From Nitrososphaerales archaeon (lineage in GTDB: Archaea; Thermoproteota; Nitrososphaeria; Nitrososphaerales; JACPRH01): a stretch of DNA of 64,000 nucleotides. Positions 1 to 64,000 of the stretch are shown in pieces; positions within the stretch are counted from its first letter, which is position 1; each line of letters starts with the position of its first letter. Both the position numbers and the translations under genes were made by a program. Location of the stretch: contig JASMAB010000001.1 of the NCBI GenBank assembly GCA_030754585.1, forward strand, positions 6,523 through 70,522, in the 5' to 3' direction. The notes beneath the pieces were generated by a model that did not search any database, was not told where the DNA came from, and saw nothing but the letters and a program-made list of their open reading frames with translations.

Positions 1-479
1 TTATCAATCTGCAGAAAAGAACCATCAAACTTCAATCTGGCAAAATAGCTCATAGAGAAATAATAAAGCACCCCGGTTCAGTAGCCATAATCCCTATCCT
101 CGATAATAATACCATAATTCTAATAGAACAATACAGGAGTGCATTAGAAAAGGTGATACTAGAAATACCTGCAGGAACATTAGACCATAGTGAAAAACCA
201 GAGGACTGTGCAAGAAGAGAACTTCTGGAGGAAACAGGGTACCAAGCAAGAAACTTTAGAAAACTTCTTGCAAGCTATACAACACCGGGCTACAGCGATG
301 AAGAAATGCATTTCTATCTAGCCACAGAGCTTACATATAAAGGAGCAAGACCAGAAGAAGATGAAAATATTAGAACAAGAATGATAAAGTTAGACGAAAT
401 AAACCGGATGATAAAGAATGGAGAAATAAATGATATGAAGACAATATCTGGTATTTCCAGAATAAAATTTAATGCGTAA
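1..479 (+). CDS. NUDIX hydrolase (ADP-ribose pyrophosphatase-like), 5' end outside window
   Basis: The frame of the listed 153..479 ORF stays open back to the window edge (..KIAHREIIKHPGSVAIIPIL..). Nudix box GTLDHSEKPEDCARRELLEETGY fits GX5EX7REUXEEXGU. Confidence 0.8.
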   Translation, partial: INLQKRTIKLQSGKIAHREIIKHPGSVAIIPILDNNTIILIEQYRSALEKVILEIPAGTLDHSEKPEDCARRELLEETGYQARNFRKLLASYTTPGYSDEEMHFYLATELTYKGARPEEDENIRTRMIKLDEINRMIKNGEINDMKTISGISRIKFNA

Positions 480-481
480 GA

Positions 482-1651
482 TTATACGAACGGGTTTTCC
501 CACTTTAGAATGACATCAGTAACCTCAGGTCTAATCATTTCAGGAGGAGGCCTTTCACCTTTTATCAGTATATCCCGAAGCTTTGTACCGCTAAACTCTA
601 CCCTTACCTCTGGATCTGGGCACTCCAAATTCTGTGTAGGAGCATGTGGACAAGTCTTATCATTAGCTGAACTTCCACATGTTCTACAATAAAAAAATGA
701 TGGGAAAAAGAGAGGAGAGATTCCTAAATCTGGGAACTTTTCAAAAATTTCTTGAGCTGCATACGGAGGATAAAAATTACCTACTCCCGCATGGTCACGC
801 CCTAAAATAAAGTGAGTGCAACCAAAATTTTTCCTTATTATTGCGTGAAAAATGGCCTCCCTAGGTCCTGCATATCTCATCTCAGTTTGAAGAATTGCCA
901 GCATTGCGCGTTCCTTAAGATAATAATTATCGATTAGCACACGGTATGTTTCCAAAATAACATCATCCTTAAAATCACCTGATTTTTTTCGCCCAATTAC
1001 TGGATTAATAAAAAGTCCATCCACAAAGGTGAGAGCAGTTTTTTGAACATATTCATGCCCTACATGCGGAACATTCCTCGTCTGAAACCCTACAATAGTC
1101 TTCCACCCACGGTCCTCAAAAGATTTCCTAGTTTCAGCTGGAGACAAATGATATTTAGGATAAGAAGACTCAGACGAATCAACTAAATTGATTTTTCCAC
1201 CCAACAAAATATCCTCAAGTTTAAAGGCTCCAGCAACTCCAGGATGGCGAGTATCAACAGTTCCATATACTTTTTCAGCTAACTCTTTTTTATTGAATTT
1301 ATACTTGTCTTCAACCTCCATTGAAGCAATAAAATGGCCATCAGAGCTTAATCTCACAGTATCTCCAATTGATATCTTATTGGCTTCTTCATTGTTAATA
1401 TCAAGAATAATAGGTATGGTCCATGCCAAGTCATTACTCAACCGTTTAGAATTCACCACATTATCAAGATCATTTTGAACTAGAAATCCTTCAAGCGGAC
1501 TATAGACACCAGTTGCGATATTTTCAATCTCTTTTTCTCGCTGTTGATTTACCTCTATTTCGAACAACTCGGTTTTTTCATCCAACACTTTCTCTTTTGC
1601 ACCACCCTTCAGGACTCTATTGACCAGTTGTCCACCATGCGGATTAATCAT
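482..1651 (-). CDS. sat: sulfate adenylyltransferase (ATP sulfurylase)
   Basis: 389 aa. Motifs QTRNVPHVGHEY and GRDHAGVG, and a C-terminal Cys/His cluster CRTCGSSANDKTCPH, are typical of ATP sulfurylase. Confidence 0.9.
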   Translation of the reverse strand: MINPHGGQLVNRVLKGGAKEKVLDEKTELFEIEVNQQREKEIENIATGVYSPLEGFLVQNDLDNVVNSKRLSNDLAWTIPIILDINNEEANKISIGDTVRLSSDGHFIASMEVEDKYKFNKKELAEKVYGTVDTRHPGVAGAFKLEDILLGGKINLVDSSESSYPKYHLSPAETRKSFEDRGWKTIVGFQTRNVPHVGHEYVQKTALTFVDGLFINPVIGRKKSGDFKDDVILETYRVLIDNYYLKERAMLAILQTEMRYAGPREAIFHAIIRKNFGCTHFILGRDHAGVGNFYPPYAAQEIFEKFPDLGISPLFFPSFFYCRTCGSSANDKTCPHAPTQNLECPDPEVRVEFSGTKLRDILIKGERPPPEMIRPEVTDVILKWENPFV

Positions 1652-1789
1652 TCAAAACTGCATCTCCTCCGCGTTCAAATATCGCGTGATTCAGCAAGCA
1701 CACAACAATCATACCCATCTGCATCTTGTCGCAAGTATATAACCATAGTTATAATCATAAACAATTAGGTAAAATCTTTATGTGTAGAA

Positions 1790-1808
1790 CACATCTACCA
1801 TAGATGTG
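1790..1808. promoter_or_regulatory. perfect 8-bp inverted repeat (CACATCTA-cca-TAGATGTG) between a TATA-like CTTTATGT and the start of the RAM-domain gene
   Basis: Read directly from the sequence. It lies 8 nt upstream of the TTG start at 1816 and just downstream of the AT-rich TATA-like element at about 1776-1783. Confidence 0.3.
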
Positions 1809-1815
1809 ATAAAAG

Positions 1816-2058
1816 TTGCCTACTTCATTTGTTCTTGTTACTAGTGATCCTGAGGTAGAGGAGGAACTCATGGAAGAACTAATAAAAGTTGAGGGAGTTA
1901 AAGAAGTTCACTCAGTCTATGGAATATATGACTTTATTGTGAAAGTTGAAGCAGAATCGTTGGAGGAATTGAAAAACACAATAACCTGGAAAGTTAGGAG
2001 ATTAAGCAAAGTTAAAGCAAGCGTGACAATGGTTGTAGCTCAGTCCAGAACATCCTAA
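1816..2058 (+). CDS. stand-alone Lrp/AsnC-type ligand-binding (RAM) domain protein
   Basis: 80 aa. The pattern VKEVHSVYGIYDFIVKVEAESLEELKNTI..KVKASVTMVV matches the RAM/AsnC C-terminal fold and there is no HTH. TTG start. Confidence 0.65.
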   Translation: MPTSFVLVTSDPEVEEELMEELIKVEGVKEVHSVYGIYDFIVKVEAESLEELKNTITWKVRRLSKVKASVTMVVAQSRTS

Positions 2059-2358
2059 GAAAAATACATCAGCATCATTTTTTCACATTAGTTTATGACA
2101 CATGACAATACTCCAAAATGAATAGCTGTACCATCAAACATATCTTCAATTCCTGCTCTTTCAAGGATGGTACTATCTAATCTATTCGATTATAGCTTCA
2201 ATCAGAGCATCTCATTTCTCCCACAATTCGTCTTAGACTCTACCAATAAACGACCCAATTAGTGACATAAACCACAATAAGATCTTCTTGTAATACTGTA
2301 GACCGTGATATTTCTTCTCAGAAAAGAAATCAAAGTTTATCTCAATCTAATTTACATT

Positions 2359-3465
2359 TCATTTATAGAACTGATGCAGAGAATCAACTACGAACTTCAC
2401 ATCCAAATCACTTAGCTCTGGATGCAAAGGAAGCGAAAGAACCTCTCTAGATATCTGCTCAGTCAACGGGAGATTAAAATTATCTAAATTTAATGCTTTA
2501 TGTTTATGAAGAGGTTTGGGCCAAGAAACCAAAATCTCTATTCCTTCTTGAAGTAGATAGGCTACAAGTTCATCACGATTATCGGATCGAATCACATAGT
2601 TTTGATAGACATCATAAAAGTCACCTTGATCAGGTGGTGGAGGGAGTTGCAATGAAGCAAGGTCTGATAACCCTTTGTGATAGAGGTGAGCGATCTCACG
2701 TCTTCTTTCAATCCATTGTGGGAGATATTTTAGCTTAATATTTAGAATAGCAGCGTGAAGATTATCAAGACGACTATTGAATCCATGAAATAGAAATTCA
2801 CCAGTTTCTCTTTCTTGACCATGATCTCTAAGCAAAAATAATTTCTCTGCAGTCTCCTTATCATCTGTAACTATCATGCCTCCATCTCCTAGAGTTCCTA
2901 AGATTTTTGCAGGATAGAAACTGAAACAACCAGTCAAGCCAAAGCTACCTGCTCGTCGTTGCTTGTAACTTGCGCTTACTGCTTGGGCAGCATCTTCTAT
3001 TACAAGAAGTTCATGATCAGAAGCAATTTTCATTATCTTATCCATTTCGCAGATTCTGCCGTTTAGATGAACCGGGATAATTGCTTTAGTGTTTTCAGTG
3101 ATTGCTGCCACAATTTTGTTGTCATCAATATTATGGTCGTTATTGATATCAACAAGAATTGGTTTTGCGTTACACTGGAAAATGGTTGCAACTGTAGCCG
3201 CAAAGGTATGAGCAACAGTTATCACCTCAGCTCCTTCGGCAATATTAGCAGCTTTCAGGGACAAGAAAAGGGCATCTGTTCCGTTTGCAACACCTATTGC
3301 ATACTTTACACCTATAAATTCTGCGAAATTCTTTTCGAATTCTTGAAGATGCCTCCTAAGGATATAGTCACCACCAGAAAGCACTTCCTGAATAACGGCG
3401 TCAACTTCTCCCTTGATTTTTCTATAGTGTTTAGGAAAATCTACAAAACGGACCCGATAATCCAT
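2359..3465 (-). CDS. DegT/DnrJ/EryC1/StrS-family PLP-dependent sugar aminotransferase
   Basis: 368 aa. Motifs GVANGTDAL, VIEDAAQA and FSFYPAKILG (PLP lysine context) are typical of the family. Confidence 0.85.
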   Translation of the reverse strand: MDYRVRFVDFPKHYRKIKGEVDAVIQEVLSGGDYILRRHLQEFEKNFAEFIGVKYAIGVANGTDALFLSLKAANIAEGAEVITVAHTFAATVATIFQCNAKPILVDINNDHNIDDNKIVAAITENTKAIIPVHLNGRICEMDKIMKIASDHELLVIEDAAQAVSASYKQRRAGSFGLTGCFSFYPAKILGTLGDGGMIVTDDKETAEKLFLLRDHGQERETGEFLFHGFNSRLDNLHAAILNIKLKYLPQWIERRREIAHLYHKGLSDLASLQLPPPPDQGDFYDVYQNYVIRSDNRDELVAYLLQEGIEILVSWPKPLHKHKALNLDNFNLPLTEQISREVLSLPLHPELSDLDVKFVVDSLHQFYK

Positions 3466-3466
3466 T

Positions 3467-4444
3467 CTATTTTGGCACCAATTCTCTAATCTTTGAAACT
3501 ATCGTTTTCGCTTTAGGATAATAAACCGCTTCTAGGGGGGAGCTTGCTGGAGCAGGTGAATCAGGTAGTGAAACCCGCATAATTGGAGCATTCAAGTATT
3601 CGAATGCTTCACTTCCTACAATTGCTGAAACCTCTGCACCAATACCGGAACTTGGCCAACCGGCATCTACAATAATAAATCTACCAGTTTTTTTTACTGA
3701 ATTGATTAAGATTTGTTTATCTAGCGGTTTCAATGAACGTAGATCTATAACTTCCACATCAATTCCTTCATCCGCAAGGCTATCAGCAGCTTTGATTGCT
3801 TCAGTTACCATATAGGAACTTGCAGCCACTGTTATGTTTTTACCCTTTCTCCTTATCATCCCTTCGCCAATAGGAATAGAATATAATTCTTCAGGTACAT
3901 CATCTTCCAATTCGTATAACCAACGATCATCAATGTAGATAACAGGGTCATCATCCTCTACGGCAGAGACCAGAAGCCCCTTGGCATCGTAGGCCGTGCT
4001 TGGCATCACAACTTTAAACCCTGGAATGTGAGATAACATCGCCTGCAGACTCTGAGAATGCTGAGCAGCTTGTTCTCCACCTCTATTGATTATAGCCCAC
4101 ACTGTCAAAGGAACATTCAGCTGTCCACCGAACATATAATGCCAGCTCCCAGCGTGATTCACTAATTGGTCCATAGCATAGTACATAAAATCCATTCTTG
4201 GAAAAATCAGAATTGGACGCATAGCAGCCAATGCCGCACCGACTGCCACCCCCGTTATACCGTTCTCAGAAACTGGAGTATCGATAACTCGTCTAGAACC
4301 GAATTTATCTAAAAGACCATTAGTGGTTTGTCCAACATACCACGGGCTGGTGACCCCTTGACCAATTAAGAACACTCGAGGATCCTTCTTCATAAGTTGA
4401 TGTAGCGTCTGATTTATCGCTTGATTATACTGAATTTTTGGCAT
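3467..4444 (-). CDS. TPP-dependent 2-oxoacid dehydrogenase E1 component, beta-like subunit
   Basis: 325 aa. Transketolase-like pyrimidine-binding and C-terminal domains (VIDTPVSENGITGVAVGAALAGMRP-like, FKVVMPSTAYDAKGLL). It starts 18 bp after the alpha subunit ends. Confidence 0.85.
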   Translation of the reverse strand: MPKIQYNQAINQTLHQLMKKDPRVFLIGQGVTSPWYVGQTTNGLLDKFGSRRVIDTPVSENGITGVAVGAALAAMRPILIFPRMDFMYYAMDQLVNHAGSWHYMFGGQLNVPLTVWAIINRGGEQAAQHSQSLQAMLSHIPGFKVVMPSTAYDAKGLLVSAVEDDDPVIYIDDRWLYELEDDVPEELYSIPIGEGMIRRKGKNITVAASSYMVTEAIKAADSLADEGIDVEVIDLRSLKPLDKQILINSVKKTGRFIIVDAGWPSSGIGAEVSAIVGSEAFEYLNAPIMRVSLPDSPAPASSPLEAVYYPKAKTIVSKIRELVPK

Positions 4445-4462
4445 TAATGAATCTGCTCCAAA

Positions 4463-5452
4463 TCATTTCGCTTTGAAAACATTATCAAGTAGACTATTTT
4501 CACTCGGGAATGGACTTTTCTTTGCAAACATCAAGGACTCATCTACCTCTTTCTCAACTTCTCTCCGAATCTGAAGAAATTCTGATTTTGACAGAAAATT
4601 ACGACTCAACAATAGTTTTTCCAACTTCTTGATTGGGCCTTTCTCTTTCCAATACGATAATTCTTCTTTACTTCTGAGACCTGTTTCCAAATCATCATTA
4701 GGACCAACATGTCCTCGCCACCTGTAAGTCATACACTCAATCAAAGTGGGACCCTTTCCTCGGCGAGCATCTTTTACTGCCTTCTTGGCTACGTTAAAAA
4801 CTTCTATTACATCGTTCCCATTGACCTGAACACCACGCATACGAAATATGTTTGCTTTCTTCTGGATATCTGTATCAGCTAGATGATCCGAAATGTGGAC
4901 GTGAGTAGAGTAAAGGTTGTTTTCGCATACAAAGACAACGGGTAACTTTTTTAGTGCTGCAAAATTAAGTGATTCGTACCAAACTCCCTCATTAGTAGCA
5001 CCGTCACCGAAGAAAACAACCGAAACATTATCAGTTTTCTGAATTGAAAAAGCCAGAGCAGCTCCAACAGCAGGAGAAATAGATCCTGCAACAATTGCAG
5101 AGCTCCCGATAAAACCCACTGCTGGAAAAGAAAGATGCATAGATCCACCTCTGCCCTTTGAGCAGCCTGTCACCTTGCCGTAAAGTTCAGCCATCAAAGC
5201 ATTCAAGTTACCACCCTTAGCGACATAGTGACCATGAGAACGGTGTGAACTAAAAACATAATCATCTTTTCTTAGGGCATTACACACCCCTGTCGCCACA
5301 GCTTCTTGTCCTATGTATAGATGACAGGGACAGACAATTTCATTTTGCTGAATAAGGTTCCCAACTTTTTCCTCAAACAAACGGATTCTAAGCATCGTTT
5401 GATACATTGTTCGCAGGTTATTTGAGGATAAATCAACCGTTCTTTCAGTCAT
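4463..5452 (-). CDS. TPP-dependent 2-oxoacid dehydrogenase E1 component, alpha-like subunit
   Basis: 329 aa. TPP-binding motif GDGATNEG..(27 aa)..ENN, plus the YRWRGH segment typical of E1 alpha. Confidence 0.85.
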   Translation of the reverse strand: MTERTVDLSSNNLRTMYQTMLRIRLFEEKVGNLIQQNEIVCPCHLYIGQEAVATGVCNALRKDDYVFSSHRSHGHYVAKGGNLNALMAELYGKVTGCSKGRGGSMHLSFPAVGFIGSSAIVAGSISPAVGAALAFSIQKTDNVSVVFFGDGATNEGVWYESLNFAALKKLPVVFVCENNLYSTHVHISDHLADTDIQKKANIFRMRGVQVNGNDVIEVFNVAKKAVKDARRGKGPTLIECMTYRWRGHVGPNDDLETGLRSKEELSYWKEKGPIKKLEKLLLSRNFLSKSEFLQIRREVEKEVDESLMFAKKSPFPSENSLLDNVFKAK

Positions 5453-5470
5453 AAAAAAGAGCCTTCTTGC

Positions 5471-6433
5471 TCAAAGTGTGATTCGTTCTTCTGAACCAAA
5501 ATATTTGTATTGCTGAATGAATGTATTCAGCCCTTCTTTTATACCAATTTTTGGAGTCCACTCTAAAATCTCATTAGCTTTACCAGCGTTTGCAATTAGC
5601 CTGTCGACCTCCCCGATTCTTGGGGACACATTCACAGGCTTAAGGCTACCTTTTTTTCCGCTTAATTCAATAATCAAGTTTGCAAGATCTAAGATAGATA
5701 TTTCTTTACCACTTCCAAAATTAATCGGTTCTGGAAGTTTCTTATTATATTTAAAGAGCAGATCATAAGCTCGCACAACATCATCTATATGGGTATAATC
5801 ACGTGTCTGCAAACCATCTCCATAAACAATTGGGGGAAAATTACTTAAAATCCTTCTAGTAAATATTGAAATTACCCCACCATATCCGACAGATTTCTGT
5901 CTAGGCCCATAAACGTTAAACATCCGAGGAATAACCACGTTCAATCCATAAGTTTTAGCATATGCATAACATAGTCTATCAGCTGCAATTTTGCTTGCAC
6001 CGTAAGGGTGTGGAGCATTTAAAGGATGGTTTTCATCAATGGGTACATTCATTGCTGAACCATAGACTTCACTTGATGAGGCATGAATAATCTTTTTGAC
6101 ATCATAAAGTCTGGCCATTTCTAGGACATTTTGGGTTCCCATGATATTAATGTCAAAAGTAAGTTTAGGCTCGACATATGACCTATCCACATGGATTTGA
6201 GCAGCGAGATTAAATATGAAATCCACATCTTTTACCACTCGGTCTAAAAGATCAGAATTTCTAATATCTCCTTTTACAAGTTTAAAATTTTGAAAATCTA
6301 ATAAATGCTTAATATTTGTAAGGCTTCCACTTAGAAAATTGTCCATGCAGATCACTGTATGACCTTCTTTCACATACTTCTCACAAAGGCTACTTCCAAT
6401 AAAGCCGGCTCCACCAGTTATCAGTAACTTCAT
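5471..6433 (-). CDS. NAD-dependent NDP-sugar epimerase/dehydratase (extended SDR, UDP-glucuronate-decarboxylase/4,6-dehydratase-like)
   Basis: 320 aa. Motifs GGAGFIGS, DNFLSG..N, SSSEVYG, YGASK and CYAY..FNVYGPR. Confidence 0.85.
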   Translation of the reverse strand: MKLLITGGAGFIGSSLCEKYVKEGHTVICMDNFLSGSLTNIKHLLDFQNFKLVKGDIRNSDLLDRVVKDVDFIFNLAAQIHVDRSYVEPKLTFDINIMGTQNVLEMARLYDVKKIIHASSSEVYGSAMNVPIDENHPLNAPHPYGASKIAADRLCYAYAKTYGLNVVIPRMFNVYGPRQKSVGYGGVISIFTRRILSNFPPIVYGDGLQTRDYTHIDDVVRAYDLLFKYNKKLPEPINFGSGKEISILDLANLIIELSGKKGSLKPVNVSPRIGEVDRLIANAGKANEILEWTPKIGIKEGLNTFIQQYKYFGSEERITL

Positions 6434-6438
6434 CTAGT

Positions 6439-7554
6439 TCACCTTTTAGATAAAACCTCATAAAGGTTTTCCATTTTTGCCATTTCTGTCCGGTGATTTA
6501 GTCTCTTTTCAATGATAGCTTGATTAATTATACCAAATCTGGTTCTTTCTTCTTTATTCTCAAGTAAATAGATGATCTTTTCAGCCAATGATTCAATATC
6601 TTTACTTGTAAAAAGAAAACCATTAACCCCATTCTTCACCCATCTCTTATTATCTCCAAAATCTGTTATAATAACTGGTACACCACAAGCCATTGCTTCT
6701 GCTGTACTTGCTGCCAATCCTGCGTCTGATAAGGATGTAGATACATATATGTCAGCTGAGGCAACATATTTCGCAACTTCCTCGCTCGGGATTGACCCTA
6801 CAAAGTTCACATTCTTAGAGACTTTCAGTTTTTTAGTTAGAGCCCTCAGAAATACCCCTTGAGACCCTTCTCCAACAATTACAAACCTTGCTTTTGGAAC
6901 CTTTTTTAAAACTATTCTTACAGATTTAACAAAGGTTTCGATATTGTAGATAGGTTCAAGATTTCTAAGACTCATAATAATTGATGAATCAATAGCACCT
7001 AATCTTGCTCTTAATCCCATACTTCTTTGCTTTGGATTAAATTTCTGAGTATCTGTTCCAAAATATACCAAATGTATCTTTGAATGAATTGCCCCAAGTT
7101 CATCTAAAGCTTTTATCATATGTTCTGCATCACACGTAATAAGATCAGCTTTTTTCAAAGCATATTTCACCATATATCTGAGTATTCTAAATTGGTCAGG
7201 ATTAATCAAAATATCTGAACCCCAAGTAGTAAGTACCATTGGATGATAATTTACTAACGCTGCAATGAATCCATAGTGCGAAGCATAATGAGCATGCACC
7301 ACATCAGGTTTTTCGTCTGCCAATATTCGTCTAACACCATGGATGGAAACGGGGGAGAACACATATCTAAAAGCAGAATCTGCACTAGTCAAAGGCATTC
7401 GGATTCCACCCATTAGATTATACTGCTTAACACTTATTGTATCATTTATTTCACTTGTTATTGCAAATACGTCATGTCCTCTAAGCTTGAAGTAGTTGAT
7501 CCATCTTTCAGTGTGGCTCGACTTACAGTCAGCAAGATACGCGATTTTCATCAC
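6439..7554 (-). CDS. glycosyltransferase, GT-B fold (GT4-like)
   Basis: 371 aa. The C-terminal segment SLSDAGLAASTAEAMACGVPVIITDFGDN is typical of the GT4 EX7E region. Confidence 0.85.
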   Translation of the reverse strand: MMKIAYLADCKSSHTERWINYFKLRGHDVFAITSEINDTISVKQYNLMGGIRMPLTSADSAFRYVFSPVSIHGVRRILADEKPDVVHAHYASHYGFIAALVNYHPMVLTTWGSDILINPDQFRILRYMVKYALKKADLITCDAEHMIKALDELGAIHSKIHLVYFGTDTQKFNPKQRSMGLRARLGAIDSSIIMSLRNLEPIYNIETFVKSVRIVLKKVPKARFVIVGEGSQGVFLRALTKKLKVSKNVNFVGSIPSEEVAKYVASADIYVSTSLSDAGLAASTAEAMACGVPVIITDFGDNKRWVKNGVNGFLFTSKDIESLAEKIIYLLENKEERTRFGIINQAIIEKRLNHRTEMAKMENLYEVLSKR

Positions 7555-7668
7555 ATCACCATTTTTTTCTAACTGACCATAGATAATAGATGACCCATTT
7601 TAGAACGTTGTGATACTCTAGTAGAACTTGGAATTGTGTTTGACTTTATCGCCAACGCCCTTAAATGA

Positions 7669-9024
7669 ATGTTTTTATCTCAGCATCCCGTGCTGATGCA
7701 CTTTATGAAGAAGGTATTAATCATAACAGATCTGGTTCATGCAACACCTAGGATACCTAGAGTAGCAAAATATTTACCGGAATTCGGTTGGCAACCTATT
7801 ATCTTAACTACACCTTCATATATTGGACATAATCTCGGAATAAATGTCGAAAAGCTAGTTAAACAGAACCGAGTAATAGTAGTACCCTACCGCAATTATC
7901 TTAATCATTTCTTAGATATAACAAAAAAAATCTTTGGTTTTAATCCTCAAAAAAGTATTAGAAGACAAGCAGATAAACAGTTTGGCATTGACTCACCAAA
8001 AACATCTATGATCAGATTCCTCCTCAGGATCGTAAAAGAGGTCTCATACTATCCAGATCAATTTAGAGATTGGCGGAAATCTGCCATAAATGTGTGTAAT
8101 GACCTTATGCTAAAAGAAAACATAGACGCATTAATTAGTAGCTCATCACCAGTTACATCTCATATTATTGCTAAAGAATTTAAACAACAACACAAGATCC
8201 CATGGATAGCGGATCTAAGAGATCTTTGGTCGCAAAATCACAATTACCCATACAGCTCACTAAGGAATGTAATAGATAGAAATATTGAACTACGGACATT
8301 ATCACAAGCAGATACTTTGGTAACTGTTTCGGAACCATGGACAAAGAAATTAACACTACTTCATAAAGATAAGAAAGTATATACTATAACTAATGGATTC
8401 TATCCAGAAGAAAGTGTGAATTCACCAACTAATCTCACATCCAAATTCACAATTACGTATACAGGACAAATTTATGAAGAAAGACAAGATCCATCAAAAC
8501 TATTCGCTGCGCTAAGAGATTTGATTAATGAAAATTTGATCAATCCTCTGGAAATTGATGTAAGGTTTTATGGTAACGAAGTTGAATGGCTGACAAAAGA
8601 GACAGAAAAATATGGATTAACAAAAATAGTGAAACAATATGGGAGGGTCACTAGAAAAGTATCTATTGAAAGACAGAGAGAATCACAACTCTTACTGCTA
8701 CTAAACTGGGAAGATATCAGGGAAAAAGGAGTGTGCCCACTCAAGGTCTTTGAGTACCTTGCAGCACAAAGACCAATAATTGCCACAGGAGGATTTGGAC
8801 ATGATGTTATAGAAAGACTCCTTGATGAAACCAATGCCGGATTCTATGCCAAAAGGGAGACCATCAAGGAGATTCTCAAAGAAGCATATTCAGAATATAA
8901 GCTAAAAGGCGAAGTTGGTTACCGAGCAAGAACAGGGACAATCAATAGATATAGCTACCAGGAAAAAGCAAAGATGTTTGCGCAGATTCTAGATGATTCA
9001 TTAAAAACAAGAAATTATACATAG
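7669..9024 (+). CDS. glycosyltransferase, GT-B fold with enlarged N-domain
   Basis: 451 aa ORF. The likelier start is MKKVLIITD at 7705. The C-terminal PLKVFEYLAAQRPIIATGG is a GT1/GT4-type nucleotide-sugar binding segment. Confidence 0.7.
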   Translation: MFLSQHPVLMHFMKKVLIITDLVHATPRIPRVAKYLPEFGWQPIILTTPSYIGHNLGINVEKLVKQNRVIVVPYRNYLNHFLDITKKIFGFNPQKSIRRQADKQFGIDSPKTSMIRFLLRIVKEVSYYPDQFRDWRKSAINVCNDLMLKENIDALISSSSPVTSHIIAKEFKQQHKIPWIADLRDLWSQNHNYPYSSLRNVIDRNIELRTLSQADTLVTVSEPWTKKLTLLHKDKKVYTITNGFYPEESVNSPTNLTSKFTITYTGQIYEERQDPSKLFAALRDLINENLINPLEIDVRFYGNEVEWLTKETEKYGLTKIVKQYGRVTRKVSIERQRESQLLLLLNWEDIREKGVCPLKVFEYLAAQRPIIATGGFGHDVIERLLDETNAGFYAKRETIKEILKEAYSEYKLKGEVGYRARTGTINRYSYQEKAKMFAQILDDSLKTRNYT

Positions 9025-9092
9025 ATTACCTTTCATTTCAGGGGGAACGGCATCTAGAATTTAAGATCTGACAATGTTTCTGGTCAGCATTA

Positions 9093-9839
9093 TCAAGAAT
9101 GAGGCTTTTTCTGAGATACCCATTTCTTATACATTGCATCCATCTTGGCAGCTCCCTCTACCAAAAAGTGATTTCTGCCAGTTAGTTTTAGGAAAATATT
9201 TGTATCTTTTGGGAGACATGTACCACCTATGCCATCTCTAGCTTCAAGAATGTTTACATTCCATTTTGTGTTACTAGCTCTTCTGACCTCTTCAAAATCT
9301 AGAGATAGATCTTCACAAACGATTCTTAGTTCCTCTGCAAACGCTATCTCCACAAACCGGTATGTGTTTTCAGTAAGTTTTGAAAGCTCAGCAGCCTCAA
9401 TATTAGAAACAGTATTCACAGGAATAGATAATTCATTATAAAACGTTTTGGCCTGAGATAAAGTATCTTTATCCACCGCTCCAAGAACACGTAATTGTTG
9501 GACACCGTGATTTTTTTGGTCTCCGTCCCAATATCTATGAGGACAATGAGCTATCTTTAGATCATGTTTTTCAGCTAGACTTCTACACAAACCAACCGGG
9601 ACAGTGCTCTCTATAAAAACCAAACTACCTGGACTAATGTTTGCACACACATCCGTGACGTTTTTGGTATTGACACAAATGACATAGATATCAGATTGTG
9701 CTACCGCAGTTGTTGTAGGAAATTCTTTAATGATTAAGGATCTTACATCAACACCGATTACTTGAAAACTTTTTTCTTTAATATGAAGGGCAGCTGGATA
9801 GCCGATAGTACCTAAACCAATTACACAAACTTTCTTCAA
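9093..9839 (-). CDS. short NDP-sugar dehydrogenase (UDP-glucose/GDP-mannose dehydrogenase family) lacking the C-terminal domain
   Basis: 248 aa. It has an N-terminal VIGLGTIGYP Rossmann motif and the catalytic-Cys motif GGTCLPKD. The protein ends about 40 aa after that motif. Confidence 0.7.
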   Translation of the reverse strand: MKKVCVIGLGTIGYPAALHIKEKSFQVIGVDVRSLIIKEFPTTTAVAQSDIYVICVNTKNVTDVCANISPGSLVFIESTVPVGLCRSLAEKHDLKIAHCPHRYWDGDQKNHGVQQLRVLGAVDKDTLSQAKTFYNELSIPVNTVSNIEAAELSKLTENTYRFVEIAFAEELRIVCEDLSLDFEEVRRASNTKWNVNILEARDGIGGTCLPKDTNIFLKLTGRNHFLVEGAAKMDAMYKKWVSQKKPHS

Positions 9840-10288
9840 CTATACCGCCAATTCAACTTTGCTGACATCAATTAATACTTTTAGATATATAGCTCTTAAC
9901 AATATCGCGATCCCAAAAACATGATAAGTATGTTGTGTGAACATGGGTTCAGACTGAGTGTTTTGGAAGAATATCTGTTTAACCGAACAACTGTCAAGTA
10001 TGTCTTCGATATACCGAAGTTATATATCTGAGTCCACGATGACAGCGACTAACTCGCACAAATAATTGAAAATGCGTATCAATGGGTACATATTATTCAC
10101 GATCTGGACAAGATTGCTAGTGTAATTTATGGGCACTACATGAAGGCACTTGAGTAGTAGTGAAAGTCTTTTACCCAGAGAGATTATGAGGGTCTACCGT
10201 AATTGATAGGTTGACGAAAAGGAGATAAACCATTGAAATAAAATTTTGTCGGTTTTTAGGAGTTCTAGAAAAATAGGATTGGAAGCGA

Positions 10289-11308
10289 TTGAGTAAAAGA
10301 AAGATCTTTGATGTAGCTCTACGAAAAATAACTATGACAAGATTAGGGTTATACCTAATTACGCCGCCTCTTTATTCACTCTCGATAGAGCCGACCAGCA
10401 GTTGCAACCTCGATTGTGTCATGTGTTATTCTAAGAAGGAGAAGAATGGGTTCATGAGCTGGTCATTATTCACAAAGATCATTGACGAAATTAAATCAAG
10501 AAAAGATATCGGCATCGGTTTAAATTTTAGTGGAGAGTCATTATTACATCCAAAATTTAAAGATATGCTAGAATACATCGCGTCAAGTGGGATACAGAAC
10601 ATCAGTTTAAACACCAATGGCCTTATTCTGACTTCGAAAATTGCTGAAACATTTCTGAACTGTTCAAAAGGCACGATGGTTTTTTCTATCGATGGTTTGG
10701 AGGAAACTTACAAAAAAATAAGGATAGGAAGCAACTACGAGAAAGTGATTCGAAATATTGAATTTTTACTACAGAGAAGAAAAGAAAAAGGAATATCAAA
10801 GCCGTATGCAGCAGTCAATCTAGTTAAGAGCAACCAAAGCCAGCAGGAGATTAACGATTACATTGCATATTGGATTGATAAAGTCGATTATGTTAGTACT
10901 GTAGAACAGCTGGGTCCTGATCTGAGAATTGTCTCGAAGAACGATGTTATCTCAAAGCAGCTGCAAAAGGGACGTATGCTCTGTCTATGGCCTTGGCGGT
11001 ACTTAGCTGTATGTTGGGATGGGCGCATCACTCTATGTTGCCATGATCTGGAAGGACGAGCCATCCTAGATGTCAATGCGAACGAAGGCATCAGTAAAAT
11101 CTGGGGAGGAGGTGAGTACAATAATGTCCGCTGGCAGCATTTCAAAAAAGATTTTTCATCGCTTGATCTCTGCCGGTCATGTGAAGCGTGGGTAGCCACA
11201 TATATCCCAAGTAAATTAAACAGATTAGACAATGGTATCTTTGTTTGGAGGAAAGGCCTGTCGACATATTATTCAAAAAGACCTGAATCGCTGGGCATCA
11301 AACCTTAA
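10289..11308 (+). CDS. radical SAM enzyme with C-terminal Cys-rich (SPASM/twitch-like) extension
   Basis: 339 aa. CNLDCVMC is a CX3CX2C cluster motif. The C-terminal cysteines are CLWPWRYLAVCWDGRITLCCHD and CRSCEAW. The start is TTG, with an alternative ATG at 10334. Confidence 0.8.
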   Translation: MSKRKIFDVALRKITMTRLGLYLITPPLYSLSIEPTSSCNLDCVMCYSKKEKNGFMSWSLFTKIIDEIKSRKDIGIGLNFSGESLLHPKFKDMLEYIASSGIQNISLNTNGLILTSKIAETFLNCSKGTMVFSIDGLEETYKKIRIGSNYEKVIRNIEFLLQRRKEKGISKPYAAVNLVKSNQSQQEINDYIAYWIDKVDYVSTVEQLGPDLRIVSKNDVISKQLQKGRMLCLWPWRYLAVCWDGRITLCCHDLEGRAILDVNANEGISKIWGGGEYNNVRWQHFKKDFSSLDLCRSCEAWVATYIPSKLNRLDNGIFVWRKGLSTYYSKRPESLGIKP

Positions 11309-11357
11309 GGGTGAACCTGCGTAATGTGTTATGAAGTAAAGGGAAAATGAAAGAATT

Positions 11358-12410
11358 ATGAAGATTTTACATGTGGGAATTTGGCAGGATGATGAGGTAG
11401 GTGAAGTGATGCTGGAGAAGGGATTATTACTAAATGGGCATGAAGTGTCCAGATTTGATTATCGTGGACTAGCCTCTAAATTTGGTATAGAAGGAATGAA
11501 CAACATGATAATAGACCAGGCTACAAAGATGAACTGCGAAATGGTATTCATCGGAAAAGGAGAATTAGTAAATAGAAAAACATTACATAAATTGAGGAAA
11601 AAAGGCATAATTGTTACATTATGGTATGGTGATTATAGGAAACCTCCGAATAATTGGTTAATAGATAATTTGCATGAAACTGACTTTTTCTTTTCAACAT
11701 CTGGTGGATCTACTTTGCAGTCATACTTTGAAAAAGGTTCTCCAGGAGTTGCCTCTTTTTTTATTGTGCCATCTGACCCTGAATTATCAATGAAATGGCG
11801 TTTTTACCCACGCGGTACAAAAGATATTGTATTCACTGGCTCGAATCATAATTTAGGAGGTTTTGGGATAGGCGGTCTAGAGAGGAATCAAACAATTGAC
11901 TATTTAACAACTAGAGATGACGTAGAGTTTTGGGGATATTATAAAAGCACTAATAACTATAAAAATCAATTAATGAGATTTTTGGAAAGACTTACACAAA
12001 GTAGGTTTCACAGTAAATGGATTAGCGGTGATGAATACATTCGTGCAATAATTAGCGCGAAGATTGGAGTGGGAGTTTCTTTAGTGCAAAATATTCAGAA
12101 ATATTCAAGCGTGAGATTGCAACATTATTTGATGTTCGGAACATTTTATTTGGCTTGGCACTTTCCACAAATTGAAGAATTGTTCAATGTTGGTAGGGAA
12201 TTGGTTTGTTTTCACAACATAAAAGAACTTGAGGATAATATTGATTATTATTTAGTGAATGACAAAGAAAGAGAAACTATCGCAAAGAATGGACAATCAG
12301 CTATGATCTACCGCTACAATACTAAAAATATTATGGGGATGATACTAGATGTTATCGAAAAGGGCAGTTCTCAGAGATTTCCATGGATTGAAATTTTATC
12401 GAATAAGTGA
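11358..12410 (+). CDS. glycosyltransferase-like protein (CgeB / Glyco_trans_1_2-like)
   Basis: 350 aa. The C-terminal part (ELVCFHNIKELEDNIDYYLVNDKERETIAKNGQSAMIYRYN) resembles CgeB-type GT-B C-domains. This is a family-level call only. Confidence 0.55.
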   Translation: MKILHVGIWQDDEVGEVMLEKGLLLNGHEVSRFDYRGLASKFGIEGMNNMIIDQATKMNCEMVFIGKGELVNRKTLHKLRKKGIIVTLWYGDYRKPPNNWLIDNLHETDFFFSTSGGSTLQSYFEKGSPGVASFFIVPSDPELSMKWRFYPRGTKDIVFTGSNHNLGGFGIGGLERNQTIDYLTTRDDVEFWGYYKSTNNYKNQLMRFLERLTQSRFHSKWISGDEYIRAIISAKIGVGVSLVQNIQKYSSVRLQHYLMFGTFYLAWHFPQIEELFNVGRELVCFHNIKELEDNIDYYLVNDKERETIAKNGQSAMIYRYNTKNIMGMILDVIEKGSSQRFPWIEILSNK

Positions 12411-12600
12411 AATTATGAAGATACTGCTGAATAAAAGTCCTGCATCAATGGAGTTCTTGATTAGTTCGTGTTTGTTTTCCTTTTTATATCCTGAATATTT
12501 TTTACAGTAATTTCTGTCAAGACTTCATAAAAGTATGTTTTACTTCACATATCAGGCAACTCATTGAGACTTGAGAGACCACCAAAAAACCAAAGAATTA

Positions 12601-12996
12601 TTACCGCTTCGTCCACTTTTCGAGTAAAGCAGCTGCCTCACTATTCTTATCTTCTATAAGGTAAGTAAGGGCTGTAGCGAAATCAGTGTAGAAGGGATTC
12701 TGTTTTGTTGCAACTGATACTTCTCCGGGAAATACGTCAGATCGCCTCATATACCAGTGACCTAATAGCGTAATCGTTAATGGATAGGAGATAATGAATA
12801 GTGTGAGGAAGATAGTGTAGTTAGGAAAAGCAACTTCCAGAGATGGGATGCTCTCGATAAGGAGGTAATACCACAAGGCCGTTTGAGTGACGAACCAAGG
12901 AATGTAAATGAGTAAACTGTGCCCTGTGGTAAAGTAGAGCTTGACCCTACCAATGAATTTTTGATTCACTACTACCACTCTAACCCTTTTCGCCAA
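12601..12996 (-). CDS. small membrane protein, paralogue A (unknown function)
   Basis: 131 aa with two hydrophobic helices and a soluble tail. It is clearly homologous to the neighbouring gene (GRVKLYFTTGHSLLIYIPWFVTQT.. versus GRLKLYFTSGHSLVLYIPWFITQT..). Confidence 0.6.
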   Translation of the reverse strand: MAKRVRVVVVNQKFIGRVKLYFTTGHSLLIYIPWFVTQTALWYYLLIESIPSLEVAFPNYTIFLTLFIISYPLTITLLGHWYMRRSDVFPGEVSVATKQNPFYTDFATALTYLIEDKNSEAAALLEKWTKR

Positions 12997-13028
12997 CTTG
13001 GCAGAATATTAGTGACATTGAACATCAT

Positions 13029-13412
13029 TTACTCAGTTGACCATTTTTCAAGAATCTTGAGTGCTTCATGATTCTTACCTTCAGCGTAGCATTTGACCGC
13101 TTTTGCTAAGTCTGTATTATAGGGGTTCTGTCTTATACTTGTAGACGATTCGGAGGCGTACAGACTGGTTCGCTTCAAATACCAGTAACCCAATAAGATG
13201 GCGCCAGCCGGGTAAATAGTACTGAAGAGTATGAAGAAGATATAGAAACGTGAAAAATAAATCTCTAGAACTGGGGCATTCTGGATAACAAGATAGTAAG
13301 TTACAGTCGTCTGTGTGATGAACCAAGGGATGTAGAGAACAAGACTGTGCCCACTGGTAAAGTAGAGCTTAAGTCTGCCAAAAACCCGTTCAATATTCTT
13401 TTTATCCACCAT
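13029..13412 (-). CDS. small membrane protein, paralogue B (unknown function)
   Basis: 127 aa tandem paralogue of 12601..12996. Shared motifs include KQNP(F/Y), GKN.EA and LEKW. Confidence 0.6.
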   Translation of the reverse strand: MVDKKNIERVFGRLKLYFTSGHSLVLYIPWFITQTTVTYYLVIQNAPVLEIYFSRFYIFFILFSTIYPAGAILLGYWYLKRTSLYASESSTSIRQNPYNTDLAKAVKCYAEGKNHEALKILEKWSTE

Positions 13413-13524
13413 TCTACCGCCACCTAAACCACCGTAGACTCCTTATCATGTCATTAATAAATCAGAGATAAGATAATAAGGTTTTATTATGCATAACGAA
13501 TAGGTATGTGAAACTAGTAACATA

Positions 13525-14529
13525 ATGAAAATAATACATATTGGAAATATTGCAAACGTGTCTTATCTTCTCTGTCATGGTCTAACTACAGAATATAATA
13601 TTGATACCATGCTAGCAGTTAAAGATGAACCGATAAATTTTCCCTTTATTTACAGTAAGAACAATAATCCATATCAAGTTAACTTTTTTGTTTTCAAGAC
13701 ACAACGAGATTACTTCAATTTACTATCTGAAGCGTTAACCGCTGACATTCTGCAATTTCATGGAAGAATAAAAGCTAAACAGTTACCTCTGGAATTATTA
13801 CATCCAAGGAAAATAAGGCATTTTCATGGCTCCGATATTCGAAACCAGTCTTGGAGAAAGAACATATTGTTAAAGACAGGTTCAAGCATAGTCAGAGAAA
13901 AAGTATTGATTTCAACATTTGATTTGGTTAATTCTTGGAATGATGCACAATATCTACCAAACCCTGTAGATCCAATTTTTTTCAAAGCCTTTTCTTCACA
14001 GGACGACTATTCCATTTTCTTACCTGCCAGATTTGAAAACCAAACAAAAGGAATTCAATTCGCATTTGAAGCTTGGGACAGAATTAAAAGATTGAATAAA
14101 GAAGTGAAATTGAAAGTAATATGTTGGGGAGAGGATCTGGAATATTATCGGGTGAAGTATAAGAATGATGAAAGGATAAAGTGGATACAAACATTAAATC
14201 AATCACAAATGGCGATTGAGATGGTGAATAGCTCAATAATTTGGGGGCAATTCAAGATCATGTCCTTAGTTGGATTAATTGAATTGGAGGCCATGGCATT
14301 AGCAAAAGTAGTAATGATGAAATTTGAGGAACCCAAGATAGCGGAGTATAAGCCACCAATATGTAATGTTAATACACCTAAGGACCTCGCTCAGAAGACT
14401 TTGCAACTTTTGGGAGATGAAGGCCGCAGGAATAGAATAGGTCAACAGGCTCAAGAATGGGTAAAGAAAAATCATAGTTTAAAGAATGTAACACGTAAAC
14501 TTGTAGATATTTACAATAACCTAATTTAA
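13525..14529 (+). CDS. glycosyltransferase, GT-B fold (GT4-like)
   Basis: 334 aa. LPNPVDPIFF sits at the GT4 NGVD position, and GLIELEAMALAKVVM is in the EX7E-region context. Confidence 0.6.
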   Translation: MKIIHIGNIANVSYLLCHGLTTEYNIDTMLAVKDEPINFPFIYSKNNNPYQVNFFVFKTQRDYFNLLSEALTADILQFHGRIKAKQLPLELLHPRKIRHFHGSDIRNQSWRKNILLKTGSSIVREKVLISTFDLVNSWNDAQYLPNPVDPIFFKAFSSQDDYSIFLPARFENQTKGIQFAFEAWDRIKRLNKEVKLKVICWGEDLEYYRVKYKNDERIKWIQTLNQSQMAIEMVNSSIIWGQFKIMSLVGLIELEAMALAKVVMMKFEEPKIAEYKPPICNVNTPKDLAQKTLQLLGDEGRRNRIGQQAQEWVKKNHSLKNVTRKLVDIYNNLI

Positions 14530-14553
14530 TCGCCAGTATTGCTTAGATTTAGA

Positions 14554-15816
14554 TTATGTAGAAGATGGTTCTTCAAGCCATCTATCATATTTAACCAGGA
14601 GGTTGAGTGATTTCTCGATTGCATCAATATCTGCTTCTACTTCTATTGGTTTTCCGAAAACACGAGTTATAACGTCGGCATCTTTAAGTCCGTGCCCGGT
14701 TGCCACACAAACAATAGAATCTGATTTATTGATTACTCCTTGATCCAGCAGTTTCTTAAGTGAGGCAATTGGTGTTGCACTTGCTGGTTCTGCGAATATC
14801 CCTTCCGTTTGCGCCAAGAGACGTTGTGCATCGAGTATCTCTTGATCCGTCACAGTCTCAGCGTAACCATTAGATTCATATATTGAATTTAGTGCTTTCC
14901 TCCAGCTCACTGGATTGCCAATTCGTATTGCGGTTGCTACAGTTTCTGGGAATAATATAGGTTCCACCCTTATCTTCTTCTTTCGATAAGCATTAACTAT
15001 GGGTGAGGCTCCCTCCGCCTGGATTCCTATCATCCGAGGCTTAGAATTAGTCAAGCCAACTGCTTCAAACTCGTTGAATCCTTTCCAAGCCGCACTGATA
15101 TTCCCAGCATTACCTACTGGCATCACCATACAGTCAGGAGGAACACCTAGCTGTTCAGACACTTCAAAGGCGATAGTTTTCTGGCCTTCTATTCTAAATG
15201 GGTTTATCGAGTTTAGAAGATATATCTGATTGTTTCTCTCGCAGAGTTGGAACACCATATCAAGAGAATCGTCAAAGTTACCTTTCACTTGAATTAATCT
15301 TGCACCATGAGCTATAGCTTGAGCAAGTTTTCCTACGCCTATCTTTCCAGCAGGAACCAAAACTATACATTGCTTCCCGGATTTAGCAGCATATGCTGCA
15401 AGAGATGCGGATGTATTCCCCGTAGAGGCACATATCACGATGCTTACACCAAGCTCTCTAGCTTTGCTAACACCCACAGTCATTCCACGGTCTTTGAATG
15501 AACCGGTAGGATTTTCACCTTCAAACTTAATAAAAAGTTTTTTCAGTCCAATCTTTTCAGCAAGCCGTTTACATCTGTGCAGACCCGTGCCACCCTCGTT
15601 TAAAGTAACTATGTTTATTTTGTCTTTTATGGGTAGGAAATCTATGTATCTCCATACTGATAGAGATCTACCTTTCCATTTGTCTGTACTTATTTTATTG
15701 CGTAATTCTTCAATATCAGTTACAACTTCAAGTATTCCATCACATTTTCCACATTTGTAAATGATTTCATCTATATCATAAGTAGTACCACATTCAATGC
15801 ATTTCAGATGAGTCAT
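14554..15816 (-). CDS. thrC: threonine synthase
   Basis: 420 aa. It has an N-terminal zinc ribbon (CIECGT..CGKCDG) and the PLP-lysine motif GSFKDRG, and is tryptophan-synthase-beta-like. Confidence 0.9.
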   Translation of the reverse strand: MTHLKCIECGTTYDIDEIIYKCGKCDGILEVVTDIEELRNKISTDKWKGRSLSVWRYIDFLPIKDKINIVTLNEGGTGLHRCKRLAEKIGLKKLFIKFEGENPTGSFKDRGMTVGVSKARELGVSIVICASTGNTSASLAAYAAKSGKQCIVLVPAGKIGVGKLAQAIAHGARLIQVKGNFDDSLDMVFQLCERNNQIYLLNSINPFRIEGQKTIAFEVSEQLGVPPDCMVMPVGNAGNISAAWKGFNEFEAVGLTNSKPRMIGIQAEGASPIVNAYRKKKIRVEPILFPETVATAIRIGNPVSWRKALNSIYESNGYAETVTDQEILDAQRLLAQTEGIFAEPASATPIASLKKLLDQGVINKSDSIVCVATGHGLKDADVITRVFGKPIEVEADIDAIEKSLNLLVKYDRWLEEPSST

Positions 15817-15947
15817 AGTTAATCAGGGACCTAAACTTTCGACATATAGAAACAGATGTATGATTATTAGTCTTACGGCATACTATTGAATTAAGCAAGG
15901 GTAAAGGCAAAATACATCTAAGATTTGATACAAGCCACTGAACAGCA

Positions 15948-16955
15948 ATGAGACTAATCTTAATAGGATATGGAGTAGTGGCACAGAGTCTTACTAAGAT
16001 ACTTACAGTAAGGAAACAAGAGATTTTGGAAAGGCACGGTATGCATCCAAGGGTAGTAGCTATTGTAGATAAAGGCGGATTGGCCTTGAATACCAAAGGT
16101 CTTGATCTTGAGAGAGTTGAATCTATTAAGAAGAAATATGGGACAGTTGCTTCAATCCCTGAATACGGAAGACCAGGAAAACCTGCACAAGATATCATAG
16201 GAAGTCTAGATGCAGAAGTGGTGATTGAAGCAACACCAACAAACTTGGAAACAGGGGAACCAGGCACATCACATATAGAAGAAGCTCTGAAGGCCGGAAA
16301 GCACGTAATAACTGTGAATAAAGGGCCCTTAGCGCTGGCACTTCCAGCACTCACAGAAATGGCGACATACAACGGCGTACATTTACGGTTTAGTGGAACA
16401 GTAGGTGGTGGAACACCAATTCTAGATTTTGGAAGAAATTGTTTATCGTTTGATAGATTATTATCTATAGAAGGTATATTGAATGGCTCAACTAACTACA
16501 TGCTCACAGAAATGGAAAAGCATGGTTCAACCTTCGAAGAAGCATTGAATGAAGCACAAATTAAAGGATATGCTGAAGCTGATCCTTCATTAGATGTGGA
16601 TGGACTAGACGCTGCGGCTAAGCTTACAATTATGGCTAATTGGTTTACAGATAAAGATGTAACCTTAAAAGATATCTCTGTAGAAGGAATACGCGACATC
16701 AAACCTGAAGACCTAAAAGAGGCATCAAAACGAGGGTTCGCAATCAAATTAATTGGAAGGATAGATAAAAAAATGAAAGTAGGACCTACTGAATTAAAGA
16801 CGAGTGATCCTCTCTGCATAGGAGGAACTTTAAACGCAGTTAAATTTCATTCCGAATTTGCAGGAGATGAGATAATCATAGGAAAAGGAGCCGGAGGTCC
16901 AGAAACAGCAAGCTCGATTCTAAGAGATTTACTAAATATAAGGGAAAAAATGTAG
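15948..16955 (+). CDS. hom: homoserine dehydrogenase
   Basis: 335 aa. It has an N-terminal NAD(P) domain (LIGYGVVAQ) and catalytic-domain motifs LNGSTNYMLT and AEADPSLDVDGLDAAAKL. Confidence 0.9.
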   Translation: MRLILIGYGVVAQSLTKILTVRKQEILERHGMHPRVVAIVDKGGLALNTKGLDLERVESIKKKYGTVASIPEYGRPGKPAQDIIGSLDAEVVIEATPTNLETGEPGTSHIEEALKAGKHVITVNKGPLALALPALTEMATYNGVHLRFSGTVGGGTPILDFGRNCLSFDRLLSIEGILNGSTNYMLTEMEKHGSTFEEALNEAQIKGYAEADPSLDVDGLDAAAKLTIMANWFTDKDVTLKDISVEGIRDIKPEDLKEASKRGFAIKLIGRIDKKMKVGPTELKTSDPLCIGGTLNAVKFHSEFAGDEIIIGKGAGGPETASSILRDLLNIREKM

Positions 16956-16966
16956 GAGGTAGCAAA

Positions 16967-18370
16967 TTGAAAATAATTATGAAGTTCGGGGGTACATCTT
17001 TAGGCTCTGCAGATAAAGTTAGAAACGTATCTAAAATTGTGAAAGACTATTCAGTTAATAACCAGATAATACTAGTTGCATCTGCTCTCAGCGGTGTGAC
17101 AAATTCTCTAGTTAGATTAAGCGAGCTGGTTAAGACTAGCAACTCAGAAAAAATAGTAAATGAATTGGAGAAGTTAAGTGAGTTACATACAAATATTTCC
17201 AAGAATTCAATAAAAGATCCAAATATAGAAAATGAAGTCCTTGAAAGTATTTCATCTATTTTAGATGAATTAAAAAGGCTTCTTGAGGGAATTATATCAT
17301 TAGGAGAGATAACTCCACGATCAAGAGATCGGATTATATCATTCGGGGAAAGATTATCGGTACTCGTGGTCACAGGAGCACTCAAAGATATCGGAATAAA
17401 TGCGAAAAAATTCACTGGTGCTGAGGCTGGAATAGTTACAGATGAAGAATATGGAGAAGCTAATCCATTAATGAGCATCACTAAAATGAAAATATCCAAA
17501 ACTCTTCAACCCTTACTGAGCAAAGGTATTGTCCCTGTTGTAACAGGCTTTATGGCCGCTACACAAACTGGTGACATAACAACCCTAGGAAGAGGAGGAT
17601 CAGATTTTACTGCAACTATTCTAGGAGCAGCCATATCAGCTGATGAGGTGTGGATATGCACAGATGTAAATGGCATGATGACAACAGATCCAAAAATAAT
17701 GCCAAATGCAAGAACAATACCTCAACTCAGTTATTCAGAAGCTTTAGAGATGACTGTCTTTGGAGCGAAAGCACTTCATCCACGAGCCTTGGAACCAGCG
17801 CAAGAAAACAAGATATCTGTCAGGGTTAAGAACACCTTCAATCTATCAGGTTCAGATACCTTAATTTCTAATGATCAAAGTATCGTTAGAGGAAAAGTTG
17901 CAAAGTCTGTAGCCCTCATAAAAGACGTAGCAATGGTGAACATAGGAGGTGCAGGCATGGTTGGGAAACCAGGGATAGCAGCAAAGGTCTTTGATACATT
18001 TGCACGAGAAGGAATAAATATTCTTATGATATCACAGAGTGTCTCTGAAGCTAATATCAGCCTAGTAATCCGGAGAAATCATCTTGAGAAGGCCGTAAAT
18101 ACGCTTGAGATATCACTTCTTGGAAGAGGCTTTGTAAATAGTGTGAATGCAGAAGATGATGTAGGTGTAATAGCAGTAGTAGGCGCTGGAATGCAGGGAT
18201 CACAAGGGGTGGCTGCACGAGTTTTTAATGCATTAGCCAAAAAAGGAATTAATATCCGAATGATTGCACAAGGTTCCTCAGAACTAAATATTTCGATCGT
18301 TATAAAAGAGAAGAACTGCGAAAACGCGGTAAAGGCAATTCACGAAGAGTTCGAAATGGATACCCCCTAA
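16967..18370 (+). CDS. aspartate kinase with two ACT domains
   Basis: 467 aa. MKFGGTSLG is a kinase N-terminus (ATG at 16979 is an alternative to TTG at 16967), with LGRGGSD and duplicated C-terminal ACT repeats. Confidence 0.9.
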   Translation: MKIIMKFGGTSLGSADKVRNVSKIVKDYSVNNQIILVASALSGVTNSLVRLSELVKTSNSEKIVNELEKLSELHTNISKNSIKDPNIENEVLESISSILDELKRLLEGIISLGEITPRSRDRIISFGERLSVLVVTGALKDIGINAKKFTGAEAGIVTDEEYGEANPLMSITKMKISKTLQPLLSKGIVPVVTGFMAATQTGDITTLGRGGSDFTATILGAAISADEVWICTDVNGMMTTDPKIMPNARTIPQLSYSEALEMTVFGAKALHPRALEPAQENKISVRVKNTFNLSGSDTLISNDQSIVRGKVAKSVALIKDVAMVNIGGAGMVGKPGIAAKVFDTFAREGINILMISQSVSEANISLVIRRNHLEKAVNTLEISLLGRGFVNSVNAEDDVGVIAVVGAGMQGSQGVAARVFNALAKKGINIRMIAQGSSELNISIVIKEKNCENAVKAIHEEFEMDTP

Positions 18371-18440
18371 TAAATATCACAACTTTTTAGATATTTACAT
18401 ATTTTTATATAAAAGATCTATAATGAGATGAATAGATTAG

Positions 18441-19517
18441 ATGAAGAAAACAGCAATAGTGGGTGCGACAGGTATAGTAGGGCAACAGTTTCTTGCAGCA
18501 TTAAATAATCACCCTTGGCTAGAAATTACAACCCTAGCAGCATCAGTAAGATCAGCAGGAAAAAAGTATAAAGAAGCCCTTCTGGACCCAAAAACGCAGG
18601 CATTACACTGGTATGTAGAGAAAGACCCACCTGCAGAATTTTTGGACATGGAAGTTGAGAATGCTGCGAATTTAGATCCCTCAAAGTTTGACGTTATTTT
18701 CACTGCTATTGAATCAGATCAGGCGAAAACATTAGAGCCTAAGTTTGCCAAAGAGAGTCCAGTAATAAGTACTGCATCGGCCTTTAGATATGATTCAGAT
18801 ATTCCAATAATTATTCCAGGGATAAATTCAGATCATATATCACTCCTGGATATTCAGAGAAAAAAAAGAAGGTGGGATGGATTCATTATTCCAATTCCCA
18901 ATTGCACAACAACTGGACTTGCAATTAGTCTAAAACCAATAAAGGATACATTTGGACTTAGGAGTGTGATAATGACTTCTATGCAAGCAGTTTCTGGAGC
19001 AGGAAGAAGCCCAGGAGTAGGCGCATTAGATATTACAGACAATGTTATCCCATTTATCCCAAATGAGGAACAGAAGGTTCAGGAGGAAACTCGAAAGATT
19101 CTAGGGGTGTTAGGGGATGGATGTGTTGAACCAGCTAATTTCAATATTAGTTGCACGTGCACACGAGTAAATGTTTTAGATGGTCATACAGAAAGTGTTT
19201 TCGCATCCACCAAAGAAAAGTGCAGTGTTAAAGGAATCAAAGAAACATTAGAAAAATACACTGGAATTCTTAAAGATGCAAGATTACCTTCATCACCTAA
19301 GAAATTGATAGTCGTACAAAAAGATCCATACAGGCCACAACCTCGTCTTGATCGTGATGCATATGGTGGTATGGCGACAACAGTTGGTCGAATTAGAGTA
19401 GATGATGTACTGAAAAATGGAGTGAAATATCTTCTGGTTACTCACAATACAAAGATGGGCGCAGCCAAAGGTGCAGTTCTGTTATCGGAGCTATTAATTA
19501 AAAAAGGATACATATAA
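18441..19517 (+). CDS. asd: aspartate-semialdehyde dehydrogenase
   Basis: 358 aa. Motifs IVGATGIVGQ, the active-site Cys in IPNCTTTGL and LDGHTESV. It lies in the thr cluster. Confidence 0.9.
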   Translation: MKKTAIVGATGIVGQQFLAALNNHPWLEITTLAASVRSAGKKYKEALLDPKTQALHWYVEKDPPAEFLDMEVENAANLDPSKFDVIFTAIESDQAKTLEPKFAKESPVISTASAFRYDSDIPIIIPGINSDHISLLDIQRKKRRWDGFIIPIPNCTTTGLAISLKPIKDTFGLRSVIMTSMQAVSGAGRSPGVGALDITDNVIPFIPNEEQKVQEETRKILGVLGDGCVEPANFNISCTCTRVNVLDGHTESVFASTKEKCSVKGIKETLEKYTGILKDARLPSSPKKLIVVQKDPYRPQPRLDRDAYGGMATTVGRIRVDDVLKNGVKYLLVTHNTKMGAAKGAVLLSELLIKKGYI

Positions 19518-19528
19518 TCATATTATAT

Positions 19529-19551
19529 ACTATTTTTAGGTACAAAATAGT
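19529..19551. promoter_or_regulatory. 8-bp perfect inverted repeat ACTATTTT-n7-AAAATAGT between asd and the Lrp gene
   Basis: Read directly from the sequence. It contains a T5 run, so it could be an asd terminator hairpin or an Lrp operator. Confidence 0.25.
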
Positions 19552-19611
19552 TATTATCGAATTAAAAATAGAATATTTATATTTATTAATATCATTTAAT
19601 TTAAGTTAAGG

Positions 19612-20079
19612 ATGCAAGTAGATAAAATGGTAAAAATTGATGATGTTGATAGAAAAATCCTTGAATCACTTGTTAAGGATGCTAGTATCTCTGTACCTAA
19701 ACTAAGCAAGAAAATAAATGTGAATTCTTCTGTATGCTATAGTCGGATTAAGAGACTTATACGAAGAAACATCATCAAGAAGTCTACAATTATAGTGAAT
19801 GAGGAAATCTTAGGATACCCAATGAAAGCACTTGTAGGTTTGAATACAGACATTAAGCATAGAGATAATATTCTTGGAAAGATTAAAAATCTTAAAGAAA
19901 CAAGAATAATTCAAGAGGTAACTGGCAGATTTGATATTATGGTGGAAATAAGAGCACGATCACTCGATGATCTTCACAAAATAATAACAGGCAACATAGG
20001 GCAAATAGAAGGAGTTGTTAAAACCGAGACTTTCATAGAAATGAAGACGGTTTTACAGGATCCTTCATTCTTGAAATAA
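19612..20079 (+). CDS. Lrp/AsnC family transcriptional regulator
   Basis: 155 aa. It has an N-terminal HTH (DDVDRKILESLVKDASISVPKLSKKINVNSSVCYSRIKRL) and a C-terminal RAM domain. Confidence 0.85.
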   Translation: MQVDKMVKIDDVDRKILESLVKDASISVPKLSKKINVNSSVCYSRIKRLIRRNIIKKSTIIVNEEILGYPMKALVGLNTDIKHRDNILGKIKNLKETRIIQEVTGRFDIMVEIRARSLDDLHKIITGNIGQIEGVVKTETFIEMKTVLQDPSFLK

Positions 20080-20126
20080 GCCAAATAGATTAGAGAATAT
20101 CAAACATACATTATTCAAACTTTTTA

Positions 20127-20930
20127 CTATTCACCCTGCCAAATAACTCGTTGTGGGAATGGTATCTCTACACCACCCTCATCCAACATATTTTTGATTT
20201 GCTGAACTACCTGTGTTCGAACCGTAAACCAGATTGTAGAAGGAGCCCACGCTCTTACTGAGAAGTTTACAGAAGAATCGGCTAGTTCATCCACGTATAC
20301 AAGTGGAGCTGGTTCAGCCAAAATTAATGAGTTTTCGTTCAATGTTTTTAAGATTAGATCTTTGGCTTTTTGTATATCCTCTTTGTAAGCAATACCTACT
20401 GTGATGACAACCCTACGTGCCACATATTTAGAATAGTTATGAATCTTTGATGTGAATAATTTCTCATTGGGGATTCTAAGATTTACTCCATCGAATGTTC
20501 GTATACTTGTGGATAAGATGTTTATTTCGAGAATAACTCCATATAGATGCTCATCAATTATTCCAATTGGATCACCAATCGAAACTGGTTTATCTATCTG
20601 CAAAAATATCCCTGATATTAGGTTAGCAACAACCGATTGAGTCGCAAACCCAATTACTATGCCAAGTATCCCACCTGCGAGTAACGCACCTGTAAAATCT
20701 ATGCCCAAATATGAGAGAGCAGCTAACGTTGCCACAATAATCATGGAATAATATATTATTCGTTGAACTAAATTTGAAGCATTTTCAGACATAACAGATG
20801 AAAGAATTTTATTAGATGTCATTTTAGCAAGTTTACCAAGCAAAATACCGGCGACAATAACAATAAGAGCAAACACCAGTTGCCCTGCAGTGAAATTAAG
20901 ACCAGGAATAGTGGTTTCTATCCAGTTCAT
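20127..20930 (-). CDS. small-conductance mechanosensitive channel (MscS family)
   Basis: 267 aa. It has three N-terminal TM helices and the MscS beta domain (PVSIGDPIGI..GVILEINILSTSIRTFDGVNLRIPNEKL). Confidence 0.85.
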   Translation of the reverse strand: MNWIETTIPGLNFTAGQLVFALIVIVAGILLGKLAKMTSNKILSSVMSENASNLVQRIIYYSMIIVATLAALSYLGIDFTGALLAGGILGIVIGFATQSVVANLISGIFLQIDKPVSIGDPIGIIDEHLYGVILEINILSTSIRTFDGVNLRIPNEKLFTSKIHNYSKYVARRVVITVGIAYKEDIQKAKDLILKTLNENSLILAEPAPLVYVDELADSSVNFSVRAWAPSTIWFTVRTQVVQQIKNMLDEGGVEIPFPQRVIWQGE

Positions 20931-21694
20931 TAGTACCCATGCTCCATTATGAATTTACCTGTAACACCGAAGCCAGTACGCTCTAAAATGCCTCTTCTGA
21001 ATTTCTTAACAGTTTCAGCAGCCACAGGTACTTCTTTTAGGCCACGTAATGGAGATTTGTTGTTTAAGAATAGTGAAGCAACATCATCTTCTCCGATCAC
21101 CAGATTGGAATCCTCAAGATAGACTGCGTCACCATCAAGATAGAGATCAACTTCATAGGCATCCATAACTATTTTGTTGATAGTAGCCCAATTTGGGCTT
21201 TTATTCTGGAACTTCATCATTATTGTAGCTTCCTCATATTGCATAGTCTTTTCTTCGGAAGATATACTTGAGTAGTGAAGTCTGCAGATATACCCCATAT
21301 TGGGTTGTCCATATAGCGTATATTTAGGGAATGATAAAGAGAATGCATCAACCATATAGTTGTTTTTTTTACTGATAGTGAAAACACCTATCTCTATTGG
21401 CATGGTCAGATGATGAATAATGTGAGAATTTGGAGGAAGTGCAACAGGAGGGTCAAGTTTAATCATGATGTTATGGGCCAATTGCCTAGGCATCTGGATG
21501 GGACGAACAGGGTAGATAGCAATCTTAATTTCCCCTTTTTTTGAAGAAAATATCGTTTTTGAAGTTGTTTTACCCATATGTTTACGCCGATATATATACG
21601 AGTCCCCACTGATATTTTCAAGTGTAATTTGCTCATCTTTAAACGAAATAGATAACCCATCTTTAATTGTATATTGACCAAATTTCTTCTTCAA
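20930..21694 (-). CDS. conserved-looking hypothetical protein, translationally coupled to MscS
   Basis: 254 aa soluble protein with no motif I can name with confidence. Its TAA stop shares one base with the MscS ATG (TAATG). Confidence 0.5.
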   Translation of the reverse strand: MKKKFGQYTIKDGLSISFKDEQITLENISGDSYIYRRKHMGKTTSKTIFSSKKGEIKIAIYPVRPIQMPRQLAHNIMIKLDPPVALPPNSHIIHHLTMPIEIGVFTISKKNNYMVDAFSLSFPKYTLYGQPNMGYICRLHYSSISSEEKTMQYEEATIMMKFQNKSPNWATINKIVMDAYEVDLYLDGDAVYLEDSNLVIGEDDVASLFLNNKSPLRGLKEVPVAAETVKKFRRGILERTGFGVTGKFIMEHGY

Positions 21695-21807
21695 AGTACT
21701 GCATCAATTTAATATCTTACAGTGATTAAAAGTTAGCTATTGATACTCCCTAAAGAAAAATCTTTTACTGAAGTATATTTAGATACGTAGGGAGACGTTT
21801 TTATTCA

Positions 21808-22494
21808 ATGTTAAACCTTGATGCATCGGAAAATATTGATACACTTCCTAGAAGCATAGTGAAGAAAATCAAGGCTAGAGTTAAATATGTTAATGATGGG
21901 ATTTCTAGAATCGAGAAAGCTTCAGGGATTACATATCCACCATACAATATTAGACCAATGATACTCTTATCTGAAAGTGCGGTTGAACTGGGGCAAAGGG
22001 GAGTAATTTACGCACGAGTTATTCCGGAAGAAGGCCCTGCTGGTCTTCTGATTTCTGTCGAACTTTCGGCGCCATTAGTTGCATTTGGATTGAAGGGAAC
22101 AATACAAGCAGTTTTAGCTCATGAGTTTATGCATTATGTAGAACTCGTAAGAAAATTTACCACTCTTGATATTCTTTCTGATGAAACGGTGGGTACGTTA
22201 CATGAAACAATTTATTCAGATTACGAAAGATTATATGAACCTAAATGGTTGTTCCAAGATAGAGGACTAATTAGACTTCTCAATAGCAGGTTTCTTGATG
22301 GACTCGTAGATGATAGATTAAATAAAAACACCTTAAAGAAATGGGTACAGAAAGATCTCCCATCTAAAATCTTGCCTCCAGATGCAAATGTTGTTAGAAT
22401 ACCAATTGCATCTATCCTTAGAACAAATTTTGATCCGCTACTAAAGAATAGACTTGAAGAGCTTGAAAAGATAAGGGCGGTGGCTAATGAATAA
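21808..22494 (+). CDS. hypothetical protein with HExxH motif (putative minimal zinc metallopeptidase)
   Basis: 228 aa with a single HEFMH motif (VLAHEFMHYVE). It overlaps the downstream gene by 8 nt. Confidence 0.5.
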   Translation: MLNLDASENIDTLPRSIVKKIKARVKYVNDGISRIEKASGITYPPYNIRPMILLSESAVELGQRGVIYARVIPEEGPAGLLISVELSAPLVAFGLKGTIQAVLAHEFMHYVELVRKFTTLDILSDETVGTLHETIYSDYERLYEPKWLFQDRGLIRLLNSRFLDGLVDDRLNKNTLKKWVQKDLPSKILPPDANVVRIPIASILRTNFDPLLKNRLEELEKIRAVANE

Positions 22495-24139
22495 TAAACA
22501 AGGCAAAAAAGGAACATTCAACAAAGCTGAAAAAGAAACATTACACAGGATATCGAACGATGTGGCATCTGGAAAAAAGATTGTAGGTGTTGCGGCATAT
22601 GGTTCCCAAGTAGCTAATTATGCAACTGAAGATAGTGATTATGACATCATTGTTGTGTTAGAGGATTATACTCCTAAAGTAAAATATTGTTACATCAAGG
22701 CAGAATTAGAAATATCAGCACTCCTTGTTGATAAAGAGATATTGATAGCTGATGCTCAAAGGGCATCTCTCGGAGAATTTGTTGCAGGTCGAATGCTCAA
22801 TATTTATCTGCCTCTAAGTGGGAAAAAATTCTTTAAAGAAGTTGAAAATATTATAAAAAAGAGAGTAATAGTTGAAGCGTTAAATGAAATCGGATCTTCC
22901 CTTGGTGAATTTTCGGAAGAGATACGTATCCCAGTAGAATATTTCTTGTTTGATAAACTCAAGAAACGTGCCTCTATTTACCCGCCTGTACTTTATAGCT
23001 ATGCCAAAACCTATGGAGATGATCTAATAGTAGAAAACACTGAAGCAGCGTGCCGAGGATTTCGTGACGCATTAAAAGACTTAGAGGTTAATGGGTTGAT
23101 AATATTGGAGAATGGTTTAGTAAGAATCATAGATAACAAATCGAAACGATGGGCGACCGTATTTTCAGGGATGATAAAATATACCCAAAGAGGATTAACC
23201 CAATATGCTGTTCATGGATATGCGGGAAGAGTTGGTATTAATATCATAAGTAAAGAAGTGATGTCTAAAATATCGAGGGTTAGGAAGGGATACAAGACCC
23301 CTGAATTAATAAAAAATCCAAAGGGTCTCTGGAAGCTAGATGAAGGGGACCTAATTGTAGGGGACGAAGAGTGGTTAGAGAAAGTTTTGGATCATTTTCA
23401 GTTAGTAGGAAAAGTCAGTACAAGTAAGGATAATATCGGTGATGCATATTCCGCTTCAAAAATATATTCTGTTAGAGATAAAGAACGTAAAGTAAAGTTC
23501 ATTGTAAAAAGATATGCAGATATAAAAGCAGTGAAGTGGGTTGCGCTTAACATCTGGGCGTTGATGTCAAAGCGGTTCGACATGAGTCCAATATCTAGGC
23601 TCTCAAGAGAGTACTCTTCATTAAAAAAGTTTAGAGAACTTGGGATAAATACACCAAAGGTTTTGGTAGTAGCATTTAATCAGAGAATACTCGTAACTGA
23701 ATTCATCGAAGGCTTAGATTTGGGTGGTGTACTTTCAAAAATACTTAAGGGGGAAAAGAACATGCTGAAATACATAAAATCTTATGGTGAAGAATTAGGA
23801 AAGGTACATAAATCTGGGTACACTCTTGGTGACACTAAACCAAGCAATTCGATTGTTTCCAACGGCAAAATATTTTTAATTGATCTTGAGCAAGTTGCAG
23901 AGGATGGTGATCCTGGGTGGGATATTGCAGAATTCATATATTACTCATCTAAACTCACTTTGGATGTTGAATCCGCAAAGCAGTTAACGAGCGAATTTCT
24001 AGATGGATACTTAGAATATGGAGAGAAAGATTCTGTAAACGAGTCGCTTAAGTTAAAGTACCTTGCTCCATTTCAGCCGATACTTGCACCTAATGTGGTT
24101 ACAGGAGTTAGGCGAGTAATTAAGAAACGAGCAAAATAA
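22487..24139 (+). CDS. fusion protein: N-terminal Pol-beta-type nucleotidyltransferase domain + C-terminal RIO/Bud32/lipid-kinase-like protein kinase fold
   Basis: 550 aa. The NTase signature is AAYGSQVANYATEDSDYDIIVV. The kinase-like elements are KFIVKRY (Lys), TEFIEG (hinge), LGDTKPSNSIV (catalytic loop) and FLIDLEQV (metal-binding loop). Confidence 0.6.
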   Translation: MNNKQGKKGTFNKAEKETLHRISNDVASGKKIVGVAAYGSQVANYATEDSDYDIIVVLEDYTPKVKYCYIKAELEISALLVDKEILIADAQRASLGEFVAGRMLNIYLPLSGKKFFKEVENIIKKRVIVEALNEIGSSLGEFSEEIRIPVEYFLFDKLKKRASIYPPVLYSYAKTYGDDLIVENTEAACRGFRDALKDLEVNGLIILENGLVRIIDNKSKRWATVFSGMIKYTQRGLTQYAVHGYAGRVGINIISKEVMSKISRVRKGYKTPELIKNPKGLWKLDEGDLIVGDEEWLEKVLDHFQLVGKVSTSKDNIGDAYSASKIYSVRDKERKVKFIVKRYADIKAVKWVALNIWALMSKRFDMSPISRLSREYSSLKKFRELGINTPKVLVVAFNQRILVTEFIEGLDLGGVLSKILKGEKNMLKYIKSYGEELGKVHKSGYTLGDTKPSNSIVSNGKIFLIDLEQVAEDGDPGWDIAEFIYYSSKLTLDVESAKQLTSEFLDGYLEYGEKDSVNESLKLKYLAPFQPILAPNVVTGVRRVIKKRAK

Positions 24140-24150
24140 TAATTTTCAGT

Positions 24151-24411
24151 CTATTTTTTAAATTGTGCATAGCCGCATTTACCACAGGTTTCTCGATCGC
24201 TATGCTCTGCAAGGAATACCCCTTTTCCGCAACGTGGGCAATCCTTCTTTATCTTTTGCACTTTATTTCCGTCAATCTTATAGAACTTCCAGATTTGTGG
24301 GCTGAATTTCTTCTTTTTAATTAATCTCTCTTTAGGAGATTTTTTGGCTGGTTCAATTTCAGCAGGAGTTTCTTCTAATTCTTTTGCTTCGGTAGTTGGT
24401 TTTTCAGACAT
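24151..24411 (-). CDS. rps27ae: 30S ribosomal protein S27ae (eS31) with acidic/Lys-rich N-terminal extension
   Basis: 86 aa with the zinc ribbon [24 protein letters not shown]. Confidence 0.9.
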
Positions 24412-24425
24412 AATTTTTCCTTTTG

Positions 24426-24926
24426 TTACGCTTTGGTTTCTTTAGGTAGCTCTTTAGGATTCTCTTGTGAATTTACTTTTTCATCTTGCAGCTCTCTAGG
24501 TGATTCGGTTACAGGGTTTTTTTCAGATTCTTTTTCTTGAGGTTTTTTGGCCTCCACAACTGGGGGTTTTATTTCTCCTTCTATGGGCGGTTTGGTTTGT
24601 GCTTCTCCAATACCTTTAGAAGGGGTTGTAGATTTTTCCGGTTTAGTTATAGTTGGATTATTTCTAGTCAATATATATTCAGAAATATCTTTCTTTGCGT
24701 TATTCTCGTTATCGTAGATATAAAACAATCCTTTACCATCACGAGAACCCGATTTCCCATCTATAGAAACAACATAGACCTGCTTATTGGTAATTTTAAT
24801 TTTCTTAGACAATGCTTGTACAGCATCAATACGGGAGAAATGCCCGTATGATCCTCTAAATATACACTTTACTTCCCTACGGCCTAAAAGTATATTCTCT
24901 TCATCACTGCTAACCTCTATTTCCAT
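24426..24926 (-). CDS. rps24e: 30S ribosomal protein S24e (eS24) with about 70-aa low-complexity C-terminal tail
   Basis: 166 aa. The N-terminal about 95 aa match S24e ([27 protein letters not shown]). The tail is rich in K/E/P/T. Confidence 0.85.
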
Positions 24927-24986
24927 TTAGCTATCCTTGGAACCCACAAAATCCGCGGTATATTAATACCTTGCCAATAAGAAGTC

Positions 24987-25499
24987 TCACAGAGTTACAT
25001 TCATCTTATTTAGTATCGCGATAACTGATTTCCGAATTTGTTGATCTATACAGTTGATCACTAATCCAACATGTGGCTGGCCATAGACCACTATCGTTCC
25101 AATTGGATATAGTGCAATAATAGGGAGTGCAAGTAGGTCTTCCTCACCCTCAACAAATATTCGGACAGGCATCTTTTTAGATAAAGCATCTGAAACTGCA
25201 TGTAAAGATTCTTCGGTTAGGCAACTGTTGGGATTGTTTACTTTTATCAGACTTTCATAGTTGGATATTGGTAGATCTCTCTTAACCCTCATTTCACGAC
25301 CATCAACTACCTCGATGTCTGGGGGGAAACCCAGTGAAAGAAGTGTTTCAGTTGTAGCGTCCCCTACTGCTACTCTAAGAGAATTAGACTCAAATATTAC
25401 ATTGAGATTACTAGAATTCACCATTGAGTTCTTGATTAGTTTACCCAAAGGATGTCTTAATCTATCGCGTAAACTTTTCGGAAGTGGATATACTTTCAA
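24987..25499 (-). CDS. DUF359-family protein (archaeal GTP-dependent dephospho-CoA kinase family)
   Basis: 170 aa. Motifs LRDRLRHPLGKLI and VAVGDATTETLL..PDIEVVDGREMR. It sits in the conserved position between spt4 and rps24e. Confidence 0.7.
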   Translation of the reverse strand: MKVYPLPKSLRDRLRHPLGKLIKNSMVNSSNLNVIFESNSLRVAVGDATTETLLSLGFPPDIEVVDGREMRVKRDLPISNYESLIKVNNPNSCLTEESLHAVSDALSKKMPVRIFVEGEEDLLALPIIALYPIGTIVVYGQPHVGLVINCIDQQIRKSVIAILNKMNVTL

Positions 25500-25549
25500 C
25501 CGTTAAGATAATTATACGTAATAATATTTCAGCGTTACCAATTGTATAC

Positions 25550-25738
25550 TTAGCTTACTCTCAGTGCATATCTTCCAGACTTTGATATGCCGAGTGATTT
25601 GGCTACTTCTGACTTTTCAGGATCAAGTATTATAATGAGCCCCGCCCAATCTTTACTTAGATCTGTAGAATTACAGGCTGGACAGAGTTTGCCGCTTGCT
25701 AGGCTCTTACATTTTCTGCAAGCATATTCACGGACCAT
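25550..25738 (-). CDS. spt4: transcription elongation factor Spt4 (RpoE'')
   Basis: 62 aa with the zinc ribbon CRKCKS..CPACNS, directly downstream of rpo7. Confidence 0.85.
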   Translation of the reverse strand: MVREYACRKCKSLASGKLCPACNSTDLSKDWAGLIIILDPEKSEVAKSLGISKSGRYALRVS

Positions 25739-25749
25739 TTTCGTAGAAC

Positions 25750-26328
25750 CTATTCTTTCTTTGGTTTTTCAACTTTCTCAGTTGATTTAGGGATATCATC
25801 CGCTATCCATTCAAGAGCCCCAAGAAATGGCTGTCTACAGGTGACCCCTATTTTCCCCATAGAAGCTCCTCGACCGAGACTTACAGCAGTTATTCTAACA
25901 CGAACTTTTGAACCGACTTTCAAGGTTCGTTGACTTTGGCTCGCTTGAATAATACCTTGTTTTACATCACTGGTAAGATAATCATCAGTTATCTGTGATA
26001 GATGGAGTAATGCATCAGTAGGCCCTATTCTTATAAAGGCACCAAAGTCTGTTATTTCTACTATTTCACCTTCAACAATTTCTTGGAGTAACGGAAAAAA
26101 CGACAAAACTGAAAAATTAACCTTATGATACCTTGCCCCATCCCCAGGGATTATCTTTCCAACCGGGTCCAAATCTACATCAATTACTTGAATAATGTAA
26201 CCCATATCGGAGTTTATTGTACTTTCATATTTTGATCTCAAAACTTCAAGTGCAACCTTCTTAAGTTTGCTCCCAAACTTGTCTGGAGAAACTCTGACAA
26301 CATCATTTCTTTTTTCTATCTGAAACAA
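25750..26328 (-). CDS. rpoE: DNA-directed RNA polymerase subunit Rpo7 (E')
   Basis: 192 aa. It has an N-terminal Rpb7 domain and an S1 domain (GEIVEITDFGAFIRIGPTDALLHLSQI). Confidence 0.9.
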   Translation of the reverse strand: MFQIEKRNDVVRVSPDKFGSKLKKVALEVLRSKYESTINSDMGYIIQVIDVDLDPVGKIIPGDGARYHKVNFSVLSFFPLLQEIVEGEIVEITDFGAFIRIGPTDALLHLSQITDDYLTSDVKQGIIQASQSQRTLKVGSKVRVRITAVSLGRGASMGKIGVTCRQPFLGALEWIADDIPKSTEKVEKPKKE

Positions 26329-26404
26329 TCTATTAAGACCCCTAAACGATGAGGTACGATATAGCTATAGTTAAGAACCTTTTGCTAATTTAGTTTTAAA
26401 GAAT

Positions 26405-26785
26405 CTATGTTTTTTCTACTGCTATTATATTCCCACGTCGAAAAACTACTGTGATCCCAACTGCTTTCAGTCTCTTCCTCAAATTAGAATCCAAAGTTGC
26501 CACAGAAGCCTTTCTTGATACAGCACAATTCATGATCTTATCATCAACATTTTCACCTTCATCAAAGGTAATCTTTTTTATTTTTGCAGCAAAGTTCAAA
26601 GCACTCTTGGCAGACTTTGCAAGCTTTGGAGAAGAGTTCTCAGATAAGCTACGTATTTCGTTAATTACAGCATCTAAAACCACAAGTTCGACCCTGCCAA
26701 GCGATTCTTGTATTCCTTCTAATCGCTGTGATGGGGTGGATACAGCAAATATCAGAAAACTTGAATCTAGAAGTACTTCCACCAT
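26405..26785 (-). CDS. PIN-domain protein (Fcf1/Utp24-like endoribonuclease)
   Basis: Acidic PIN residues are present (LLDSSFLIF, ATLDSNLRKRL). The ORF is open to 26830, but MVEVLLDSS at 26785 avoids overlap with aIF2gamma. Confidence 0.75.
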   Translation of the reverse strand: MVEVLLDSSFLIFAVSTPSQRLEGIQESLGRVELVVLDAVINEIRSLSENSSPKLAKSAKSALNFAAKIKKITFDEGENVDDKIMNCAVSRKASVATLDSNLRKRLKAVGITVVFRRGNIIAVEKT

Positions 26786-26796
26786 ACTCGGATCTA

Positions 26797-28056
26797 CTAC
26801 AGGATTATTCCAGAACCAATGAGCCGCCATCTATCAGCAATTCGTCGAGTAACTGCGACCCTACTTCCTGGGGCTGCGCAAATGGGTCGTTTAAGGTCAA
26901 CGAAAATAATATTCCCATTTGTGGATCTAACTGGGCCCAATGTTACAGCGGTTCCTATATTCAAACGTAAAACCTCACCTTGCCGTATCTTTTCAACTTT
27001 GATCAAGTCTGGAGCACCCACAGCCATATCTAATAGCTGAGTTTCAATCTTGAGTGAATTATGCACAGGTGGGAGTTCGTTTGGAAGCCCAACTACGGAT
27101 CCAAGTAGACTATCTGCTCTTGTAATAGTTGGATCCAATGTTGTCCCTAAAGCAACTAATCCTCCGGTCTTTACATTCTCCACAAGTCCAACACTTGTCC
27201 CTAAACTAGAGATAGTTGTGGTAATGGGATTATAATTTTTGGTCTTTTCATCTTGGAATCCAGGTTTAAGAACGATTTCGTCACCAACATTGAATTCCCC
27301 CTCTGTAAGGGTTCCACCAATAACTCCTCCATGAATTTGGGTGATTTTCATACCAGGTCGATTAACGTCAAATGATCTTAGAGTCTGCATGAGTGGTTTC
27401 TTTTTTGTTTGTCGTTTTGGGGTGGGAATGTTTTCTTCAATCGCACCTATTAGTGCATCTATATTCAATTTATGATGACCAGATACAGGGATTATTGGAG
27501 CATTTTCAGCAACTGTTCCCTTTGCAAACTTCTTGATAGCTAGATAGTTTCTATCAGCTTCCTGATCATTTACAAGATCTAGTTTGTTCTGGGCTATCAC
27601 AATATGTTTCATACCTAGCATTTGTAGACTCAGAAGGTGCTCTCTTGTTTGAGGTTGAGGAACATCTTCATCAGCAGCTATGGTTAGTATTGCACCGTTC
27701 ATAACGGCTGCACCTGATAGCATAATGGCCATGAGACTTTCGTGACCAGGTGTATCTACAAAACTAATCACCCGTGATAATCTGCCCTCTTTCCCACAGT
27801 TAGGGCAAGACGTTGTAGTTGAGTAGTTTTTTGGTGGATCACATCCTCCACATTTGTAAAAGGCTGCGTCAGCGTATCCTACCTTAATGGTGATTCCGCG
27901 CCGCAATTCTTCACTATGTGCAGATGTCCAGACCCCAGTTATTCCTTCAACTAGTGTAGTTTTTCCGTGATCTACGTGACCTATGGCGCCAATATTAACT
28001 TCAGGTTGACGGGGTAGCCTATTTTTTTGAAGTGATGTATTTGCCTTGGTCGTCAT
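26797..28056 (-). CDS. eif2g: translation initiation factor 2 subunit gamma (aIF2-gamma)
   Basis: 419 aa. Motifs GHVDHGKTT, DTPGHE, NKLD and the zinc knuckle CGGC..CPNC. Confidence 0.95.
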   Translation of the reverse strand: MTTKANTSLQKNRLPRQPEVNIGAIGHVDHGKTTLVEGITGVWTSAHSEELRRGITIKVGYADAAFYKCGGCDPPKNYSTTTSCPNCGKEGRLSRVISFVDTPGHESLMAIMLSGAAVMNGAILTIAADEDVPQPQTREHLLSLQMLGMKHIVIAQNKLDLVNDQEADRNYLAIKKFAKGTVAENAPIIPVSGHHKLNIDALIGAIEENIPTPKRQTKKKPLMQTLRSFDVNRPGMKITQIHGGVIGGTLTEGEFNVGDEIVLKPGFQDEKTKNYNPITTTISSLGTSVGLVENVKTGGLVALGTTLDPTITRADSLLGSVVGLPNELPPVHNSLKIETQLLDMAVGAPDLIKVEKIRQGEVLRLNIGTAVTLGPVRSTNGNIIFVDLKRPICAAPGSRVAVTRRIADRWRLIGSGIIL

Positions 28057-28098
28057 CTATTAATGACGAAGGGAAGGGGGTATTTAATATTGCGTAAT

Positions 28099-28671
28099 CT
28101 ACTTCACTTTTTCTTTTGAAGAAGTTGTTTTCTCAAGATTTTTGGTTGCCTTCATTTTCTTTTTGGTCGAGGGCACAGATTTCGTTTCAGATAATTTATC
28201 ACCCTGTTTTTCATTTGTTTCTTTCTTTGTTATCACTTCTTTTTTAGGAGTTTCCTTTCCCTTTTCTTTTGAAGTTAGTTTTATGTCAGAATACGCCTCT
28301 TTTTTCTTTGTTGGAGACTTCTTAGGAGGTTTGCTAATAAGAATCGCATTTATCTGGTGAATTTCTTCTGTTATAGTGTTACCACGAACCAATTTTCTTC
28401 GCTTTATTCCTTTCTGGTTTGATCTAAATCCAATACCTTTTGAAAGGAGTACATGCTTCTTAACTCCACCTAAAACATCACTTCTCATTGGAAATCCACC
28501 ATTGTCACTACCGCCAGTTATTGTTAATTTCCCTTCAACATTTACAGAAGACCCATCTATTTCATTACCTATCTTTAAGCCTTTAAAGATTCGGAATTGG
28601 TCATCGTTCAATTCGTACATCGTTGATTTTCCATTTTTTGGATCTGCAACTATTAGTTTTGATTTTGCCAC
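28099..28671 (-). CDS. rps6e: 30S ribosomal protein S6e (eS6) with Lys-rich C-terminal tail
   Basis: 190 aa. The S6e core is ITGGSDNGGFPMRSDVLGGVKKHVLL..RRKLVRGNTI. The tail is K/T/E-rich. Confidence 0.9.
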   Translation of the reverse strand: MAKSKLIVADPKNGKSTMYELNDDQFRIFKGLKIGNEIDGSSVNVEGKLTITGGSDNGGFPMRSDVLGGVKKHVLLSKGIGFRSNQKGIKRRKLVRGNTITEEIHQINAILISKPPKKSPTKKKEAYSDIKLTSKEKGKETPKKEVITKKETNEKQGDKLSETKSVPSTKKKMKATKNLEKTTSSKEKVK

Positions 28672-28865
28672 GTGAAGTCGACCGCATTAATCTATTTATT
28701 CAGCTAATAAGTATTTTTCATTAGTATCTGGTCTGTTAAATCACGATCATAAGAAAAGATGGTGAATGTTAAACAGTAACAGGAGTAGTGAAAAACCTAT
28801 TAGAAATCTCGTATTATTCAGGATACCCAATATAATGATAATCCTCCATATTAATTAAACAAATT

Positions 28866-29738
28866 TTATTTTGTACATGCTAAGACTACGTGGTTAATAG
28901 AATCAGGTAACATAACAGATGTTGCGTAATATGGATGGTACGATGGGGTTTCAATCCAATGATATAGAAGGGCAAGTGCATAAATGTCGAGCGTTGAGGG
29001 GCAAAGGTTTTTTTCTTTAACTTCGCGTACCTCTCTTTCAGAATACATTAGATCATTCTCAATTAAGCTATGTCCCAACCCAAGAACATGTCCTAGTTCA
29101 TGAGTTATCACGTTATGTAATCCCAATAAACTAAGGTTTGACAATGCTATATCAATTCTTGCAGTTCTAATAGAATTGAAACTTGATATCAGTAATTTCG
29201 TTTCTCCTAGTAGCGAGGATGGAAGATTCTTTGCAAAGTTAATTTCAACTTCTGGATTACCTTGCAACAAAGTGTCATTTACACCCTGAATATAAACTGA
29301 AAAAGCTATTTGTTCCAGATATGCATATTCGGGATGGATATTAATGAAATCTGAAATTGATCTTTGCCATTGGTCGATAGCGCTCTTGACTGCATCGACT
29401 ACGAGATAATCAGTGTCGATATTCATTTCTTCTTGGAGATTAATAAGAATCTTAAGATGGGGATAACTCCACGAAACTGCCTTGTTTTCCTCAATAGATA
29501 CTAAATTAATAGACACCGCCTCAGAAGAAGATTGTGGATTTTGGGGAGCAATAGTAGTAATAGAAGTAATTGTTACGGTAGTGGTATTGATTAGGACCGT
29601 TGTGAAAGTTTCAGTGGTTGTATCGGTTATTATCACAATATTAGTGATTGGTTCATAGAGCTGCAGTTGTATTATTACTGGAATACTTATGACTACTATA
29701 GATACAGAAATAAGTAATATAGCAAATCTATTTTTCAA
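28866..29738 (-). CDS. membrane-anchored matrixin-like zinc metalloprotease (metzincin, M10-like)
   Basis: 290 aa. It has an N-terminal TM helix, a Thr-rich stalk, the motif HELGHVLGLGHS (HExxHxxGxxH) and a downstream Met-turn candidate DLMY. Confidence 0.8.
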   Translation of the reverse strand: MKNRFAILLISVSIVVISIPVIIQLQLYEPITNIVIITDTTTETFTTVLINTTTVTITSITTIAPQNPQSSSEAVSINLVSIEENKAVSWSYPHLKILINLQEEMNIDTDYLVVDAVKSAIDQWQRSISDFINIHPEYAYLEQIAFSVYIQGVNDTLLQGNPEVEINFAKNLPSSLLGETKLLISSFNSIRTARIDIALSNLSLLGLHNVITHELGHVLGLGHSLIENDLMYSEREVREVKEKNLCPSTLDIYALALLYHWIETPSYHPYYATSVMLPDSINHVVLACTK

Positions 29739-30138
29739 AATGTTAAACAGTCTAGTATCAAATAAAATTAATAACTTTTACCATAATAATTTGTTGCTGC
29801 GGTTTAGTGATGGTTTGAGTAATTTCGTTTCATTGATTATCAATAATTGGTGAAACAATATTATTTTTTACAACTGTAATTACCTCTTGATGACTTGTAA
29901 TTATCTGAGTCAAACCCTGTTCTGACTTATTTCCGTACCCTGCTGTTGTAGAAGCGAAAGATAACGATACAATATATTGTGGAAGGAAACTCTTGAGGAT
30001 GATAATTCCCCCCAATAACTATCGTCTGAAGCAAACCATCAAACTTGAATGTAAGTTACAAGATATAATTTAAACATAGGATAATAGGTGGTTTAAGGGG
30101 GTATTGAACGTTATGAGGTGTGTTTCTTGACTGTGGTT

Positions 30139-31026
30139 ATGGGTGCCAAAGAACTTTTTCATCAGCTTTTAGATGAAATTAAACAAGATGTGAAGATTTT
30201 GCAAGAAGAGAAGGATGTAACTCCTGGATTAGCTGCAATTCTTGTAGGAGATGACCCTGTTTCTCAGGTCTATGTATCATTAAAAGAGAAAGATTGTGGA
30301 AAAGTAGGTATAAAGTCTACAGTGTACAAGATGTTTGATTATCCCCCAAAGACAAGGAAAAAGAAAGTGTTAGATCTTATCAGGAAGTTAAACAATGATC
30401 CCGAAACACATGGGATACTTATCCAATTACCTTTTCCAGATTTCGTTGATAAAGAGAAAATCTTTGAAACGCTTTCTCCACAAAAGGATGCAGATGGACT
30501 TACACCACACAATATGGGAAAGCTTCTTCTTGGCGAATATAGTGCAAAAAACAGTCTAATACCTTGTACTCCAAAAGGATCTATGGCAATATTAGATCAC
30601 TTCGGAATTGATGTAGCTGGAAAAGACGCAATCATTGTTGGTCGAAGTACCCTTGTGGGGGAACCTCTCCGGAAACTACTGCAAGATAGAAACGCAACTG
30701 TTACTTGTACTCATAGAAAGACCAAAAACCTAGTTGAGAGACTAAGGAAAGCAGACATTATTGTAGCTGCTGCTGGAAGGCCTCCAGAATTATATCAAGA
30801 AAATGCCTTCCGACTTTCGGCTGATATGGTGAAGGAAGGAGTAATTGTGATCAGTATTGGGGTAAGGAGAGATCCAGCCACAAGCAAACTTGTATTTGAT
30901 GTTGACTTTGAAGATGTGAAAGATAAGGCGGGGTATATAACTCCAAATACAGGAAGTACAGGCATCATGACAAGAGGTATGCTTCTTAAAAATACGATAA
31001 GCGCAGCAAAGAATCTCATAAGTTAA
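30139..31026 (+). CDS. folD: bifunctional methylenetetrahydrofolate dehydrogenase/cyclohydrolase
   Basis: FolD motifs are present (LAAILVGDDPVSQVYV, HGILIQLP, VVGRSTLVGEPL, GPMT-like GIMT). The ATG at 30139 is preferred over the GTG at 30118. Confidence 0.9.
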   Translation: MGAKELFHQLLDEIKQDVKILQEEKDVTPGLAAILVGDDPVSQVYVSLKEKDCGKVGIKSTVYKMFDYPPKTRKKKVLDLIRKLNNDPETHGILIQLPFPDFVDKEKIFETLSPQKDADGLTPHNMGKLLLGEYSAKNSLIPCTPKGSMAILDHFGIDVAGKDAIIVGRSTLVGEPLRKLLQDRNATVTCTHRKTKNLVERLRKADIIVAAAGRPPELYQENAFRLSADMVKEGVIVISIGVRRDPATSKLVFDVDFEDVKDKAGYITPNTGSTGIMTRGMLLKNTISAAKNLIS

Positions 31027-32822
31027 AAAGCATATAATGGGTTAATTTGCCTCTTAATCTCCACTATCCTATTCAGTGTCTCAACTTCATTCGTTGTTAA
31101 TCTAACGGAGAATTTTCCTTGAAGAAATTTCGCCTCATCACTTTTGGGAACTGTAAAAAGATCATCTCCTTCATGGATATGTCTGTCTATGATTGGTTCA
31201 CTCATTGATACTGCTACTTCAGATCCTTGTGGAGCCTCATCTATGTTTTCTCCCTTATCCTGAAGTTGCCTAATGGTCCCAACATTTTTTCCTTTAGAAT
31301 TCATCACCTCGGATTTCTGCCTCAATCTTCCAGCTAAGACTTCTACACCGAAGACAGCTGGATCACTTCGGCGAAATATATATCCCTTCATCACTTTGAA
31401 GTAACAAGGAGGAGTTAAAGAGGTGAACACGCCTCTTTCAGTTGATTCTCTCTCTGATTCAACCCAGCTTGAGTAATCTTCAATTATGCTATATATTACG
31501 GGGTTCGAGAAGACTTTAATATTTTTATTTTCTATCTCCGTCTCGGCATCTGGGAGAATTTTTACATTAAAAGCTAGTACCACACCATGATAAAGATCTT
31601 TATCAGCCACTGCCTTTGCTTCTACAACATCACGTCTAGAAACAGGTCCTATGTCAGCTATCCTAATAGGTACATTTCTTTGCCTCAACATTTCAACAAG
31701 AGCTTCTAGACTACCAAGAGTATCTGCCCTCAAAACTATTCCACTTTGGTCAGTATTGATAAACGCCCGATGAATCTCGCCAAAAACAACTTTTGTCAGA
31801 TCCTCAACGTTATCATGCGACTCAACTCCAATAAAAGGAGACCCAGGTAATACTCCATCTAGATCAGGTGTGATAATTTTCACACCTGAAGCAGCCCCTA
31901 CCTCTTTTACTGATGAAAACTTGTCCCTTGGATCTCTCATTTCGTCCAAAGGTTTAGGCATGAACATAGCCTTTAGGTGAGTTACTATTGCTTCGTCACG
32001 CTTACCCATAACGATTTTATCGCCAATTTTCAGGACACCATCTAATAGAACCACATTGGCAGTTGCCCCAAGACCAGGTTCCTCCTTTATTTCCAGTACA
32101 ATTCCACGGGGTTTCCCTTTGGAGATCTTTAGTCGTTTTTCCAAATATTGTTGAGTCAATCCTACCAGAACTGCAAGAAGCTCAGGAATACCTTCACCTG
32201 TTCTTGCACTGACAGGAACAATAGCTATTTCTCTTTTGAAATCTTTTATTCGATAGAATGCTTCGGATTCAAAACCTTGTTCTGAGAGGGTTCCCATAAC
32301 TGTATAAACCCGGTTATCTATTTCATCTATAACAGATTTAGATTGGTTTTTCAGTGATTTGCCTATGAAAATATCGGCTCCTGGACGCCAACCAGATATC
32401 ATATCTGTTTTGTTTAGTGCCAGAACAAATGGGACTTTTCTATTCTTGAGAATGTCTATACTTTCAAAGGTTTGAACTTCGAACCCTCGAGCGGAGTCCA
32501 CTACTAAAATAGCTATATCTGCCGCTGAACCCCCTCTACTCCTAAGGTTGGTAAAGACTTCATGGCCTGGGGTGTCTATAACGAGAAGTCCCGGAACTGC
32601 AATTTCTCCACCTACCTGTTTAAGGAGAGACCCACATACATCTTTGAGAGTCTGTGTAGGTAAGAAGCTTGCACCGATATGTTGTGTAATTCCTCCAGCT
32701 TCGCGAAATTGTACACCTGTTCCCCTTATCTTATCTAACAATGAGGTTTTCCCTGAATCTACGTGCCCAAGGACTACTACAACCGGTTGCCTGATCTCTT
32801 TATTCAATTGATTCACTTTCAA
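31023..32822 (-). CDS. infB: translation initiation factor aIF5B (IF-2)
   Basis: 599 aa. Motifs VLGHVDSGKTSLLD, DTPGHE and NKTD. The domain order is typical of aIF5B. Confidence 0.95.
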   Translation of the reverse strand: MKVNQLNKEIRQPVVVVLGHVDSGKTSLLDKIRGTGVQFREAGGITQHIGASFLPTQTLKDVCGSLLKQVGGEIAVPGLLVIDTPGHEVFTNLRSRGGSAADIAILVVDSARGFEVQTFESIDILKNRKVPFVLALNKTDMISGWRPGADIFIGKSLKNQSKSVIDEIDNRVYTVMGTLSEQGFESEAFYRIKDFKREIAIVPVSARTGEGIPELLAVLVGLTQQYLEKRLKISKGKPRGIVLEIKEEPGLGATANVVLLDGVLKIGDKIVMGKRDEAIVTHLKAMFMPKPLDEMRDPRDKFSSVKEVGAASGVKIITPDLDGVLPGSPFIGVESHDNVEDLTKVVFGEIHRAFINTDQSGIVLRADTLGSLEALVEMLRQRNVPIRIADIGPVSRRDVVEAKAVADKDLYHGVVLAFNVKILPDAETEIENKNIKVFSNPVIYSIIEDYSSWVESERESTERGVFTSLTPPCYFKVMKGYIFRRSDPAVFGVEVLAGRLRQKSEVMNSKGKNVGTIRQLQDKGENIDEAPQGSEVAVSMSEPIIDRHIHEGDDLFTVPKSDEAKFLQGKFSVRLTTNEVETLNRIVEIKRQINPLYAF

Positions 32823-32930
32823 ATATGGTAACGATAAGATATTTTGTAGGGGTATAAAAGATATAGATTAAATCTTGTTAATTTTTTCAAAAAATATGTT
32901 ATATGTATTGTGAGAAAATATTGTGAATGT

Positions 32931-33326
32931 CTAGAAAATTATTTTAGATTCTCTTTCAAAACTTTCTTTTGAGTCTGAGGCATGTATGATATTTTCTGTT
33001 AGCCCGAGCCCATAGTCTCCACGGATAGTACCAGGTGCAGCTTCATATGATTTTGTAGATCCAATCATTTTTCGCACAACCTCGATTGCAGTGCTCCCTT
33101 CCAGTATTACTGCAACAACTGGACCTGATATTATGAATAGAACTAAGTTGGAAAAGAAGCTTTTTTCGCGGTGGGGTAAATAGAGTTCTTCAGCTTGTTC
33201 TTTTGTAAAGTTGAACATTTTCATCTTTAAAATATTAAACTCTTTTTTTTCGAATCTAGATAAAATATCGCCAACCAGCTTCTGTTCAACACCGTCAGGT
33301 TTTATGACGATAAGAGTCTGTTCCAA
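32931..33326 (-). CDS. ndk: nucleoside-diphosphate kinase
   Basis: 131 aa. Motifs TLIVIKPDGV and the active-site His in NIIHASDS. Confidence 0.9.
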   Translation of the reverse strand: MEQTLIVIKPDGVEQKLVGDILSRFEKKEFNILKMKMFNFTKEQAEELYLPHREKSFFSNLVLFIISGPVVAVILEGSTAIEVVRKMIGSTKSYEAAPGTIRGDYGLGLTENIIHASDSKESFERESKIIF

Positions 33327-33328
33327 TC

Positions 33329-33523
33329 TTATTTCTTACTCTGAGGTTTTATGTAAGATTTAGTCCATTTATATTTTCGAGGATCTCTCTTTAACTTAAG
33401 ACTGTTTTTCCTGCATTTGGATGAGCAAAAATGTTGGGTTACTCCGTCATTTCTTATGTAGGTTTGGCCATGAGATGGAGAGATATCTACCCCACAGAAG
33501 GCACATTTTTTTTCGCTGAACAT
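33329..33523 (-). CDS. rpl24e: 50S ribosomal protein L24e (eL24)
   Basis: 64 aa with CAFCGVDISPSHGQTYIRNDGVTQHFCSSKC. Confidence 0.9.
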   Translation of the reverse strand: MFSEKKCAFCGVDISPSHGQTYIRNDGVTQHFCSSKCRKNSLKLKRDPRKYKWTKSYIKPQSKK

Positions 33524-33532
33524 TCTTTGGAC

Positions 33533-33739
33533 CTATTTTATCTTTTTAGCTTCGCGCTCTGTTTCTCTCAACATTAGAATATCTTCCATGCGGATTGGTC
33601 CTTTCACATTCCTAGTTAGAATTCTACCTTTTTCTGTTCCTTCAAGGAGTTTAACACGAACCTGGGTTATTTCACCAGCTACACCAGTTCTTCCAACAAT
33701 CTGTATTACTTCAGCTGGAGTTATTCGCTCCTCAGACAT
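33533..33739 (-). CDS. rps28e: 30S ribosomal protein S28e (eS28)
   Basis: 68 aa with [36 protein letters not shown]. Confidence 0.9.
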
Positions 33740-33760
33740 TCTTGAGATCGCTTCCTACAG

Positions 33761-34135
33761 TTAACCGTTTCTGGTCTTCTTGATACCAGTTATTATTTGT
33801 TCTATGAGACCTTCTGATTCACCGGGTTCAATAATGCAAGCCGCAGCTGCACCTAAATCTATGCCCAATGCCGGACCCATCTGAGATCTAGTAGGGACAT
33901 AAATGTAAGGTATACTTCTTTCGTCACAGAGAATAGGTAAATGAGCCACTACTTCTGGTGGTTCAATGTCCTCAGCAATAATAACGAGTTTAGCTAGGTT
34001 GCGCTCTATTGCCTTTGTAGTTTCATTGGTGCCTTTTCGGACCTTACCGGTCTGCTTGGCCTGTCTTAATGCTTCATATCCTGCTTCAGATATCTCTTTT
34101 GGTGTTTCAAACTTTACAAAGAATGGTTTTGACAT
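33761..34135 (-). CDS. rpl7ae: 50S ribosomal protein L7Ae (K-turn binding protein)
   Basis: 124 aa with KGTNETTKAIERNLAKLVIIAEDIEPPEVVAHLPILC. Confidence 0.95.
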   Translation of the reverse strand: MSKPFFVKFETPKEISEAGYEALRQAKQTGKVRKGTNETTKAIERNLAKLVIIAEDIEPPEVVAHLPILCDERSIPYIYVPTRSQMGPALGIDLGAAAACIIEPGESEGLIEQIITGIKKTRNG

Positions 34136-34274
34136 TAATTTATTACCCTCACAATATTTGACAAAATTTCTCTTTTCATTGGGTTCATCCGCTTATCACC
34201 ATTGCGACTTGTCGATACTTATCCGGTAATTAAAGCTTATCTACACAAAAACAGATAATGAAAATGATATAATA

Positions 34275-34412
34275 TTACCAACCATGCGATATTCTATTTC
34301 TTAGCTGGTCCAGAGTAGGAGTAGGGTATTTCTTTGCATTACATCTTTTTCTTCGTTTATGTTTAGCTAAGTTTTTCACCATCTTGCCACACACACCACA
34401 TATTGGCATCAT
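34275..34412 (-). CDS. candidate small basic Cys-containing protein (45 aa), below the ORF-track cutoff
   Basis: My own translation of the minus strand gives MMPICGVCGKMVKNLAKHKRRKRCNAKKYPTPTLDQLRNRISHGW. It lies in an otherwise empty gap between rpl7ae and the tRNA. Confidence 0.3.
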   Translation of the reverse strand: MMPICGVCGKMVKNLAKHKRRKRCNAKKYPTPTLDQLRNRISHGW

Positions 34413-34490
34413 TAACACTTGAGTACACAAGACATCTTTAGTATAAGGATTTTTTTTATTTCCAGTAATAAAAAAATCTGTGTTCTTATT

Positions 34491-34496
34491 AAAAAA
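34491..34496 (-). terminator. oligo-T stretch immediately after tRNA-Arg
   Basis: The plus strand reads AAAAAA, which is TTTTTT on the tRNA strand directly after the discriminator base. Archaeal terminators are oligo-T tracts. Confidence 0.45.
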
Positions 34497-34601
34497 CGGG
34501 CCCGGAGGGATTCGAACCCTCGACCCCCGGCTTAGAGGGCCGGTGCTTTGAACCAGATGATAATATTCTTCATCGGCCTATCCATACTGAGCTACGGGCC
34601 C
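34497..34601 (-). tRNA. tRNA-Arg(UCU) with a 30-nt intron in the D-arm (non-canonical position)
   Basis: The reverse complement folds as GGGCCCG TA GCTC AGTATGGATA G[30-nt insert]AGC A CCGGC CCTCTAA GCCGG GGGTC GAGGG TTCGAAT CCCTC CGGGCCC G. No CCA is encoded. A T6 run follows the 3' end. Confidence 0.8.
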
Positions 34602-34797
34602 AGCTGCCTGATTATAACATTGCTTTTTTAGAGTTTTGGTTTGAAACACCTCCTTTTAAAAAGGAAAACGTGCTATCTAACCCTTCTACAGTCAATCAAA
34701 TCTAGACAATAATACTTTGTATTTCTTCAAGATTAATCCATAGTTTTTCACTGGATATACTAACTGAGATTTAGCCAAGAAAAAGAAAATAACATCC

Positions 34798-36189
34798 TTG
34801 CCCAAAGCAATGGTAATGGTCAATCGTAAGAGATTATTCGGCACTAGCGGAATAAGAGGAATTCCTGGCAAAGATTTGACATTAGATGTTATAACCGAAC
34901 TAAGTCAAGCGATTGGAACTTTCTTTAAAGAAGGCCCGGCTCTTGTAGGATATGATGGAAGAGATTCCAGCCCCGCAATTTCGAAAGCTGTTACAGCAGG
35001 ATTGATGAGTGTTGGTTTAGATGTTGGGGAATCAGAATTGCTTCCAACTCCCGCACTTCAATTCTATGTTAGAAAAATGGAGTACAAAGTGGGGGTAATG
35101 ATAACTGCGTCACATAATCCCTCAAGATACAATGGTGTAAAAGTTTCAGGTGCCGATGGAATAGACGTAACTCGTGACGAAGAAAAGATTATTGAAGATA
35201 TTTTTTATAAAAAAAAGTTTAACTTAGCAGATTGGAAATCTGTAGGTACCTCAGTCAAGGAGACACAGGCAGTATCATTCTACATAGATGGAATAATATC
35301 AGTCATCAACAAGGACAAGATACAAGAAAAGAACTTCCAAGTAATAGTTGATCCAGGTAATGGAGCCCAATGTATTTCAGCACCTTATCTGCTTGAGAAG
35401 CTAAATTGCAGACCAATATCACTCAATGCTGAAGTAGATGGAACATTCCCTGGAAGAGGTGCCGAACCAACTCCTGAAGTGTTGAATAGCCTATCAGAGA
35501 CCGTTAAGAATAATGGAGCAGATATGGGTGTAGCATATGATGGGGATGGTGATAGAAGTCTCTTTTGTGATGAAAAAGGAGTTGTTCACTACGGAGATCG
35601 GTCAGCGGCATTACTTGTTGAATACATTCTTTCTGAAAATCCTGGCGCAACGATAGTAACCACAGTAAGTGCTTCCAAAGCTATAGACGATATAGTGAAT
35701 GAACATAAGGCCAAGATTTACAAAACAAAAGTAGGAAGCGTGGATGTCTCAAATGCTATGATTGAACAGGATGCTCTATTCGGTTTAGAAGAGAACGGCG
35801 GATGCTTCTATGCGCCGCACATCCCTGTAAGAGATGGAGCTATGTCCACAGCACTAATTCTCGAAGCTTTGGCAAAGAGTAAGAGTTCTCTTTCTGAGAT
35901 GCTAAGTAGCCTCCCTAAATATTTTCAAAAGAAGTCCAAGTTTGATTGTGTAAAAGAGTTAATGCCGCAATTAATGGAGAATATTGAGGGACAAATAAAT
36001 GCAGATGTAGAACGAATTGATGGACTGAAAATATGGGAAGATAACAATTCTTGGATACTTCTAAGACCAAGTGGCACTGAGCCTGTAATCAGAGTATTTG
36101 CGGAATCGAACCAAGAATCCAAACTGAAAAAAATGATAGATGAATATTCAAATTTAGTTAAAGATGTTCTCAACCGTTATAATAATTAG
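34798..36189 (+). CDS. phosphohexomutase (phosphoglucosamine/phosphomanno/phosphoglucomutase family), paralogue 1
   Basis: 463 aa. It has the active-site loop TASHNP, the metal loop DGDGDR and the sugar loop EENGG. The true start is probably at an internal Met (MVMVNRKRLFGTSGIRG). Confidence 0.85.
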   Translation: MPKAMVMVNRKRLFGTSGIRGIPGKDLTLDVITELSQAIGTFFKEGPALVGYDGRDSSPAISKAVTAGLMSVGLDVGESELLPTPALQFYVRKMEYKVGVMITASHNPSRYNGVKVSGADGIDVTRDEEKIIEDIFYKKKFNLADWKSVGTSVKETQAVSFYIDGIISVINKDKIQEKNFQVIVDPGNGAQCISAPYLLEKLNCRPISLNAEVDGTFPGRGAEPTPEVLNSLSETVKNNGADMGVAYDGDGDRSLFCDEKGVVHYGDRSAALLVEYILSENPGATIVTTVSASKAIDDIVNEHKAKIYKTKVGSVDVSNAMIEQDALFGLEENGGCFYAPHIPVRDGAMSTALILEALAKSKSSLSEMLSSLPKYFQKKSKFDCVKELMPQLMENIEGQINADVERIDGLKIWEDNNSWILLRPSGTEPVIRVFAESNQESKLKKMIDEYSNLVKDVLNRYNN

Positions 36190-37157
36190 GATAGGTGAAC
36201 CCAGCCTTTTCGATCAATTTTATGCTTACTCTCACCATCATCAAACAGAATTTGGGTAGTATCATTGGTCACCTTTCCAATCTCAATAAGTGGAAAACCG
36301 ATATTCGAAGCTACTCGTTGAGCAATTGACCATTTTTCTTTAGGAATTGTTGCTACAATCTCATATTCCTCACCTCCATGGAATATGATATCTTTCACAT
36401 CTAATCCGACCTTATCTATAGTATCAATCATACTCTTGTCGGCAGGCATTTTCGAAACCTCAAAACCAACTTCACTAACTTCCGCTAATTGATGTAATGA
36501 TAATGCTAACCCATCACTTGAATCTATGGATGATGAAAAAATACTGTGTTCTCCTAAAGCTAATGCAAGTTTTAATTTTGGAGTAGGTAGAAGAATTGAT
36601 GAGATTGCCTTCTGCTTAATCTTACCAGTAATATTCAAGCTTTCTTGAAGCACCTTAAGCCCTAGAGGAGGATATCCAAAGAAACCAGTTACGACAAGCT
36701 TATCTCCTGGAACAGCACCATTTCGTCTAACAATTTTATTGGAGAACCCAATCATACAACAATCTATGATAAGGTCGTCAGCCTCATTTGTGTCTCCTCC
36801 AATTATGTCTAAGTTGTATTCATCAGTAGCTTTCTTAAAACCATTAGCAAGTTGATTTATTTCTTTTCGAGTTGCACTATTTGGAATACCGAGTGAAAGA
36901 AGTGATGCTTTTGGTTGAACACCTTTTGCTGCAAAGTCACTCACACACCCAATTATACTCTTTCTGGCTATCTGCCAAGTTTTCATACCTTGGGGTGCAT
37001 CAGTTTTTCTAACCAGCATATCTGTCGAAATAATTAATTTGCCTTTTTCAGTTGGAAGTACCGATACATCGTCTCCCATCTTCGAGGATGAATAAGAGAG
37101 AGAACCTACTTTTTTTAGGAGAATGTTAATTATTTCTTGTTCGTCAGGTTTATTCAA
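36186..37157 (-). CDS. thiL: thiamine-monophosphate kinase
   Basis: 323 aa with the AIR-synthase-like fold. Motifs GDDVSVL, STDMLV, VSDFAAKGVQP and IIGGDT. Confidence 0.8.
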   Translation of the reverse strand: MNKPDEQEIINILLKKVGSLSYSSSKMGDDVSVLPTEKGKLIISTDMLVRKTDAPQGMKTWQIARKSIIGCVSDFAAKGVQPKASLLSLGIPNSATRKEINQLANGFKKATDEYNLDIIGGDTNEADDLIIDCCMIGFSNKIVRRNGAVPGDKLVVTGFFGYPPLGLKVLQESLNITGKIKQKAISSILLPTPKLKLALALGEHSIFSSSIDSSDGLALSLHQLAEVSEVGFEVSKMPADKSMIDTIDKVGLDVKDIIFHGGEEYEIVATIPKEKWSIAQRVASNIGFPLIEIGKVTNDTTQILFDDGESKHKIDRKGWVHLS

Positions 37158-38488
37158 CTCTTTATGCCTTCATTCAGTATCTTTGAAATTTTATCTTTGT
37201 AACGATTCATAAGTTCTGAGGTGGTTTTCTCTGTTTTAGACTCGACAGAAATACGAATAATATTCTCAGTATTCGAAGACCTTATCAATATCCAAGATCT
37301 ATTTGTCATCATGATTTTTATACCATCCATTGTATCCACATCACCTTCTTCTTCGGATAACGTCTTTATAATTCGGTAAGCATCTTCTTTTCTGCAATTC
37401 ATCTTTTCCCTTAGGATAAAATACTTGGGTAAACCCTTAACGATACTTGCTAAACTTACTTTGAGATTTACAATTGCGGATGCGATTAAAGCAGATGCAA
37501 GTACTCCATCTCGACAAAAGTTAAAGTCCGAAACTATCAATCCACCGCTGCTTCCTTCACCACCAACGAATATTTTCTCTTCAATCATACGCTGCATAAC
37601 ATTTGCTTCACCAACTTTACTGCGAATTACCTTACATCCTGATTTTTCAGCTATATCCTCTACAGCTAATGTTGTATCCGCACTTACAACAATATTCTTT
37701 AGAAGTCCTGAATCTGAAAGATATTTAAGATAAATCAAGAGAACATAATCAGATCTTAATTTTGTACATTCATTATCGATGAATACAACTCTATCAGCAT
37801 CGCAATCATATGCCACCCCAATATCTGCAGAAGAATCTTTGACCTTTTCTGAGAGGGCTCTTAAATCATCTTTAGTTGGATCCATACCTCTTGAGAAGAT
37901 ACCTGGAGTCCCATTTACTGTTAAAACTCTGCAACCAAGCTCCTGAAAAACATTAGGAAGAAACAAACATCCAGCTCCACCACCAGGATCAAGTACAACC
38001 TTAAGTTTTGAACAGGAATTTGCACCAACATACGAAACAATATCTGCTGGATAGTGTGATTCTGTAGGAAGAATATTTCCAGCTTTAAATAATTGTGTGC
38101 GACTTGAAAAAAACATTCTTTGAAGCCGATTCAACTCTTCTTCAAATAATCCTCTTGCACCTTTAACTACAAATTTTATTCCATTCCATTCAGGCGGGTT
38201 ATGTGATGCGGTTATGACTAATCCTCCATTGAGGTTCCCTCTTAGAACCTCTCTAAAAACAGAGGGTGTAGATGTCACACCTAAATCAATAACGGTACAT
38301 CCCCTACTCAGCAATCCAGAGATTGCAGCATTGGATGCCATAGATCCGCTTGATCTGGTATCTCTTCCTATAGCACACAATCCTCCATCTATGTATTCTG
38401 CAAAACTTCGCCCTATCTCAGCGTAGTCATTTGCTGTAAGATCGGTGCCGATTACACCTCTTATCCCAGAGATAGAAGTGACTCTCAA
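37154..38488 (-). CDS. phosphohexomutase family protein, paralogue 2
   Basis: 444 aa. Motifs ISGIRG, ITASHNP, the DCDADR metal loop and GGEGSSG. It has a 4-nt overlap with thiL. Confidence 0.85.
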   Translation of the reverse strand: MRVTSISGIRGVIGTDLTANDYAEIGRSFAEYIDGGLCAIGRDTRSSGSMASNAAISGLLSRGCTVIDLGVTSTPSVFREVLRGNLNGGLVITASHNPPEWNGIKFVVKGARGLFEEELNRLQRMFFSSRTQLFKAGNILPTESHYPADIVSYVGANSCSKLKVVLDPGGGAGCLFLPNVFQELGCRVLTVNGTPGIFSRGMDPTKDDLRALSEKVKDSSADIGVAYDCDADRVVFIDNECTKLRSDYVLLIYLKYLSDSGLLKNIVVSADTTLAVEDIAEKSGCKVIRSKVGEANVMQRMIEEKIFVGGEGSSGGLIVSDFNFCRDGVLASALIASAIVNLKVSLASIVKGLPKYFILREKMNCRKEDAYRIIKTLSEEEGDVDTMDGIKIMMTNRSWILIRSSNTENIIRISVESKTEKTTSELMNRYKDKISKILNEGIKS

Positions 38489-38689
38489 TATACCTATTTT
38501 GAACAGTTCGAGATAATATAAGGTTGGCTACAAAAAGATTAACCTATATCTTATGTTATTTGGGTAATAGAGATAGAATAATAATTAGCCTTGTTATAGA
38601 TACATTAATGTTACTACACACTATTTCAGAGCCACAATGAAACTTGTTCTTATGTTATAGTTATTAATCATCTAAACCTGATAAAGAAT

Positions 38690-39898
38690 GTGCCTCAACG
38701 ACTAAAAGAGATTCAAAAGCAAATATTCTCAAGAATAAATTCGGTAGAAGCTACAAAACTTGTACAAGATATGGTGAAAATAAAAAGTGTAAACCCGCCA
38801 GGTAATGAGGATGCTATGGCGATATATCTGGAAAAGAAGATGAAGGAAATAGGTCTTGAAGTTCATTTGGATGAGTGTTTGCCTGGTAGATCAAATGTTA
38901 TTGGCCACCTAAAAGGGACGGTTGGTTATCCAACATTAATGCTGAACGGCCATCTTGACATAGTTCCACCAGGAGATAAACGTCTATGGTCTTTTGATCC
39001 CTTTGGGGGAGTTCTAAAAGATGGGAGAATATACGGACGGGGTTCAGCGGATATGAAAGCTGGTCTGGCATCAATACTTTTAGCTTCAAAAGCAATCAAA
39101 TTATCTGGCATACAATTAAAGGGAGACCTAATGCTTACAGGAGTAATTGATGAAGAAGTTACAGGTTTAGGGGCTCAAGAACTTATTCGTAGAGAAAAAG
39201 CTGCCGATATGGTAATTGTAGCTGAACCTACTGAGCTAAATCCGGTTAGAGCACATAAAGGATTAGTCTTTTTTGAGATATCCACTATTGGAAAAGCAAT
39301 CCACTCAAGCAGAGTATCTTCAAAATGGAATAAAGGAGAAGTGAATGCCATTTACCAAATGGGCAAAGTTCTAATAAAAATCCAAGAATATCTGGTTAAT
39401 CTAGAAAAAAAAGTGGATCCACTCGTCGGAAGCCCAACAATAAGCGTTGGAACTATAACAGGTGGCTCAAAGACCAATATAGTACCAGACAGATGCACCA
39501 TAACAGTAGATCGAAGACTCTTACCCAGTGAGACTATAGAAGATGCTAAGGCTGAGATGGAAAATATCCTTCAACAATTACATAAAGAAGATCCTCGTAT
39601 AAAGACAAATCTAAAGATTATTGTCAGCAGGAGAGGAGCCATTACAAATCCAGATGAACCTATTGTTCGTTTGTCGAAAGAGGCAGCTGAAGAAGTGCTA
39701 GGGAAAGATGTAGAAGTTACAGGCAGTCCTGCAACAAGTGATATGGAGGTTTTTATGAATCAAAGATGTATCCCCACTGTTTTGTTAGGTCCCGGTAGTC
39801 TTAGTATGGCACATATAATAGATGAATATGTAGAGGTGGACCAGATTGTGGATGCAGCCAAAATATTTGTAATTATAGCTTTGAAGACTTTGGGCTGA
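38690..39898 (+). CDS. M20-family metallohydrolase (ArgE/DapE/LysK-type deacylase)
   Basis: 402 aa. Motifs LMLNGHLDIVP, GRGSADMKAG and the DEE metal ligands (VIDEEVTG). Confidence 0.8.
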   Translation: MPQRLKEIQKQIFSRINSVEATKLVQDMVKIKSVNPPGNEDAMAIYLEKKMKEIGLEVHLDECLPGRSNVIGHLKGTVGYPTLMLNGHLDIVPPGDKRLWSFDPFGGVLKDGRIYGRGSADMKAGLASILLASKAIKLSGIQLKGDLMLTGVIDEEVTGLGAQELIRREKAADMVIVAEPTELNPVRAHKGLVFFEISTIGKAIHSSRVSSKWNKGEVNAIYQMGKVLIKIQEYLVNLEKKVDPLVGSPTISVGTITGGSKTNIVPDRCTITVDRRLLPSETIEDAKAEMENILQQLHKEDPRIKTNLKIIVSRRGAITNPDEPIVRLSKEAAEEVLGKDVEVTGSPATSDMEVFMNQRCIPTVLLGPGSLSMAHIIDEYVEVDQIVDAAKIFVIIALKTLG

Positions 39899-39900
39899 AT

Positions 39901-40944
39901 CTATTCCAATTCCTTGTTTGGCCACATCATCTTTCTTAATGTTAGGCCGACCTGTTCAATCGGATGCTGCTTCAATTCGTCCATATATTTGTCGAATGCT
40001 TGTTTTCCCTCTTTTTTATAAGCATCAATCCATTCTTCTGCAAATTCGCCTGACTGTATTTCTTTAAGAGCTTTACGCATACCTTCCTTCGATGCCCCAC
40101 CAACAGCATATGAACCTCTGGTAAGGCCACCATAACGAGCTGTTTCGCTAACACGCCTATACATTCCTCCAATACCATATCGTTGAATAAGGTCCACTAT
40201 CAGTTTCAACTCGTGTAGGCACTCAAAGTAGGCTATTTCGGGGGCATAACCAGCTTCAACAAGAGTATCAAATGAATTCCGTATCAATTGGTCCACTCCA
40301 CCACAAAGATCTACCTGCTCACCGAAGAAATCAGTCTCAACCTCTTCTTTGAATGTGGTTTCAAGTATTCCTGCTTTTGAACACCCTACTCCTTTAGCCA
40401 TAGCCAGTACCCTCTTCAAAGCCCTGCCAGAAAAGTCCATTTCAACAGCAACTAATGCGGGGGTTCCAAAATTTTCTAGATATACTTCCCTAACTCGTTG
40501 TCCAGGGGACTTCGGTGCGATCATTATTACATCGACTGATTTGAGAGGCATTATCCATTTCCAATGAATTGCAGCACCATGTGAGAAGCTAAGTGCATTT
40601 CCTTCTTTGAGATTGGGTGCTATTTTATCTGTGTAAATATCAGATTGTATCACATCAGGAACAAGTATATGGACGATGTCTGCTATTTCAGCTGCCTTCT
40701 CAATTTCATAAACTTTGTGGCCATCAGCTTCTGCCTTTTTCCAGCTTTCACCATCTTTCCTAAGTCCCACAATAATGTTAAGACCTGAATCCTTCATATT
40801 GTTAGATTGAGCTTGCCCTTGATTCCCATAACCGATTACGGCTATTTTCTCATTCTTTATTTCATCAATGTTAATGTCTGAATCGTACCATTTTCTAATC
40901 AAAGCTGTATTCATCCTTGGTTTGTTGAGGTTACCAACTTTCAC
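39901..40944 (-). CDS. ilvC: ketol-acid reductoisomerase
   Basis: 347 aa class I KARI with VIGYGNQGQAQSNNMKDSG and FSHGAAIHW. Confidence 0.95.
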   Translation of the reverse strand: MKVGNLNKPRMNTALIRKWYDSDINIDEIKNEKIAVIGYGNQGQAQSNNMKDSGLNIIVGLRKDGESWKKAEADGHKVYEIEKAAEIADIVHILVPDVIQSDIYTDKIAPNLKEGNALSFSHGAAIHWKWIMPLKSVDVIMIAPKSPGQRVREVYLENFGTPALVAVEMDFSGRALKRVLAMAKGVGCSKAGILETTFKEEVETDFFGEQVDLCGGVDQLIRNSFDTLVEAGYAPEIAYFECLHELKLIVDLIQRYGIGGMYRRVSETARYGGLTRGSYAVGGASKEGMRKALKEIQSGEFAEEWIDAYKKEGKQAFDKYMDELKQHPIEQVGLTLRKMMWPNKELE

Positions 40945-40963
40945 TACTATAAAGGCTTTAAGA

Positions 40964-41476
40964 CTAATTATCTTTGGATCTTTGAGGATCTCGTTCTGTG
41001 GTGCTCTTATTAGTACTTGATAATCGCTTTAGATTAACTGTTAAAATACCATTAAGATAAGAGGTGTTAATTAGGGTTAACCCTTTCGGTAGTTTAACCT
41101 TCTGTTTGAATCTTCCTCCCCCAATTATGGAAAGTGACTTTGTTTTTAGATTTATTTTTACATCTTCGACTGGCCCCGGGACCTCAGCAACCACCGTAAC
41201 TTTGGTGTCAGATTCAAGAACGTCGCATGTCCATATCTTCTTAGGAGACTCTTCAGTTCCAAATTCTCTTTTAACAAGCTGTCTAATTTCTCTCATCCAG
41301 TATATCATGAGGATAACCGCAACACCTGCGAGTACGAGTCCAAGCAATCCTCGTTGTATTCGGATAAGGAATAGAAGTAGGAGACCCATAAGGAATATTC
41401 CTATAACTAGTGTAAACATAGACCCAAGTTGAGCTAAACCATTTGAGCCAATTCTTCTCATCTCATCTCTAGCCAT
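40964..41476 (-). CDS. Hsp20/alpha-crystallin domain protein with two N-terminal transmembrane helices
   Basis: 170 aa with hydrophobic segments FTLVIGIFLMGLLLLFLI and LLGLVLAGVAVILMIYW. The ACD-like C-terminus is DVLESDTKVTVVAEVPG..NGILTVNLKR. Confidence 0.7.
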   Translation of the reverse strand: MARDEMRRIGSNGLAQLGSMFTLVIGIFLMGLLLLFLIRIQRGLLGLVLAGVAVILMIYWMREIRQLVKREFGTEESPKKIWTCDVLESDTKVTVVAEVPGPVEDVKINLKTKSLSIIGGGRFKQKVKLPKGLTLINTSYLNGILTVNLKRLSSTNKSTTERDPQRSKDN

Positions 41477-41530
41477 GCTTTCGCCTACTCTTTAGGCTAC
41501 GCTTAGAATCTATAAAGATTATGTTACTTC

Positions 41531-44389
41531 TTATTGGAAGAAGATAGAAATGTAGTGCATCTCAACTATACCTTGGACATTTACAAGTATTCCATAGTTT
41601 ATTGCATTATCATCATACCATTTTATAATTCGATTACCACTCGCTTTTGTACCCCAATCACCAACAAAAGATTCCAAGAGAGACTGAGTATTTTCTCGCT
41701 GTACTTCATCTTTGTAAGTAGCATTTCCTTCAAAGAAGGCAATATCTGGTGTCATCATGCTTGGCTCAACAATCTCTAAATCCTCGTTCAAAATAATGCT
41801 TTCAATAATATCTATACGATCTTCTGCACCTAGTTCAGTTATCTGGGGAGCATCAATTCCACCTAACTGAGCTAAGTACTCACTGAAGGCCTCTTCCGGA
41901 GTAGATCCTAATCCGATGAAGGTTTCACCAGTAGCATAAGCTCCTACAACAGCTACTAATCCGAGCTCCGTAATTACTCCACCAGCTTTTGCTGTATAGA
42001 CAGGAATTATATACACATCATGATCACCTACCCTGTACAATATTTTGTCACCCTCTCTTACACCCCCTGCGCTACTTAGGAGTGTTTTACGCTCAGCGTA
42101 TTTCTCATCTTTTGTTAATGCTTCAACGACAGCTGATGGACCAAGAAGTTTTAAGGCCTCTTGTTCCAATGGTATTTTGTAAAAGATAATGTTACCTAGA
42201 TTGGTAAAATCGTTTTGTAGAACTGCATAGCCAGCTAGATTCTTTCCAGGTGATCCCTTTAGTTGAAAAGAGATGACACCAAGAAACTCTGGTTCATCAA
42301 AAAGGGGAGGTTTTGCTATTACGAAAGCGGTATCTAATTCAGGAGGGATTTCATAGAACTGGTTTGCAACTATGAAGGTTGCGGGATCTGTCACATGATA
42401 GTCATTGAAGAGTGATATTCGCCACTCAAATAATTCTTCAGGATATCTCATTTGATTTTTGAGCCAAGATGGGATATCATTTTGTGTATATTCACTATAT
42501 GTAATTTTAAAAAGCTCACTAAAGAAGTCGTCACCTGTTATGAAAAGCTCAATGGAACCATCATAAGTATTGATGAGTGAATAACCAACATGTCTTAGTA
42601 ATGGGTTTCCGGTGCTCCAAGCTATATTTTCACCATCTAGACCTACTATTAATGGCATTAACCAATAGCTGTTTTCACCATCTGTAACAGGGTACATATC
42701 AACCGGTGTTTCTCCAAAATTGTAAAGGAAATATGGAAAGAGCAGTTCCATCCTATCGTAAACATCTCTATACCTAAGCGAATGAATTGTATCACCTGGG
42801 AATGATACTATGAATGTTGAATCGAATATCCAGCTAAGAGGAGGGGGCATATTGACCCCGCCTTCACCGTCATAAAATACGTCTCCAGGAACTTCAGCAC
42901 TTCGTCCAATTCCAAGTGGGTATGCTGCCCAGGTATTCTTCAATAGGCCTCCTTCACCGTAGTATATTTCTCTCTGCGCGAAGAAGTTTGATGAATCCAC
43001 AATCACACCATCTTGACCCTCTAAGAGAAGGAATCCATTTGGAACGTGTGTGTAAAACATGTGTTCGTTGAACCAGATATTATCCTCTTCAATAGTTTCT
43101 GGGAGTACAGGTTTCATTGAAGCGCTCCAATAAAGTGTGTTGTTAAATCGAAGGATATCTGAGTCTTCAAAATCGACATATGGGATAAGCCCTATTTCTG
43201 GTTTTAGTTTGGCAAAAGCTGCTTGCCAGTCCCAGAGTCGAATTTTACTGAGGAGACTACTCTGATTCTCTACATATCGACCTATTTGATTGGGTGCAAC
43301 TGGAGAGATACTAAAGTTATAACGGACTTCATTTATTTCGTCAATTTGGGCAAGATATCGATTTACGGATATCTCTTGAGTAGTATATGGACCCAACCAC
43401 TCAACTTTTCTAGCATCAGCTACACTATTCTGTACAGCTACGGCTGAGCCTGCTATTATTGCAATAATCAAGATGGTGACGACCCGAAAGAGCATACTAC
43501 GCCCAGTTCTAGGTGTAACACGTCTTCGTCTTGAACGATCTAAGAAAGAGAATACTGCAAATAATAGCCCAGCTCCAAATACTCCACCAATAATGAATTT
43601 GGTGTTATAGTCAATGTAAGAGGGAAAGAACATGTTTACACCGGTCCATAAAAGGGCTAATGATATTAGGGCTTCAATCGTTGCTACTGGAATATTTACA
43701 GGTTGTCCAGGTTCTGTTGATTGAAGGAATATAGAGGTCCCCACTTTAACTATTTGGGTTAAGCCAATTAGAATTATCAGCCGAACACCTAGCACGGTTA
43801 AAATTGGAGTTAGAAGAAGAGTTAGTGCAGGGGTTAATGGTATAACACTCTGCTCAGCAAAAGTCATAGAGAGAGTGGGCGTTACGAAAGGAAGTACCAA
43901 TAGATTAGGAATACTCAAGATGTTTGAATCCCAACCATTAAACATTGCTTGAATGCTCATACCAAATATTATGTTTGAGAAGATAGTCATTCCAATAAGA
44001 ACCTTTGTGACTTGCCAAAGAAGAAACTTCACTTTTGAGAGTTTGAAATATGTAAACTCCAAATATTCTGGAGGAATTGTTAATATTTCCGCCCTGGAAC
44101 TTTTTAAGACTCGCAAAACTAATCTGGTTAACCACCAAGTAATTGAACGTCTACTCTTGAAATCTACTCTGAATAATGCTAAAAAGGCTAAGATTGAACC
44201 TCCAAGAATCTCAAAGTAGAAAGGTCGTATGAATAATTCTCCAAATTCTATAAGATTCAACCAGAACCATATTAGTTGAGTACCGGCAACCCAAACAAGA
44301 AATAAGCTAATTGTAATACCTATTAACCAGATAAACTTACGAGGTATCTCTTGTGGTTCGGGCGGTGTCTCAGATTCTTCAAAATCCAT
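41531..44389 (-). CDS. large polytopic membrane protein, UPF0182 (COG1615)-like
   Basis: 952 aa with about 7 N-terminal TM helices followed by a roughly 650-aa soluble domain. The size and architecture match the UPF0182 family. No search was run. Confidence 0.6.
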   Translation of the reverse strand: MDFEESETPPEPQEIPRKFIWLIGITISLFLVWVAGTQLIWFWLNLIEFGELFIRPFYFEILGGSILAFLALFRVDFKSRRSITWWLTRLVLRVLKSSRAEILTIPPEYLEFTYFKLSKVKFLLWQVTKVLIGMTIFSNIIFGMSIQAMFNGWDSNILSIPNLLVLPFVTPTLSMTFAEQSVIPLTPALTLLLTPILTVLGVRLIILIGLTQIVKVGTSIFLQSTEPGQPVNIPVATIEALISLALLWTGVNMFFPSYIDYNTKFIIGGVFGAGLLFAVFSFLDRSRRRRVTPRTGRSMLFRVVTILIIAIIAGSAVAVQNSVADARKVEWLGPYTTQEISVNRYLAQIDEINEVRYNFSISPVAPNQIGRYVENQSSLLSKIRLWDWQAAFAKLKPEIGLIPYVDFEDSDILRFNNTLYWSASMKPVLPETIEEDNIWFNEHMFYTHVPNGFLLLEGQDGVIVDSSNFFAQREIYYGEGGLLKNTWAAYPLGIGRSAEVPGDVFYDGEGGVNMPPPLSWIFDSTFIVSFPGDTIHSLRYRDVYDRMELLFPYFLYNFGETPVDMYPVTDGENSYWLMPLIVGLDGENIAWSTGNPLLRHVGYSLINTYDGSIELFITGDDFFSELFKITYSEYTQNDIPSWLKNQMRYPEELFEWRISLFNDYHVTDPATFIVANQFYEIPPELDTAFVIAKPPLFDEPEFLGVISFQLKGSPGKNLAGYAVLQNDFTNLGNIIFYKIPLEQEALKLLGPSAVVEALTKDEKYAERKTLLSSAGGVREGDKILYRVGDHDVYIIPVYTAKAGGVITELGLVAVVGAYATGETFIGLGSTPEEAFSEYLAQLGGIDAPQITELGAEDRIDIIESIILNEDLEIVEPSMMTPDIAFFEGNATYKDEVQRENTQSLLESFVGDWGTKASGNRIIKWYDDNAINYGILVNVQGIVEMHYISIFFQ

Positions 44390-44494
44390 AATGATCTAGC
44401 TTCTATTCAATGGCAGAGTTAAGTATAACATATAAATCTTAAATAGGATTTTCTGGTAGATAGTCAGGTATATAGCCAACTAAATACGCGATAT

Positions 44495-45475
44495 TTGATG
44501 TTGACTATTCTAGACCCTTATGGTAGACCAGTAACTCAGGCACGTATATCGCTCAATAGCTCGATGGAGTGTAATTTTAGTTGCGAATTTTGTCATAGGG
44601 AAGGCATCAAAGAAATTAGTAACAATATTATTAGGGCAGAAGAAGTAGAAAGAATTACACGTATTTTGGCTAGTTTTGGCATATCTATGATTAAGCTAAC
44701 AGGTGGAGAACCTCTCCTCAGAAGAGATATTGTAGAAATAGTTGGGCGTATCAATAAGTTAGGTGTGAGAGAGATTTCTCTCAGCACAAATGGAACCCAT
44801 CTTTCTGGACTGGCTTCTAAACTTAAGGATAATGGATTAAAAAGAGTGAATGTTAGTCTCCACACTCTCAATCGTGAAATGTTCAAACTCTTAACTGGAG
44901 CTGACAAATTAACCGAAACAATTGAAGCAATTAAAGCATCTATTGAGGCTGGGTTACTTCCAGTCAAGATGAATACAACTGTTATGAGAGGAATAAATGA
45001 TGACAAGTTGGATGATCTAGTAGAATTTTCCAGAAGCATAGGGGGTTCTGAAACTAATGTACTGCAACTTATTGAACTAGTACCCAATGAATCATTATTC
45101 TACGAGAAGTATCATTTCCCTTTGGATTCAATTGAAAACGACTTGAAAAATAAGTGTGTTGCTTCAACCGAACGTATCTCACATAGGAGACCCAAATATG
45201 AGCTTGCAAACGGAGTAATAGTTGAGATAGTTAGACCCATGCATAATACTAAATTCTGTATGGGATGCAATCGAATGAGAATAACTTATGACGGCAAATT
45301 TAAGCCTTGTCTGCTTCGAAACAATAATCATATCGATTTTCTATCATTTATGAGATCAGGGGCTGATGATACCAAGATTATTGAATTATTCAAGAATGCG
45401 GTATCTATTAGAGAACCCTTCTTCAAAGTTGAGAAAGCTAAATTGATTGAACAGAGTCGTAAATCATCTGGATAG
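44495..45475 (+). CDS. moaA: GTP 3',8-cyclase (molybdenum cofactor biosynthesis protein A)
   Basis: 326 aa. It has the radical SAM motif CNFSCEFC, GGEPLLR and the C-terminal cluster CMGCNRMR. The ATG at 44498 is likely. Confidence 0.9.
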   Translation: MMLTILDPYGRPVTQARISLNSSMECNFSCEFCHREGIKEISNNIIRAEEVERITRILASFGISMIKLTGGEPLLRRDIVEIVGRINKLGVREISLSTNGTHLSGLASKLKDNGLKRVNVSLHTLNREMFKLLTGADKLTETIEAIKASIEAGLLPVKMNTTVMRGINDDKLDDLVEFSRSIGGSETNVLQLIELVPNESLFYEKYHFPLDSIENDLKNKCVASTERISHRRPKYELANGVIVEIVRPMHNTKFCMGCNRMRITYDGKFKPCLLRNNNHIDFLSFMRSGADDTKIIELFKNAVSIREPFFKVEKAKLIEQSRKSSG

Positions 45476-45569
45476 ATAATTAATAAGAAGGTTAATTTAT
45501 TAGAATGTTCTTAGAAAGATTGCACTTAATACTTAAATCTGTATTTCTAGCTGTTAACAAGGATAAGAA

Positions 45570-46529
45570 ATGAGTCTATTGAAACTACGCCTCTCAATCT
45601 TTGGGACACTAGCATTTATTATTGGTTTATCTACACTTGCATTCACAATTTTATTAACTCTGACTGGGACATTCAATATTTATTTTATAATCATTTTTGT
45701 TGGATTAATTAATCTTCTTCAATGGATCTTTTCGCCTAAATTGATAGATTCATTATATAAGGTAAAAGAAGTCACGTATGATGAACAACCGAAACTCCAC
45801 CGAATGCTTGACAGCATATGCCATAAATCAGCACTAAAGAAACCAAAGGTAATGTTGGCGAACATTCCACTGCCAAATGCATTCGCTTATGGATCACCAC
45901 GCTACGGCAATAGAATTGCGGTTACTACAGGTTTGCTGAATAGTCTTGAATCCGAGGAGGTTGAAGCTGTTTTAGCACACGAAGTAGGGCACCTGAAAAA
46001 TAGAGACGTTCAGGTTATGATGTTCGCCTCAGTTCTTCCTGCAATTTTTTATTACATTGGTTTTACTTTCATGCTTTCGAGCTGGTATAGTGGTGGACGA
46101 AGAGATAATGGGGGTGCTATCATTATTGGAATAGCTGCAATGGCACTTTATTTTATTTTAAGCATCTTCGTGTTAAGTCTGAGTAGAATTCGTGAATATT
46201 ATGCTGATCGTCATGCAGTGAAGACGGTGGATGATGGTGCACGTAAGCTATCAGAAGCTCTTGCTAAGATAGCAACCTCTGAAACCAAAACAATGCTGAA
46301 AGGACGACGTGGTGGGTCCAGTTCCTTCAAGAGTTTATTCATAAATGATCCGGACACTGCCAAAGGTGACGCATCAACTCTCTCGAAGTATAGTGGGCGA
46401 CTTAACGATAGAGATTTAGTAAATAAGATGCTCGCAAAACCAGTTACCGGGTTAGATCGATTCATGGAGTTATTCTCAACTCATCCCAATATGGTTAAGC
46501 GATTACAAACTCTTCAAAGAATCCAATAA
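45570..46529 (+). CDS. htpX: zinc metalloprotease HtpX homologue (M48)
   Basis: 319 aa with TM helices, HEVGHLKNRD and the downstream REYYADR. Confidence 0.9.
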   Translation: MSLLKLRLSIFGTLAFIIGLSTLAFTILLTLTGTFNIYFIIIFVGLINLLQWIFSPKLIDSLYKVKEVTYDEQPKLHRMLDSICHKSALKKPKVMLANIPLPNAFAYGSPRYGNRIAVTTGLLNSLESEEVEAVLAHEVGHLKNRDVQVMMFASVLPAIFYYIGFTFMLSSWYSGGRRDNGGAIIIGIAAMALYFILSIFVLSLSRIREYYADRHAVKTVDDGARKLSEALAKIATSETKTMLKGRRGGSSSFKSLFINDPDTAKGDASTLSKYSGRLNDRDLVNKMLAKPVTGLDRFMELFSTHPNMVKRLQTLQRIQ

Positions 46530-46555
46530 AAATATTATTATCAAGATGTTGATCT

Positions 46556-47947
46556 ATGCCTGATATTGAGGCACAAAAGGCCAAGAAAAAAGCAGCCACA
46601 CTTTCAATTGCGGCTGCTGTCTTGCTTACTTCTATAAAGATCGCATTAGCACTTGTTACCAACAGCCTTGCTATCTTTGCTTTGGCAGTTGATTCCATTC
46701 TAGATATAGCTGGTTCAGTTACTGCTTACTTATCTCTGAGGATATCTGGAAAACCTCCGGATTTGGAGCATCGATATGGACATGGCAAGATTGAGAACTT
46801 TGGTGGACTTCTGATAACAGGCATCCTAATAGTGACAGTATGTTTTCTTGCTTATGAGTCGATAAATAGACTTCTATTCGCTAGTACAACCATCTCACTT
46901 AATCTTTTTGGCATAGTTGGGATTTTGTTCAGCATAATTATTGAAATTGTGGTTGCTTGGAAATTGAAACGCATTGCTATTAGGTATAATAGCCAAGTGT
47001 TAGAAGCCAATTCTCTTCAATTTAAGATGGATATATGGACCCAAAGCCTCGTAGTAATCGGATTAATCTTAGTCGACATTGGGTATAGTACCGCGGACTC
47101 TATTATCGCCATTATTGTATCGATATATATAACCTATCTTGGCCTCAAGATTGGAGTAAAATCTATAGATGTTCTTCTAGACAGGGTACCTATCAATCTC
47201 GTAAAAAAAATAGAGAATGCAGTGGAAGGTGTGGAAGGTGTGGTAAAATATGAGAATCTGCGTGTCAGGACTTCAGGACCTCAAACCTTTGCAGATATAC
47301 GGATCCATGTTCCTCGAATCTTTTCTCTAGAAAAGGCACACAACATAGCCTCTGAAGTTGAAGGAAGAGTGAGGAATGCGATTCCGGATGTGGATGTCTT
47401 AGTTCATGTAGAGGCTGAGGAAGGAAATGAGAAGATGGTAGACAAGATTCGGCTAATTGCAACTGAAATACCAGGAATAAAAGGAATTCATGATTTGTGG
47501 GTTAGACAGGTTGAAAACTTGATTGAGATTGATGCACACATAGAGGTTGACTCGGAAGCTGCTTTAAGTAAAGCACATATCGCAGCATCCCAGCTTGAAA
47601 ATAGATTAAAGAAAGAGTTCATTGAAGATTCAACAATAACCATTCATATAGATACAGAGGTTGATCGAGTAATTTACCGAAAGCCTGAAAATATTCGGAT
47701 ACCTGGATTAATGAAAGCGATAGAAAATATTTTGGTAAATATTGATGAAGTAAAAAAATTTGGGGTAATTAATGTGAAGCGCTTCAATAATAAACTTCAT
47801 GTGTCAATATCATGCACCCTTAAGAAAGATTTGAAGGTGAAAGATGCGCACAAGGTATCAGAGAAGATAGAAGAAAAAATAATCTCTTCAGATAAGAATG
47901 TTACCAAAGTCTTTGTACATACAGAACCGCCTGCTGACAACGAATAA
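46556..47947 (+). CDS. cation diffusion facilitator (CDF) transporter with three tandem C-terminal cytoplasmic domains
   Basis: 463 aa. It has a 6-TM CDF core (HRYGHGKIENF) followed by three mutually similar repeats of about 75 aa each. Confidence 0.85.
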   Translation: MPDIEAQKAKKKAATLSIAAAVLLTSIKIALALVTNSLAIFALAVDSILDIAGSVTAYLSLRISGKPPDLEHRYGHGKIENFGGLLITGILIVTVCFLAYESINRLLFASTTISLNLFGIVGILFSIIIEIVVAWKLKRIAIRYNSQVLEANSLQFKMDIWTQSLVVIGLILVDIGYSTADSIIAIIVSIYITYLGLKIGVKSIDVLLDRVPINLVKKIENAVEGVEGVVKYENLRVRTSGPQTFADIRIHVPRIFSLEKAHNIASEVEGRVRNAIPDVDVLVHVEAEEGNEKMVDKIRLIATEIPGIKGIHDLWVRQVENLIEIDAHIEVDSEAALSKAHIAASQLENRLKKEFIEDSTITIHIDTEVDRVIYRKPENIRIPGLMKAIENILVNIDEVKKFGVINVKRFNNKLHVSISCTLKKDLKVKDAHKVSEKIEEKIISSDKNVTKVFVHTEPPADNE

Positions 47948-47994
47948 CATCGATGATACATAAGAGCATTGGTGAATATGTTTTTTTGTTAATG

Positions 47995-48103
47995 GTTCTT
48001 AGGGGCTTTGTTAAAGAAGGCAGATTTAGCAATTGTCTTTTTAAACAAAGGGCACTTTTTAATCAAAGCTGTTCTTAGGGTTACGCTTAAATAGCTTCTT
48101 AGG
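47995..48103. promoter_or_regulatory. repeat-dense intergenic element: 3 x (G/C)TTCTTAGG plus tandem CTTTTTAA(A/T)CAAAG
   Basis: GTTCTTAGG occurs at 47995 and 48071, and CTTCTTAGG at 48095. CTTTTTAAACAAAG (48037-48050) and CTTTTTAATCAAAG (48055-48068) are 13/14 identical. A TATA-like CTTAAATAG follows. Confidence 0.4.
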
Positions 48104-48131
48104 ATAAACGCAATTTTGGTGGATATTATTC

Positions 48132-48299
48132 ATGTCTTATACTAAAGGTCAAACTTGGGGAGCATTGAAGAAGGCTTGGAAAGCATATAAGATTGCCAAA
48201 GTTCAGAATGATAATGCAAGGATGAAAGAATATGCAACTAGAATACAAACTCTTCAGAAAGAACTTGGTTTAAAGCAAGCACAATTCGATGTACTCTAG
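48132..48299 (+). CDS. candidate small helical protein (55 aa), below the ORF-track cutoff
   Basis: My own translation gives MSYTKGQTWGALKKAWKAYKIAKVQNDNARMKEYATRIQTLQKELGLKQAQFDVL. It has an ATG start and sits just downstream of the repeat element in an otherwise empty 460-bp gap. Confidence 0.4.
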   Translation: MSYTKGQTWGALKKAWKAYKIAKVQNDNARMKEYATRIQTLQKELGLKQAQFDVL

Positions 48300-48407
48300 A
48301 TCCTGACTAATTCTTGATAATAAAACAATATTAATGATTCTCCCTTCCTAATTAGAGGGTTAACGATGAGTATATTAATACTAGAAATCCGCTTTTAGGT
48401 TACTGAT

Positions 48408-50153
48408 ATGAAGAATCTGTCTATAGAAAAATTTGTCTCAGATGTTGCTGAGCTAACTAAACCAGACGATATTATTTGGTGCGATGGTTCAGAGAAAGAG
48501 AATGAAACACTCATTAGTAAAATGTTGAAAGAAGGCATTTTTATCGAATTGAATCAAGAGAAAAACCCTAAAAGTTATCTCCATAGAAGTGATCCAAATG
48601 ATGTTGCACGAACAGAACATCTCACTTTTATTTGTAGTAAAAAAGAGGAAGATACAGGTCCAACAAATAATTGGTCGCAACCTGATCAGTTTAAGGTAAA
48701 ACTCAATGGTCTCTTTGATAGCGCTATGGAAGGAAGAACTATGTACATTGTGCCTTACTTAATGGGACCTGAAGGATCACCTTACTCTCAAGTAGGGGTT
48801 CAAATAACAGATAGTCCCTATGTCGTAGCAAATTTGCGTATAATGACTCGTATGGGAAAAAGAGCTTTAGATTACCTAGGAGAATCAGATAACTTTGTTA
48901 AAGGGATACACTCAACTGGTGACCTCAGTCCAGATCGACGATATATAGGTCACTTCCCAGAAGAACGTCTTATTATGAGTATAGGCTCAGGATATGGAGG
49001 AAATGCACTTCTAAGTAAGAAATGTCATTCACTTAGAATCGCAAGTGTAATTGCCCGAGAAAAAAACTGGTTGGCTGAACATATGCTTATTCTTGGAATT
49101 GAGAGTCCAGACGGTGAATTGACATATATTTCTGGTGCCTTTCCAAGCGCTAGTGGAAAAACAAATCTTGCATTAATGAAGCCTCCAGAAGGTTACAAAG
49201 ATTGGAAGGCTTGGACACTAGGAGATGATATTGCTTGGTTCCATATTGGTAAAGATGATCGGTTATGGGCGATAAATCCGGAAGCGGGTTTCTTCGGTGT
49301 TGCACCAGGGACAAATATGAAGAGCAATCCTAATGCGATTGCATCCTTAAAGAAAAATGCAATATTCACAAATGTAGCAGTGACTGCAGATGGAAATCCT
49401 TGGTGGGAGGGTTTAACGGTTGATCCTCCAAACAATTTAACAGATTGGCATGGTAAATTATGGAAGCAAGATAATGGCAAAGCAGCTCATCCAAATTCCC
49501 GTTTTACAACTGCAATTTATCAGACACCATCAGTATCTCCTAAGTTAGATGATCCACAAGGTGTTCCTGTCTCAGCTATGCTGTTCGGAGGAAGAAGAGC
49601 CAAGTTGACTCCTCTTGTTTATGAATCTTTCAACTGGGTTCATGGAGTCTTTATTGGGGCCACAATGGGTGCTGAAACTACTGCGGCAGCAGTTGGAAAG
49701 GTTGGAGTGATCCGTCGAGACCCTATGGCGATGAGACCTTTCTGTGGATATCATATGGCTGACTACTTCAGCCACTGGATAAAAATAGGTTCTTCAATGG
49801 TTAATCCACCCAGAATATTTCATGTGAACTGGTTTAGGCTTGATGAAAATGGTAAATTCATTTGGCCTGGTTTTGGAGACAACATTCGTGTCCTCAAGTG
49901 GATTGTAGATAGAGTAAAAGGAAGAGGGAAAGCCATCAAAACCCCAATAGGCTACATACCCACACCTGATGCGTTGGATATCAATGGTCTTAACATTTCT
50001 TCAAGTGAGTTAGCTGAGCTTCTAAGAGTGGATAATAATGCTTGGTTAGAAGAGATGAAAGAGATAAGGACGTTTTTCACTTCCTTAGGGAAGAAATTAC
50101 CCAATGATCTCTTGAAAGAACTAACTAATCTTGAAACAAGATTGAAAGCCTAA
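48408..50153 (+). CDS. pckG: phosphoenolpyruvate carboxykinase (GTP)
   Basis: 581 aa. Motifs SDPNDVARTE, GSGYGGNALLSKKC, FPSASGKTNLALM and WFRLDENGKFIWPGFGDN. Confidence 0.95.
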   Translation: MKNLSIEKFVSDVAELTKPDDIIWCDGSEKENETLISKMLKEGIFIELNQEKNPKSYLHRSDPNDVARTEHLTFICSKKEEDTGPTNNWSQPDQFKVKLNGLFDSAMEGRTMYIVPYLMGPEGSPYSQVGVQITDSPYVVANLRIMTRMGKRALDYLGESDNFVKGIHSTGDLSPDRRYIGHFPEERLIMSIGSGYGGNALLSKKCHSLRIASVIAREKNWLAEHMLILGIESPDGELTYISGAFPSASGKTNLALMKPPEGYKDWKAWTLGDDIAWFHIGKDDRLWAINPEAGFFGVAPGTNMKSNPNAIASLKKNAIFTNVAVTADGNPWWEGLTVDPPNNLTDWHGKLWKQDNGKAAHPNSRFTTAIYQTPSVSPKLDDPQGVPVSAMLFGGRRAKLTPLVYESFNWVHGVFIGATMGAETTAAAVGKVGVIRRDPMAMRPFCGYHMADYFSHWIKIGSSMVNPPRIFHVNWFRLDENGKFIWPGFGDNIRVLKWIVDRVKGRGKAIKTPIGYIPTPDALDINGLNISSSELAELLRVDNNAWLEEMKEIRTFFTSLGKKLPNDLLKELTNLETRLKA

Positions 50154-50205
50154 GCTATCTAATAGATAACATACATATGTAACCTATCAACTACTAGACA
50201 GTTCA

Positions 50206-51888
50206 ATGGAGCACAAATACCTTCAGTCACTTTTCTCGTTAGGCCCTATTGATAAAGGAGCCTTTGCGTTAAATGCTGAAGTAGCGGCAATATTTTGTTT
50301 AGCTGAAGGAAGGAGAAAGAAGAAGAGTTTCTTAAGCAGTAAAGAAGAAAAATTAGTTGTTCTTTGGAAAGCAAATTATCCAATATATGTAATGCAGTGG
50401 CTTGACCGCAGCATTCTTTTTGATGGATTAGGATTAATATCGGAAAACGTTCTTTACCGAGATATTATTGATCTGAAGCAATTTGAAAAAGAGCTTTCCA
50501 CCATTTCAAAAGTTGGTCCTTTGAGAGCATTTCTAACAAAACATACTAAGACATTCAGTGATTTTAAGGGAACCAGAAATATGAGAATTAATAACATTAT
50601 CTCAAAACAGTTGCTTTTATCTGAGATGACTGGGTTCATTCAAAAATCATCCTTTAGAACTCCAGATAAGAATACTGCAGTAATCTTTAGGGTAGATAAA
50701 CAAATGATAGATCAGATATTCTCAGATATTTGTGATCTTATGGAGCAAGTGGATGCTGGGTTAGAATCTTTAGAAAAAATAAGTAAGAGTCTTAGATCTA
50801 GTACCGATCGTGCAATACAGAAAGTACTTGATGACAAGCAGAAAGATTTTGAAAAACTCAATCAGGAATTGGAAAATCTAAAACCGATTGTTAAGAATAA
50901 GATAGATGAAATACAAAAAAAACAGAAAGAAGATATTCAGAATATCACAGAAGCAATGAAAAAAGACACTGATGCAATATTTGAAAAGAAGACTAGATAT
51001 GAAAAAGAAGTTAAGAAAACGAATCGTTTAGAAGATGAATCAAATGCAGAGAAGAAGGCATTAAGTCAACGTGGTGATGGTATAGGTGAAGAGTATTGGA
51101 GCAAGCAATCAAACAAAAACAAAGATCTCGCTGCAGATCTTATGAAAGCAATTAAGACATCCTTAGAAAAAATAGAAAAGATTCAATTTAGGTTTAATGC
51201 AAGTCTCAAACGGCTTAATGAGAAGTTTGAAAAAGAGATTAGGAATGAAGAGGCACGAGTGATTAACTTAGAAACCAAACGTGATGCGGAATCGGATATG
51301 AAAGATATGATCATCAATGAATTAGAGCATCGAAATTCGTTAATATCATCTCAGATTTCTAAACTATGTGAATCAAAACAAAAAGATAAAGCTAAATTTA
51401 TTGAAATGTCAACATCTTGGAGTCCAGAAAAAAATTGTGTGATCCTTATTCCTCTATATCTTGCGAAGTATGAAAATGGGGACAAAACACGGTATGAAGT
51501 ATTTGCTCCTGCAATAGTGAAAAGCTATGCAAGTTTTAAAAAAGCTAGAAGGGCGTTTACAAGTCTGGAATCAAAATTGTCACATCTGCTAACACCTGTT
51601 GGACCACAATTTGAAGCATTTTTAACAAAGGGCTTTGGGGACCTTATTACTAACAACAGGAAATTTGAAGACACGATACTTGAATCATCTTCTAAAATAA
51701 ATCTCTTTAAAGAATATGGACGTGGTAAATTATTCGGTAATGGAATGGATATTCTGAAGAATGAGGGTTGGTTGACTAATCAAGAGTATAAGAAAATGCT
51801 TTTTGGTTTGAACCTGGCATTTAAGCTAGCCCCCTTAGATGATCCAGATTTTGAAATTGAGGAATCTAAAAAGCCTCCTCCAAAGTAG
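50206..51888 (+). CDS. hypothetical protein with long central coiled coil
   Basis: 560 aa. Globular N-terminal (about 170 aa) and C-terminal (about 170 aa) regions flank a roughly 220-aa K/E-rich heptad-like segment. I recognised no enzymatic motif. Confidence 0.5.
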   Translation: MEHKYLQSLFSLGPIDKGAFALNAEVAAIFCLAEGRRKKKSFLSSKEEKLVVLWKANYPIYVMQWLDRSILFDGLGLISENVLYRDIIDLKQFEKELSTISKVGPLRAFLTKHTKTFSDFKGTRNMRINNIISKQLLLSEMTGFIQKSSFRTPDKNTAVIFRVDKQMIDQIFSDICDLMEQVDAGLESLEKISKSLRSSTDRAIQKVLDDKQKDFEKLNQELENLKPIVKNKIDEIQKKQKEDIQNITEAMKKDTDAIFEKKTRYEKEVKKTNRLEDESNAEKKALSQRGDGIGEEYWSKQSNKNKDLAADLMKAIKTSLEKIEKIQFRFNASLKRLNEKFEKEIRNEEARVINLETKRDAESDMKDMIINELEHRNSLISSQISKLCESKQKDKAKFIEMSTSWSPEKNCVILIPLYLAKYENGDKTRYEVFAPAIVKSYASFKKARRAFTSLESKLSHLLTPVGPQFEAFLTKGFGDLITNNRKFEDTILESSSKINLFKEYGRGKLFGNGMDILKNEGWLTNQEYKKMLFGLNLAFKLAPLDDPDFEIEESKKPPPK

Positions 51889-52211
51889 GATTAGAAAAAC
51901 ATTTTACAGTAGATTGTTTGATATGCTCTTGAATAATGTCTAAAGTTCTACCCTTTGTAGCTGGTGATCCTTATTGGAGTTTACGTGTCCTACGGCACTT
52001 GAAATTTTTAATGTCTCATAACCACAGTTACAAGAATACTTCCAACCACTTCCGGTTTTGGAACCCTCTTTTTGATTCATTGAAATCACTCCTTCGCGAA
52101 AGCGGCTGATAAAAAGAATAAAAAGGTTTTCAATGGATCTCCATCAATTCTTAATGATGGAACGGCATATAACTATTAAAAAAGGATCAAGTGTATGAAA
52201 AATGTTTTCAT

Positions 52212-52261
52212 TGATGAAGTGTTTAAATTATTCATTAAAAAATGAATTAAGGGGCAGCTGA
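52212..52261 (+). ncRNA. weak candidate C/D-box sRNA in the ADH leader
   Basis: A TGATGA (C) lies at 52212-52217 and a CTGA (D) at 52258-52261. An ATGA (C'-like) sits exactly 12 nt upstream of D. Flanks TTCA/TGAA can pair. D' is degenerate. Confidence 0.2.
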
Positions 52262-53284
52262 TTGAAGGCTATATTATTGAATGATGCCAGTGGGGCAGCT
52301 ATGAATGAGGTGACGAAACCCAATGTGGGAATTGGAGATATCTTGGTGGAAATGAAAGCATGTGGTCTCTGTGGAACCGATTTGGAAAAGATGCAGGGTC
52401 AGTATACTGCAGCAAAATCCGTTTTGGGGCATGAGGCTGCTGGGATAGTTGTAGAGACAAGTGAAGATGTAAACCAATTTACAGTTGGGGACAGAGTCTT
52501 TCCGCATCATCACACTCCTTGTAATAATTGTAGATTCTGCATGAAAGGGAATGAGACGATGTGTACACAATACAGATCTAGCAATCTTGATCCTTCTGGT
52601 TTCTCAGAATACTTCAAAGTACCATCGTGGAATATTAAGCAAGGAGGGGTACTTCAACTTCCAGAAAAAGTCAGCTACGAAGAGGCAAGTTTTATTGAAC
52701 CCATCGCCTGCTGCATAAGGGGATTATCTAGATCCAAGATTTCTTCAGATGATACAGTCCTAATTATTGGGGCAGGACCAGTAGGGCTTATCCATCTCCA
52801 ATTACTGAAACATATTGGATCGAATATATTGATAAGCGATGTCAACAAGAAAAGGCTCGCGATAGCTAAAACGCAGGGTGCTTCAAAAATCTATGATGTT
52901 GGAGAATGTGATATTCCCACTAGAATTAGAGAAGATACTGATGGCTTTGGAGCTGATGTTGCTTTGGTAGCCACAGGGAGCCCTAAAGGGATTATCCAAG
53001 CGTTAAAAGCGGTTAGAAAAGGAGGAACAGTTTGTCTATTCGGAGTTCCTGTTATAGGTTCAATATTGAATTATGATTTCAGTGACATTTTCAACTCAGA
53101 AATATCAATAATATCTAGTTATGGTGCAACAGAAATTGATACAAAGAAAGCTCTGGAAATGATAGAAAAACATAAAGTGGATCCAACATCACTAATCACT
53201 GATAGATTTACACTGGAAGAGTTTGATAAGGCGGTTAACAAAGCTGTAAAAGGCGAAGGTATGAAGATAATAATTACTCCCTAG
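52262..53284 (+). CDS. zinc-dependent medium-chain alcohol/polyol dehydrogenase (threonine/sorbitol dehydrogenase-like)
   Basis: 340 aa. Motifs CGLCGTD, GHEAAG, the structural-zinc motif CNNCRFCMKGNETMC and GAGPVG. TTG start. Confidence 0.85.
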   Translation: MKAILLNDASGAAMNEVTKPNVGIGDILVEMKACGLCGTDLEKMQGQYTAAKSVLGHEAAGIVVETSEDVNQFTVGDRVFPHHHTPCNNCRFCMKGNETMCTQYRSSNLDPSGFSEYFKVPSWNIKQGGVLQLPEKVSYEEASFIEPIACCIRGLSRSKISSDDTVLIIGAGPVGLIHLQLLKHIGSNILISDVNKKRLAIAKTQGASKIYDVGECDIPTRIREDTDGFGADVALVATGSPKGIIQALKAVRKGGTVCLFGVPVIGSILNYDFSDIFNSEISIISSYGATEIDTKKALEMIEKHKVDPTSLITDRFTLEEFDKAVNKAVKGEGMKIIITP

Positions 53285-53370
53285 CAATCAATATCCAACA
53301 AACTTATACAGTTATCTTTATAGAGGGAGACACATCCCATCGATGCAGTAAAAAGGAGACTTATTAAGAA

Positions 53371-54165
53371 ATGAATTGGGGACTAAAAAATCGACTTTCG
53401 AAAATAATTAAACCCAATACAGGCCATACAGTAATGCTTGCTGTAGATCATGGGTATTTTCAAGGTCCAACTACAGGCTTGAAAATACCTAGAAAAACAA
53501 TACAGCCACTTGCTCCATATGCAGATGCACTTATGCTAACACGCGGAATATTGCGGACCTCAATAGATGCTAACATAGAAACACCAGTGGTTCTTAGAGT
53601 TTCAGGAGGAACAAGTATACTTAAGGAACTGTCTAATGAAGGTATAACAACTTCAATGGAGGAAGCTATTCGCCTTAATGTGTCTGCGGTAGCGTTATCG
53701 ATTTTTGTTGGAGGCGAATATGAGAAGCAGACTTTGCTAAGTTTATCAAAATTAGTGGATGAAGGGGAACGATATGGTATCCCTGTATTAGCGGTAACCG
53801 CTGTTGGACGGGAAATGGCTAGAGATGCGCGTTACCTAGGTTTGGCATGTCGTATCGCTGCTGAATTGGGAGCACATATTGTCAAAACGTATTTCTGTGA
53901 AGGATTTGAAAAGGTTGTTGAAGGCTGTCCTGTGCCAATGGTTATGGCAGGTGGGAAGAAAATACCTGAAAAAGAAGCATTACATCTGACTTTTAATGCA
54001 ATTCATGCTGGAGCTGTAGGTGTGGATATGGGTAGGAATATTTTTCAATCTGATTCGCCTATACCTATGATCAAAGCTGTCCGTTCAATCGTACATGAAA
54101 ATGCGACTGCAGACGAAGCATACAAATTATTCAATCAATTAAGGGAAGAAAAGAATCCGCAATGA
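53371..54165 (+). CDS. class I aldolase of the DhnA/LsrF/ADH-synthase family
   Basis: 264 aa. Motifs [16 protein letters not shown] and the Schiff-base Lys context HIVKTYF. The substrate cannot be assigned from the sequence. Confidence 0.7.
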
Positions 54166-54204
54166 TCTGAATTTCAGTAAGGCTGCAAGGAAATCAATTC
54201 TGCT

Positions 54205-54468
54205 CTAGAACTTACGTTCCCATTCTTTAATTGTGTACTTGCGAAGACTATGAGAGTGATATGGATCAGCCTTAGCTAGATCTATTGCCTGATTATAGGA
54301 TTCTGCTTCAAGAATATATATTCCTCCAGAACCATCAGAGAATTTTCCAGCTATCCTAAGATTTCCCATTTTTTTCAGTTTACTAATATATTCCAAGTGG
54401 TCATTTCTATGGGGGGAAGTCTTCTCGCGTTCAACGTCCAGATTTGAAATTACAATATATTCGGGCAT
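54205..54468 (-). CDS. YciI-like protein
   Basis: 87 aa with a YciI-type pattern (R.DHLEYISKLKKMGNL..AG...DGSGG..ILEA.S...A..LAKADPY). Confidence 0.6.
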   Translation of the reverse strand: MPEYIVISNLDVEREKTSPHRNDHLEYISKLKKMGNLRIAGKFSDGSGGIYILEAESYNQAIDLAKADPYHSHSLRKYTIKEWERKF

Positions 54469-54604
54469 ATCTTGAAATTAGGTAAAGCCTTAGATTAATG
54501 TTTATCGCACTAAATAATGCATTGAAAACTACCAGCAAATATTTCATAAATATTATCTAGAGATAATTTATCAGCGGCTTACATTCTGAGTAGAAAATGG
54601 ATTT

Positions 54605-55474
54605 TCAAGAAGATACAGAAAAATTTGTGAGCTCTTCACTTACTTTCCAAAGTTTTTCTCCAATATTTTTGTCATATGATTTAACTGAAGTTCGAACTTC
54701 TTTCTTCTTTACGAAATATTTACCATTAATATTCGCCACATTTGGTGAAGTTGCAAGATAGATACTTGTCTCTGCACCATTTTCTGAACTCATTGCAAAT
54801 AATTGAAGAAAACGCAAAATTAAACGAAAAGCACCACTCATATTGGATCCGAAACTTGAAGCAACAAATCCGGGATGCAAAGCATTTGATGTAACTCCAG
54901 ATCCTTCCAATTTACGCGCCAATTCATATGTGAATAAGATGTTGGCAAGTTTAGACTGCCCATAGGCACGCATTACACCATATTTCTTTGTCCCTTGTAT
55001 GTCATCAAAATTTATTTTTGCTCCTTTATGCGCATCTGAAGATACATTTATGATCCTAGAAGGGGCACTTGCTTTAATTGTCCCTAGCAATAAGTTTGTT
55101 AGAAGAAAATAGCCTAGATGATTCAACGCAAAAGTCATTTCGAGTCCATCCACGGTTTCAATACGTTTGTTAAAAACTGCTCCAGCATTATTCACCAAGA
55201 TGTCTAATCGCTTAAATTTACCCGTAAAATCTTCAGTTAGCTGGCGAACTTCTTTCTGAACTGACAAATCAGCTAGCATGTATTGAACATTAGGATTCCC
55301 CGTCTTCTTTTTGATTTGATCAACTACAGAAAAACTCTTTTCTTTGTTGCGGCCAACTACAATAACGGTGGCACCTTCTTGAGCTAATGCTTTGGCAGTC
55401 ACTACCCCAATACCTGAGGTAGCACCAGTTACCATACAGACATTTCCTTTCAAAGATTTTCTTATTTCCGTCAT
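54605..55474 (-). CDS. short-chain dehydrogenase/reductase (classical SDR)
   Basis: 289 aa. Motifs VTGATSGIG, NNAG and YGQSK. Confidence 0.9.
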   Translation of the reverse strand: MTEIRKSLKGNVCMVTGATSGIGVVTAKALAQEGATVIVVGRNKEKSFSVVDQIKKKTGNPNVQYMLADLSVQKEVRQLTEDFTGKFKRLDILVNNAGAVFNKRIETVDGLEMTFALNHLGYFLLTNLLLGTIKASAPSRIINVSSDAHKGAKINFDDIQGTKKYGVMRAYGQSKLANILFTYELARKLEGSGVTSNALHPGFVASSFGSNMSGAFRLILRFLQLFAMSSENGAETSIYLATSPNVANINGKYFVKKKEVRTSVKSYDKNIGEKLWKVSEELTNFSVSS

Positions 55475-55639
55475 AATTTTATCACCTTCTTTTTATTCTT
55501 ATTAATTCTTCGGACATTGTAAGTGGAGCAAGATCAAATTTCTATAATCAAGGCACATTATTATTACCGTAAGGTTTAATCATCAAGTACAATGATAGCT
55601 TATCGATGACCTAATCCATATGGGTTGGCCTCATCTATT

Positions 55640-55739
55640 GGCCGCTGTAGTGTAGCCTGGTTAGCATAAGTGACTGTGGATCTCTAGGTCGTGGGTTCGA
55701 AAACCCGTCTAAGGGTAGAAATTCCCACCGGCGGCCCCA
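55640..55739 (+). tRNA. tRNA-His(GUG) with a 21-nt insert in the T-loop; G-1 and 3' CCA are genomically encoded
   Basis: The fold is G(-1) GCCGCTG TA GTGT AGCCTGGTTA GCAT A AGTGA CTGTGGA TCTCT AGGTC GTGGG [28 nt where 7 are expected] CCCAC CGGCGGC C CCA. G-1:C73 is the His identity pair. Confidence 0.8.
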
Positions 55740-55948
55740 TTATCAGTCAGATATTATTCCTGTCAATTTGAATTAATTGAGCTCAAATCCATCTTCTCAT
55801 ATATCCGCAAATGTTACATATATTTTCAGCATTTTGTTTCCGCATAAGCTCGACTCATTTTGAATATTTACTGATTTAGTAATTTTTAAATCATAATATC
55901 ACTGATAACGCCATATTTATATTATTTCGATGATTTCATAATGGAAAC

Positions 55949-56632
55949 ATGGTTAATTATATTCCGTTAATTACAACTATAGTTGCTTTAACATTCACTA
56001 TTCTTCTGCTTTGGCAATTCTTGAACCGCAAAAAGATACACCAAGTAATTTGGGCAATCGCTATGGCGTTATTTGCAGTAGCAGCACTTATGGAGTTCCT
56101 TGCAAATCCAGACATATCGGGAGCAAGTGGAACACTCATCAAGATATATTATGCAAGTGCAGCACCTCTTGTAGGTCTCTTAGGTTCAGGAATGCTATAT
56201 CTTTTGGTTCCTAGAAAGATAGCTCACATTTATCTTGGCATTGTCATTATGCTTGCATTAGCCCTGCTTGTTGGAGTATTAAGTACCCATCTCAGTGAAG
56301 TAACAATTTCTGAAGCTTTCCAACTTAGCCTACCTGAAGGCTTCAGAGGAGCGGTAAGATTATTCCCATTTTTAACCGCACGTTTACCTTCCATTCTATT
56401 GAACATCACCGGAGGAATTCTTTTGATTGGTGGCGCATTATTCAGCTTCATAACTGATATGCGCAAAACTTACAATATTCCTTTAATGATGGGTGGACTA
56501 TTCCCATCATTAGGAGGGTTCCTTCTAGGAATAATGGATAATGCAGATATTTTCTTTGAGTTTGAGCTTGCCGGAACCATCTTTTTATTCTTAGGGTTCA
56601 TAATGAGTATGAGATACTTGCCGCGAAATTAG
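55949..56632 (+). CDS. polytopic membrane protein of unknown function
   Basis: 227 aa with about 6 hydrophobic helices and no recognisable motif. Confidence 0.55.
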   Translation: MVNYIPLITTIVALTFTILLLWQFLNRKKIHQVIWAIAMALFAVAALMEFLANPDISGASGTLIKIYYASAAPLVGLLGSGMLYLLVPRKIAHIYLGIVIMLALALLVGVLSTHLSEVTISEAFQLSLPEGFRGAVRLFPFLTARLPSILLNITGGILLIGGALFSFITDMRKTYNIPLMMGGLFPSLGGFLLGIMDNADIFFEFELAGTIFLFLGFIMSMRYLPRN

Positions 56633-56676
56633 ATAGAATAGATTAATTTAACTATCAATAATTATTATCACAGAAT

Positions 56677-58077
56677 ATGCAGATATCAATAGATAAGCTT
56701 CAAAAAATACTCGAAAAAACAATTCATTCTAGCTATGCAGAAGCAAGGTATCAGCGTAGAGTCAGAAACGAAATAGTGGTAGGTAACGGAGAAGTAGAAG
56801 AAGCAAAATCCATCCGAATTGAAGGAGTAGGTTTTAGAGTTTTATTAAATGGAGCCTGGGGTTTCAGCAGTACGAATTCAGCATTATCCGAATCAATGGT
56901 TGATGCAATAGATGATGCTGTGAAGATGGCAAAGATATCTGCAACTGCCCAGAAGAAAAAATCTAGATTAGTAGAGACAAAACTAGCGAATGGTATTTTC
57001 AAACCCCCAATCAATGATTCACTAGAAGATCATAGCTTGGAGGAGAAAATGACGCTGGTAAGAAAAACCGAGTTGGGTACAAGAGGATATTTTGACACCG
57101 TGAAATCTGCATCATGCAGCTACAGAGAAATAATTGACGAGAAAATCATTGTGACTACAGATGGTGCATCTGTTGAAATATTTAGTTCGAAACCTGAATT
57201 CAGGATAACAGCTGTTGCAGTAAGAAATGGAGACAGAGTTAGTGCAACAGAAACAGCAGGTGTAACTGGGGGGTGGAGAGATTTATTTGAAAAACGAAGT
57301 GCAGAAGAAATGTCTCTGAAAGCAGCTGAGATAGCCAAGAAGCTCCTTGACGCTAAGCATCCAAAGGGTGAACGTTCAAAAGTAATACTGGATTCTGGGA
57401 TGGTTGGATTAATTGCACATGAAGCAGTAGGACACACTGTTGAAGCAGACTTCGTTCTATCAGGTTCTATTGTAAAAGGAAAAATTGGTGAAAAGGTTGC
57501 AAGTGATCTAGTGACACTTGTTGACAGTGGACTCTCAGATATTGTTGGAGGGGCTGCTGGAACTATTCTTGTGGATGATGAAGGAGTATCTGCCGGTAAA
57601 ACAGTGGTAATTAAAGAGGGTATTTTAGAATCTTATCTTCACAATAGGGAAACCGCGGCAGAGTTCGATGTTGAACCCACTGGCAATGCTCGGGCTTTTG
57701 AATATTCAGATGAACCATTAATCAGAATGAGAAACACCTACATCGAGCCGGGTGATTATGAATTAGATGAGATGATTAAAGAGATTGATCATGGATATCT
57801 CCTAAAAGGGCCAAGAAGTGGTCAAGCCGATGCTAATGGTGAGTTCATGTTTGGAGCTCAGGAAGCATATCTTATTGAGAATGGAAAAATTAAGGAACTT
57901 CTGAAAGGAGTAACTGTTAGTGGCAGAGCTCTTGATGTTCTCCAAACTGTCGATGCTCTTGGAAAAGAATTCTCATATGATATTGGTGCAGGTTACTGTG
58001 GGAAAAAACAACTTGCAAAGGTTGATGGAGGAGGCCCATACCTAAGGTGTGAATCATTAATAGGAGGAATTCAATAA
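56677..58077 (+). CDS. tldD: TldD-family metalloprotease
   Basis: 466 aa. It has the HExxxH motif (AHEAVGHTVEAD) and the C-terminal GxC motif (GAGYCGK). Confidence 0.9.
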   Translation: MQISIDKLQKILEKTIHSSYAEARYQRRVRNEIVVGNGEVEEAKSIRIEGVGFRVLLNGAWGFSSTNSALSESMVDAIDDAVKMAKISATAQKKKSRLVETKLANGIFKPPINDSLEDHSLEEKMTLVRKTELGTRGYFDTVKSASCSYREIIDEKIIVTTDGASVEIFSSKPEFRITAVAVRNGDRVSATETAGVTGGWRDLFEKRSAEEMSLKAAEIAKKLLDAKHPKGERSKVILDSGMVGLIAHEAVGHTVEADFVLSGSIVKGKIGEKVASDLVTLVDSGLSDIVGGAAGTILVDDEGVSAGKTVVIKEGILESYLHNRETAAEFDVEPTGNARAFEYSDEPLIRMRNTYIEPGDYELDEMIKEIDHGYLLKGPRSGQADANGEFMFGAQEAYLIENGKIKELLKGVTVSGRALDVLQTVDALGKEFSYDIGAGYCGKKQLAKVDGGGPYLRCESLIGGIQ

Positions 58078-59427
58078 TTGATGATACCTGAAAATGAACT
58101 TGTCGAATCAAGCAGATTTGCAGTTAATACTGCTATTAAAAATGGGGCAGATAGCGCTGAGGCATATAGTGTTTCAACAGTTGAAACCGAAGCATCAATT
58201 GAACAAAATGATGTGAATCTCGGTAAGTTTCACCAAGGATCAGGGATAGGAATAAGGGTCCTAAAAAATGGAGCTCTTGGTTTTTCCTCAGTAAATACAT
58301 TAAATCAAGAAGAAATTATTGAATCTGTAGATACATCCATTAAGATCGCTTCTAGGGGTTCGTTTGATCAATACAATATTCTTCCAACCACGAAAGTTTC
58401 ACAAAAAATATCAGGTATTTATGATAGAGAAGCACAAGATTTCAAATCAGAAGATTCAGTTAAGAATGCTGTTGAGATGCTGAAAACTGCAAGAAGTTAT
58501 GATAATAGGGTAACGGTTGACAGTGGAGCATTCAATAATTCACTAAATTCAATCGCAATAGTGAATTCTAATGGTGTAGAATGTGTAGAAACTATCAGTA
58601 ACTTCACGTGGTATGTTATGGGAATGGCAATTGATGGAAAAGAGGTTTCTAGTTTTGATTTTCAATTTGGTGGGAGCCACCATTTGAAAGATATAGCAGT
58701 AGAGGGCACAGCAAGAAATTTCGCTGAAAATGTGGTGAAATCTCTCCACTCAAAGAAGTGCCAGCCATTCAAAGGAACACTCATCTTGAGCCCACATGCA
58801 GTTGCTGAACTTATTGTACCAACATTTGTAAATTCTATTAATTCGAATAATGTTCAGAAAGGACGCTCCAGTTTTGCTGGGAAAATAGGAAAAGAAATTG
58901 CTTGTAAGGAATTGACAATAACGGATGATGCAACTTGGTCTGAGGGATTGTCTGCTTCCAGTTTTGATCGTGAAGGGGTTCCACATAAGAAATTAACCAT
59001 TATCAATGAAGGCGTTCTAAAATCGTATTTATACAACACCTACACTGCTTGCCGTGATAAAGTAAAAAGCACCGGTCATGCATCTGGAGATGAAGAGTCT
59101 TCACCTGGTGTTGGTTCAACTAATGTTATCTTCAAAAAGGGAAAATTAAATTTTGATGATATCCTAAGTGAAGTTAAGAAAGGAATTTTCGTTACTAGAT
59201 TTTCGGGGAATGTTAATCCTGTTAGTGGTGATTTTTCAGGAGTAGTAAAAGGTGGTCACTTGATAATTAGTGGGGAAAAGATTCATCCGTTAAGGGAGAC
59301 CCTTATTGCAGGAAATATTTTCGAGTCATTACATAAAATTTCAGGTATTTCAAAGGATAGGGAGAAAATATTCAATATCCTTGCACCATACATTAGGGTA
59401 GAAGGCGTTTCAGTTACCAGCGGTTGA
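58078..59427 (+). CDS. pmbA: PmbA/TldE-family protein (TldD partner)
   Basis: 449 aa TldD paralogue lacking HExxxH. It abuts the tldD stop. The ATG at 58081 is likely. Confidence 0.85.
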   Translation: MMIPENELVESSRFAVNTAIKNGADSAEAYSVSTVETEASIEQNDVNLGKFHQGSGIGIRVLKNGALGFSSVNTLNQEEIIESVDTSIKIASRGSFDQYNILPTTKVSQKISGIYDREAQDFKSEDSVKNAVEMLKTARSYDNRVTVDSGAFNNSLNSIAIVNSNGVECVETISNFTWYVMGMAIDGKEVSSFDFQFGGSHHLKDIAVEGTARNFAENVVKSLHSKKCQPFKGTLILSPHAVAELIVPTFVNSINSNNVQKGRSSFAGKIGKEIACKELTITDDATWSEGLSASSFDREGVPHKKLTIINEGVLKSYLYNTYTACRDKVKSTGHASGDEESSPGVGSTNVIFKKGKLNFDDILSEVKKGIFVTRFSGNVNPVSGDFSGVVKGGHLIISGEKIHPLRETLIAGNIFESLHKISGISKDREKIFNILAPYIRVEGVSVTSG

Positions 59428-59463
59428 AAACCGTATATAGTAAATATTCCAATCTTTCGATTT

Positions 59464-59550
59464 GAGGTTCTTCAGGTGTTCAGTGCAGCATCGACGGGCA
59501 ATCTGACCGTAATGCGGGATGAAGAATACGTGCTGAACCCTTGGAACCTC
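59464..59550 (+). ncRNA. candidate structured RNA (GC-rich nested hairpin) upstream of tRNA-Ala; strand uncertain
   Basis: It is 87 nt with 46 G+C (53%) in a far more AT-rich context. The termini GAGGTTC/GAACCTC pair. Inner helices are AGG-GTTCAG/CTGAAC-CCT, GCAT/ATGC and ACGG/CCGT. Confidence 0.3.
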
Positions 59551-59601
59551 ATCTGTTTATTGATGAAACCTTAAATCATAAATGGCAAATGTTCAGCATA
59601 T

Positions 59602-59694
59602 GGGCCGGTAGTTCAGTGGTAGAAATAGTCAAAAAACTGATACAATATCTGCCTCGCACGCGGAAGGTCGGGGGTTCAAATCCCCCCCGGTCCA
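59602..59694 (+). tRNA. tRNA-Ala(CGC) with a 21-nt intron in the D-arm (non-canonical position)
   Basis: The fold is GGGCCGG TA GTTC AGTGGTA GAA[21-nt insert]T A TCTGC CTCGCAC GCGGA AGGTC GGGGG TTCAAAT CCCCC CCGGTCC A. The G3:U70 Ala identity pair is present. Confidence 0.8.
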
Positions 59695-59780
59695 CTTCAT
59701 TATTGAGCATAACATCTCCAAAAAAATATTTTATCCAAACTAATAAAATGCATTTTGGAACAATAATTCCGTAGTAATGT

Positions 59781-60287
59781 CTAAGGGTGCATCCTAAAAT
59801 CTTCTTTTATGGAATCTAGAACAATATGTGTATTTGTTCGTACCACATGACGGAATGCAAGCAGTTTCTTAGTAAACAAGCTTAACTCTTTTCTATTTCT
59901 AAATTTACCTATTATTAATATATCTGCTCTACCAGTAATATCATAAACAGCACAAGTGGAAGATAGTTTCGCTATTTCATTTTCTACTTGTATAAGCTTA
60001 CCGTTTGAAACTATAACTTCAGTAACAGCTGTTAGAGAATACCCCAGCTTCTCATCATCCAAAATAACAGTGTAATTCTGAATTACTCCAGCTTTTTCCA
60101 TCTTCTTAATTCTAGATAATACAGTCCCTACTGCTGCATTAATGCGTTTAGCTATTTCTCGGAAGGATAATCGAGAATCTTTAAGATATTCTTTCAGAAT
60201 CTTACGATCCACTTCATCTATGTCCAAAAGTACCAGAGTCTTAATGAGAAAATCTTTGATATATAGATTTATGGAATATCTGTTCAA
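59781..60287 (-). CDS. Lrp/AsnC family transcriptional regulator
   Basis: 168 aa with the HTH DEVDRKILKEYLKDSRLSFREIAKRINAAVGTVLSRIKKMEKAGVI and a RAM domain. Confidence 0.85.
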   Translation of the reverse strand: MNRYSINLYIKDFLIKTLVLLDIDEVDRKILKEYLKDSRLSFREIAKRINAAVGTVLSRIKKMEKAGVIQNYTVILDDEKLGYSLTAVTEVIVSNGKLIQVENEIAKLSSTCAVYDITGRADILIIGKFRNRKELSLFTKKLLAFRHVVRTNTHIVLDSIKEDFRMHP

Positions 60288-60323
60288 ACATTCAGATAAA
60301 TCATGAATAACAAGACCTTTGAA

Positions 60324-60914
60324 TTATTCCACAAAAATAGCAGAGTCACCCCAACTTTCTTGGATTCTACCATTATCCATATTCACCATTGGAAGATAAT
60401 TATGAAACATGCGAATTGATTTGCCAAGCCTTATTGTAGTAACCTCTATAATAGAACCAGTCCCATGGTTCTTTTCTATTGATGGAATTATAATCTCATT
60501 GAATTTGATGTTAATCTCATCATCAGAAGATCCTTCAATCAGTAGCACTAGTGCAGTATGGCCATCGATTTCAGCGATATGAGATTCATAAATGAACTCC
60601 GTGAAGATTGTAGAAACATTGGGTTCCATTTTTACCTCATTTATTATTTGGTTTTGAGAGATACCGATTTTAAATTTCACAAGATACAGGTGTCTTGCAT
60701 TAAATCTTCCCGTACCGTCTGCACCCATGTTCAAATTAGTATAATAGTTGAGGAGTCCTTTTTCCTCCATCTTCTTTCTCTTACGATTCACAGTTCGAAT
60801 CGGGACACCAGTCATTATACCTATCTGATTGTCGGACAACTTTGGATTTCTGATTAAACTCCGTATTATTAGTATATCTTGAGCATTAAGTTTCATAGTC
60901 ATTCTGATCATCAT
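60324..60914 (-). CDS. Lrp/AsnC-like regulator with divergent, extended C-terminal domain
   Basis: 196 aa. It has the HTH DILIIRSLIRNPKLSDNQIGIMTGVPIRTVNRKRKKMEEKGLL, a RAM-like segment and an extra tail of about 40 aa. Confidence 0.65.
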   Translation of the reverse strand: MMIRMTMKLNAQDILIIRSLIRNPKLSDNQIGIMTGVPIRTVNRKRKKMEEKGLLNYYTNLNMGADGTGRFNARHLYLVKFKIGISQNQIINEVKMEPNVSTIFTEFIYESHIAEIDGHTALVLLIEGSSDDEINIKFNEIIIPSIEKNHGTGSIIEVTTIRLGKSIRMFHNYLPMVNMDNGRIQESWGDSAIFVE

Positions 60915-60983
60915 GTCATATTTAGGTCAATTATACCAAGTATCATCTTTATATATATTAAGAATAAACTTTTAAGTTGTATC

Positions 60984-61190
60984 ATGGTAGAATGACCCAA
61001 TAAAAATCAATTTGATATTGCAGTTGAACAATTTGATAGAGCTGTGAAACTTATGAAACTAGAGGGGAATGCTATTACTTTACTTAAGTGTGAAACTGTT
61101 AGTAAATATCAGGTGGATATGGGGAATGGAGTCTACATTTCAGCCATTGGTAAAGTTGTTGATGCTATGAAGATCAGAAGATGGTTCTGA
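60984..61190 (+). pseudogene. glutamate dehydrogenase relic (premature TGA at codon 4 plus loss of the whole central part)
   Basis: The in-frame reading is MVE*PNKNQFDIAVEQFDRAVKLMKLEGNAITLLKCETVSKYQVDMGNG|VYISAIGKVVDAMKIRRWF*. The first part resembles a GDH N-terminus and the last 19 aa resemble a GDH C-terminus. Confidence 0.6.
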
Positions 61191-61461
61191 TTTAGTACGT
61201 GCCCATAATAAGTTTGTTAAGATATATATTGATTCAACCCATCATATTCTTTAAACATATGTTAAGATTGCTGGGTGATTAGTTGTTACTTCTTCAGCAT
61301 CGTTGTCTTAAATCCCCTTTGCATTTGCAGTTGTGAGAAGAAAAAAAGCATGAATATTAAATGCGTTACTAATAGTTGCTCTGAGAGTTGTACGATCGAA
61401 TTAATATTTGTTTAAAGAATTTTGAATCCAGTAATCTACAAACTTATCTGCAACTAATGAT

Positions 61462-62487
61462 GTGGTTCCACCAGTTTTGAATAAGCCCAGAATATATATT
61501 ACACGTGAGATACCCGCGAAAGGATTAGAACTGCTATCAAGATGCTGTGATATCACAATGCATCGTGGGAAGGAGCCGCCGAGTCGGGAAGATATACAGA
61601 TTAACATTCAAGGGAAAGATGGATTGCTTTGTATGCTCACGGACAAGATTGACTCCGAAATTATCAAAACTTCTGACAAATTGAAAGTTATTTCATCATT
61701 TAATGTTGGAGTAGATCATATTGACACCATCGAAGCAACTAAAAGGGGCATCTATGTCACGTATACACCTGGAGTACTAACAAATGCAACTGCGGATTTG
61801 GCATTTGCTCTTATGATGTCAGCTGCACGACGGATAGCAGAGGGGGATAGAAATGTCAGAAATGGTAGTTGGAGAGGGGGATGGGCTCCCAATATGCTTC
61901 TTGGAGAAGGAGTATACGGTAAAACTCTGGGAATTATAGGATTAGGGAGAATAGGCACTGCGTTAGCTGAAAGGGCTTCAGGTTTCAAAATGAAAATTGT
62001 GTATTATAACCGAAATCGGTTACCTAACAAAGAGAAGAAACTCAATCTGGAATATAGGTATCTCGAAGATCTTCTAAAAGAGAGTGATTTCATCTCATTA
62101 CATGTTCCTCTTACAGATGAAACTCATCACCTAATCGACAGTCAGAAGTTAAAGAAAATGAAAAGAAATGCAATTCTGGTCAACACAGCCAGAGGCCAGA
62201 TTGTGGATGAAGATGATTTGGCTGATGCATTAGAGGGGGGTTGGATATCAGGAGCAGGTATTGACGTTTTTTCATCAGAACCGCTTCCTGCAGATAACCG
62301 TCTATCTCAGCTAAAGAATGTAGTGTTGACCCCACATATAGGCAGTGCAACTTATCACACAAGAAACTTAATGTGTGAAATTTCAGCTATGAATTTGCTC
62401 GGAGTATTGAAAGGAGAGAATCCTCATTATCTCTTCAACATTGAAGTGATGAAGGTAAGGTCCTTAGATTCAATAAAGATGATCTAG
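61462..62487 (+). CDS. D-isomer-specific 2-hydroxyacid dehydrogenase (glyoxylate/hydroxypyruvate reductase-like)
   Basis: 341 aa. Motifs GIIGLGRIGTALAERA, NTARG and TPHIGSAT. GTG start. Confidence 0.9.
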   Translation: MVPPVLNKPRIYITREIPAKGLELLSRCCDITMHRGKEPPSREDIQINIQGKDGLLCMLTDKIDSEIIKTSDKLKVISSFNVGVDHIDTIEATKRGIYVTYTPGVLTNATADLAFALMMSAARRIAEGDRNVRNGSWRGGWAPNMLLGEGVYGKTLGIIGLGRIGTALAERASGFKMKIVYYNRNRLPNKEKKLNLEYRYLEDLLKESDFISLHVPLTDETHHLIDSQKLKKMKRNAILVNTARGQIVDEDDLADALEGGWISGAGIDVFSSEPLPADNRLSQLKNVVLTPHIGSATYHTRNLMCEISAMNLLGVLKGENPHYLFNIEVMKVRSLDSIKMI

Positions 62488-64000
62488 TGATCTCGCTCTT
62501 CTTTCTCATATATTTTAACTAATGTTTGTAAGGATTTCCCAAAATATTTCAAGAATATTTTCTCGTCATAAGTTTCATCTATCAATGCCTTGGATAACTC
62601 TCTAATGATCTCAGGATGGAGTTTTTCGAGGAACATCAAAAAATGAGCAGATGTTTGAAAAGCACCTAACGCCTTGCCTTCCTCAAAATGAGCTTTACTT
62701 CCAAGAAATGTTCCCTTAGCATCCCTCTGGAATCCCAGATTATCTCTAACAAAATCTGCGATTCCTTCAATCAGCCAAGATGTGTAACTATCGTATCTAG
62801 GTGCCCATAGTATTGCATGATCAATTTCGTGAACAATCGCACCATCATCTGCATCTCGGCTTCCATATACTTCTGCTATTTTATCGAAATGATCAAGGTT
62901 CAGGAATATAGTCTTCCCTTCAGTAGCTGCAGGCCATTTACGATTACGGGTGAGAATAACATTAAGAACTTGCTCTGGATTTCTCCCTGTATGTATTGAT
63001 CTCACCTTGGGTATGGTATTTTCAGCTAAAGAAATAACGTGCATTGCATATTCTTTTTCTGATAGAAAATTTGAGTAATCAACTTTACAATTTTTTCCAA
63101 TTAATATCGCTTCTTGATACTCTAAAGCGTTTGGTTTACCTCTGAGTTTTATCATAACTTCCTCTTTAGTTAACCCAGCAGCTATACTTAGATAATCAAA
63201 AAAGTCCTTACCACCGACAACTTTTGTCCCTTTTTCCCTTACTGCATCAACATATTCCTTGTAATCGTCAATTAGTTTTTGAAAACCCTGATCTGGAATA
63301 ACTATCTTCCCGAATTTCTCATCCACCGCGATGTCGATCTTACCGGAACCCTTCTTTGGGTGAATTCCGCCAACTAAACCAGCCAAACCACTTTTCATCT
63401 CAATCTTCCCAGTCATACAGACATCTGGGCTTAGGGATATATTCCAGATAGCAGACGCGATTGAAACTGCGATTGCTAAACCTGCAGATGGCCCCCAAAG
63501 CTTGAGATCCTCCCTATTAGATCCTTCTGTGGGTGATATTATGTGAACATCTATATCATAATTGTTTATGTTCTGGTGGTACCCTCTAAGAAATTCTACT
63601 GCAATTTTTGCACTTTCCTTTACAGATTCCGTTACCGTTCCCAAGATAAGTAGGTTTTCGCTTCTTCCAGACCGTGGAAAAATGTTAGATTCAACTATTA
63701 TTATTAACCCGCGTCGTTCATCCTCACTTTCCGCAGTGGCTAATCCATAGACTTTCCCTATCTCAGGTCCTTTACCTCTGTAGATCCTTTGCATCTCTTT
63801 CAGTTCTTCAAAGTCCTCACTTTTCACTGCCAGTTCAAAAGCCCTTTCTAAATGATGTAAAGTCAATGGGTATGACGCTGAATCGTGATATGCTGCAGCT
63901 ACTCTTTGGTACAGAGTTTCTATTTTTACTTTTTGAGTTTTGGCCAGATTCTTAAGGTAGACAAGCTGCTCTCCGTAATTCTTCCTGATTGAACTGATTT
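62484..64000 (-). CDS. fusion protein: Lon-type S16 protease domain + BSP-like (HExxH) peptidase domain; N-terminus outside window
   Basis: The frame stays open upstream of the listed TTG (63866) to the window edge. The Lon_C motifs are GKVYGLA, WGPSAGLAIAVSIASA (Ser) and GGIHPKK (Lys). The C-terminal half has VHEIDHAILW and WLIEGIADFVRDNLG. Confidence 0.75.
   Translation of the reverse strand, partial: ISSIRKNYGEQLVYLKNLAKTQKVKIETLYQRVAAAYHDSASYPLTLHHLERAFELAVKSEDFEELKEMQRIYRGKGPEIGKVYGLATAESEDERRGLIIIVESNIFPRSGRSENLLILGTVTESVKESAKIAVEFLRGYHQNINNYDIDVHIISPTEGSNREDLKLWGPSAGLAIAVSIASAIWNISLSPDVCMTGKIEMKSGLAGLVGGIHPKKGSGKIDIAVDEKFGKIVIPDQGFQKLIDDYKEYVDAVREKGTKVVGGKDFFDYLSIAAGLTKEEVMIKLRGKPNALEYQEAILIGKNCKVDYSNFLSEKEYAMHVISLAENTIPKVRSIHTGRNPEQVLNVILTRNRKWPAATEGKTIFLNLDHFDKIAEVYGSRDADDGAIVHEIDHAILWAPRYDSYTSWLIEGIADFVRDNLGFQRDAKGTFLGSKAHFEEGKALGAFQTSAHFLMFLEKLHPEIIRELSKALIDETYDEKIFLKYFGKSLQTLVKIYEKEERDH

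Follow-up and report, generated by a model that had tools for sequence, protein, structure and literature searches.

Five intact genes are transcribed in the same direction from the minus strand at one end of the 64 kb stretch of archaeal DNA that was analysed (the window). In the direction of transcription they encode a retaining-type GT4 glycosyltransferase (6439–7554; 370–371 residues; Pfam Glycos_transf_1 and Glyco_trans_4_2), an extended short-chain dehydrogenase/reductase (SDR; 5471–6433; 320 residues; GDP_Man_Dehyd and Epimerase), an E1α-like thiamine diphosphate (ThDP)-binding subunit (4463–5452; 329 residues; E1_dh, 253 bits), an E1β-like subunit (3467–4444; 325 residues; Transket_pyr and Transketolase_C) and a DegT-family PLP-dependent aminotransferase (2359–3465; 368 residues; DegT_DnrJ_EryC1, 366 bits). 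The gaps between them, from the DegT side to the GT4 side, are 1, 18, 18 and 5 bp. The list of open reading frames, with families assigned by Pfam and NCBIfam, bears out the closely packed arrangement described in the initial annotation, except that the GT4 gene, whose presence and family stand, more likely starts with the ATG at 7551 than with the GTG at 7554. An AT-rich region of 114 bp (7555–7668), presumed to hold the operon promoter, separates the GT4 gene from a divergently oriented second glycosyltransferase gene, and a T-rich tract on the minus strand (ctttgatttcttttc; 2321–2335), ∼25 nt past the DegT stop codon, resembles an archaeal oligo-T terminator and would mark the 3′ end of the operon. 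Comparison with two relatives gave dN/dS values of 0.07–0.20 for the five genes, all of which are under purifying selection.

The second glycosyltransferase gene (7669–9024, plus strand) lies outside the interval considered in the initial annotation and encodes a GT-B/GT4-like protein of 451 residues with weak Pfam matches to Glyco_transf_4 and Glyco_trans_1_4. It accompanies the module, with orthologues (44–57% identity) in at least 22 related loci of all architectures described below, whether archaeal, from Dehalococcoidia, or of the aldo-keto reductase or phosphoglycosyltransferase type. Several glycosyltransferase genes lie near the module, a relative carries an S-layer (SlaA-like) gene ∼5 kb from its copy, and bacterial versions are found with Wzz and phosphoglycosyltransferase genes.

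E1α contains the intact ThDP motif noted initially (GDGATNEG...ENN, residues 149–156 and 177–179, with GDG at 149–151 and NN at 178–179) and keeps the catalytic residues His44 and His248, while E1β keeps the cofactor-activating Glu60 and the catalytic His129. A Pfam scan of all large open reading frames in the window revealed no E2, E3 or lipoyl gene, and a six-frame scan of the same 64 kb found no E2 catalytic (DHRxxDG), E3 redox or lipoyl motif. The description of the pair as an orphan thus applies to the window; the host belongs to a non-ammonia-oxidising lineage of Nitrososphaerota, probably one reported to possess lipA/lipB and pyruvate dehydrogenase (PDH), and a true PDH complex together with lipoate synthesis may be encoded elsewhere in that lineage.

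The gene neighbourhood was compared across 88 distinct archaeal and bacterial loci related to the operon, in 46 of which the downstream flank could be read. The gene directly after E1β is an orthologous DegT (53–91% identity) in 43 of these 46 and an aldo-keto reductase (AKR) in the other three; an E2 gene follows E1β in none of them, and no E2, E3 or lipoyl motif was found in any of the 88. Adjacency to sugar genes, which the initial annotation had asked to see conserved in relatives, is kept in every readable locus (DegT or AKR in 46/46); these come from two phyla of Archaea and no fewer than two of Bacteria. E1α always precedes E1β, and the two are fused into a single reading frame in one locus (L116). 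Directly upstream of E1α there is an orthologous SDR (56–91% identity) in 37 loci, which in most cases has a GT4 orthologue (43–77% identity) directly upstream of it, and a Polysacc_synt_2/PglF-type UDP-GlcNAc 4,6-dehydratase in five; in a third type, a PglC-type phosphoglycosyltransferase lies upstream and takes over the role of GT4, and PglF is located after DegT. Since the dehydratase is exchanged among loci in this way, the constant requirement of the module appears to be a 4-keto-6-deoxy-HexNAc. In the three AKR-type loci (L089, L098 and L169) the order is E1α–E1β–AKR; two of them (L098 and L169) contain no DegT gene anywhere, making E1α/E1β independent of amination, and the enzyme after E1β must act on something made by E1α/E1β. 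In the relatives the next gene usually encodes a methyltransferase, the type of which tracks the tailoring enzyme: class I after DegT, FkbM-type after AKR.

On balance, we consider it probable that the operon is a self-contained cassette that makes and transfers one unusual branched sugar for a cell-surface glycan. We infer the substrates, branch position, amination target and destination of the sugar as follows. The SDR would oxidise and dehydrate an NDP-HexNAc, probably UDP-GlcNAc, to a 4-keto-6-deoxy sugar. E1α/E1β would decarboxylate pyruvate and add the resulting hydroxyethylidene-ThDP carbanion to the C-4 ketone, giving a tertiary alcohol with an acetyl branch, the side-chain ketone of which DegT would convert to an amine, leaving an α-aminoethyl branch; with an AKR instead of DegT, the three AKR-type loci would yield a hydroxyethyl branch. 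GT4, predicted to transfer the modified sugar, would move it onto the glycan together with the conserved GT4-like neighbour. The best NCBIfam match of GT4 is BshA (128 bits, below the cut-off), a UDP-GlcNAc-using enzyme. The initial suggestion of a C-branched and/or aminated sugar for an archaeal surface glycan is supported by these comparisons and can be refined, most likely, to amination of the branch ketone.

The proposed logic has precedents. The initial annotation treated two-carbon transfer by such E1 pairs as a proposal, and the chemistry is better established than it allowed: in vitro characterisation of KbDH-α/β, an αKADH2-type pair from kibdelomycin/amycolamicin biosynthesis, showed that it joins pyruvate to analogues of keto-sugars, and in kibdelomycin the branch ketone is transaminated to give the α-aminoethyl group of amycolose. 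An acetyl branch set on a keto-sugar and then transaminated is the same logic as that proposed here. Compared by their described chemistry, the two systems differ in that KbDH belongs to an actinomycete antibiotic cluster, branches a deoxyhexose at C-3 and yields an amine that is acylated with a pyrrole acid, whereas here an archaeal operon with its own glycosyltransferase would serve a cell-surface glycan, its E1 pair probably accepts a C-4 keto 6-deoxy-HexNAc, and in its relatives a methyltransferase usually comes next. Pau11/Pau12 (Plm8/Plm9) of paulomycin and AviB1/AviB2 of avilamycin are likewise E1α/E1β pairs without E2/E3 and attach a two-carbon branch from pyruvate to C-4 of 4-keto deoxysugars; the evidence for them is solely genetic, their substrates are dTDP-deoxysugars and they serve Streptomyces secondary metabolism. 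In paulomycin the acetyl branch set by Pau11/Pau12 is reduced by Pau7, an AKR, and the AKR-type loci have the corresponding genes in the same order. The operon itself has DegT where paulomycin has the AKR, and its likeness to the Pau and Avi pairs is drawn from described function. The AviB1/AviB2-type interpretation offered initially is corroborated by the loci with AKR for DegT and by those with a PglF-type enzyme for the SDR. In bacterial LPS and LOS, sugars with acyl branches are made by YerE/YerF (yersiniose), ErwE and MMAR_2332; here too a ThDP-dependent enzyme adds an activated acyl group to a 4-keto NDP-sugar, the branch is then tailored and the product serves a cell-surface glycan, but enzymes of the YerE type consist of a single chain, belong to the decarboxylase/acetolactate synthase superfamily and are not homologous to E1α/E1β. 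Finally, PglF–PglE–PglD–PglC pathways to bacillosamine and AAT-type 2-acetamido-4-amino-2,4,6-trideoxyhexoses share with the module an adjacent dehydratase and DegT and, with its bacterial versions, a small PglC-type phosphoglycosyltransferase. The module differs in placing E1α/E1β between the phosphoglycosyltransferase and the aminotransferase and in lacking a PglD-type acetyltransferase, and the operon in having GT4 instead of the phosphoglycosyltransferase and a DegT that is not PglE-like by sequence.

The aminotransferase is the step at which a different product is most conceivable. DegT contains the PLP lysine (in SFYPAKILG), and its nearest solved structures are 7B0D, 7N63, QdtB, WbpE and DesV, of which the named ones are ring C-3 aminotransferases, so that sequence similarity gives no hint of a side-chain ketone substrate. 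E1α/E1β might thus branch the sugar while DegT aminates ring C-3 or C-4, leaving an intact acetyl branch beside a ring amine, or the order or position of the steps might differ, as with a C-3 branch like that of kibdelomycin; E1-type enzymes are known to set branches at either C3 or C4, and in two loci (L005 and L006) the module is followed by weak cupin matches, which might be 3,4-ketoisomerases. We regard this as unlikely. Branching at C-4 leaves no ring ketone and ring amination would require a second oxidase or isomerase, none of which is conserved in the module; cupins are absent from the 64 kb window and from most related loci; and the slot shared by DegT and the AKR suggests that both act on the same carbonyl. 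Most likely, DegT aminates the ketone that the acetyl branch carries and not a ring carbon.

Less probable still is that the acceptor is a 4-keto-pentose, made by an SDR acting as a UXS/ArnA-type oxidative decarboxylase on a UDP-hexuronic acid, with the remaining pathway unchanged. The active site of the SDR (SSSEVYG...YGASK) retains the dehydratase/decarboxylase glutamate that is missing in 4-epimerases, although the top PDB match carries a 4-epimerase annotation. Its S-S-E...Y...K motif fits both UXS/ArnA-type decarboxylases and GMD/LegB-type dehydratases, the match to human UXS reaches 163 bits, and a UDP-sugar 6-dehydrogenase gene (9093–9839; Pfam and NCBIfam) lies close by, with a similar gene in L087. 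The copy in the window, however, is truncated, and the enzymes that replace the SDR in other loci are PglF/Polysacc_synt_2-type 4,6-dehydratases. Among NCBIfam models, the LegB-type 4,6-dehydratase (235 bits) and dTDP-glucose 4,6-dehydratase (209 bits) score highest, both below their cut-offs, and the former far exceeds the UXS/ArnA models (72–77 bits). The SDR is accordingly predicted to be an NDP-HexNAc 4,6-dehydratase producing the 4-keto-6-deoxy acceptor.

That the two subunits form an ordinary catabolic E1 of a pyruvate, acetoin or branched-chain 2-oxoacid dehydrogenase, with E2/E3 elsewhere and placed among sugar genes by accident, seems very improbable. The operon E1 shares with these enzymes the fold, the α2β2 pair, the ThDP motif and the catalytic residues, including both histidines that serve reductive acetylation of lipoamide, so that its residues are compatible with a dehydrogenase role too. 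E1α is ∼40–46% identical to E2-linked E1α, databases annotate the proteins of the operon's family as K00161 (PDH E1α) and E1β exceeds the cut-off of NCBIfam subfamily model NF006667 (346.8 versus 321); the lipoate and PDH genes reported for the probable host lineage would also suit such a role. E1α, on the other hand, falls below the cut-off of the PDH equivalog TIGR03182 (349.8 versus 393.85), and accident is argued against by the linkage to dehydratase and DegT/AKR, conserved in Archaea and Bacteria alike (46/46 loci), and by the lack of E2, E3 and lipoyl motifs from all 88 loci of the family. The initial annotation had asked for a phylogeny against catabolic E1s, and in an E1α tree glycan-linked E1α sequences (the operon's family and others) separate from all E2/E3-linked E1α with 100/100 bootstrap support, E2/E3 genes adjoining the E1 genes in most of the latter loci; the operon's own family forms a clade in just 22/100 replicates. 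In true E1p, two active-site loops, inner and outer, control access of the lipoyl domain. These lipoyl-engaging loops are altered in common across the glycan-linked E1 sequences: the E1α signature residues Pro42, His184, Pro251 and Asp254 lie inside or beside them, and in E1β GE(E/D)V is changed to GQGV..WY and two arginines (Arg83 and Arg121) are gained near the active site, adjoining His129. From these features, E1α/E1β is most likely a sugar-branching ThDP carboligase of the αKADH2 type and not a dehydrogenase.

We give as little credence to a role in the service of the aminotransferase, either removing the 2-oxoacid co-product to drive transamination or acylating the newly formed amine as a substitute for a PglD-type acetyltransferase, as the bacillosamine-like phosphoglycosyltransferase-type loci with E1α/E1β but no acetyltransferase might suggest, because AKR-type loci retain E1α/E1β without any aminotransferase, N-acylation from hydroxyethyl-ThDP requires an oxidant that the module does not encode and L004 carries its own GNAT acetyltransferase gene after DegT. 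The branched-sugar cassette is favoured by the conserved linkage, the exchange of dehydratases, the AKR loci, the precedents, the methyltransferase pattern, the phylogeny, the signature substitutions, the catalytic integrity, the selection on the genes and the glycan context.

Branching by E1α/E1β in actinomycete antibiotics and the transaminated branch of kibdelomycin amycolose are already known. No archaeal glycan with such a branched sugar is known in the literature, and the sole glycoproteomics study of Nitrososphaerota reported sugars other than the one proposed. A 2025 review assigns the branched sugars of LPS to YerE-type enzymes and those of secondary metabolites to E1α/E1β-type enzymes, a divide that the operon module would straddle. 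What would be new is the archaeal host, the role in a cell-surface glycan and a large family, labelled PDH E1 in annotations, that may carry out chemistry previously known solely from actinomycete antibiotics.

Five closely packed minus-strand genes make up the operon: a DegT aminotransferase (2359–3465), E1β (3467–4444), E1α (4463–5452), an extended SDR (5471–6433) and a GT4 glycosyltransferase (6439–7554), separated in that order by 1, 18, 18 and 5 bp. The ORF list reproduces the boundaries proposed in the initial annotation, and Pfam and NCBIfam searches bear out the predicted family of every gene, with an E1_dh domain in E1α and Transket_pyr and Transketolase_C domains in E1β. The ThDP motif of E1α (GDGATNEG…ENN) is intact, as had been reported. 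The position of the GT4 gene stands, but its start codon needs revision: the 5′ end reads GTG-ATG-AAA, so translation probably starts at the ATG at 7551 rather than at 7554. A T-rich tract can be read in the sequence after the DegT stop codon. Comparison with two relatives gave dN/dS values of 0.07–0.20 in all five genes, indicating purifying selection. A divergently transcribed GT4-like gene (7669–9024) is counted as part of the system, since orthologues with 44–57% identity are found in at least 22 loci of every architecture.

Homologue look-ups, a genome scan and a metagenome scan yielded at least 88 distinct related loci with E1α identities of 54–91%, in hosts that include Nitrososphaerota, Bathyarchaeia, Dehalococcoidia and Acidobacteriota. 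Among the MAGs with the cassette are GCA_030745655.1 and GCA_023481325.1. The scan of the genome collection with E1α gave no thaumarchaeal relatives among the matches listed, though such relatives exist, and is no gauge of the spread of the cassette in Nitrososphaerota. Neighbouring genes were typed by panel BLAST, and downstream counts rest on the 46 loci with enough downstream sequence. The adjacency to sugar genes is kept throughout: a DegT aminotransferase or an aldo-keto reductase (AKR) lies directly 3′ of E1β in 46 of 46 readable loci, this being an orthologous DegT (53–91% identity) in 43 and an AKR in three (L089, L098 and L169). On the 5′ side of E1α, an orthologous SDR is found in 37 loci, a Polysacc_synt_2/PglF-type dehydratase in five and a PglC-type phosphoglycosyltransferase in ten, where the PglF-type dehydratase is often 3′ of DegT. 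No E2, E3 or lipoyl motif was found in the 88 family loci listed. In L116 (6977–9004), one 675-residue ORF, naturally fused or produced by an assembly artefact, covers both E1α and E1β and precedes DegT and a methyltransferase, and in L088 (10088–10845) a toxin–antitoxin-like pair (UPF0175/DUF3368) separates E1α from E1β in an otherwise intact module.

A methyltransferase commonly accompanies the tailoring enzyme, usually of class I after DegT and of the FkbM type after the AKR. At 1652–2358 the window lacks the class I methyltransferase that follows DegT in most related loci. Between DegT and ATP sulfurylase, which together with a NUDIX gene is a conserved neighbour in relatives, there is only an 80-residue AsnC-type ligand-binding ORF (1816–2058, plus strand). 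PDB matches for the methyltransferases that follow DegT are generic class I structures with no diagnostic likeness to TylM1 or DesVI, and N-methylation by these enzymes is a guess.

In a neighbour-joining tree, E1α does not cluster with catabolic E1s; a superclade of glycan-linked sequences (including those of loci L010–L013, L014, L017, L021–L022, L031–L032 and L049) is split from all E2/E3-linked sequences at 100/100 bootstrap. The window family as a clade of its own has a bootstrap value of 22/100, so that robustness is reached only at the wider superclade. Relatives with 39–46% identity mostly adjoin an E2 catalytic motif, a lipoyl motif or an E3. Locus L014 had been a candidate for a lipoyl-linked member on the strength of a loose lipoyl motif, but was rejected, as its E1αβ genes are followed by an LPG_synthase_TM protein and a GT2 with no E2. 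Among curated models of PDH E1, E1α scores 349.8 against TIGR03182 (cut-off 393.85), and E1β scores 323 against the equivalog NF008854 (cut-off 454) and passes NF006667, a model informative at the subfamily level only (346.8; cut-off 321).

The catalytic and ThDP-binding residues αHis44, αHis248, βGlu60 and βHis129 and the GDG…NN motif are all kept, which shows a pair that should be active and does not indicate its substrate; with everything retained, this check does not separate a ligase from a dehydrogenase. Glycan-linked and E2-linked E1s differ at other positions. In E1α, the residue equivalent to human Phe61 is Pro in 100% of glycan-linked sequences, human Gly201 in the inner loop is replaced by a His that is invariant in the window family, and two residues, with an invariant Asp, are inserted in the outer loop just past the catalytic His. 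In E1β, the motif GE(E/D)V becomes GQGV…WY in glycan-linked proteins, and two arginines are new, at human positions 82 and 120. The second of these lies in the loop that leads up to the catalytic His, and both may bind a nucleotide diphosphate. The canonical inner and outer loops that engage the lipoyl domain are thus not kept in E1α. In the Geobacillus E1p the lipoyl domain enters under the control of these two loops, whose ordering may keep carboligation from occurring as a side reaction (PMC2663715).

Other glycan-linked E1α/β pairs (42–49% identity) occur in different sugar contexts, at L011 (4420–13450), L021, L032 and L049; L011 encodes HldE-like heptose activation, a GMD-like SDR, a TylC3-like C-methyltransferase and a ketoreductase, and several Alphaproteobacteria have the order E1α–E1β–DegT–SDR. 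The signature residues are common to these pairs, which points to a far broader range of branched sugars. The plasmid search found no family member (at least 54% identity) in any cultured organism; its top match, from Novosphingobium (49% identity), carries no annotation and has no panel sugar genes close by. On the Streptomyces griseofuscus plasmid pSGRIFU1 (L172, 11992–17522), an E1α/E1β pair adjoins an NRPS condensation-domain protein and an acyl carrier protein in a secondary-metabolite cluster; here an E1 pair lacking an E2 appears to serve a purpose other than sugar chemistry.

The partner enzymes bear on the substrate. The SDR motif SSSEVYG…YGASK keeps the Glu found in 4,6-dehydratases and in UXS/ArnA-type decarboxylases and absent in 4-epimerases, and the top curated model is a LegB-type HexNAc 4,6-dehydratase. 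The GT4 is most similar to BshA, which uses UDP-GlcNAc. A 4-keto-6-deoxy sugar derived from a UDP-HexNAc is indicated, since the SDR swaps with PglF-type UDP-GlcNAc 4,6-dehydratases and the GT4 is BshA-like. DegT has its PLP lysine, and its nearest named relatives of solved structure are C-3 aminotransferases, which are closer than C-4 enzymes; its closest PDB structure is 7B0D, for which no publication was found. In L089 the catalytic tetrad of the AKR is intact, and the side-chain reductase MtmW is among the PDB matches of this AKR. A role for E1αβ in serving DegT, either by removing its co-product or by donating an N-acyl group, is ruled out by the AKR-type loci, two of which (L098 and L169) have no aminotransferase at all.

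Several known systems share parts of this arrangement. The bacillosamine pathway (PglF/PglE/PglD/PglC) includes an N-acetyltransferase and a phosphoglycosyltransferase, whereas the window has neither and carries the E1α/β pair in addition. YerE-type branching enzymes are single chains with a decarboxylase/acetolactate-synthase fold, whereas the window proteins have E1_dh and transketolase-like domains. The E1 components of pyruvate, branched-chain 2-oxoacid and acetoin dehydrogenases usually adjoin a lipoylated E2 and an E3, and the window and the family loci listed have none of these. The closest parallel is with alphaKADH2, the E1α/E1β-type ThDP enzymes that branch sugars in actinomycete antibiotics (AviB1/B2, Pau11/12, AlmDI/DII and KbDH-α/β). 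These have the same two-subunit domain makeup, lack E2 and E3 and work within an NDP-sugar pathway that gives a keto-sugar, as do the window and the 88 family loci listed, with an SDR or PglF-type dehydratase adjoining. They also have an enzyme alongside that tailors the branch ketone, as is predicted for the window family (DegT or AKR in 46/46). The likeness of the window family to the studied members lies in this description, and the sequence clustering shown is with other glycan-linked pairs.

Sugar branching by AviB1/B2, Pau11/12 and the aldgamycin and kosinostatin enzymes rests on genetic evidence, and KbDH-α/β from the kibdelomycin pathway couples pyruvate to keto-sugar analogues in vitro. 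In paulomycin the AKR Pau7 reduces the branch ketone; in kibdelomycin this ketone is transaminated, giving amycolose, an α-aminoethyl-branched sugar. The branching logic proposed here is therefore already known from actinomycete E1α/β pairs. A 2025 review in which archaea are never mentioned links E1α/β-type enzymes with secondary metabolites and gives cell-surface sugars to the YerE-type enzymes, which are unrelated to them, and the sole glycoproteomics study of Nitrososphaerota describes different sugars and no E1. What the present case adds is an archaeal host, a proposed surface-glycan role, a fixed module architecture and a large family from uncultured organisms that is annotated as PDH E1α (K00161).

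Genes for aIF2γ, aIF5B and ribosomal protein S6e mark the window as archaeal, and the closest E1α relatives come from marine Nitrososphaerota MAGs. The aIF2γ (26797–28056) is 88–95% identical to uncultured mesopelagic sequences and about 65% identical to clusters that contain Ca. Nitrosopolaris and Nitrosopumilales, which are true ammonia oxidizers. These identities place the host in a different Nitrososphaerota lineage from the Nitrosopumilales-type ammonia oxidizers, and it may belong to the heterotrophic marine (pSL12-like) lineage. Unlike marine ammonia oxidizers, heterotrophic marine Nitrososphaerota are reported to have lipA/lipB and pyruvate dehydrogenase (PMC13374868). An argument that the host lacks lipoate was dropped for these reasons, and the description of the E1 pair as an orphan is likewise limited: it holds for the 64 kb window, where Pfam searches of all large ORFs and a six-frame motif scan found no E2, E3 or lipoyl protein, but not as a genome-wide claim. 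In a relative with 74% aIF2γ identity, aIF2γ and the cassette share one contig, as in the window, which indicates vertical inheritance of the cassette within the lineage.

Beyond the operon, 9093–14529 holds about 5.5 kb of genes additional to those of loci L001–L003, between the GT4-like gene and threonine synthase, suggesting a hypervariable glycosylation island. They comprise a truncated UDP-sugar 6-dehydrogenase, a radical SAM/SPASM protein (10289–11308), two glycosyltransferase-like genes and two unknown ORFs. In the dehydrogenase (9093–9839, minus strand, 248 residues), the match to the NAD-binding domain is confined to the initial ∼38 residues, the central domain also matches, the C-terminal domain is missing, and the gene looks to be decaying. 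Two phosphoglucomutase/phosphomannomutase paralogues are near neighbours (34798–36189, plus strand; 37154–38488, minus strand) and are possibly sugar-activation genes feeding glycan synthesis. Further along are tandem PmbA/TldD-family metallopeptidase genes (56677–59427, plus strand; 466 and 449 residues) and a 94 nt tRNA gene (59602–59695, plus strand; Rfam tRNA, 50.5 bits) to which ARAGORN assigned no anticodon and which is probably an intron-containing archaeal tRNA.

The conserved linkage and the separate E1 phylogeny support the initial reading of the operon as a branched-sugar pathway. In the proposed scheme, the SDR would generate a 4-keto sugar; E1αβ would decarboxylate pyruvate and transfer the two-carbon unit to C-4, giving an acetyl-branched tertiary alcohol; and the branch ketone, on which we infer that the tailoring enzymes act, would be converted to an amine by DegT or to an alcohol by the AKR, before glycosyltransferases move the modified sugar onto a glycan. 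Prediction of the E1 pair as a sugar-branching carboligase carries high confidence, and that of a HexNAc substrate, a C-4 branch and an aminoethyl product moderate confidence, both judged from sequence. The destination is probably a surface glycan, given the many glycosyltransferase genes nearby, an S-layer gene about 5 kb away in a relative and the Wzz and phosphoglycosyltransferase genes of bacterial versions.

The predicted residue, of about 230.127 Da with an aminoethyl branch or 231.111 Da with a hydroxyethyl branch, would be a new surface-glycan sugar in archaea and bacteria. To our knowledge, the glycan chemistry of Nitrososphaerota is almost unknown. We also know of no experimental structure of a sugar-branching E1α/β, and the window family holds many low-GC members that look soluble and could serve structural and biocatalytic studies of how tertiary alcohols are formed. 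A sorting rule for sugar-branching and dehydrogenase E1s follows from the signatures: E1α has Pro at human Phe61 and the outer-loop insertion with its invariant Asp, E1β has Arg at human 82 and 120, and E1β is followed by DegT or an AKR and in no case by E2. The E1α homologue P0009 and related proteins are publicly annotated as 'pyruvate dehydrogenase E1 component alpha subunit' (COG1071, K00161). With K00161/K00162 assigned to such pairs, a pyruvate dehydrogenase may be inferred in error when the metabolism of uncultured archaea and Chloroflexota is reconstructed.

Tentatively, and with somewhat less than an even chance in our estimation, a marine non-ammonia-oxidizing Nitrososphaerota lineage, along with Bathyarchaeia, Dehalococcoidia, Acidobacteriota and numerous further uncultured organisms, may decorate its surface with a C-4 α-aminoethyl-branched 6-deoxy-HexNAc, often N-methylated, made by an E1-type ThDP carboligase and a DegT transaminase. 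If so, Archaea would gain their first C-acyl-branched sugar, and E1α/β-type branching enzymes, so far tied to antibiotics, would for the first time be seen to work on primary cell-envelope glycans; they would form a large clade, now annotated as pyruvate dehydrogenase E1, that is recognizable by its signature residues. Sugar branching of the E1α/β type would then reach beyond actinomycete antibiotics to the cell envelopes of both prokaryotic domains.

Follow-up and report, generated by a model that had tools for sequence, protein, structure and literature searches.

A GC-rich segment between pmbA and tRNA-Ala is a small-RNA gene

What is carried by the 87 nts of GC-rich DNA lying between pmbA and a tRNA-Ala gene in the window, i.e. 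the whole stretch of 64,000 nts analysed here? A sequence-only reading had counted 46 G+C in this segment, far above its surroundings, and had taken the island for a structured RNA. The count was confirmed (46/87, or 52.9%, the window as a whole having 37.5%) and places the segment at about the 99th percentile or above among all 87-nt windows (99th percentile, 50.6%; 99.9th percentile, 54.0%). Its + strand has a folding energy of -33.8 kcal/mol (z = -3.88) and none of 200 dinucleotide shuffles folded as well; the - strand gave -30.1 kcal/mol (z = -3.12). The element is a structured non-coding small-RNA gene of about 90 nts on the + strand, and the proposal of a structured RNA is borne out by the conserved family and the covarying helix P1 described below. 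The genes and signals at the locus are:

58078-59427: pmbA, a 449-aa ORF of the PmbA/TldD family (PF01523, PF19290, PF19289)
59426-59439, + strand: putative archaeal promoter of the small RNA, with a BRE-like purine-rich GAAAAC (59426-59431) and TATATA (59434-59439), from sequence inspection
59464-59550, + strand: small RNA element, 87 nts, GC-rich, between pmbA and tRNA-Ala
59554-59561, + strand: U-rich tract UGUUUAUU, directly 3' of the terminal helix, from sequence inspection
59565-59576, + strand: separate promoter-like GAAAC and TTAAAT of the tRNA, outside the small RNA at the boundary between the two genes, from sequence inspection
59602-59695, + strand: tRNA-Ala(CGC), the downstream partner gene (Rfam tRNA model, 50.5 bits)

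The element starts 37 nts past the pmbA stop codon (59425-59427). The putative promoter overlaps this stop codon and is centred about 27 nts upstream of 59464; TAAATA or TTAAAA is found at the equivalent site in three relatives (L001, L002 and L005), and we infer that the site acts as the promoter of the small RNA. The U-rich tract is kept in L001-L004 and may be a termination signal. At the promoter-like site of the tRNA, AAACCTTAAATCA is conserved across many relatives. As the small RNA and the tRNA would each have a promoter, the element in the window is a separate gene and not a tRNA leader.

The downstream gene was read as tRNA-Ala by inspection (anticodon loop CUCGCAC, G3:U70) and carries an insert of about 22 nts after the D arm; ARAGORN mis-reads its anticodon. 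A tRNA identity of the element itself, already dismissed in the sequence-only reading, and a tmRNA identity were rejected, as ARAGORN and the Rfam tRNA model match only 59602-59695. The ORF at 59541-59774 overlaps both RNAs and is spurious, as had been noted.

The small RNA is conserved throughout the Nitrososphaerales

Approximately 59 distinct homologues, forming about 27 clusters at 80% identity, were found in marine, soil, freshwater and hot-spring Nitrososphaerales, and most of them sit directly 5' of tRNA-Ala(CGC). Six lineages were found from PmbA synteny alone, with no imposed sequence pattern; the other members were found with a DNA pattern that fixed GA, CC/GG and AU, bases that are also retained in the six pattern-free lineages. 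The element is present in all fetched PmbA-syntenic relatives at 61-88% protein identity and in one of two such lineages at 50-54% (L011/L012 have it, L009/L010 lack it). Members found by pattern occupy other contexts, and the element is thus conserved where synteny with pmbA is lost. With a covariance model, members scored at least 41 bits and false hits matching only the pattern at most 33 bits. Combined, these results indicate that the small RNA is conserved throughout the Nitrososphaerales (Thaumarchaeota), which are ammonia-oxidising archaea.

Identity to the window copy is 94-97% in L001 and L002 and 84% in L005. For comparison, identity is 76% in L002 and 52% in L005 at the third codon positions of pmbA, and 96% and 89%, respectively, in the neighbouring tRNA. 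The identity of the element is therefore near that of the tRNA and above that of pmbA third positions, as expected for an RNA gene under selection.

A match to a known family, which had been suggested as a check, was not obtained: searches of the window and four relatives against Rfam 15, at gathering thresholds and at E<=10, returned noise only, the best C/D match at E<=10 being sR60 (12.7 bits against a threshold of 50 bits). A literature search found neither the sequence nor the description of such an RNA in Thaumarchaeota. The element occurs once per locus, and neither the rest of the 64-kb window nor about 0.67 Mb of related loci yielded a further copy. A scan of 0.72 Mb for kink-turn hairpins that could represent paralogues with other guides gave coding false positives only, and no part of the window matched a strict regular expression for canonical C/D sRNAs. 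From marine to hot-spring lineages the small RNA is as strongly conserved as the adjacent tRNA, and it has no Rfam family.

Few archaea on Earth are as abundant as Thaumarchaeota and, to our knowledge, their small-RNA repertoire is almost unknown.

A covarying basal helix encloses a kink-turn hairpin

The structural elements of the small RNA, in 5' to 3' order, are:

59464-59471, + strand: 5' strand of P0, GAGGUUCU, from the minimum-energy fold
59472-59473, + strand: 5' side of the P0/P1 internal loop, UC, opposite U59542, from the fold
59474-59486, + strand: 5' strand of P1, AGGUGUUCAGUGC, from covariation
59487-59491, + strand: variable spacer AGCAU (2-7 nts in relatives)
59492-59502, + strand: conserved stretch CGACGGGC-A-A-U, the proposed guide, directly 5' of CUGA
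59503-59506, + strand: box-D-like CUGA, non-bulged strand of the kink-turn (GA at 59505-59506)
59507-59517, + strand: C-stem hairpin of the kink-turn, CCG (59507-59509), loop UAAUG (59510-59514), CGG (59515-59517)
59518-59525, + strand: bulged strand of the kink-turn, bulge GAU (59518-59520), sheared GA (59521-59522), AGA (59523-59525)
59519-59525, + strand: box-C-like AUGAAGA, part of the bulged strand
59526-59529, + strand: J2 linker AUAC, short and variable (2-7 nts in relatives)
59530-59541, + strand: 3' strand of P1, GUGCUGAACCCU, containing CUGA (59533-59536), from fold and covariation
59543-59550, + strand: 3' strand of P0, GGAACCUC, from the minimum-energy fold

Both outer helices drawn in the sequence-only reading, namely GAGGUUC(U)/(G)GAACCUC at the termini and AGG-GUUCAGUGC/GUGCUGAAC-CCU, are in the minimum-energy fold. 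P0 is kept in the clade of the window, with one mismatch in L005; other clades have a different outer structure at this position, often resembling a bulge-helix-bulge (BHB), and UC 59472-59473 matches in position the 3-nt 5' bulge (AAU/AAA) of relatives. P1 is the covarying core: among the 59 homologues all 13 pairs show compensatory changes on both sides, which bears on the covariation check that had been proposed. P1 cells are paired in 89.8% of cases compared to 31-39% after a shift of the partner by 1-3 columns, a level reached by none of 500 shuffles, and its core of 7 pairs was recovered by RNAalifold on an alignment made from sequence only. The many G-U pairs designate the + strand as the transcribed one. 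The basal helix varies from 10 to 18 bp and the strands of the enclosed loop are asymmetric (14-19 nts against 2-7 nts).

The inner hairpin GCAU..ACGG[loop]CCGU..AUGC that had also been drawn forms in the window sequence but is not kept in relatives: 61% of its cells are paired in the 59 homologues compared to 59% in shuffles, and A44:U60 is found in 12 of 48 sequences. A small CGG/CUG hairpin proposed by RNAalifold was not adopted, since it rests only on bases fixed by the pattern and clashes with the kink-turn.

At 59503-59525, CUGA-CCG...CGG-GAU-GA-AGA has the helix, the 3-nt bulge and the tandem sheared G.A/A.G pairs of a kink-turn. The bulge is always 3 nts long and reads R-A-U in 59/59 homologues (G in 45, A in 14; its A and U are fixed by the search pattern), and the GA/GA pairs are invariant in the 59 homologues, GA also being fixed by the pattern. 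Positions left free by the search vary as expected: the third pair of the C-stem shows 16 double changes (GC 23, AU 11, UA 4), and in L005 and L006 a change of CUGA to CGGA is accompanied by one of GAAGA to GACGA, so that U-A at 3n:3b becomes G-C. The hairpin ranges from 8 to 26 nts across relatives with unrelated loop sequences, and the substitutions between the window and L001 fall in the loop of the C-stem. The consensus of the box-C-like strand is AUGANGA, with an exact AUGAUGA in some relatives; the motif agrees with box C at 6-7 of 7 positions and with box D at 3-4 of 4. The RNA therefore contains an internal hairpin with a C/D-type kink-turn, inside an asymmetric internal loop closed by P0/P1.

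The C/D-like pieces pointed out in the sequence-only reading are only partly those of the kink-turn. The first of its two CTGA is the box-D-like strand; the second (59533-59536) is part of P1 and reads UUGG in L007. Its GGGATGA does lie on the box-C-like strand but in the wrong register, the conserved units being the GAU bulge and GA-AGA (AUGAAGA). Its remark that a good box C is lacking was correct in that no proper terminal box C was found.

The stretch 5' of the kink-turn is antisense to the decoding centre of 16S rRNA in other archaea

Across the family the stretch preceding CUGA reads CGACGGGC-R-A-W, and it is invariant in the six pattern-free synteny lineages. GACGGGCG is antisense to SSU rRNA 1400-1407, and GACGGGC of the window copy (59493-59499) to 1401-1407. 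Four non-thaumarchaeal archaeal rRNA operons were scanned; they were reached through spurious ORFs translated from archaeal 16S, contain a spacer tRNA, lack thaumarchaeal primer signatures and stand here for generic archaeal rRNA (an additional SSU contig, L111, is oddly joined and lacks the 1400 region). The only match common to all operons and all guide variants was SSU 1400-1407, with 8 Watson-Crick pairs in a row (7 in the case of the window variant). Such a short antisense counts against a guide role; in archaeal box C/D sRNAs the guide 5' of D/D' spans 10-12 nts. In the clade of the window, which comprises 14 of the 59 members, A replaces G at 59500, leaving 7 pairs, to which a G at 1408 would add an eighth; likewise, the invariant C59492 pairs only if 1408 is G, and it is A in the four operons. 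G1408 exists in Ignicoccus and is reported to predate the split of archaea and eukaryotes. The 23S A-loop (GUUCGCC..) and H89 (AUCGACGG), which we take to resemble the conserved stretch, were rejected as targets, their matches being weaker, not common to all guide variants and expected by chance.

By a rough estimate, about 0.3 antisense 8-mer matches are expected by chance in about 4.5 kb of rRNA, and the match is notable only through its register and the identity of the site. C1402 is 2'-O-methylated in all three domains, Cm at this site having been reported in E. coli, P. abyssi, yeast, human and plants. U43, snR70 and AtU43 guide the modification at the equivalent cytidine and the archaeal sR12 is predicted to do likewise; in N. 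equitans the Cm was detected and its guide reported missing. Human RNU43 reads ...UUGACGGGCGGA-CAGA and the element consensus ..UCGACGGGCGAA-CUGA: the octamer GACGGGCG is shared with SNORD43 (U43)/snR70/AtU43 (Rfam clan CL00059) and sR12 and lies 2 nts upstream of the box. Counting upstream from CUGA, the fifth base is G59498, which would lie opposite C1402; octamer and spacing being identical to those of RNU43, the fifth-nucleotide (N+5) rule points to the same cytidine.

The element is a small RNA new to Rfam which combines a C/D kink-turn and a U43-type antisense stretch without the normal layout of a C/D guide. From sequence and covariation we tentatively propose that it is an atypical, single-kink-turn guide of the C/D type for Cm1402, the most probable of the readings considered here, though slightly less likely than not. 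The predicted kink-turn would bind L7Ae, which would bring Nop5-fibrillarin; the invariant 8-9 nts 5' of CUGA (GACGGGCG in most members, GACGGGC-A in the window) would pair with the decoding-centre strand 1400-1407/8 of 16S rRNA, and C1402, facing the fifth guide nucleotide, would be 2'-O-methylated. Functionally, the RNA would then correspond to U43/snR70 of eukaryotes and sR12 of archaea. A guide for Cm1402 would have three consequences: it would supply the guide of an rRNA modification common to the three domains, one of very few; it would imply that a C/D-type RNP works with one kink-turn, a helix replacing the second motif; and it would be a test case for whether guides of the U43/snR70/sR12 type are ancient or convergent.

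Another feature of the stretch is that its flanks tend to pair together, as a mini-hairpin WUCG-ACGGG-CGAW, which raises the possibility that it is a structured loop recognised by something else. The RNA would then be an L7Ae-binding structural RNA, in which the invariant ACGGG is the loop of a P2 hairpin in a three-way junction, recognised by a protein or an RNA, with a role other than methylation, e.g. as a chaperone of the 16S decoding site in 30S assembly or as an RNP scaffold. The pairing shows some covariation: mini-hairpin cells are paired at 80.9% compared to 11-45% when slid, column pair 34:52 is U-A in 21 sequences, A-U in 15, U-G in 4 and unpaired in 19, and 41:51 is U-A in 44 sequences, with three double changes. 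In the window the last two bases of the AGCAU spacer can pair with 59501-59502 and close a weak mini-hairpin. The single kink-turn and an architecture that is not that of a C/D RNA also fit this explanation, as does the A of the window clade, which weakens the antisense match. However, the stem is 2-4 bp long and its outer two pairs fail in about one third of sequences, the C-G pair and the trailing A exceed what L7Ae binding needs (partly forced by the search pattern), and the identity of register with U43 would become a coincidence. We consider this explanation rather unlikely.

The RNA differs in layout from known guide RNAs

As in the U43 group, whose placement antisense to SSU 1399-1408 for methylation of the C1402 equivalent is found in the element by sequence, the guide lies 5' of the downstream box, in a D'-type orientation. 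Unlike the members of this group, the element lacks both a terminal box C/box D kink-turn and a second guide, is closed by a stem of 10-18 bp and measures about 90 nts; complementarity to rRNA is missing at guide positions 1-2 and 12, and no model of CL00059 or of other C/D families in Rfam matches it. Common descent cannot be claimed, and the likeness may reflect convergence on one target.

With archaeal box C/D sRNAs the element shares the identities of box C (RUGAUGA) and box D (CUGA), the 3-nt bulge ending in U and a conserved stretch immediately 5' of the D-like box. The order CUGA ... AUGANGA is that of internal D'/C' motifs, with a full kink-turn bearing a C-stem and not a K-loop. In place of a terminal 5' box C and 3' box D with a short stem, the ends form a helix of 10-18 bp without GA/GA, and a clade-by-clade inspection found neither a further kink-turn nor a terminal box C/box D at the base. 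Unlike archaeal C/D sRNAs, the element has asymmetric loop strands, a long basal helix and one kink-turn, which has a capped C-stem and in effect is a circularly permuted terminal C/D motif. As a rule, an archaeal C/D RNP requires the two motifs, and its RNA is 50-70 nts long compared to about 90 nts here; both observations count against the guide reading, as does the lack of a match to any C/D family of Rfam.

Archaeal H/ACA sRNAs also have a hairpin with a basal stem, an internal loop and, oriented as in the element, an apical kink-turn. Unlike these, the element has no conserved ACA/ANA box after the basal stem, and its 3' loop strand, only 2-7 nts long and unconserved, is too short to form a pseudouridylation pocket. 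The H/ACA reading was rejected.

Linkage to tRNA-Ala and bulge-helix-bulge motifs suggest routes of maturation

The tRNA that follows the element in most clades is separated from it by just 3-20 nts in L040, L060, L064 and the hot-spring clade, which implies co-transcription in those lineages as there is no room for a second promoter. This arrangement resembles the dicistronic tRNA-sRNA units described for archaeal C/D sRNAs, and the co-transcription with tRNA-Ala that had been put forward as a check is implied in such lineages but not in the window, where the tRNA has its own promoter-like site. If this linkage were its function, the element would act in cis within the tRNA-Ala(CGC) precursor, as a structured 5' leader governing processing, stability or expression of the tRNA. 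Against this, TTAAAT/BRE separates the two genes in the window and its clade, several clades carry the element without an adjacent tRNA (L011, L016, L022, L034/73/88/100, L036/105), and the invariant core has, by inspection, no complementarity to the neighbouring tRNA-Ala. A leader function is accordingly improbable.

A canonical hBHBh' motif, known from BHB-bounded archaeal RNAs (tRNA introns, pre-rRNA processing stems and the C/D sRNA encoded in the pre-tRNA-Trp intron), is present at the P1 base of many relatives. It was found in 15 of 59 members, compared to 0.66 expected from shuffled flanks (maximum 4), and the hot-spring clade has, in addition to these, a BHB in an alternative register. 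The central 4-bp helices differ by clade (UCCC/GGGA, UCUU/AAGA, GUCC/GGAC, GAAG/CUUC). From this motif, the splicing endonuclease is predicted to excise the RNA, which might then circularise. Unlike in BHB-bounded RNAs, it is not family-wide and the RNA is not inside another gene; where a BHB would have two 3-nt bulges around a 4-bp helix, the window copy combines an uninterrupted P0 of 8 bp with a 2x1 internal loop.

These motifs, the variation of their central helices and the non-canonical introns of host tRNAs would suit an intron-like or mobile element, that is a functionless remnant of an archaeal intron cut out by the splicing endonuclease. The single copy per locus and the window copy without canonical BHB speak against it, and the conservation of the core at a tRNA-like level over about 27 clusters argues for function; such a remnant is still less probable than a leader. 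A chance GC-rich hairpin, a terminator or 3' UTR of pmbA, or a decayed coding sequence, for which only the start 37 nts past the pmbA stop speaks, is practically refuted by the P1 covariation and family distribution, by persistence where pmbA synteny is lost, by the TATA/BRE between pmbA and the element, and by the absence of any ORF within it.

For the guide proposed here, the BHB flanks and the fusion to tRNA-Ala offer a maturation route via the splicing endonuclease and RNase P. The window copy would be transcribed from its own TATA/BRE; in other lineages the small RNA would be made fused 5' of tRNA-Ala(CGC) and/or bounded by a BHB, from which the tRNA-splicing endonuclease would release it, possibly with circularisation. 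A wider form of the proposal, possible but doubtful, is that these RNAs represent an undescribed class of guide RNPs (single kink-turn, stem-closed, often BHB-excised, possibly circular) which would make Cm1402 in Thaumarchaeota, or that the same antisense would serve as a folding chaperone or checkpoint of the decoding centre in 30S assembly; one kink-turn and a helix would then suffice for fibrillarin/Nop5 or another L7Ae-dependent enzyme.

Lastly, the statement in the sequence-only reading that tRNAs are the only other non-coding GC islands is right in spirit; besides tRNA-Ala(CGC), the window holds a second, intron-containing tRNA at 34498-34606 on the - strand, which both ARAGORN and Rfam had missed.

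A GC-rich structured element between pmbA and tRNA-Ala

The sequence-only reading had counted 46 G+C in 87 nt (52.9%) at 59464-59550, and the count is correct; in a window of 37.5% G+C, this puts the element at roughly the 99th percentile or higher among all 87-nt windows. Folding energies are -33.8 kcal/mol for the + strand (z = -3.88), which none of 200 dinucleotide shuffles matched, and -30.1 kcal/mol for the - strand (z = -3.12). We assign the element to the + strand because its conserved helix holds many G-U pairs. Rfam yielded no match to it, whether the gathering thresholds or a cutoff of E<=10 was applied. The surrounding features are:

58078-59427: PmbA/TldD-family ORF (Pfam PF01523/PF19290/PF19289 on homologues), with its stop codon 37 nt before the element
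59426-59439 (+): putative BRE/TATA-like promoter, purine-rich GAAAAC then TATATA, centred ~27 nt upstream of 59464
59565-59576: second promoter-like motif, GAAAC-TTAAAT, 5' of the tRNA, read from the sequence
59602-59695: tRNA-Ala(CGC), Rfam tRNA 50.5 bits, starting 51 nt after the element

An ORF at 59541-59774 overlaps both the element and the tRNA and is spurious, as had been proposed. The distance from GAAAAC/TATATA to 59464 matches archaeal BRE/TATA promoter spacing, and UGUUUAUU is read directly after the terminal helix of the element. Together with the second promoter-like motif before the tRNA, these signals suggest that in the window the element is a separate + strand gene of ~90 nt.

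The tRNA was typed as Ala(CGC) by inspection (anticodon loop CUCGCAC, G3:U70); ARAGORN returned 'tRNA-???' with anticodon aaaa because of a non-canonical ~22-nt insert after the D arm. Many relatives carry the same tRNA gene with similar inserts 3' of the element, often mis-typed by ARAGORN as Asn, Ser, Met or '???'. At 34498-34606 (-), where no ORF is called, a GC island proved to be an intron-containing tRNA gene missed by ARAGORN and by Rfam at the gathering threshold. Once a ~30-nt insert after position 22 is removed, the remaining 74 nt form a cloverleaf whose anticodon loop is CCUCUAA (UCU, Arg), with an unusual C33 in place of U33. This insert and the element have the 11-mer GAUGAAGAAUA in common; about 2 such matches per window are expected by chance.

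The element is conserved in relatives

A genome-collection scan found the element downstream of pmbA in a Nitrososphaerales MAG with an 85% identical PmbA. Contigs encoding PmbA homologues of 88-50% identity were then fetched with no sequence pattern imposed. The element lies between pmbA and tRNA-Ala(CGC) in every lineage fetched at 61-88% PmbA identity (L001-L008, L013) and downstream of pmbA without the tRNA in L011/L012 (50%); it is absent from the position downstream of pmbA in L009/L010 (54%). The core common to these lineages is GC-W-W-CGACGGGC-R-A-W-C-N-GA-CC...GG-R-AU-GA-N-GA. Used as a pattern on metagenomes, it returned 93 loci; the flanking helix is present in ~59 distinct sequences, and the remainder are GC-rich coding matches. 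A covariance model built on the members scored them at 41-85 bits, versus at most 33 bits for false matches, and found exactly one copy per locus, with no second copy in the 64-kb window. At 80% identity the members fall into ~27 clusters, and their sources are seawater, soil, freshwater and hot springs; in the hot-spring clade, the neighbouring topoisomerase VI-B has Nitrososphaerales as its closest named relatives. Conservation of the element is comparable to that of the neighbouring tRNA: identities between the window and L002/L005 are 97%/84% for the element and 96%/89% for the tRNA, versus only 76%/52% at pmbA third codon positions. At one metagenome locus, L075 3308-3406 (-), unrelated AT-rich sequence replaces the 5' outer part and the spacer is expanded (UUUUUAAAAAU) with the basal stem and core intact, which suggests a local rearrangement tolerated by the RNA.

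A covarying basal helix and a kink-turn hairpin

The long basal stem, P1, pairs 59474-59486 with 59530-59541, and its sequence is entirely different between clades.

P1 strands (5'/3') in five clade versions
Version 1: GGUGUUCAGUGC/GUGCUGAACAC
Version 2: GGCGCAGCCCAAC/GUUGGGCUGUGCU
Version 3: UCGGUGCAUGG/CCAUGCACCGA
Version 4: GCAUGCAGGA/UCCUGCAUGC
Version 5: AGCUCACUUAA/UUAAGUGAGCU

In a model-guided alignment, itself fitted to the structure, all 13 P1 pairs have changes on both sides. In this structure-fitted alignment pairing holds in 89.8% of P1 cells; it drops to 31-39% once the partner strand is shifted by 1-3 columns, and shuffles never reach the observed value. RNAalifold on a plain MAFFT alignment recovered the central seven P1 pairs, each with compensatory changes.

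Every pairing listed in the sequence-only reading is present in the window's minimum-energy fold. The inner hairpin among them is nevertheless not conserved: L001 differs from the window by five substitutions, three of which disrupt this hairpin, and over 59 sequences it pairs at shuffle level. What is conserved in its place is, as judged from the aligned motifs, a kink-turn hairpin:

59503-59506: non-bulged strand, C-N-GA
59507-59509 with 59515-59517: C-stem, CCG/CGG
59518-59520: bulge R-A-U, exactly three nucleotides
59521-59522: GA of the bulged strand after the bulge, then N-G-A

The third C-stem pair covaries (GC 23, AU 11, UA 4), and the cap is 8 to 26 nt long and unconserved in sequence. 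In L005/L006, a change of CUGA to CGGA is coupled with GAAGA to GACGA, converting pair 3n:3b from U-A to G-C; across the family, 38 of 59 sequences pair at 3n:3b. In this register the 3' strand is AUGANGA, with four members carrying an exact AUGAUGA, and CUGA forms the 5' strand. These are the consensus sequences of box C and box D, respectively, but here box D precedes box C and a loop closes the C-stem. No second GA/GA motif occurs anywhere in the RNA in members inspected across clades.

The loop strands between P1 and the kink-turn are unequal: J1 (5') has 2-7 variable nt plus an invariant 12, and J2 (3') has 2-7 variable, A-rich nt. The bases on either side of the invariant stretch show a tendency to form a mini-hairpin, W-U-C-G [ACGGG] C-G-A-W (80.9% of cells pairing versus at most 45% when slid), in which column pair 34:52 switches between U-A (21) and A-U (15). 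Since its outer pairs fail in about one third of sequences, we regard it as weak self-structure, possibly regulatory.

A candidate guide for 2'-O-methylation of C1402

In archaeal C/D RNPs, the C/D-type kink-turn is the L7Ae binding site and Nop5-fibrillarin assembles onto L7Ae; the nucleotide that is 2'-O-methylated pairs with the guide's fifth base, counted upstream from box D/D'. Counting upstream from CUGA, the element reads W, A, R, C, G, G, G, C, A, G, C. This stretch contains GACGGGCG, the reverse complement of universally conserved SSU rRNA 1400-1407 (CGCCCGUC), and the fifth base upstream of CUGA faces C1402. U43, snR70 and AtU43 guide Cm at the C1402 equivalent, with archaeal sR12 predicted to act likewise. 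Reports of this methylation cover E. coli (Cm1402), P. abyssi (Cm1369), yeast, human and plants; in N. equitans it was detected as well, and a guide could not be found. Human RNU43, as printed, reads UUGACGGGCGGA-CAGA, the same octamer at an equal distance to the box.

Four archaeal rRNA operons were scanned, complete or near-complete and non-thaumarchaeal (with a spacer tRNA and no thaumarchaeal primer signatures). SSU 1400-1407 was the sole match common to all operons and all guide variants, forming an uninterrupted run of 8 Watson-Crick pairs (7 with the window variant). A chance 8-mer antisense match in ~4.5 kb of rRNA is expected ~0.3 times by rough estimate; the match would be notable through its register and through which site it selects. 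Invariant C59492 pairs only with G1408, and position 1408 is A in the four operons; Ignicoccus does have G1408, a base reported to be older than the divergence of archaea and eukaryotes. In the window clade, A59500 replaces the G of most members, with loss of one pair.

The element resembles the U43/snR70/sR12 group in its C/D motif and antisense element but departs from the architecture that defines the C/D family: it has neither a terminal C/D pair nor a second motif, and a covariance-model match is absent; canonical archaeal C/D sRNAs lack its single kink-turn, long basal helix, size and mini-hairpin. An H/ACA RNA was rejected because both an ACA box and a two-sided pocket are absent. A description of the element was found neither in Rfam 15 nor in the searchable literature.

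In the proposed mechanism, the kink-turn would recruit L7Ae and then Nop5-fibrillarin, and pairing of the invariant stretch with SSU 1400-1407 would direct Cm to C1402. Because of the chance-match estimate, position 1408, A59500 and the foreign architecture, a methylation-guide RNA with predicted target C1402 is put forward tentatively, as a reading that falls a little short of probable. Another L7Ae-dependent role, with the same conserved stretch used as a chaperone or recognition loop, appears rather unlikely.

Two related soil loci, L097 (~6551-6582, +) and L104 (- strand, offset 1749-1780), have in common AAUGCGCCCGUCGGGGCUGAACCGG, a few hundred nt from the element and probably coding; it includes CGCCCGUCG, a 9-nt perfect complement of the invariant stretch. 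A 1.46-kb metagenome contig, L111 (1-1461), carries archaeal SSU rRNA, not thaumarchaeal by primer signatures. On inspection, a fragment apparently from within the SSU precedes its start, and at its 3' end the rRNA gives way to unrelated sequence at about position 1390. An assembly chimera, an rRNA intron or a permuted processing intermediate may account for this.

The base of the molecule and the link to tRNA-Ala

In the window clade, the base consists of a 2x1 internal loop and an 8-bp outer helix (P0). Many other members have YCCY-AAW-[P1]...[P1]-RGGR-AAR, which amounts to a canonical bulge-helix-bulge (BHB) flanked by helices in 15 of 59 sequences; shuffling the flanks gave an expectation of 0.66 (maximum 4), and the window copy has no such motif. 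Several clades (the L022, L034 and L036 types) have P1 only. Carriers, with two 3-nt bulges around a 4-bp helix, are:

L013 3902-3996
L019 565-655
L040 608-691
L031, L041, L058, L062, L090 and others

The central helices covary between clades (UCCC/GGGA; UCUU/AAGA|GAGA|GGGA; GUCC/GGAC), and an alternative register in the hot-spring clade gives GAAG/CUUC. For the BHB members, these motifs predict excision by the tRNA-splicing endonuclease, perhaps as circular RNAs.

In most clades tRNA-Ala(CGC) lies 3' of the element. The gap is only 3-20 nt in L040 608-760, L060 2694-2861, L064 5468-5657 and the hot-spring clade (L015, L017, L020, L032, L078, L079, L086, L091), which implies co-transcription as a putative dicistronic precursor of the small RNA and the tRNA; RNase P cleavage would there generate the 3' end of the small RNA. 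In L040, the BHB outer helix takes in the first three G of the tRNA.

Follow-up and report, generated by a model that had tools for sequence, protein, structure and literature searches.

Archaeal-type hexameric glutamate dehydrogenases (GdhA) are recognised by the Pfam families PF02812 and PF00208 and by the NCBIfam model NF040817 (GdhA_Arch), and structures of relatives were solved from Thermotoga maritima (1b26), Thermococcus litoralis (1bvu) and T. profundus (1euz). The glutamate dehydrogenase gene gudB of Bacillus subtilis 168 is silenced by a lesion consisting of a 9-bp direct repeat; it is of full length and reversibly cryptic. Heterotrophic marine Thaumarchaeota (HMT) are reported to have genomes of about 1 Mb and to show marked gene loss, which includes genes of amino-acid metabolism (PMC7300363). 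The locus described here lies in a 64-kb window, which is the whole stretch of DNA that was analysed. It very probably carries a decaying unitary pseudogene of gdhA at the original chromosomal position, between a gene for an Lrp/AsnC-type regulator and gyaR. As such it is a known kind of feature, a routine pseudogene.

The gene content of the window is archaeal (aIF2-gamma and aIF5B are present), and positions 58000–64000 are AT-rich with about 30–44% G+C. The organism is known from marine metagenomes only (Tara, Malaspina, JGI) and its nearest named relatives are Nitrososphaerales MAGs. A tRNA gene of 94 nt (59602–59695, plus strand; 50.5 bits with Rfam), for which ARAGORN assigned no anticodon, may contain an intron. 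On the minus strand an ORF of 248 aa (9093–9839) matches NDP-sugar dehydrogenases at profile positions of about 76–289 out of 413 and in a further short N-terminal stretch. The next gene leaves no space for the C-terminal domain, and this ORF may be a second truncated gene.

Similarity of the relic to glutamate dehydrogenase

The relic occupies 207 bases on the plus strand (60984–61190) in one frame, and translation of 60984–61193 gives MVE-stop-PNKNQFDIAVEQFDRAVKLMKLEGNAITLLKCETVSKYQVDMGNGVYISAIGKVVDAMKIRRWF-stop. Codon 4 is a TGA (60993–60995) and the terminal stop codon is located at 61188–61190. The frame thus comprises 68 codons with a TGA at codon 4, compared to about 410–450 uninterrupted codons in a functional glutamate dehydrogenase (GDH).

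Searching 177,635 PDB sequences with the relic peptide by phmmer yielded seven GDH chains and one weak match to avidin (E = 1), the best match being the enzyme of T. maritima (1b26, E = 1.9e-5). Residues 5–35 of the relic align to GDH residues 2–32 and residues 40–67 to residues 388–416 (approximately), so that the alignment is collinear and skips about 350 residues. When an intact GDH was used as tblastn query against the window, the only match was found at 61098–61184 (55% identity). No Pfam domain matched the relic peptide, but this silence was expected and is uninformative, as hardly any part of the surviving pieces falls within the two ELFV models. The dimerisation/catalytic domain (ELFV_dehydrog_N) with the GGGKGG catalytic-lysine loop is absent from the relic and falls within the deleted residues 44–392. 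The NAD(P)-binding domain (ELFV_dehydrog) spans residues 191–423 of an intact orthologue, and only the last 33 residues of the protein survive in the relic.

For a quantitative comparison four intact orthologues were each reduced to a "virtual deletion product", composed of the 28 N-terminal residues from the NQxD motif onwards and the last 33 residues. The relic is identical to these products at 31–35 of 61 positions, while 100,000 shuffles of the relic never gave more than 13. The 5′ piece, counted from the NQxD motif, accounts for 15–18 identities in 28 residues and the 3′ piece for 15–17 in 33. Collinear similarity to the GDH termini and an intact gdhA at the orthologous position in relatives, which is presented below, were the two features by which descent from gdhA was judged, and both were found. 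To judge from its sequence, the relic is a descendant of the GdhA family and not a functional member of it.

The 5′ piece (60984–61088, plus strand) contains the start codon and codons 1–35, corresponding to residues 1–43 of the orthologue in locus L099. The 3′ piece (61089–61190, plus strand) contains codons 36–68 together with the original stop codon and corresponds to orthologue residues 393–425. Alignment with four orthologues revealed an N-terminal block running without gaps from NQFD to LLK35 (..[IV]LR in the orthologues) and an equally ungapped C-terminal block from C36 to the stop codon. Because the two blocks meet at K35/C36, the deletion junction was placed at 61088/61089 on the plus strand. 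A second haplotype of the locus (haplotype B, see below) has a W as residue 36, matching the conserved W ([ED]VW) at the start of the C-terminal block in three of the four orthologues. The deletion comprises about 1,047 bp (349 codons; residues 44–392 in L099 numbering) and has taken away the dimerisation/catalytic domain and almost the entire NAD(P)-binding domain.

The earlier note on this DNA, made from the sequence alone, had read the same frame with a TGA at codon 4, and translation confirms this reading. Its proposed resemblance to the GDH termini, for which a similarity search had been suggested as a check, was borne out by the phmmer (E = 1.9e-5) and tblastn matches. Its estimate of about 350 missing codons agrees with the 349 found here (L099 numbering). 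Both termini have survived as proposed, but with 35 and 33 codons instead of 50 and 19 amino acids, and the junction had been placed at 61130/61131, about 40 nt downstream of its actual position.

Two other alignments were considered and rejected. The stretch VDMGNG resembles the N-terminal PVxMDDG motif, but KYQVDMxxG aligns without gaps to the C-terminal KY[KN]V[DN]MRQG of the orthologues, whereas an N-terminal alignment requires gaps and matches fewer residues. BLAST aligned the relic in one piece to the C-terminal part of GDH (relic residues 2–67 to GDH residues 363–426). This alignment was dismissed because residues 7–35 have 62% identity to the N-terminus, but show only weak similarity to the internal segment. 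Given the divergence, no microhomology could be recovered convincingly at the junction. A 9-bp repeat (TGTGAAACT), the second copy of which begins at the junction, probably reflects chance, since it is absent from haplotype B.

Gene order in relatives and decay in three haplotypes

A word-indexed protein search with the relic returned two entries only, both of them miscalled ORFs of the relic's own locus, and relatives were therefore reached via the neighbouring regulator. In locus L099 the genes are arranged in the order AsnC (148 aa, minus strand), HTH/Lrp-like regulator (192 aa, minus strand), gdhA (425 aa, plus strand) and gyaR (336 aa, plus strand). This is the order of the window, except that a complete gdhA stands where the window has the relic. 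A search of relatives for an intact gdhA flanked by the Lrp and gyaR orthologues had been named beforehand as a test of the proposed gene loss, and L099 gives a positive result. Three further loci (L016, L106 and L108) carry an intact gdhA in divergent orientation to the same regulator, and the intact copies have a length of 417–425 aa. The copy in L016, which is near-identical to that of L099, contains ELFV_dehydrog_N (1e-55) and ELFV_dehydrog (1e-82), and the intact orthologue matches GdhA_Arch with 3e-175. Directly downstream of the L016 gene, where L099 has gyaR, a DDE transposase gene is located (DDE_Tnp_1_5; L016 2–769, minus strand).

In the window gyaR (61462–62487, plus strand) encodes a glyoxylate reductase-like D-2-hydroxyacid dehydrogenase according to Pfam and NCBIfam (PRK13243, 429 bits), and in the ancestral arrangement it is the downstream neighbour of gdhA. 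By the annotated ends at 60914 and 61462 the distance between the regulator gene and gyaR is 547 bp, in agreement with a gap of 550 bp that had been noticed earlier. The gap consists of the divergent promoter region (69 bp), the relic (207 bp) and a spacer of 271 bp (61191–61461, plus strand). The gene order of the relatives and a spacer close in length to the gdhA-gyaR spacer of L099 (298 bp) fully account for this gap. Genes for an Rce1-like and a CBS protein are found between gdhA and gyaR in L017 and L106; no remnants of them were found in the window.

Locus L017 has gdhA at the same position (6760–7950, minus strand), with an in-frame deletion of 36 aa between two KGG motifs by which the GGGKGG loop is gone. 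Either the gene of this MAG was inactivated independently, as a second case, or the assembly is wrong. In a neighbour-joining tree of the regulator the window, L001, L095, L097 and L015 form one clade, which is sister to the gdhA-bearing loci L099 and L017. Within this clade the window, L001, L095 and L015 are devoid of gdhA, while L097 is uninformative as its contig extends for only 254 bp upstream of the regulator. From the topology both one ancient loss of gdhA and several losses would be possible.

The relic itself was recovered in three haplotypes. Haplotype A consists of the window and six independent metagenome contigs (L009–L014), which are identical to the relic of the window base for base, including the TGA. 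Haplotype B is represented by nine contigs (L001–L008 and L102), of which L102 stems from a later metagenome DNA scan and the other eight carry the database protein P0002 (see below). The relics of A and B differ at 23 of 186 sites (87.6% nucleotide identity, about 12% divergence), on both sides of the junction. Haplotype B has the same junction as A, TGG at codon 4, and a deletion of 21 bp (seven codons) between the copies of a 9-bp direct repeat (CAATTTGAT). In the window the two copies are present at 61008–61016 and 61029–61037 (plus strand), and haplotypes B and C have lost one copy along with the intervening 12 bp. Haplotype C (four independent contigs; L095, L103, L104, L105) shares the 21-bp deletion with B and has GGG at codon 4. 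A second deletion extends from the middle of the relic to the last 42 codons of gyaR, so that gyaR is lost as well and 230 bp are left between the Lon/BSP gene and the regulator (L095 5774–6000). In the more distant lineage of L015 (regulator 77% identical) about 20 N-terminal gdhA codons (MDNRLSMNQVKIAVEQLNR...) are followed by an early stop (L015 7664–7986), and this stub adjoins an intact gyaR. Disabling lesions (the 349-codon deletion and the TGA), together with lesions which are not shared across related lineages, are as expected of a pseudogene.

These differences show an order of events. A single deletion within the gene, in frame and about 1,047 bp long, joined codon 35 to former codon 393. 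The remnant then drifted without purifying selection and eroded in lineage-specific ways: haplotype A gained the TGA at codon 4, B and C lost 21 bp by slippage between the CAATTTGAT repeats, and haplotype C next lost the DNA from the middle of the relic to the last 42 codons of gyaR. As the deletion removed both catalytic domains, no GDH activity can remain. The junction is common to A and B, so that the deletion must be older than the separation of the three haplotypes. The gene loss proposed in the earlier note is supported, but it was not very recent, as it preceded the separation of all three haplotypes.

The divergent regulator and its surroundings

The gene upstream of the relic (60324–60914, minus strand, probable start at 60896) encodes an Lrp/AsnC-type regulator (Pfam HTH_24, 3e-7), which is intact and under purifying selection. 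Its AlphaFold2 model has a pLDDT of 80, and the top matches of the model in Foldseek were full-length Lrp/AsnC proteins with a TM-score to the target of 0.7–0.76, among them PH1519 and ST1022, the latter including its complex with glutamine. The predicted fold combines a winged HTH with a C-terminal RAM-like beta-alpha-beta-beta-alpha-beta domain, as in Lrp/AsnC proteins. Pfam AsnC_trans_reg did not match the regulator, about 35 extra C-terminal residues were unmatched, and none of the NCBIfam models matched. A PDB profile search covered the N-terminal wHTH region, but not the C-terminal part of about 130 residues. A near-identical copy of the regulator (MDP6575277.1; P0003 cluster, 75.9-kb contig) is labelled Candidatus Peribacteraceae bacterium at NCBI. 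Given the archaeal gene content of the window, this is probably a binning or labelling error.

Of 80 genome loci from archaea and Verrucomicrobiota (L015–L094), 60 have glutamate synthase genes at a distance of no more than 8 kb from the homologue of the regulator. The two genes are divergent in the archaeal loci inspected and co-directional in the Verrucomicrobiota loci inspected. Furthermore, regulator homologues adjoin gdhA in the sister clade of the window, and in L097 (regulator 78% identical) a split GOGAT lies 1.6–5.2 kb from the regulator. This suggests that the family is a candidate for an uncharacterised regulator of glutamate synthesis, which in the window has outlived its neighbouring target.

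A TATA-box-like element (CTTTATATATATT; 60947–60959, plus strand) about 36 nt upstream of the ATG of the relic was predicted as promoter. The same position reads CTATAAAT in the loci classed with intact gdhA (L017, L106, L108) and in the stub locus L015. All relic-bearing loci have retained the TATA-like element, and likewise a block (CATATTTAGGTCA) just upstream of the regulator gene. With promoter and start codon looking intact, the relic stub may still be transcribed. The deletions all spare the first 17–35 codons of the relic, most simply because a deletion that reached into the shared divergent promoter would harm the regulator gene, which is probably still needed; as only two or three events are involved, this points only weakly in that direction.

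Downstream of the relic the spacer harbours nested inverted repeats (61208–61217/61438–61447 and 61246–61265/61401–61420), of which the inner one has arms of 20 nt that are 90% complementary. Specific to the clade of the window, the repeats are conserved in haplotype B as well, but L099 and L015 lack them in their spacers. The RNA fold has a z-score of −2.1. No Rfam family matched the spacer, and further copies of the repeat arms, such as a repeated element (MITE) would have, were found neither in the window nor in 108 loci.

Selection, alternative readings and comparison with known systems

Between haplotypes A and B the relic has a dN/dS of 1.18, a value based on 23 substitutions (19 nonsynonymous, 4 synonymous) in two haplotypes. 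A value of 0.26 or lower was rejected (P = 0.002), while a value of 1 fits the data (P = 0.52). Within the limits of this small sample of 23 substitutions the relic is free of purifying selection, as expected of a pseudogene. The same comparison yielded 0.26 for the regulator and 0.15 for AsnC, and gyaR is 99.7% identical, but comparison with the neighbouring genes is imperfect because of a mosaic (recombinant) local history. This history is deduced from a divergent island in near-identical flanks: about 750 bp (60775–61524) comprising the relic, the spacers and the 5′ end of the regulator gene show 9–11% divergence from L002, whereas the flanking gyaR and Lon/BSP genes mostly differ by 0–2%, with one gyaR bin at about 5%.

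Two database "proteins" are derived from the relic. P0001 (74 aa; L009–L014) corresponds to the exact DNA of the window on contigs of about 500–640 bp. It was called with genetic code 4 (TGA as Trp), reads through two TGAs and does not translate under the standard code. P0002 (84 aa; L001–L008) is a standard-code ORF in eight contigs of the sister population, the first 23 residues of which are spurious since a 2-bp indel fuses an upstream frame. Judged by their reading frames, both are gene-calling artefacts.

Some features would nevertheless be compatible with a genuine small gene, in which an ORF of 61–84 aa assembled from both GDH termini is kept as a functional micro-protein. P0002 was called in eight independent contigs and is correct in the standard code, the frame across the junction is preserved, and the promoter-like element and the ATG are retained. 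Haplotype B has an open frame of 61 codons with start, stop and promoter-like element intact, from which a peptide may be translated, and this counts against a pseudogene. The same holds for the in-frame nature of the deletion, which had a one-in-three chance of arising but would also be expected if the product mattered. We regard a functional micro-protein as very improbable, however, since the copy in the window has a TGA at codon 4, the dN/dS is 1.18, a 7-codon deletion sets haplotype B apart, and most of the ORF is absent in haplotype C and L015. In addition, the 23-residue N-terminal extension of P0002 is due to a 2-bp indel only, and P0001 is a code-4 miscall through two TGAs. An equally short, conserved ORF in relatives had been named in advance as the observation that would speak for a small gene. 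P0002, with its 84 aa, is formally such an ORF, but no conserved small gene emerged: given the dN/dS, the 21-bp deletion and a frame that is truncated or gone in sister haplotypes, P0002 is the same relic. An assembly or binning artefact, with a chimeric or collapsed contig falsely joining the ends of an intact gdhA, deserves mention because the material is uncultured and one cluster member of the neighbouring gene bears a bacterial (Peribacteraceae) label, a sign that binning errors do happen here. Identical junctions in 15 further contigs (six of haplotype A, nine of haplotype B), obtained in different projects and with different assemblers (Tara, Malaspina, JGI, NCBI), and a divergence of 12% between A and B on each side of the junction render such an error hardly conceivable.

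A third reading, which is compatible with a pseudogene, concerns the relic or at least its first 50–100 bp. This part could be kept as regulatory DNA, belonging to the bidirectional promoter or operator of the regulator gene, which would account for the end points of the deletions and for the persistence of the stub. Indeed, the ATG and at least about 17–20 codons are kept in all four decayed versions (window, L001, L095 and L015), conservation of the block CATATTTAGGTCA and of the TATA-like element extends from the window to L015, and the regulator is under purifying selection. However, with two or three independent deletions the clustering of their left end points is weak evidence, and due to the substitutions and the 21-bp deletion in the 5′ piece no conserved operator is visible in the coding stub. 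We therefore consider a retained operator unlikely, and the reading as a pseudogene of gdhA is the one followed below.

The loss of gdhA is consistent with stepwise genome reduction in a marine Nitrososphaeria lineage which is known only from metagenomes. Only its origin from marine deep-water metagenomes, its Nitrososphaerales-labelled relatives and an E1 component of a 2-oxoacid dehydrogenase point to HMT, and the window would fit the HMT picture of genome reduction. Within the 64-kb window tblastn with the intact GDH and three GOGAT subunits detected no second GDH or GOGAT, and Pfam scans of 40 further large ORFs revealed no GS, Amt or GOGAT; as the genome has about 1 Mb or more, absence from the window says little about the whole genome.

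As a tentative and rather doubtful extension, haplotypes and sister states might be read as a natural time series of erosion, in which GDH was given up with no second copy and the Lrp-like regulator linked to glutamate synthesis was kept. If true, the series would begin with the full relic, continue with the relic shortened by 21 bp and end with a stub and the loss of gyaR, in an abundant deep-ocean archaeon. It would also imply a shift in how the cells make or consume glutamate, and would suggest that a widely conserved, uncharacterised regulator of glutamate synthesis senses amino acids. The main practical value of the locus lies in annotation, as neither P0001 nor P0002 should be treated as a gene. 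Moreover, it documents the loss of a syntenic gdhA in a marine Nitrososphaeria lineage, with successive stages of decay caught in wild populations, which might be used as a marker in population genomics and in studies of genome reduction by deletion. More promising as a lead is the divergent Lrp/AsnC regulator, which has remained under selection after gdhA died.

Compared to the archaeal-type hexameric GdhA, the pieces of the relic are collinear with the extreme N- and C-termini of the family. In contrast to the enzymes, about 82% of the protein is missing from the relic; the glycine-rich catalytic-lysine loop and the dinucleotide-binding fold belong to the missing part, and codon 4 is a stop. 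Its history resembles that of deletion-type unitary pseudogenes of reductive genomes, in which likewise a single-copy gene is deleted, decays neutrally and is trimmed stepwise. As in pseudogenes of that type, different stages of decay coexist in related populations of the lineage of the window. By analogy, gudB of B. subtilis 168 would be a further parallel, as a GDH gene was inactivated in a lineage keeping other routes to and from glutamate, and short direct repeats take part in one of the lesions, here the 21-bp deletion between the copies of CAATTTGAT. Unlike gudB, which can return to function, the gdhA relic is irreversibly destroyed.

Follow-up and report, generated by a model that had tools for sequence, protein, structure and literature searches.

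To our knowledge, the known ATP-dependent proteases (Lon, FtsH, ClpXP, HslUV and the proteasome) each rely on a single catalytic chemistry and leave the finishing of their peptide products to separate peptidases. Archaeal LonB (T. onnurineus 3k1j, A. fulgidus 1z0w; MEROPS S16) joins a single Lon-type AAA+ module, with TM helices inside the ATPase, to a Ser-Lys protease domain, and FtsH combines a classical-clade AAA module with an HExxH zinc domain of the M41 type in one polypeptide. Elsewhere the comparable parts are separate proteins, as with the tandem-AAA unfoldase Cdc48/p97 and the small zincins Wss1/SPRTN, or with the metallopeptidases that trim products downstream of the proteasome (tricorn factors F1-F3, TET, thimet oligopeptidase); to either of these the protein described below bears a functional analogy only.

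Besides, there is the BSP/PR-17 family, with plant members (PRp27, WCI-5, HvPR-17) that are small and secreted and with homologs in bacteria. Binding of plant PRp27 to a hydroxamate metalloprotease probe requires an intact HExxH motif, while the protein's immune function is independent of that motif (PMC9322406). Proteolysis has not been demonstrated for any protein of the family, which is absent from MEROPS (PMC9322406). The word "peptidase" is a family name here, metal binding by HExxH having been shown for PRp27 and proteolysis not (PMC9322406).

The fusion gene and its modules

The window, i.e. the whole stretch of 64,000 nucleotides that was analysed, ends within a chromosomal gene of Nitrososphaerales that encodes an AAA-AAA-Lon_C-BSP protein. 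Its minus-strand frame is open to the window edge, has a TAG at 62486..62484 as its only terminator and comprises 504 codons (translation of 62484-63998); as an earlier note on this DNA had read it, there is no stop upstream of the TTG at 63866. This TTG, the start in the ORF list, was rejected as the true one because the frame runs on upstream and orthologs align through the site. The 504 residues are identical to the C-terminus of the 1120-aa protein MDP7657649.1 (P0285), which GenBank annotates as "AAA family ATPase" and nothing further, the first ~616 codons of the gene being outside the window. The complete gene, in a 1126-codon form, is present on contig L008, which is 99% identical. From N- to C-terminus, the protein consists of a short N-terminal region, two AAA modules (D1 and D2), a helical linker, a Lon-type Ser-Lys protease, a short flexible linker and a BSP zinc domain of the HExxH...ExxxD type, with the predicted catalytic signatures intact in both peptidase modules. 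The features that fall within the window are as follows (residues numbered from the window edge).

62484..64000, minus strand: 3' part (504 codons plus stop) of the 1120-codon AAA-AAA-Lon_C-BSP gene, from the open frame and identity to P0285
63780..63998, minus strand: helical segment (aa 1-73) between D2 and the protease domain, with model helices at 2-22, 26-35, 47-58 and 61-73
63264..63773, minus strand: Lon-type (S16) proteolytic domain (aa 76-245), from Pfam, PDB sequence matches and Foldseek
63486..63488, minus strand: codon of Ser171 in WGPSAG, predicted as the nucleophile (Ser787 in full-length numbering), from invariance and the LonB alignment
63339..63341, minus strand: codon of Lys220 in GSGKID, predicted as the general base (Lys836 in full-length numbering), from invariance and the LonB alignment
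63129..63263, minus strand: aa 246-290, which extend the protease module at its C-terminal end, from alignment columns ~1040-1095 and model helices plus a strand at 247-286
63108..63140, minus strand: short, variable stretch that links the two peptidase modules, from a dip in pLDDT and variation in length and sequence
62487..63107, minus strand: BSP (PF04450) gluzincin-like domain (aa 298-504), from Pfam, the AlphaFold model and weak fold matches
62817..62831, minus strand: HEIDH, predicted zinc-binding and catalytic motif (H390, E391, H394), invariant in 58 BSP relatives
62754..62768, minus strand: EGIAD motif, in which E411 (predicted as third ligand of the zinc) and D415 do not vary among 58 BSP relatives

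That a serine and a metallo-peptidase module share one polypeptide had been proposed in the earlier note, and is supported by scores above the Pfam cut-offs for both Lon_C and BSP, neither of which chance could readily explain; the motifs on which the proposal was built (GKVYGLA, DIDVHIISP, WGPSAGLAIAVSIASA, MTGKIE, GGIHPKK, VHEIDHAILW and WLIEGIADFVRDNLG) were all found on the translation. In the window fragment, Lon_C (PF05362) covers aa 76-240 (E=4.5e-14, 52.9 bits against a cut-off of 21.1). Archaeal LonB structures (3k1j, 1z0w) were matched by sequence at E-values of 1e-10 to 4e-9, making LonB the closest solved relative of the protease domain, and Foldseek aligned the model to Lon P-domains (E about 1e-12, target-normalised TM about 0.8). 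The AlphaFold models reached pLDDTs of 91.6 and 96.9, the latter for the BSP domain (pTM 0.92).

The Ser-Lys dyad of the Lon module is conserved, judging from alignment: Ser171 and Lys220 are unchanged in every one of the 17 family members compared, fused and unfused alike. In HMMER alignments, Ser171 falls on the catalytic Ser of LonB and Lys220 on the Lys of "QKIEAA" in A. fulgidus LonB. The earlier note had placed the general base five residues too early, in GGIHPKK: K215 and K216 of "HPKK" vary among the same 17 members, with an Arg at the "GGIHPKK" Lys position in P0002 and the Bathyarchaeota relatives, and that Lys was rejected in favor of K220 (GSGKIDIA) on conservation and the HMMER alignment to LonB.

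With LonB the protein has in common the protease fold, the Ser-Lys dyad and the presence of ATPase and protease in one chain, as is usual for S16 Lon proteases. It differs in possessing two classical Cdc48-like AAA modules instead of a single Lon-type AAA+ module, a LonA-like nucleophile motif (GPSAG), an insertion of four to five residues between GG and the catalytic Lys, and an additional C-terminal zinc domain, and it scored 54.7 bits on the LonB model TIGR00764, whose cut-off is 516.6. Neither the pair of TM helices that LonB carries in its AAA+ module nor any other TM helix was detected in a hydropathy scan, the sole maximum of which is the buried helix bearing the catalytic Ser; a membrane-anchored LonB-type protein was rejected on this ground. 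The LON substrate-binding domain of LonA (PF02190) gave no Pfam hit in the full-length proteins. Lon-like-Ms of M. smithii was also considered as a member of the same family and rejected, as it is described with one ATPase domain and a Tyr at the position of the Ser (PMC4864567).

The C-terminal BSP assignment of the earlier note was put to a domain scan and passed it comfortably, with PF04450 at E=6e-16 and 59.3 bits against a cut-off of 23.8 over aa 315-497 of the window fragment, and at 50-58 bits in the orthologs and full-length P0285. HEIDH is followed by EGIADFVR, in keeping with the family pattern of HExxH plus EG(I/L)AD(Y/F)(V/I)R, and the five residues of the HExxH-x16-ExxxD arrangement (H390, E391, H394, E411, D415) are unchanged in 58/58 BSP relatives. 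Such spacing is the gluzincin pattern of clan MA. According to the model, the fold appears nearest to gluzincin peptidases, albeit with weak Foldseek matches: M1 aminopeptidases/LTA4H, lugdulysin and M60-like peptidases were the closest PDB folds (E 1e-3 to 1e-1, TM 0.4-0.58). A solved BSP structure was found neither by sequence nor by profile, and the marginal match between the BSP profile and Wss1p (E=0.014) is not significant. What sets the domain apart from the small secreted plant BSP proteins, whose HMM and invariant HExxH...E...D it shares, is its position at the C-terminus of a 1120-aa protein in which no TM helix was detected. This divergent version of BSP was found in 317 proteins among 1.84 billion representatives (E<=1e-3); in the best 150 of these 317, a Lon_C-like region occurred only in the cluster that holds MDP7657649.1. 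The nearest free-standing BSP relatives have no obvious N-terminal signal peptide.

The N-terminal part, which the earlier note had wished to see recovered, turned out to hold two classical AAA modules. Upstream of Lon_C, full-length P0285 matches PF00004 twice, and both modules are of the classical Cdc48/FtsH type rather than the Lon-specific AAA+ type. D2 has intact Walker motifs and matches the ATPase part of the FtsH model at 128 bits; Walker A and B of D1 are degenerate, the Walker A Thr and Walker B Glu being missing from D1 throughout the BSP-associated clade. In the same clade the pore loops read WLMG (D1) and KEVG (D2), as compared with KFYG and KWVG in archaeal Cdc48, and both rings thus lack the canonical aromatic pore loop. 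Given these non-canonical loops in both rings and a degenerate D1, processive unfolding is not assured. CDC48 (TIGR01243) was the top NCBIfam match of the ATPase half, yet at 183 bits against a cut-off of 802.65 and over D1 and D2 alone. CDC48_N gave no Pfam hit in the full-length proteins, and in its lack of this N-domain, its single intact AAA module and its score the protein falls outside the CDC48/p97 family. With FtsH it shares the pairing of a classical-clade AAA module and an HExxH zinc domain in a single chain. From FtsH it differs in having two AAA modules and a Lon serine protease between ATPase and zinc domain, with no TM anchor detected and no hit to Peptidase_M41 (PF01434) in the full-length proteins.

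A single chain that carries two ATPase modules along with a Lon-type serine protease and a BSP domain is an undescribed combination; in the literature searched, nothing relevant was found on the AAA-AAA-Lon_C-BSP architecture or on a tandem-AAA-Lon family.

Fused, split and BSP-less forms

The fusion is inherited across a clade at 58-99% identity. Fused ORFs of 1120-1142 aa occur in seven 90%-identity clusters and on many independent contigs of Nitrososphaerales metagenomes (ENA, JGI, NCBI and Logan), and the fusion is kept in the orthologs of L004, L005, L008, L009 and L017, including ones at 80% and 59% identity. The earlier note had worried that a sequencing or assembly frameshift might have joined two genes artificially around the junction. 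A truly split form does occur in three assemblies, and one low-coverage contig (L001) carries an in-frame stop near its end. Against this stands a continuous frame in independent assemblies from four sources, spanning 58% to 100% identity, and the artifact, whose probability we put close to nil, was rejected on the comparison with many independent contigs. The linker, where model pLDDT falls to 68, varies in length and sequence among orthologs, and the indels between fused forms are in-frame multiples of three throughout, one of them an 18-nt site at about 63122/63123 relative to L008.

In the split lineage (L014, L015, L016), represented by GCA_023481325.1, a Lon gene of 920-923 aa is followed by a 216-aa BSP ORF that begins from an overlapping GTGA. 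Its stop and GTG restart are located in the region of the linker (63108..63140), a 7-nt indel separates it from the fused form in L017, and its BSP shares 86% identity with the fused domain. The presence of BSP as a separate, overlapping downstream ORF in such a close sublineage suggests that Lon and BSP are functionally linked.

More distant relatives (35-55% identity) in other archaea, including a Bathyarchaeota clade, have the AAA-AAA-Lon_C architecture without BSP. These ~900-aa proteins, annotated as "AAA family ATPase" or "SpoVK/Ycf46/Vps4 family", are homologous over the entire shared length, which includes the C-terminal extension of the protease module (aa 246-290) and the helical segment between D2 and protease, the latter aligning with P0002/P0003 and the ~900-aa relatives. 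Unlike the fused proteins, they end after the Lon module with no BSP gene nearby, have an intact D1 Walker A/B and an aromatic D1 pore loop, and in several members keep the canonical D2 loop KWVG. An upstream membrane-protein gene is common to most of the members examined; for the fused gene, too, a conserved membrane-protein gene lies immediately upstream and is homologous in six loci. A cytoplasmic loop of the encoded protein, YDKxKRGxL...KQWxP, is conserved. Flanking genes are of the housekeeping kind, in an order that is partly conserved across loci.

Candidate functions and rival readings

With regard to function, we consider it an even call that the protein works as an ATP-dependent protease to which a second peptidase is tethered. 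We infer a mechanism in which the chain would assemble as a Lon/Cdc48-like hexamer, ATP used by D2 would drive polypeptides into the Ser-Lys chamber, and the tethered zinc domains would either cut the emerging peptides further or make a second, different cleavage on the same substrates. Two proteolytic steps that are elsewhere divided between an ATP-dependent protease and separate downstream peptidases could so be housed in one machine, which the upstream membrane protein may recruit to the membrane, unless that protein is its client.

Two other accounts of the BSP domain deserve attention. It could be a module that binds metal and serves in recognition or regulation, for instance by holding substrate termini or degrons or by acting as a gate to the Lon chamber, and that leaves all cleavage to the Ser-Lys site. 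This would fit a family for which proteolysis was never demonstrated and whose PRp27 acts independently of HExxH (PMC9322406); the non-canonical pore loops likewise suggest that substrate engagement may need an extra binding module, and the PAAT-x-G strand motif conserved in the family lacks a conserved acidic residue like that of M1 GxMEN. Yet the HExxH Glu, which mere zinc binding does not require, is as invariant in the 58 relatives as both His, the distal Glu and the Asp, and the fold neighbors of the model, weak as these matches are, are all active peptidases, so that we rate a purely recognitional or regulatory role as unlikely. The domain might instead be a housekeeping peptidase in its own right, acting on other things than the Lon half and joined to a neighboring gene when a stop codon was lost, in a neutral and uncoupled fusion. 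Fused and split forms do interconvert by a 7-nt indel, and P0006, the closest free-standing BSP homolog (58% identity), resides in a locus without a Lon gene. However, BSP is fused to or overlaps the Lon gene across lineages down to 58% identity, the GTGA overlap of the split form is typical of co-translated partners, and the BSP-associated clade has correlated changes in D1 and both pore loops that are absent from the BSP-less relatives. A neutral fusion therefore seems to us a good deal too improbable to be preferred.

We also weighed whether the gene belongs to an anti-virus or conflict system that pairs an AAA ATPase with a protease effector, like Iet/IteA or the Lon-like BrxL of BREX. The PADLOC profiles IetA and TRIP13 and the NCBIfam model IteA do match the D2 AAA module, and toxin-antitoxin genes lie near the gene in L009. 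These matches, though, are limited to the generic AAA domain and far under the cut-offs (for IteA, 62 bits where 510 are required), the gene is surrounded by housekeeping genes of partly conserved order in all lineages examined, and the partner membrane protein has no defense-family match. Membership in a defense system, which we deem highly improbable, was rejected since the matches are to the generic AAA domain only.

Returning to the ATP-dependent protease with a tethered second peptidase, a wider reading, which we offer tentatively and regard as rather doubtful, is that the fusion may represent an unrecognized class of self-compartmentalizing proteases: a Cdc48-like tandem-AAA ring, a Lon chamber and a gluzincin ring in one homo-oligomer that would unfold, cut and trim, with the BSP-less AAA-AAA-Lon_C proteins as a fourth, undescribed Lon subfamily served by a dedicated membrane partner. 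If true, two catalytic types that differ in mechanism would for the first time be found together in a single chain of a natural ATP-dependent protease, and a tandem-AAA motor joined to a serine and a zinc peptidase would offer a natural test of step channeling within one machine, for which the split lineage provides a ready-made natural control. Confirmation would also bring the first biochemical function for the BSP/PR-17 family, whose long uncharacterized members, plant defense proteins among them, would gain a testable biochemical role. Such a chain would moreover point to an archaeal Lon-like family, so far undescribed, that has a membrane partner in Nitrososphaerales, Bathyarchaeota and other archaea.

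Domain content and full-length architecture

On the minus strand, the Lon-BSP frame terminates at a TAG (62486..62484) and remains open up to the window edge, as the earlier note had read it: translating window:62484-63998 gave 504 residues with zero stops. The TTG at 63866 is not the start, as the frame is open further upstream; its listing by the ORF tool was owed solely to a start-codon requirement. Both domains named in the earlier note were recognised by Pfam in this one frame, Lon_C (PF05362) at residues 76-240 of the fragment (E=4.5e-14, 52.9 bits vs a cut-off of 21.1) and BSP (PF04450) at residues 315-497 (E=6e-16, 59.3 bits vs a cut-off of 23.8), and the seven motifs quoted there all occur in the translation. 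The joint presence of Lon_C and BSP therefore stands, far beyond chance. NCBIfam models recognised the Lon part of the fragment alone, with LonB as top match, far under its cut-off.

The window fragment is, with 0 mismatches, the C-terminus of P0285 (GenBank MDP7657649.1), a protein of 1120 aa, so that ~616 residues are absent from the window. It is named 'AAA family ATPase [Nitrososphaerales archaeon]' at NCBI and 'SpoVK/Ycf46/Vps4 family AAA+-type ATPase' at JGI. The domain order of the full protein is two PF00004 AAA modules (D1 and D2), Lon_C and BSP. The best-matching curated model is CDC48, whose D1 and D2 part covers residues 63-634; as this score, 183 bits, falls short of the cut-off of 802, the protein is assigned to no curated family. 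No transmembrane segment was detected by hydropathy, the sole peak being the buried helix that bears the catalytic Ser.

Ser171 (GPSAG) and Lys220 (GSGKID; fragment numbering) are invariant in the alignment of fused and unfused relatives. The earlier note had assigned the general base to the Lys of GGIHPKK, which was not borne out: both lysines of 'HPKK' are variable (Arg in the family member P0002 and in the Bathyarchaeota group), whereas Lys220, five residues later, is conserved and pairs in the HMMER alignment with the Lys that A. fulgidus LonB has in 'QKIEAA'. It follows that the family carries 4-5 extra residues between the GG turn and the catalytic Lys. Across 58 BSP relatives, the residues H390, E391, H394, E411 and D415 of the BSP half are invariant, and the resulting HExxH-x16-ExxxD spacing follows the gluzincin pattern. 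AlphaFold modelling was confident: the model of the 504 aa reached a pLDDT of 91.6 (BSP alone: pLDDT 96.9, pTM 0.92), with a short, variable linker between the two modules (pLDDT 68). Its Lon half matched solved Lon protease domains (E about 1e-12, TM about 0.8), and the best structural neighbours of the BSP model were M1 enzymes (LTA4H, ERAP1, APN), lugdulysin and M60-like peptidases (E 1e-3 to 1e-1); the structure comparison returned no close solved relative of the BSP half, and a profile search of PDB sequences gave no significant match.

Fused, split and unfused forms

The earlier note had named a frameshift artefact at the junction as one way in which its reading might fail. This was checked several ways and not borne out. 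In a scan for the same gene, covering one genome per species, a continuous fused gene was found in two Nitrososphaerales MAGs, L004 (80% identical, 1120 aa) and L005 (59% identical). Besides, with the full-length representative P0005 as query, seven clusters at 90% identity were recovered in which a single product (1120-1142 aa, 67-100% identical to P0005) combines AAA, Lon_C and BSP; their members are drawn from assemblies of NCBI, JGI, ENA and Logan. Contig L008, fully syntenic with the window and 99% identical in DNA, departs from it in the Lon-BSP gene through scattered substitutions and a single in-frame linker indel of 18 nt. Together, the independent fused contigs and clusters and this in-frame indel rule out an assembly frameshift as the source of the fusion.

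Junction features
Window 63122/63123, inter-domain linker: 18-nt in-frame indel polymorphism (EFHSHS); the window has the 1120-aa form, L008 and L001 the 1126-aa form
L014:8700-8800, L015 and L016: split junction, compared with the fused L017:5590-5900

The low-coverage contig L001 carries, in its first 85 bases (L001:2-85), an in-frame stop and an A-to-E change within the GPSAG region, which are most likely end-of-contig errors. MDP6575280.1 is almost identical to the archaeal fused protein but is recorded as coming from 'Candidatus Peribacteraceae bacterium', probably through a binning error.

A split version exists in nature within the 90% cluster of the fused protein P0159, in three assemblies (GCA_023481325.1, GCA_023379805.1 and Logan SRR10267473). 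In these, the Lon gene encodes 920-923 aa and ends in '...AAG CCT AAG TGA', and a 216-aa BSP ORF begins at a GTG overlapping this stop (GTGA). The linker carries a 7-nt deletion vs the fused L017, and it is this deletion that makes BSP a separate ORF. The product of this ORF shares 86% identity with the fused BSP and reaches 67.8 bits against the BSP model. The join is thus evolutionarily labile; since the split BSP adjoins and overlaps the Lon gene, both parts stay together, single chain or not, a classic sign that they are coupled in function and probably also physically.

The protein is part of a wider ~900-aa AAA-AAA-Lon_C family that apparently has not been described previously. Among its members are the partial calls P0002 and P0003, which share 55-56% identity with the window fragment across the Lon half. 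Further members, compared with P0005, are P0161-P0163 (37-45% identity) and a Bathyarchaeota clade (about 35%). Unfused relatives stop after the Lon module, and no BSP gene was found near them in the neighbourhoods examined. When 1.84 billion representatives were searched exhaustively by HMMER, with the BSP half as query, 317 matched at E<=1e-3, and among the best 150 of these a Lon-like region occurred only in the cluster holding the Lon-BSP protein. From these two observations, the fusion is restricted to one Nitrososphaerales clade. The nearest free-standing BSPs, P0006 (58% identity; locus without a Lon gene), P0008, P0009 and P0011, are small and show no obvious signal peptide at the N-terminus. 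In the closest two, P0006 and P0009 (L007:1343-2278), BSP is preceded by an unrelated domain of ~98 aa that matches nothing in Pfam; in that clade, BSP has therefore been combined with more than one partner module. The unfused relative P0162 (GCA_016186485.1, L012) is filed under 'Candidatus Nealsonbacteria', and as its contig also has RuvA and a Mur ligase, it may be a genuine bacterial copy gained by transfer.

Genomic neighbours

Directly upstream of the AAA-AAA-Lon_C(-BSP) gene, and outside the window, lies a membrane-protein gene (~340-460 aa, about 7 nt gap in several loci), homologous in fused and unfused lineages alike.

Neighbouring genes
L004:5635-6960, L005:96-1367, L009:8840-9994, L012:3615-4994, L002:7467-8486 and L008:3-377: upstream membrane-protein gene
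Window 61462..62487 (+): convergent 2-hydroxyacid dehydrogenase gene
Window 59602-59695 (+): tRNA-like gene (ARAGORN), 94 nt
Window 56677-59427 (+): TldD/PmbA tandem pair

In the membrane protein, a hydrophobic segment at the N-terminus is followed by a middle region of ~330 aa that presumably forms an ectodomain, and by two transmembrane helices at the C-terminus, joined by a conserved loop (YDKxKRGxL..KQWxP); neither Pfam nor PADLOC matched it. At the equivalent position, Bathyarchaeota encode a membrane protein of 256 aa whose topology is similar but which shows no BLAST similarity to it. Downstream in the window follow the dehydrogenase, two Lrp/AsnC regulators and the TldD/PmbA pair, a housekeeping setting and not an island. 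The dehydrogenase gene overlaps the Lon-BSP gene tail-to-tail at the stop codons (62484-62487, palindrome CTAG), also in L004 and L008. About 3 kb separate the Lon-BSP gene from TldD/PmbA, itself a metalloprotease system, and L008 has the identical arrangement. The tRNA-like gene, between the PmbA and Lrp/AsnC regulator genes, has an undetermined four-base 'anticodon' and may be an intron-containing archaeal tRNA.

ATPase modules and proposed mechanism

Members of the BSP-associated clade, those of the split lineage among them, have lost two D1 residues, the Thr of Walker A (PGWGKK) and the Glu of Walker B (ID(Q/N)). Their pore-loop sequences are WLMG (D1) and KEVG (D2), as against KFYG and KWVG in archaeal Cdc48, so neither AAA ring has a canonical aromatic pore loop; these changes map to P0285 residues 122-190 and 414-475, outside the window. 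In BSP-less relatives the D1 pore loop is still aromatic, and several of them have kept KWVG in D2 as well. The D1 Walker and pore-loop changes thus correlate with the presence of BSP, and rings altered in this way could unfold proteins only weakly and favour unstructured substrates.

At the level of sequence, the architecture and the intact catalytic signatures of both peptidase modules are firm; whatever goes past the architecture we infer, for organisms that are uncultured. The protein would assemble into a hexamer, with D2 driving polypeptides into the Ser-Lys chamber; the zinc domain, on its flexible tether, would act on the same substrates or their peptide products, with the upstream membrane protein as a possible recruiter or client. 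We temper this proposal because the ATPase rings are altered and peptide cleavage by any BSP protein has never been demonstrated (PMC9322406). In the plant BSP protein PRp27, binding of a hydroxamate metalloprotease probe depends on HExxH; the protein is absent from MEROPS, and its immune action does not need the HExxH motif (PMC9322406).

The protease domain is related to archaeal LonB and would work like it, but on defining features the protein belongs to none of LonA, LonB, CDC48 and FtsH. A 2008 survey of Lon_C architectures contains no second peptidase (PMC2605481), and the literature searched held no paper on a Lon-BSP fusion or a tandem-AAA-Lon family; the sequences are already public, annotated merely as AAA ATPases. 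The protein would represent an ATP-dependent Lon-type protease plus a mechanistically different peptidase module, within an undescribed Lon-like family. Such an architecture would surprise specialists, and it is directly testable, with the split lineage as a natural control.
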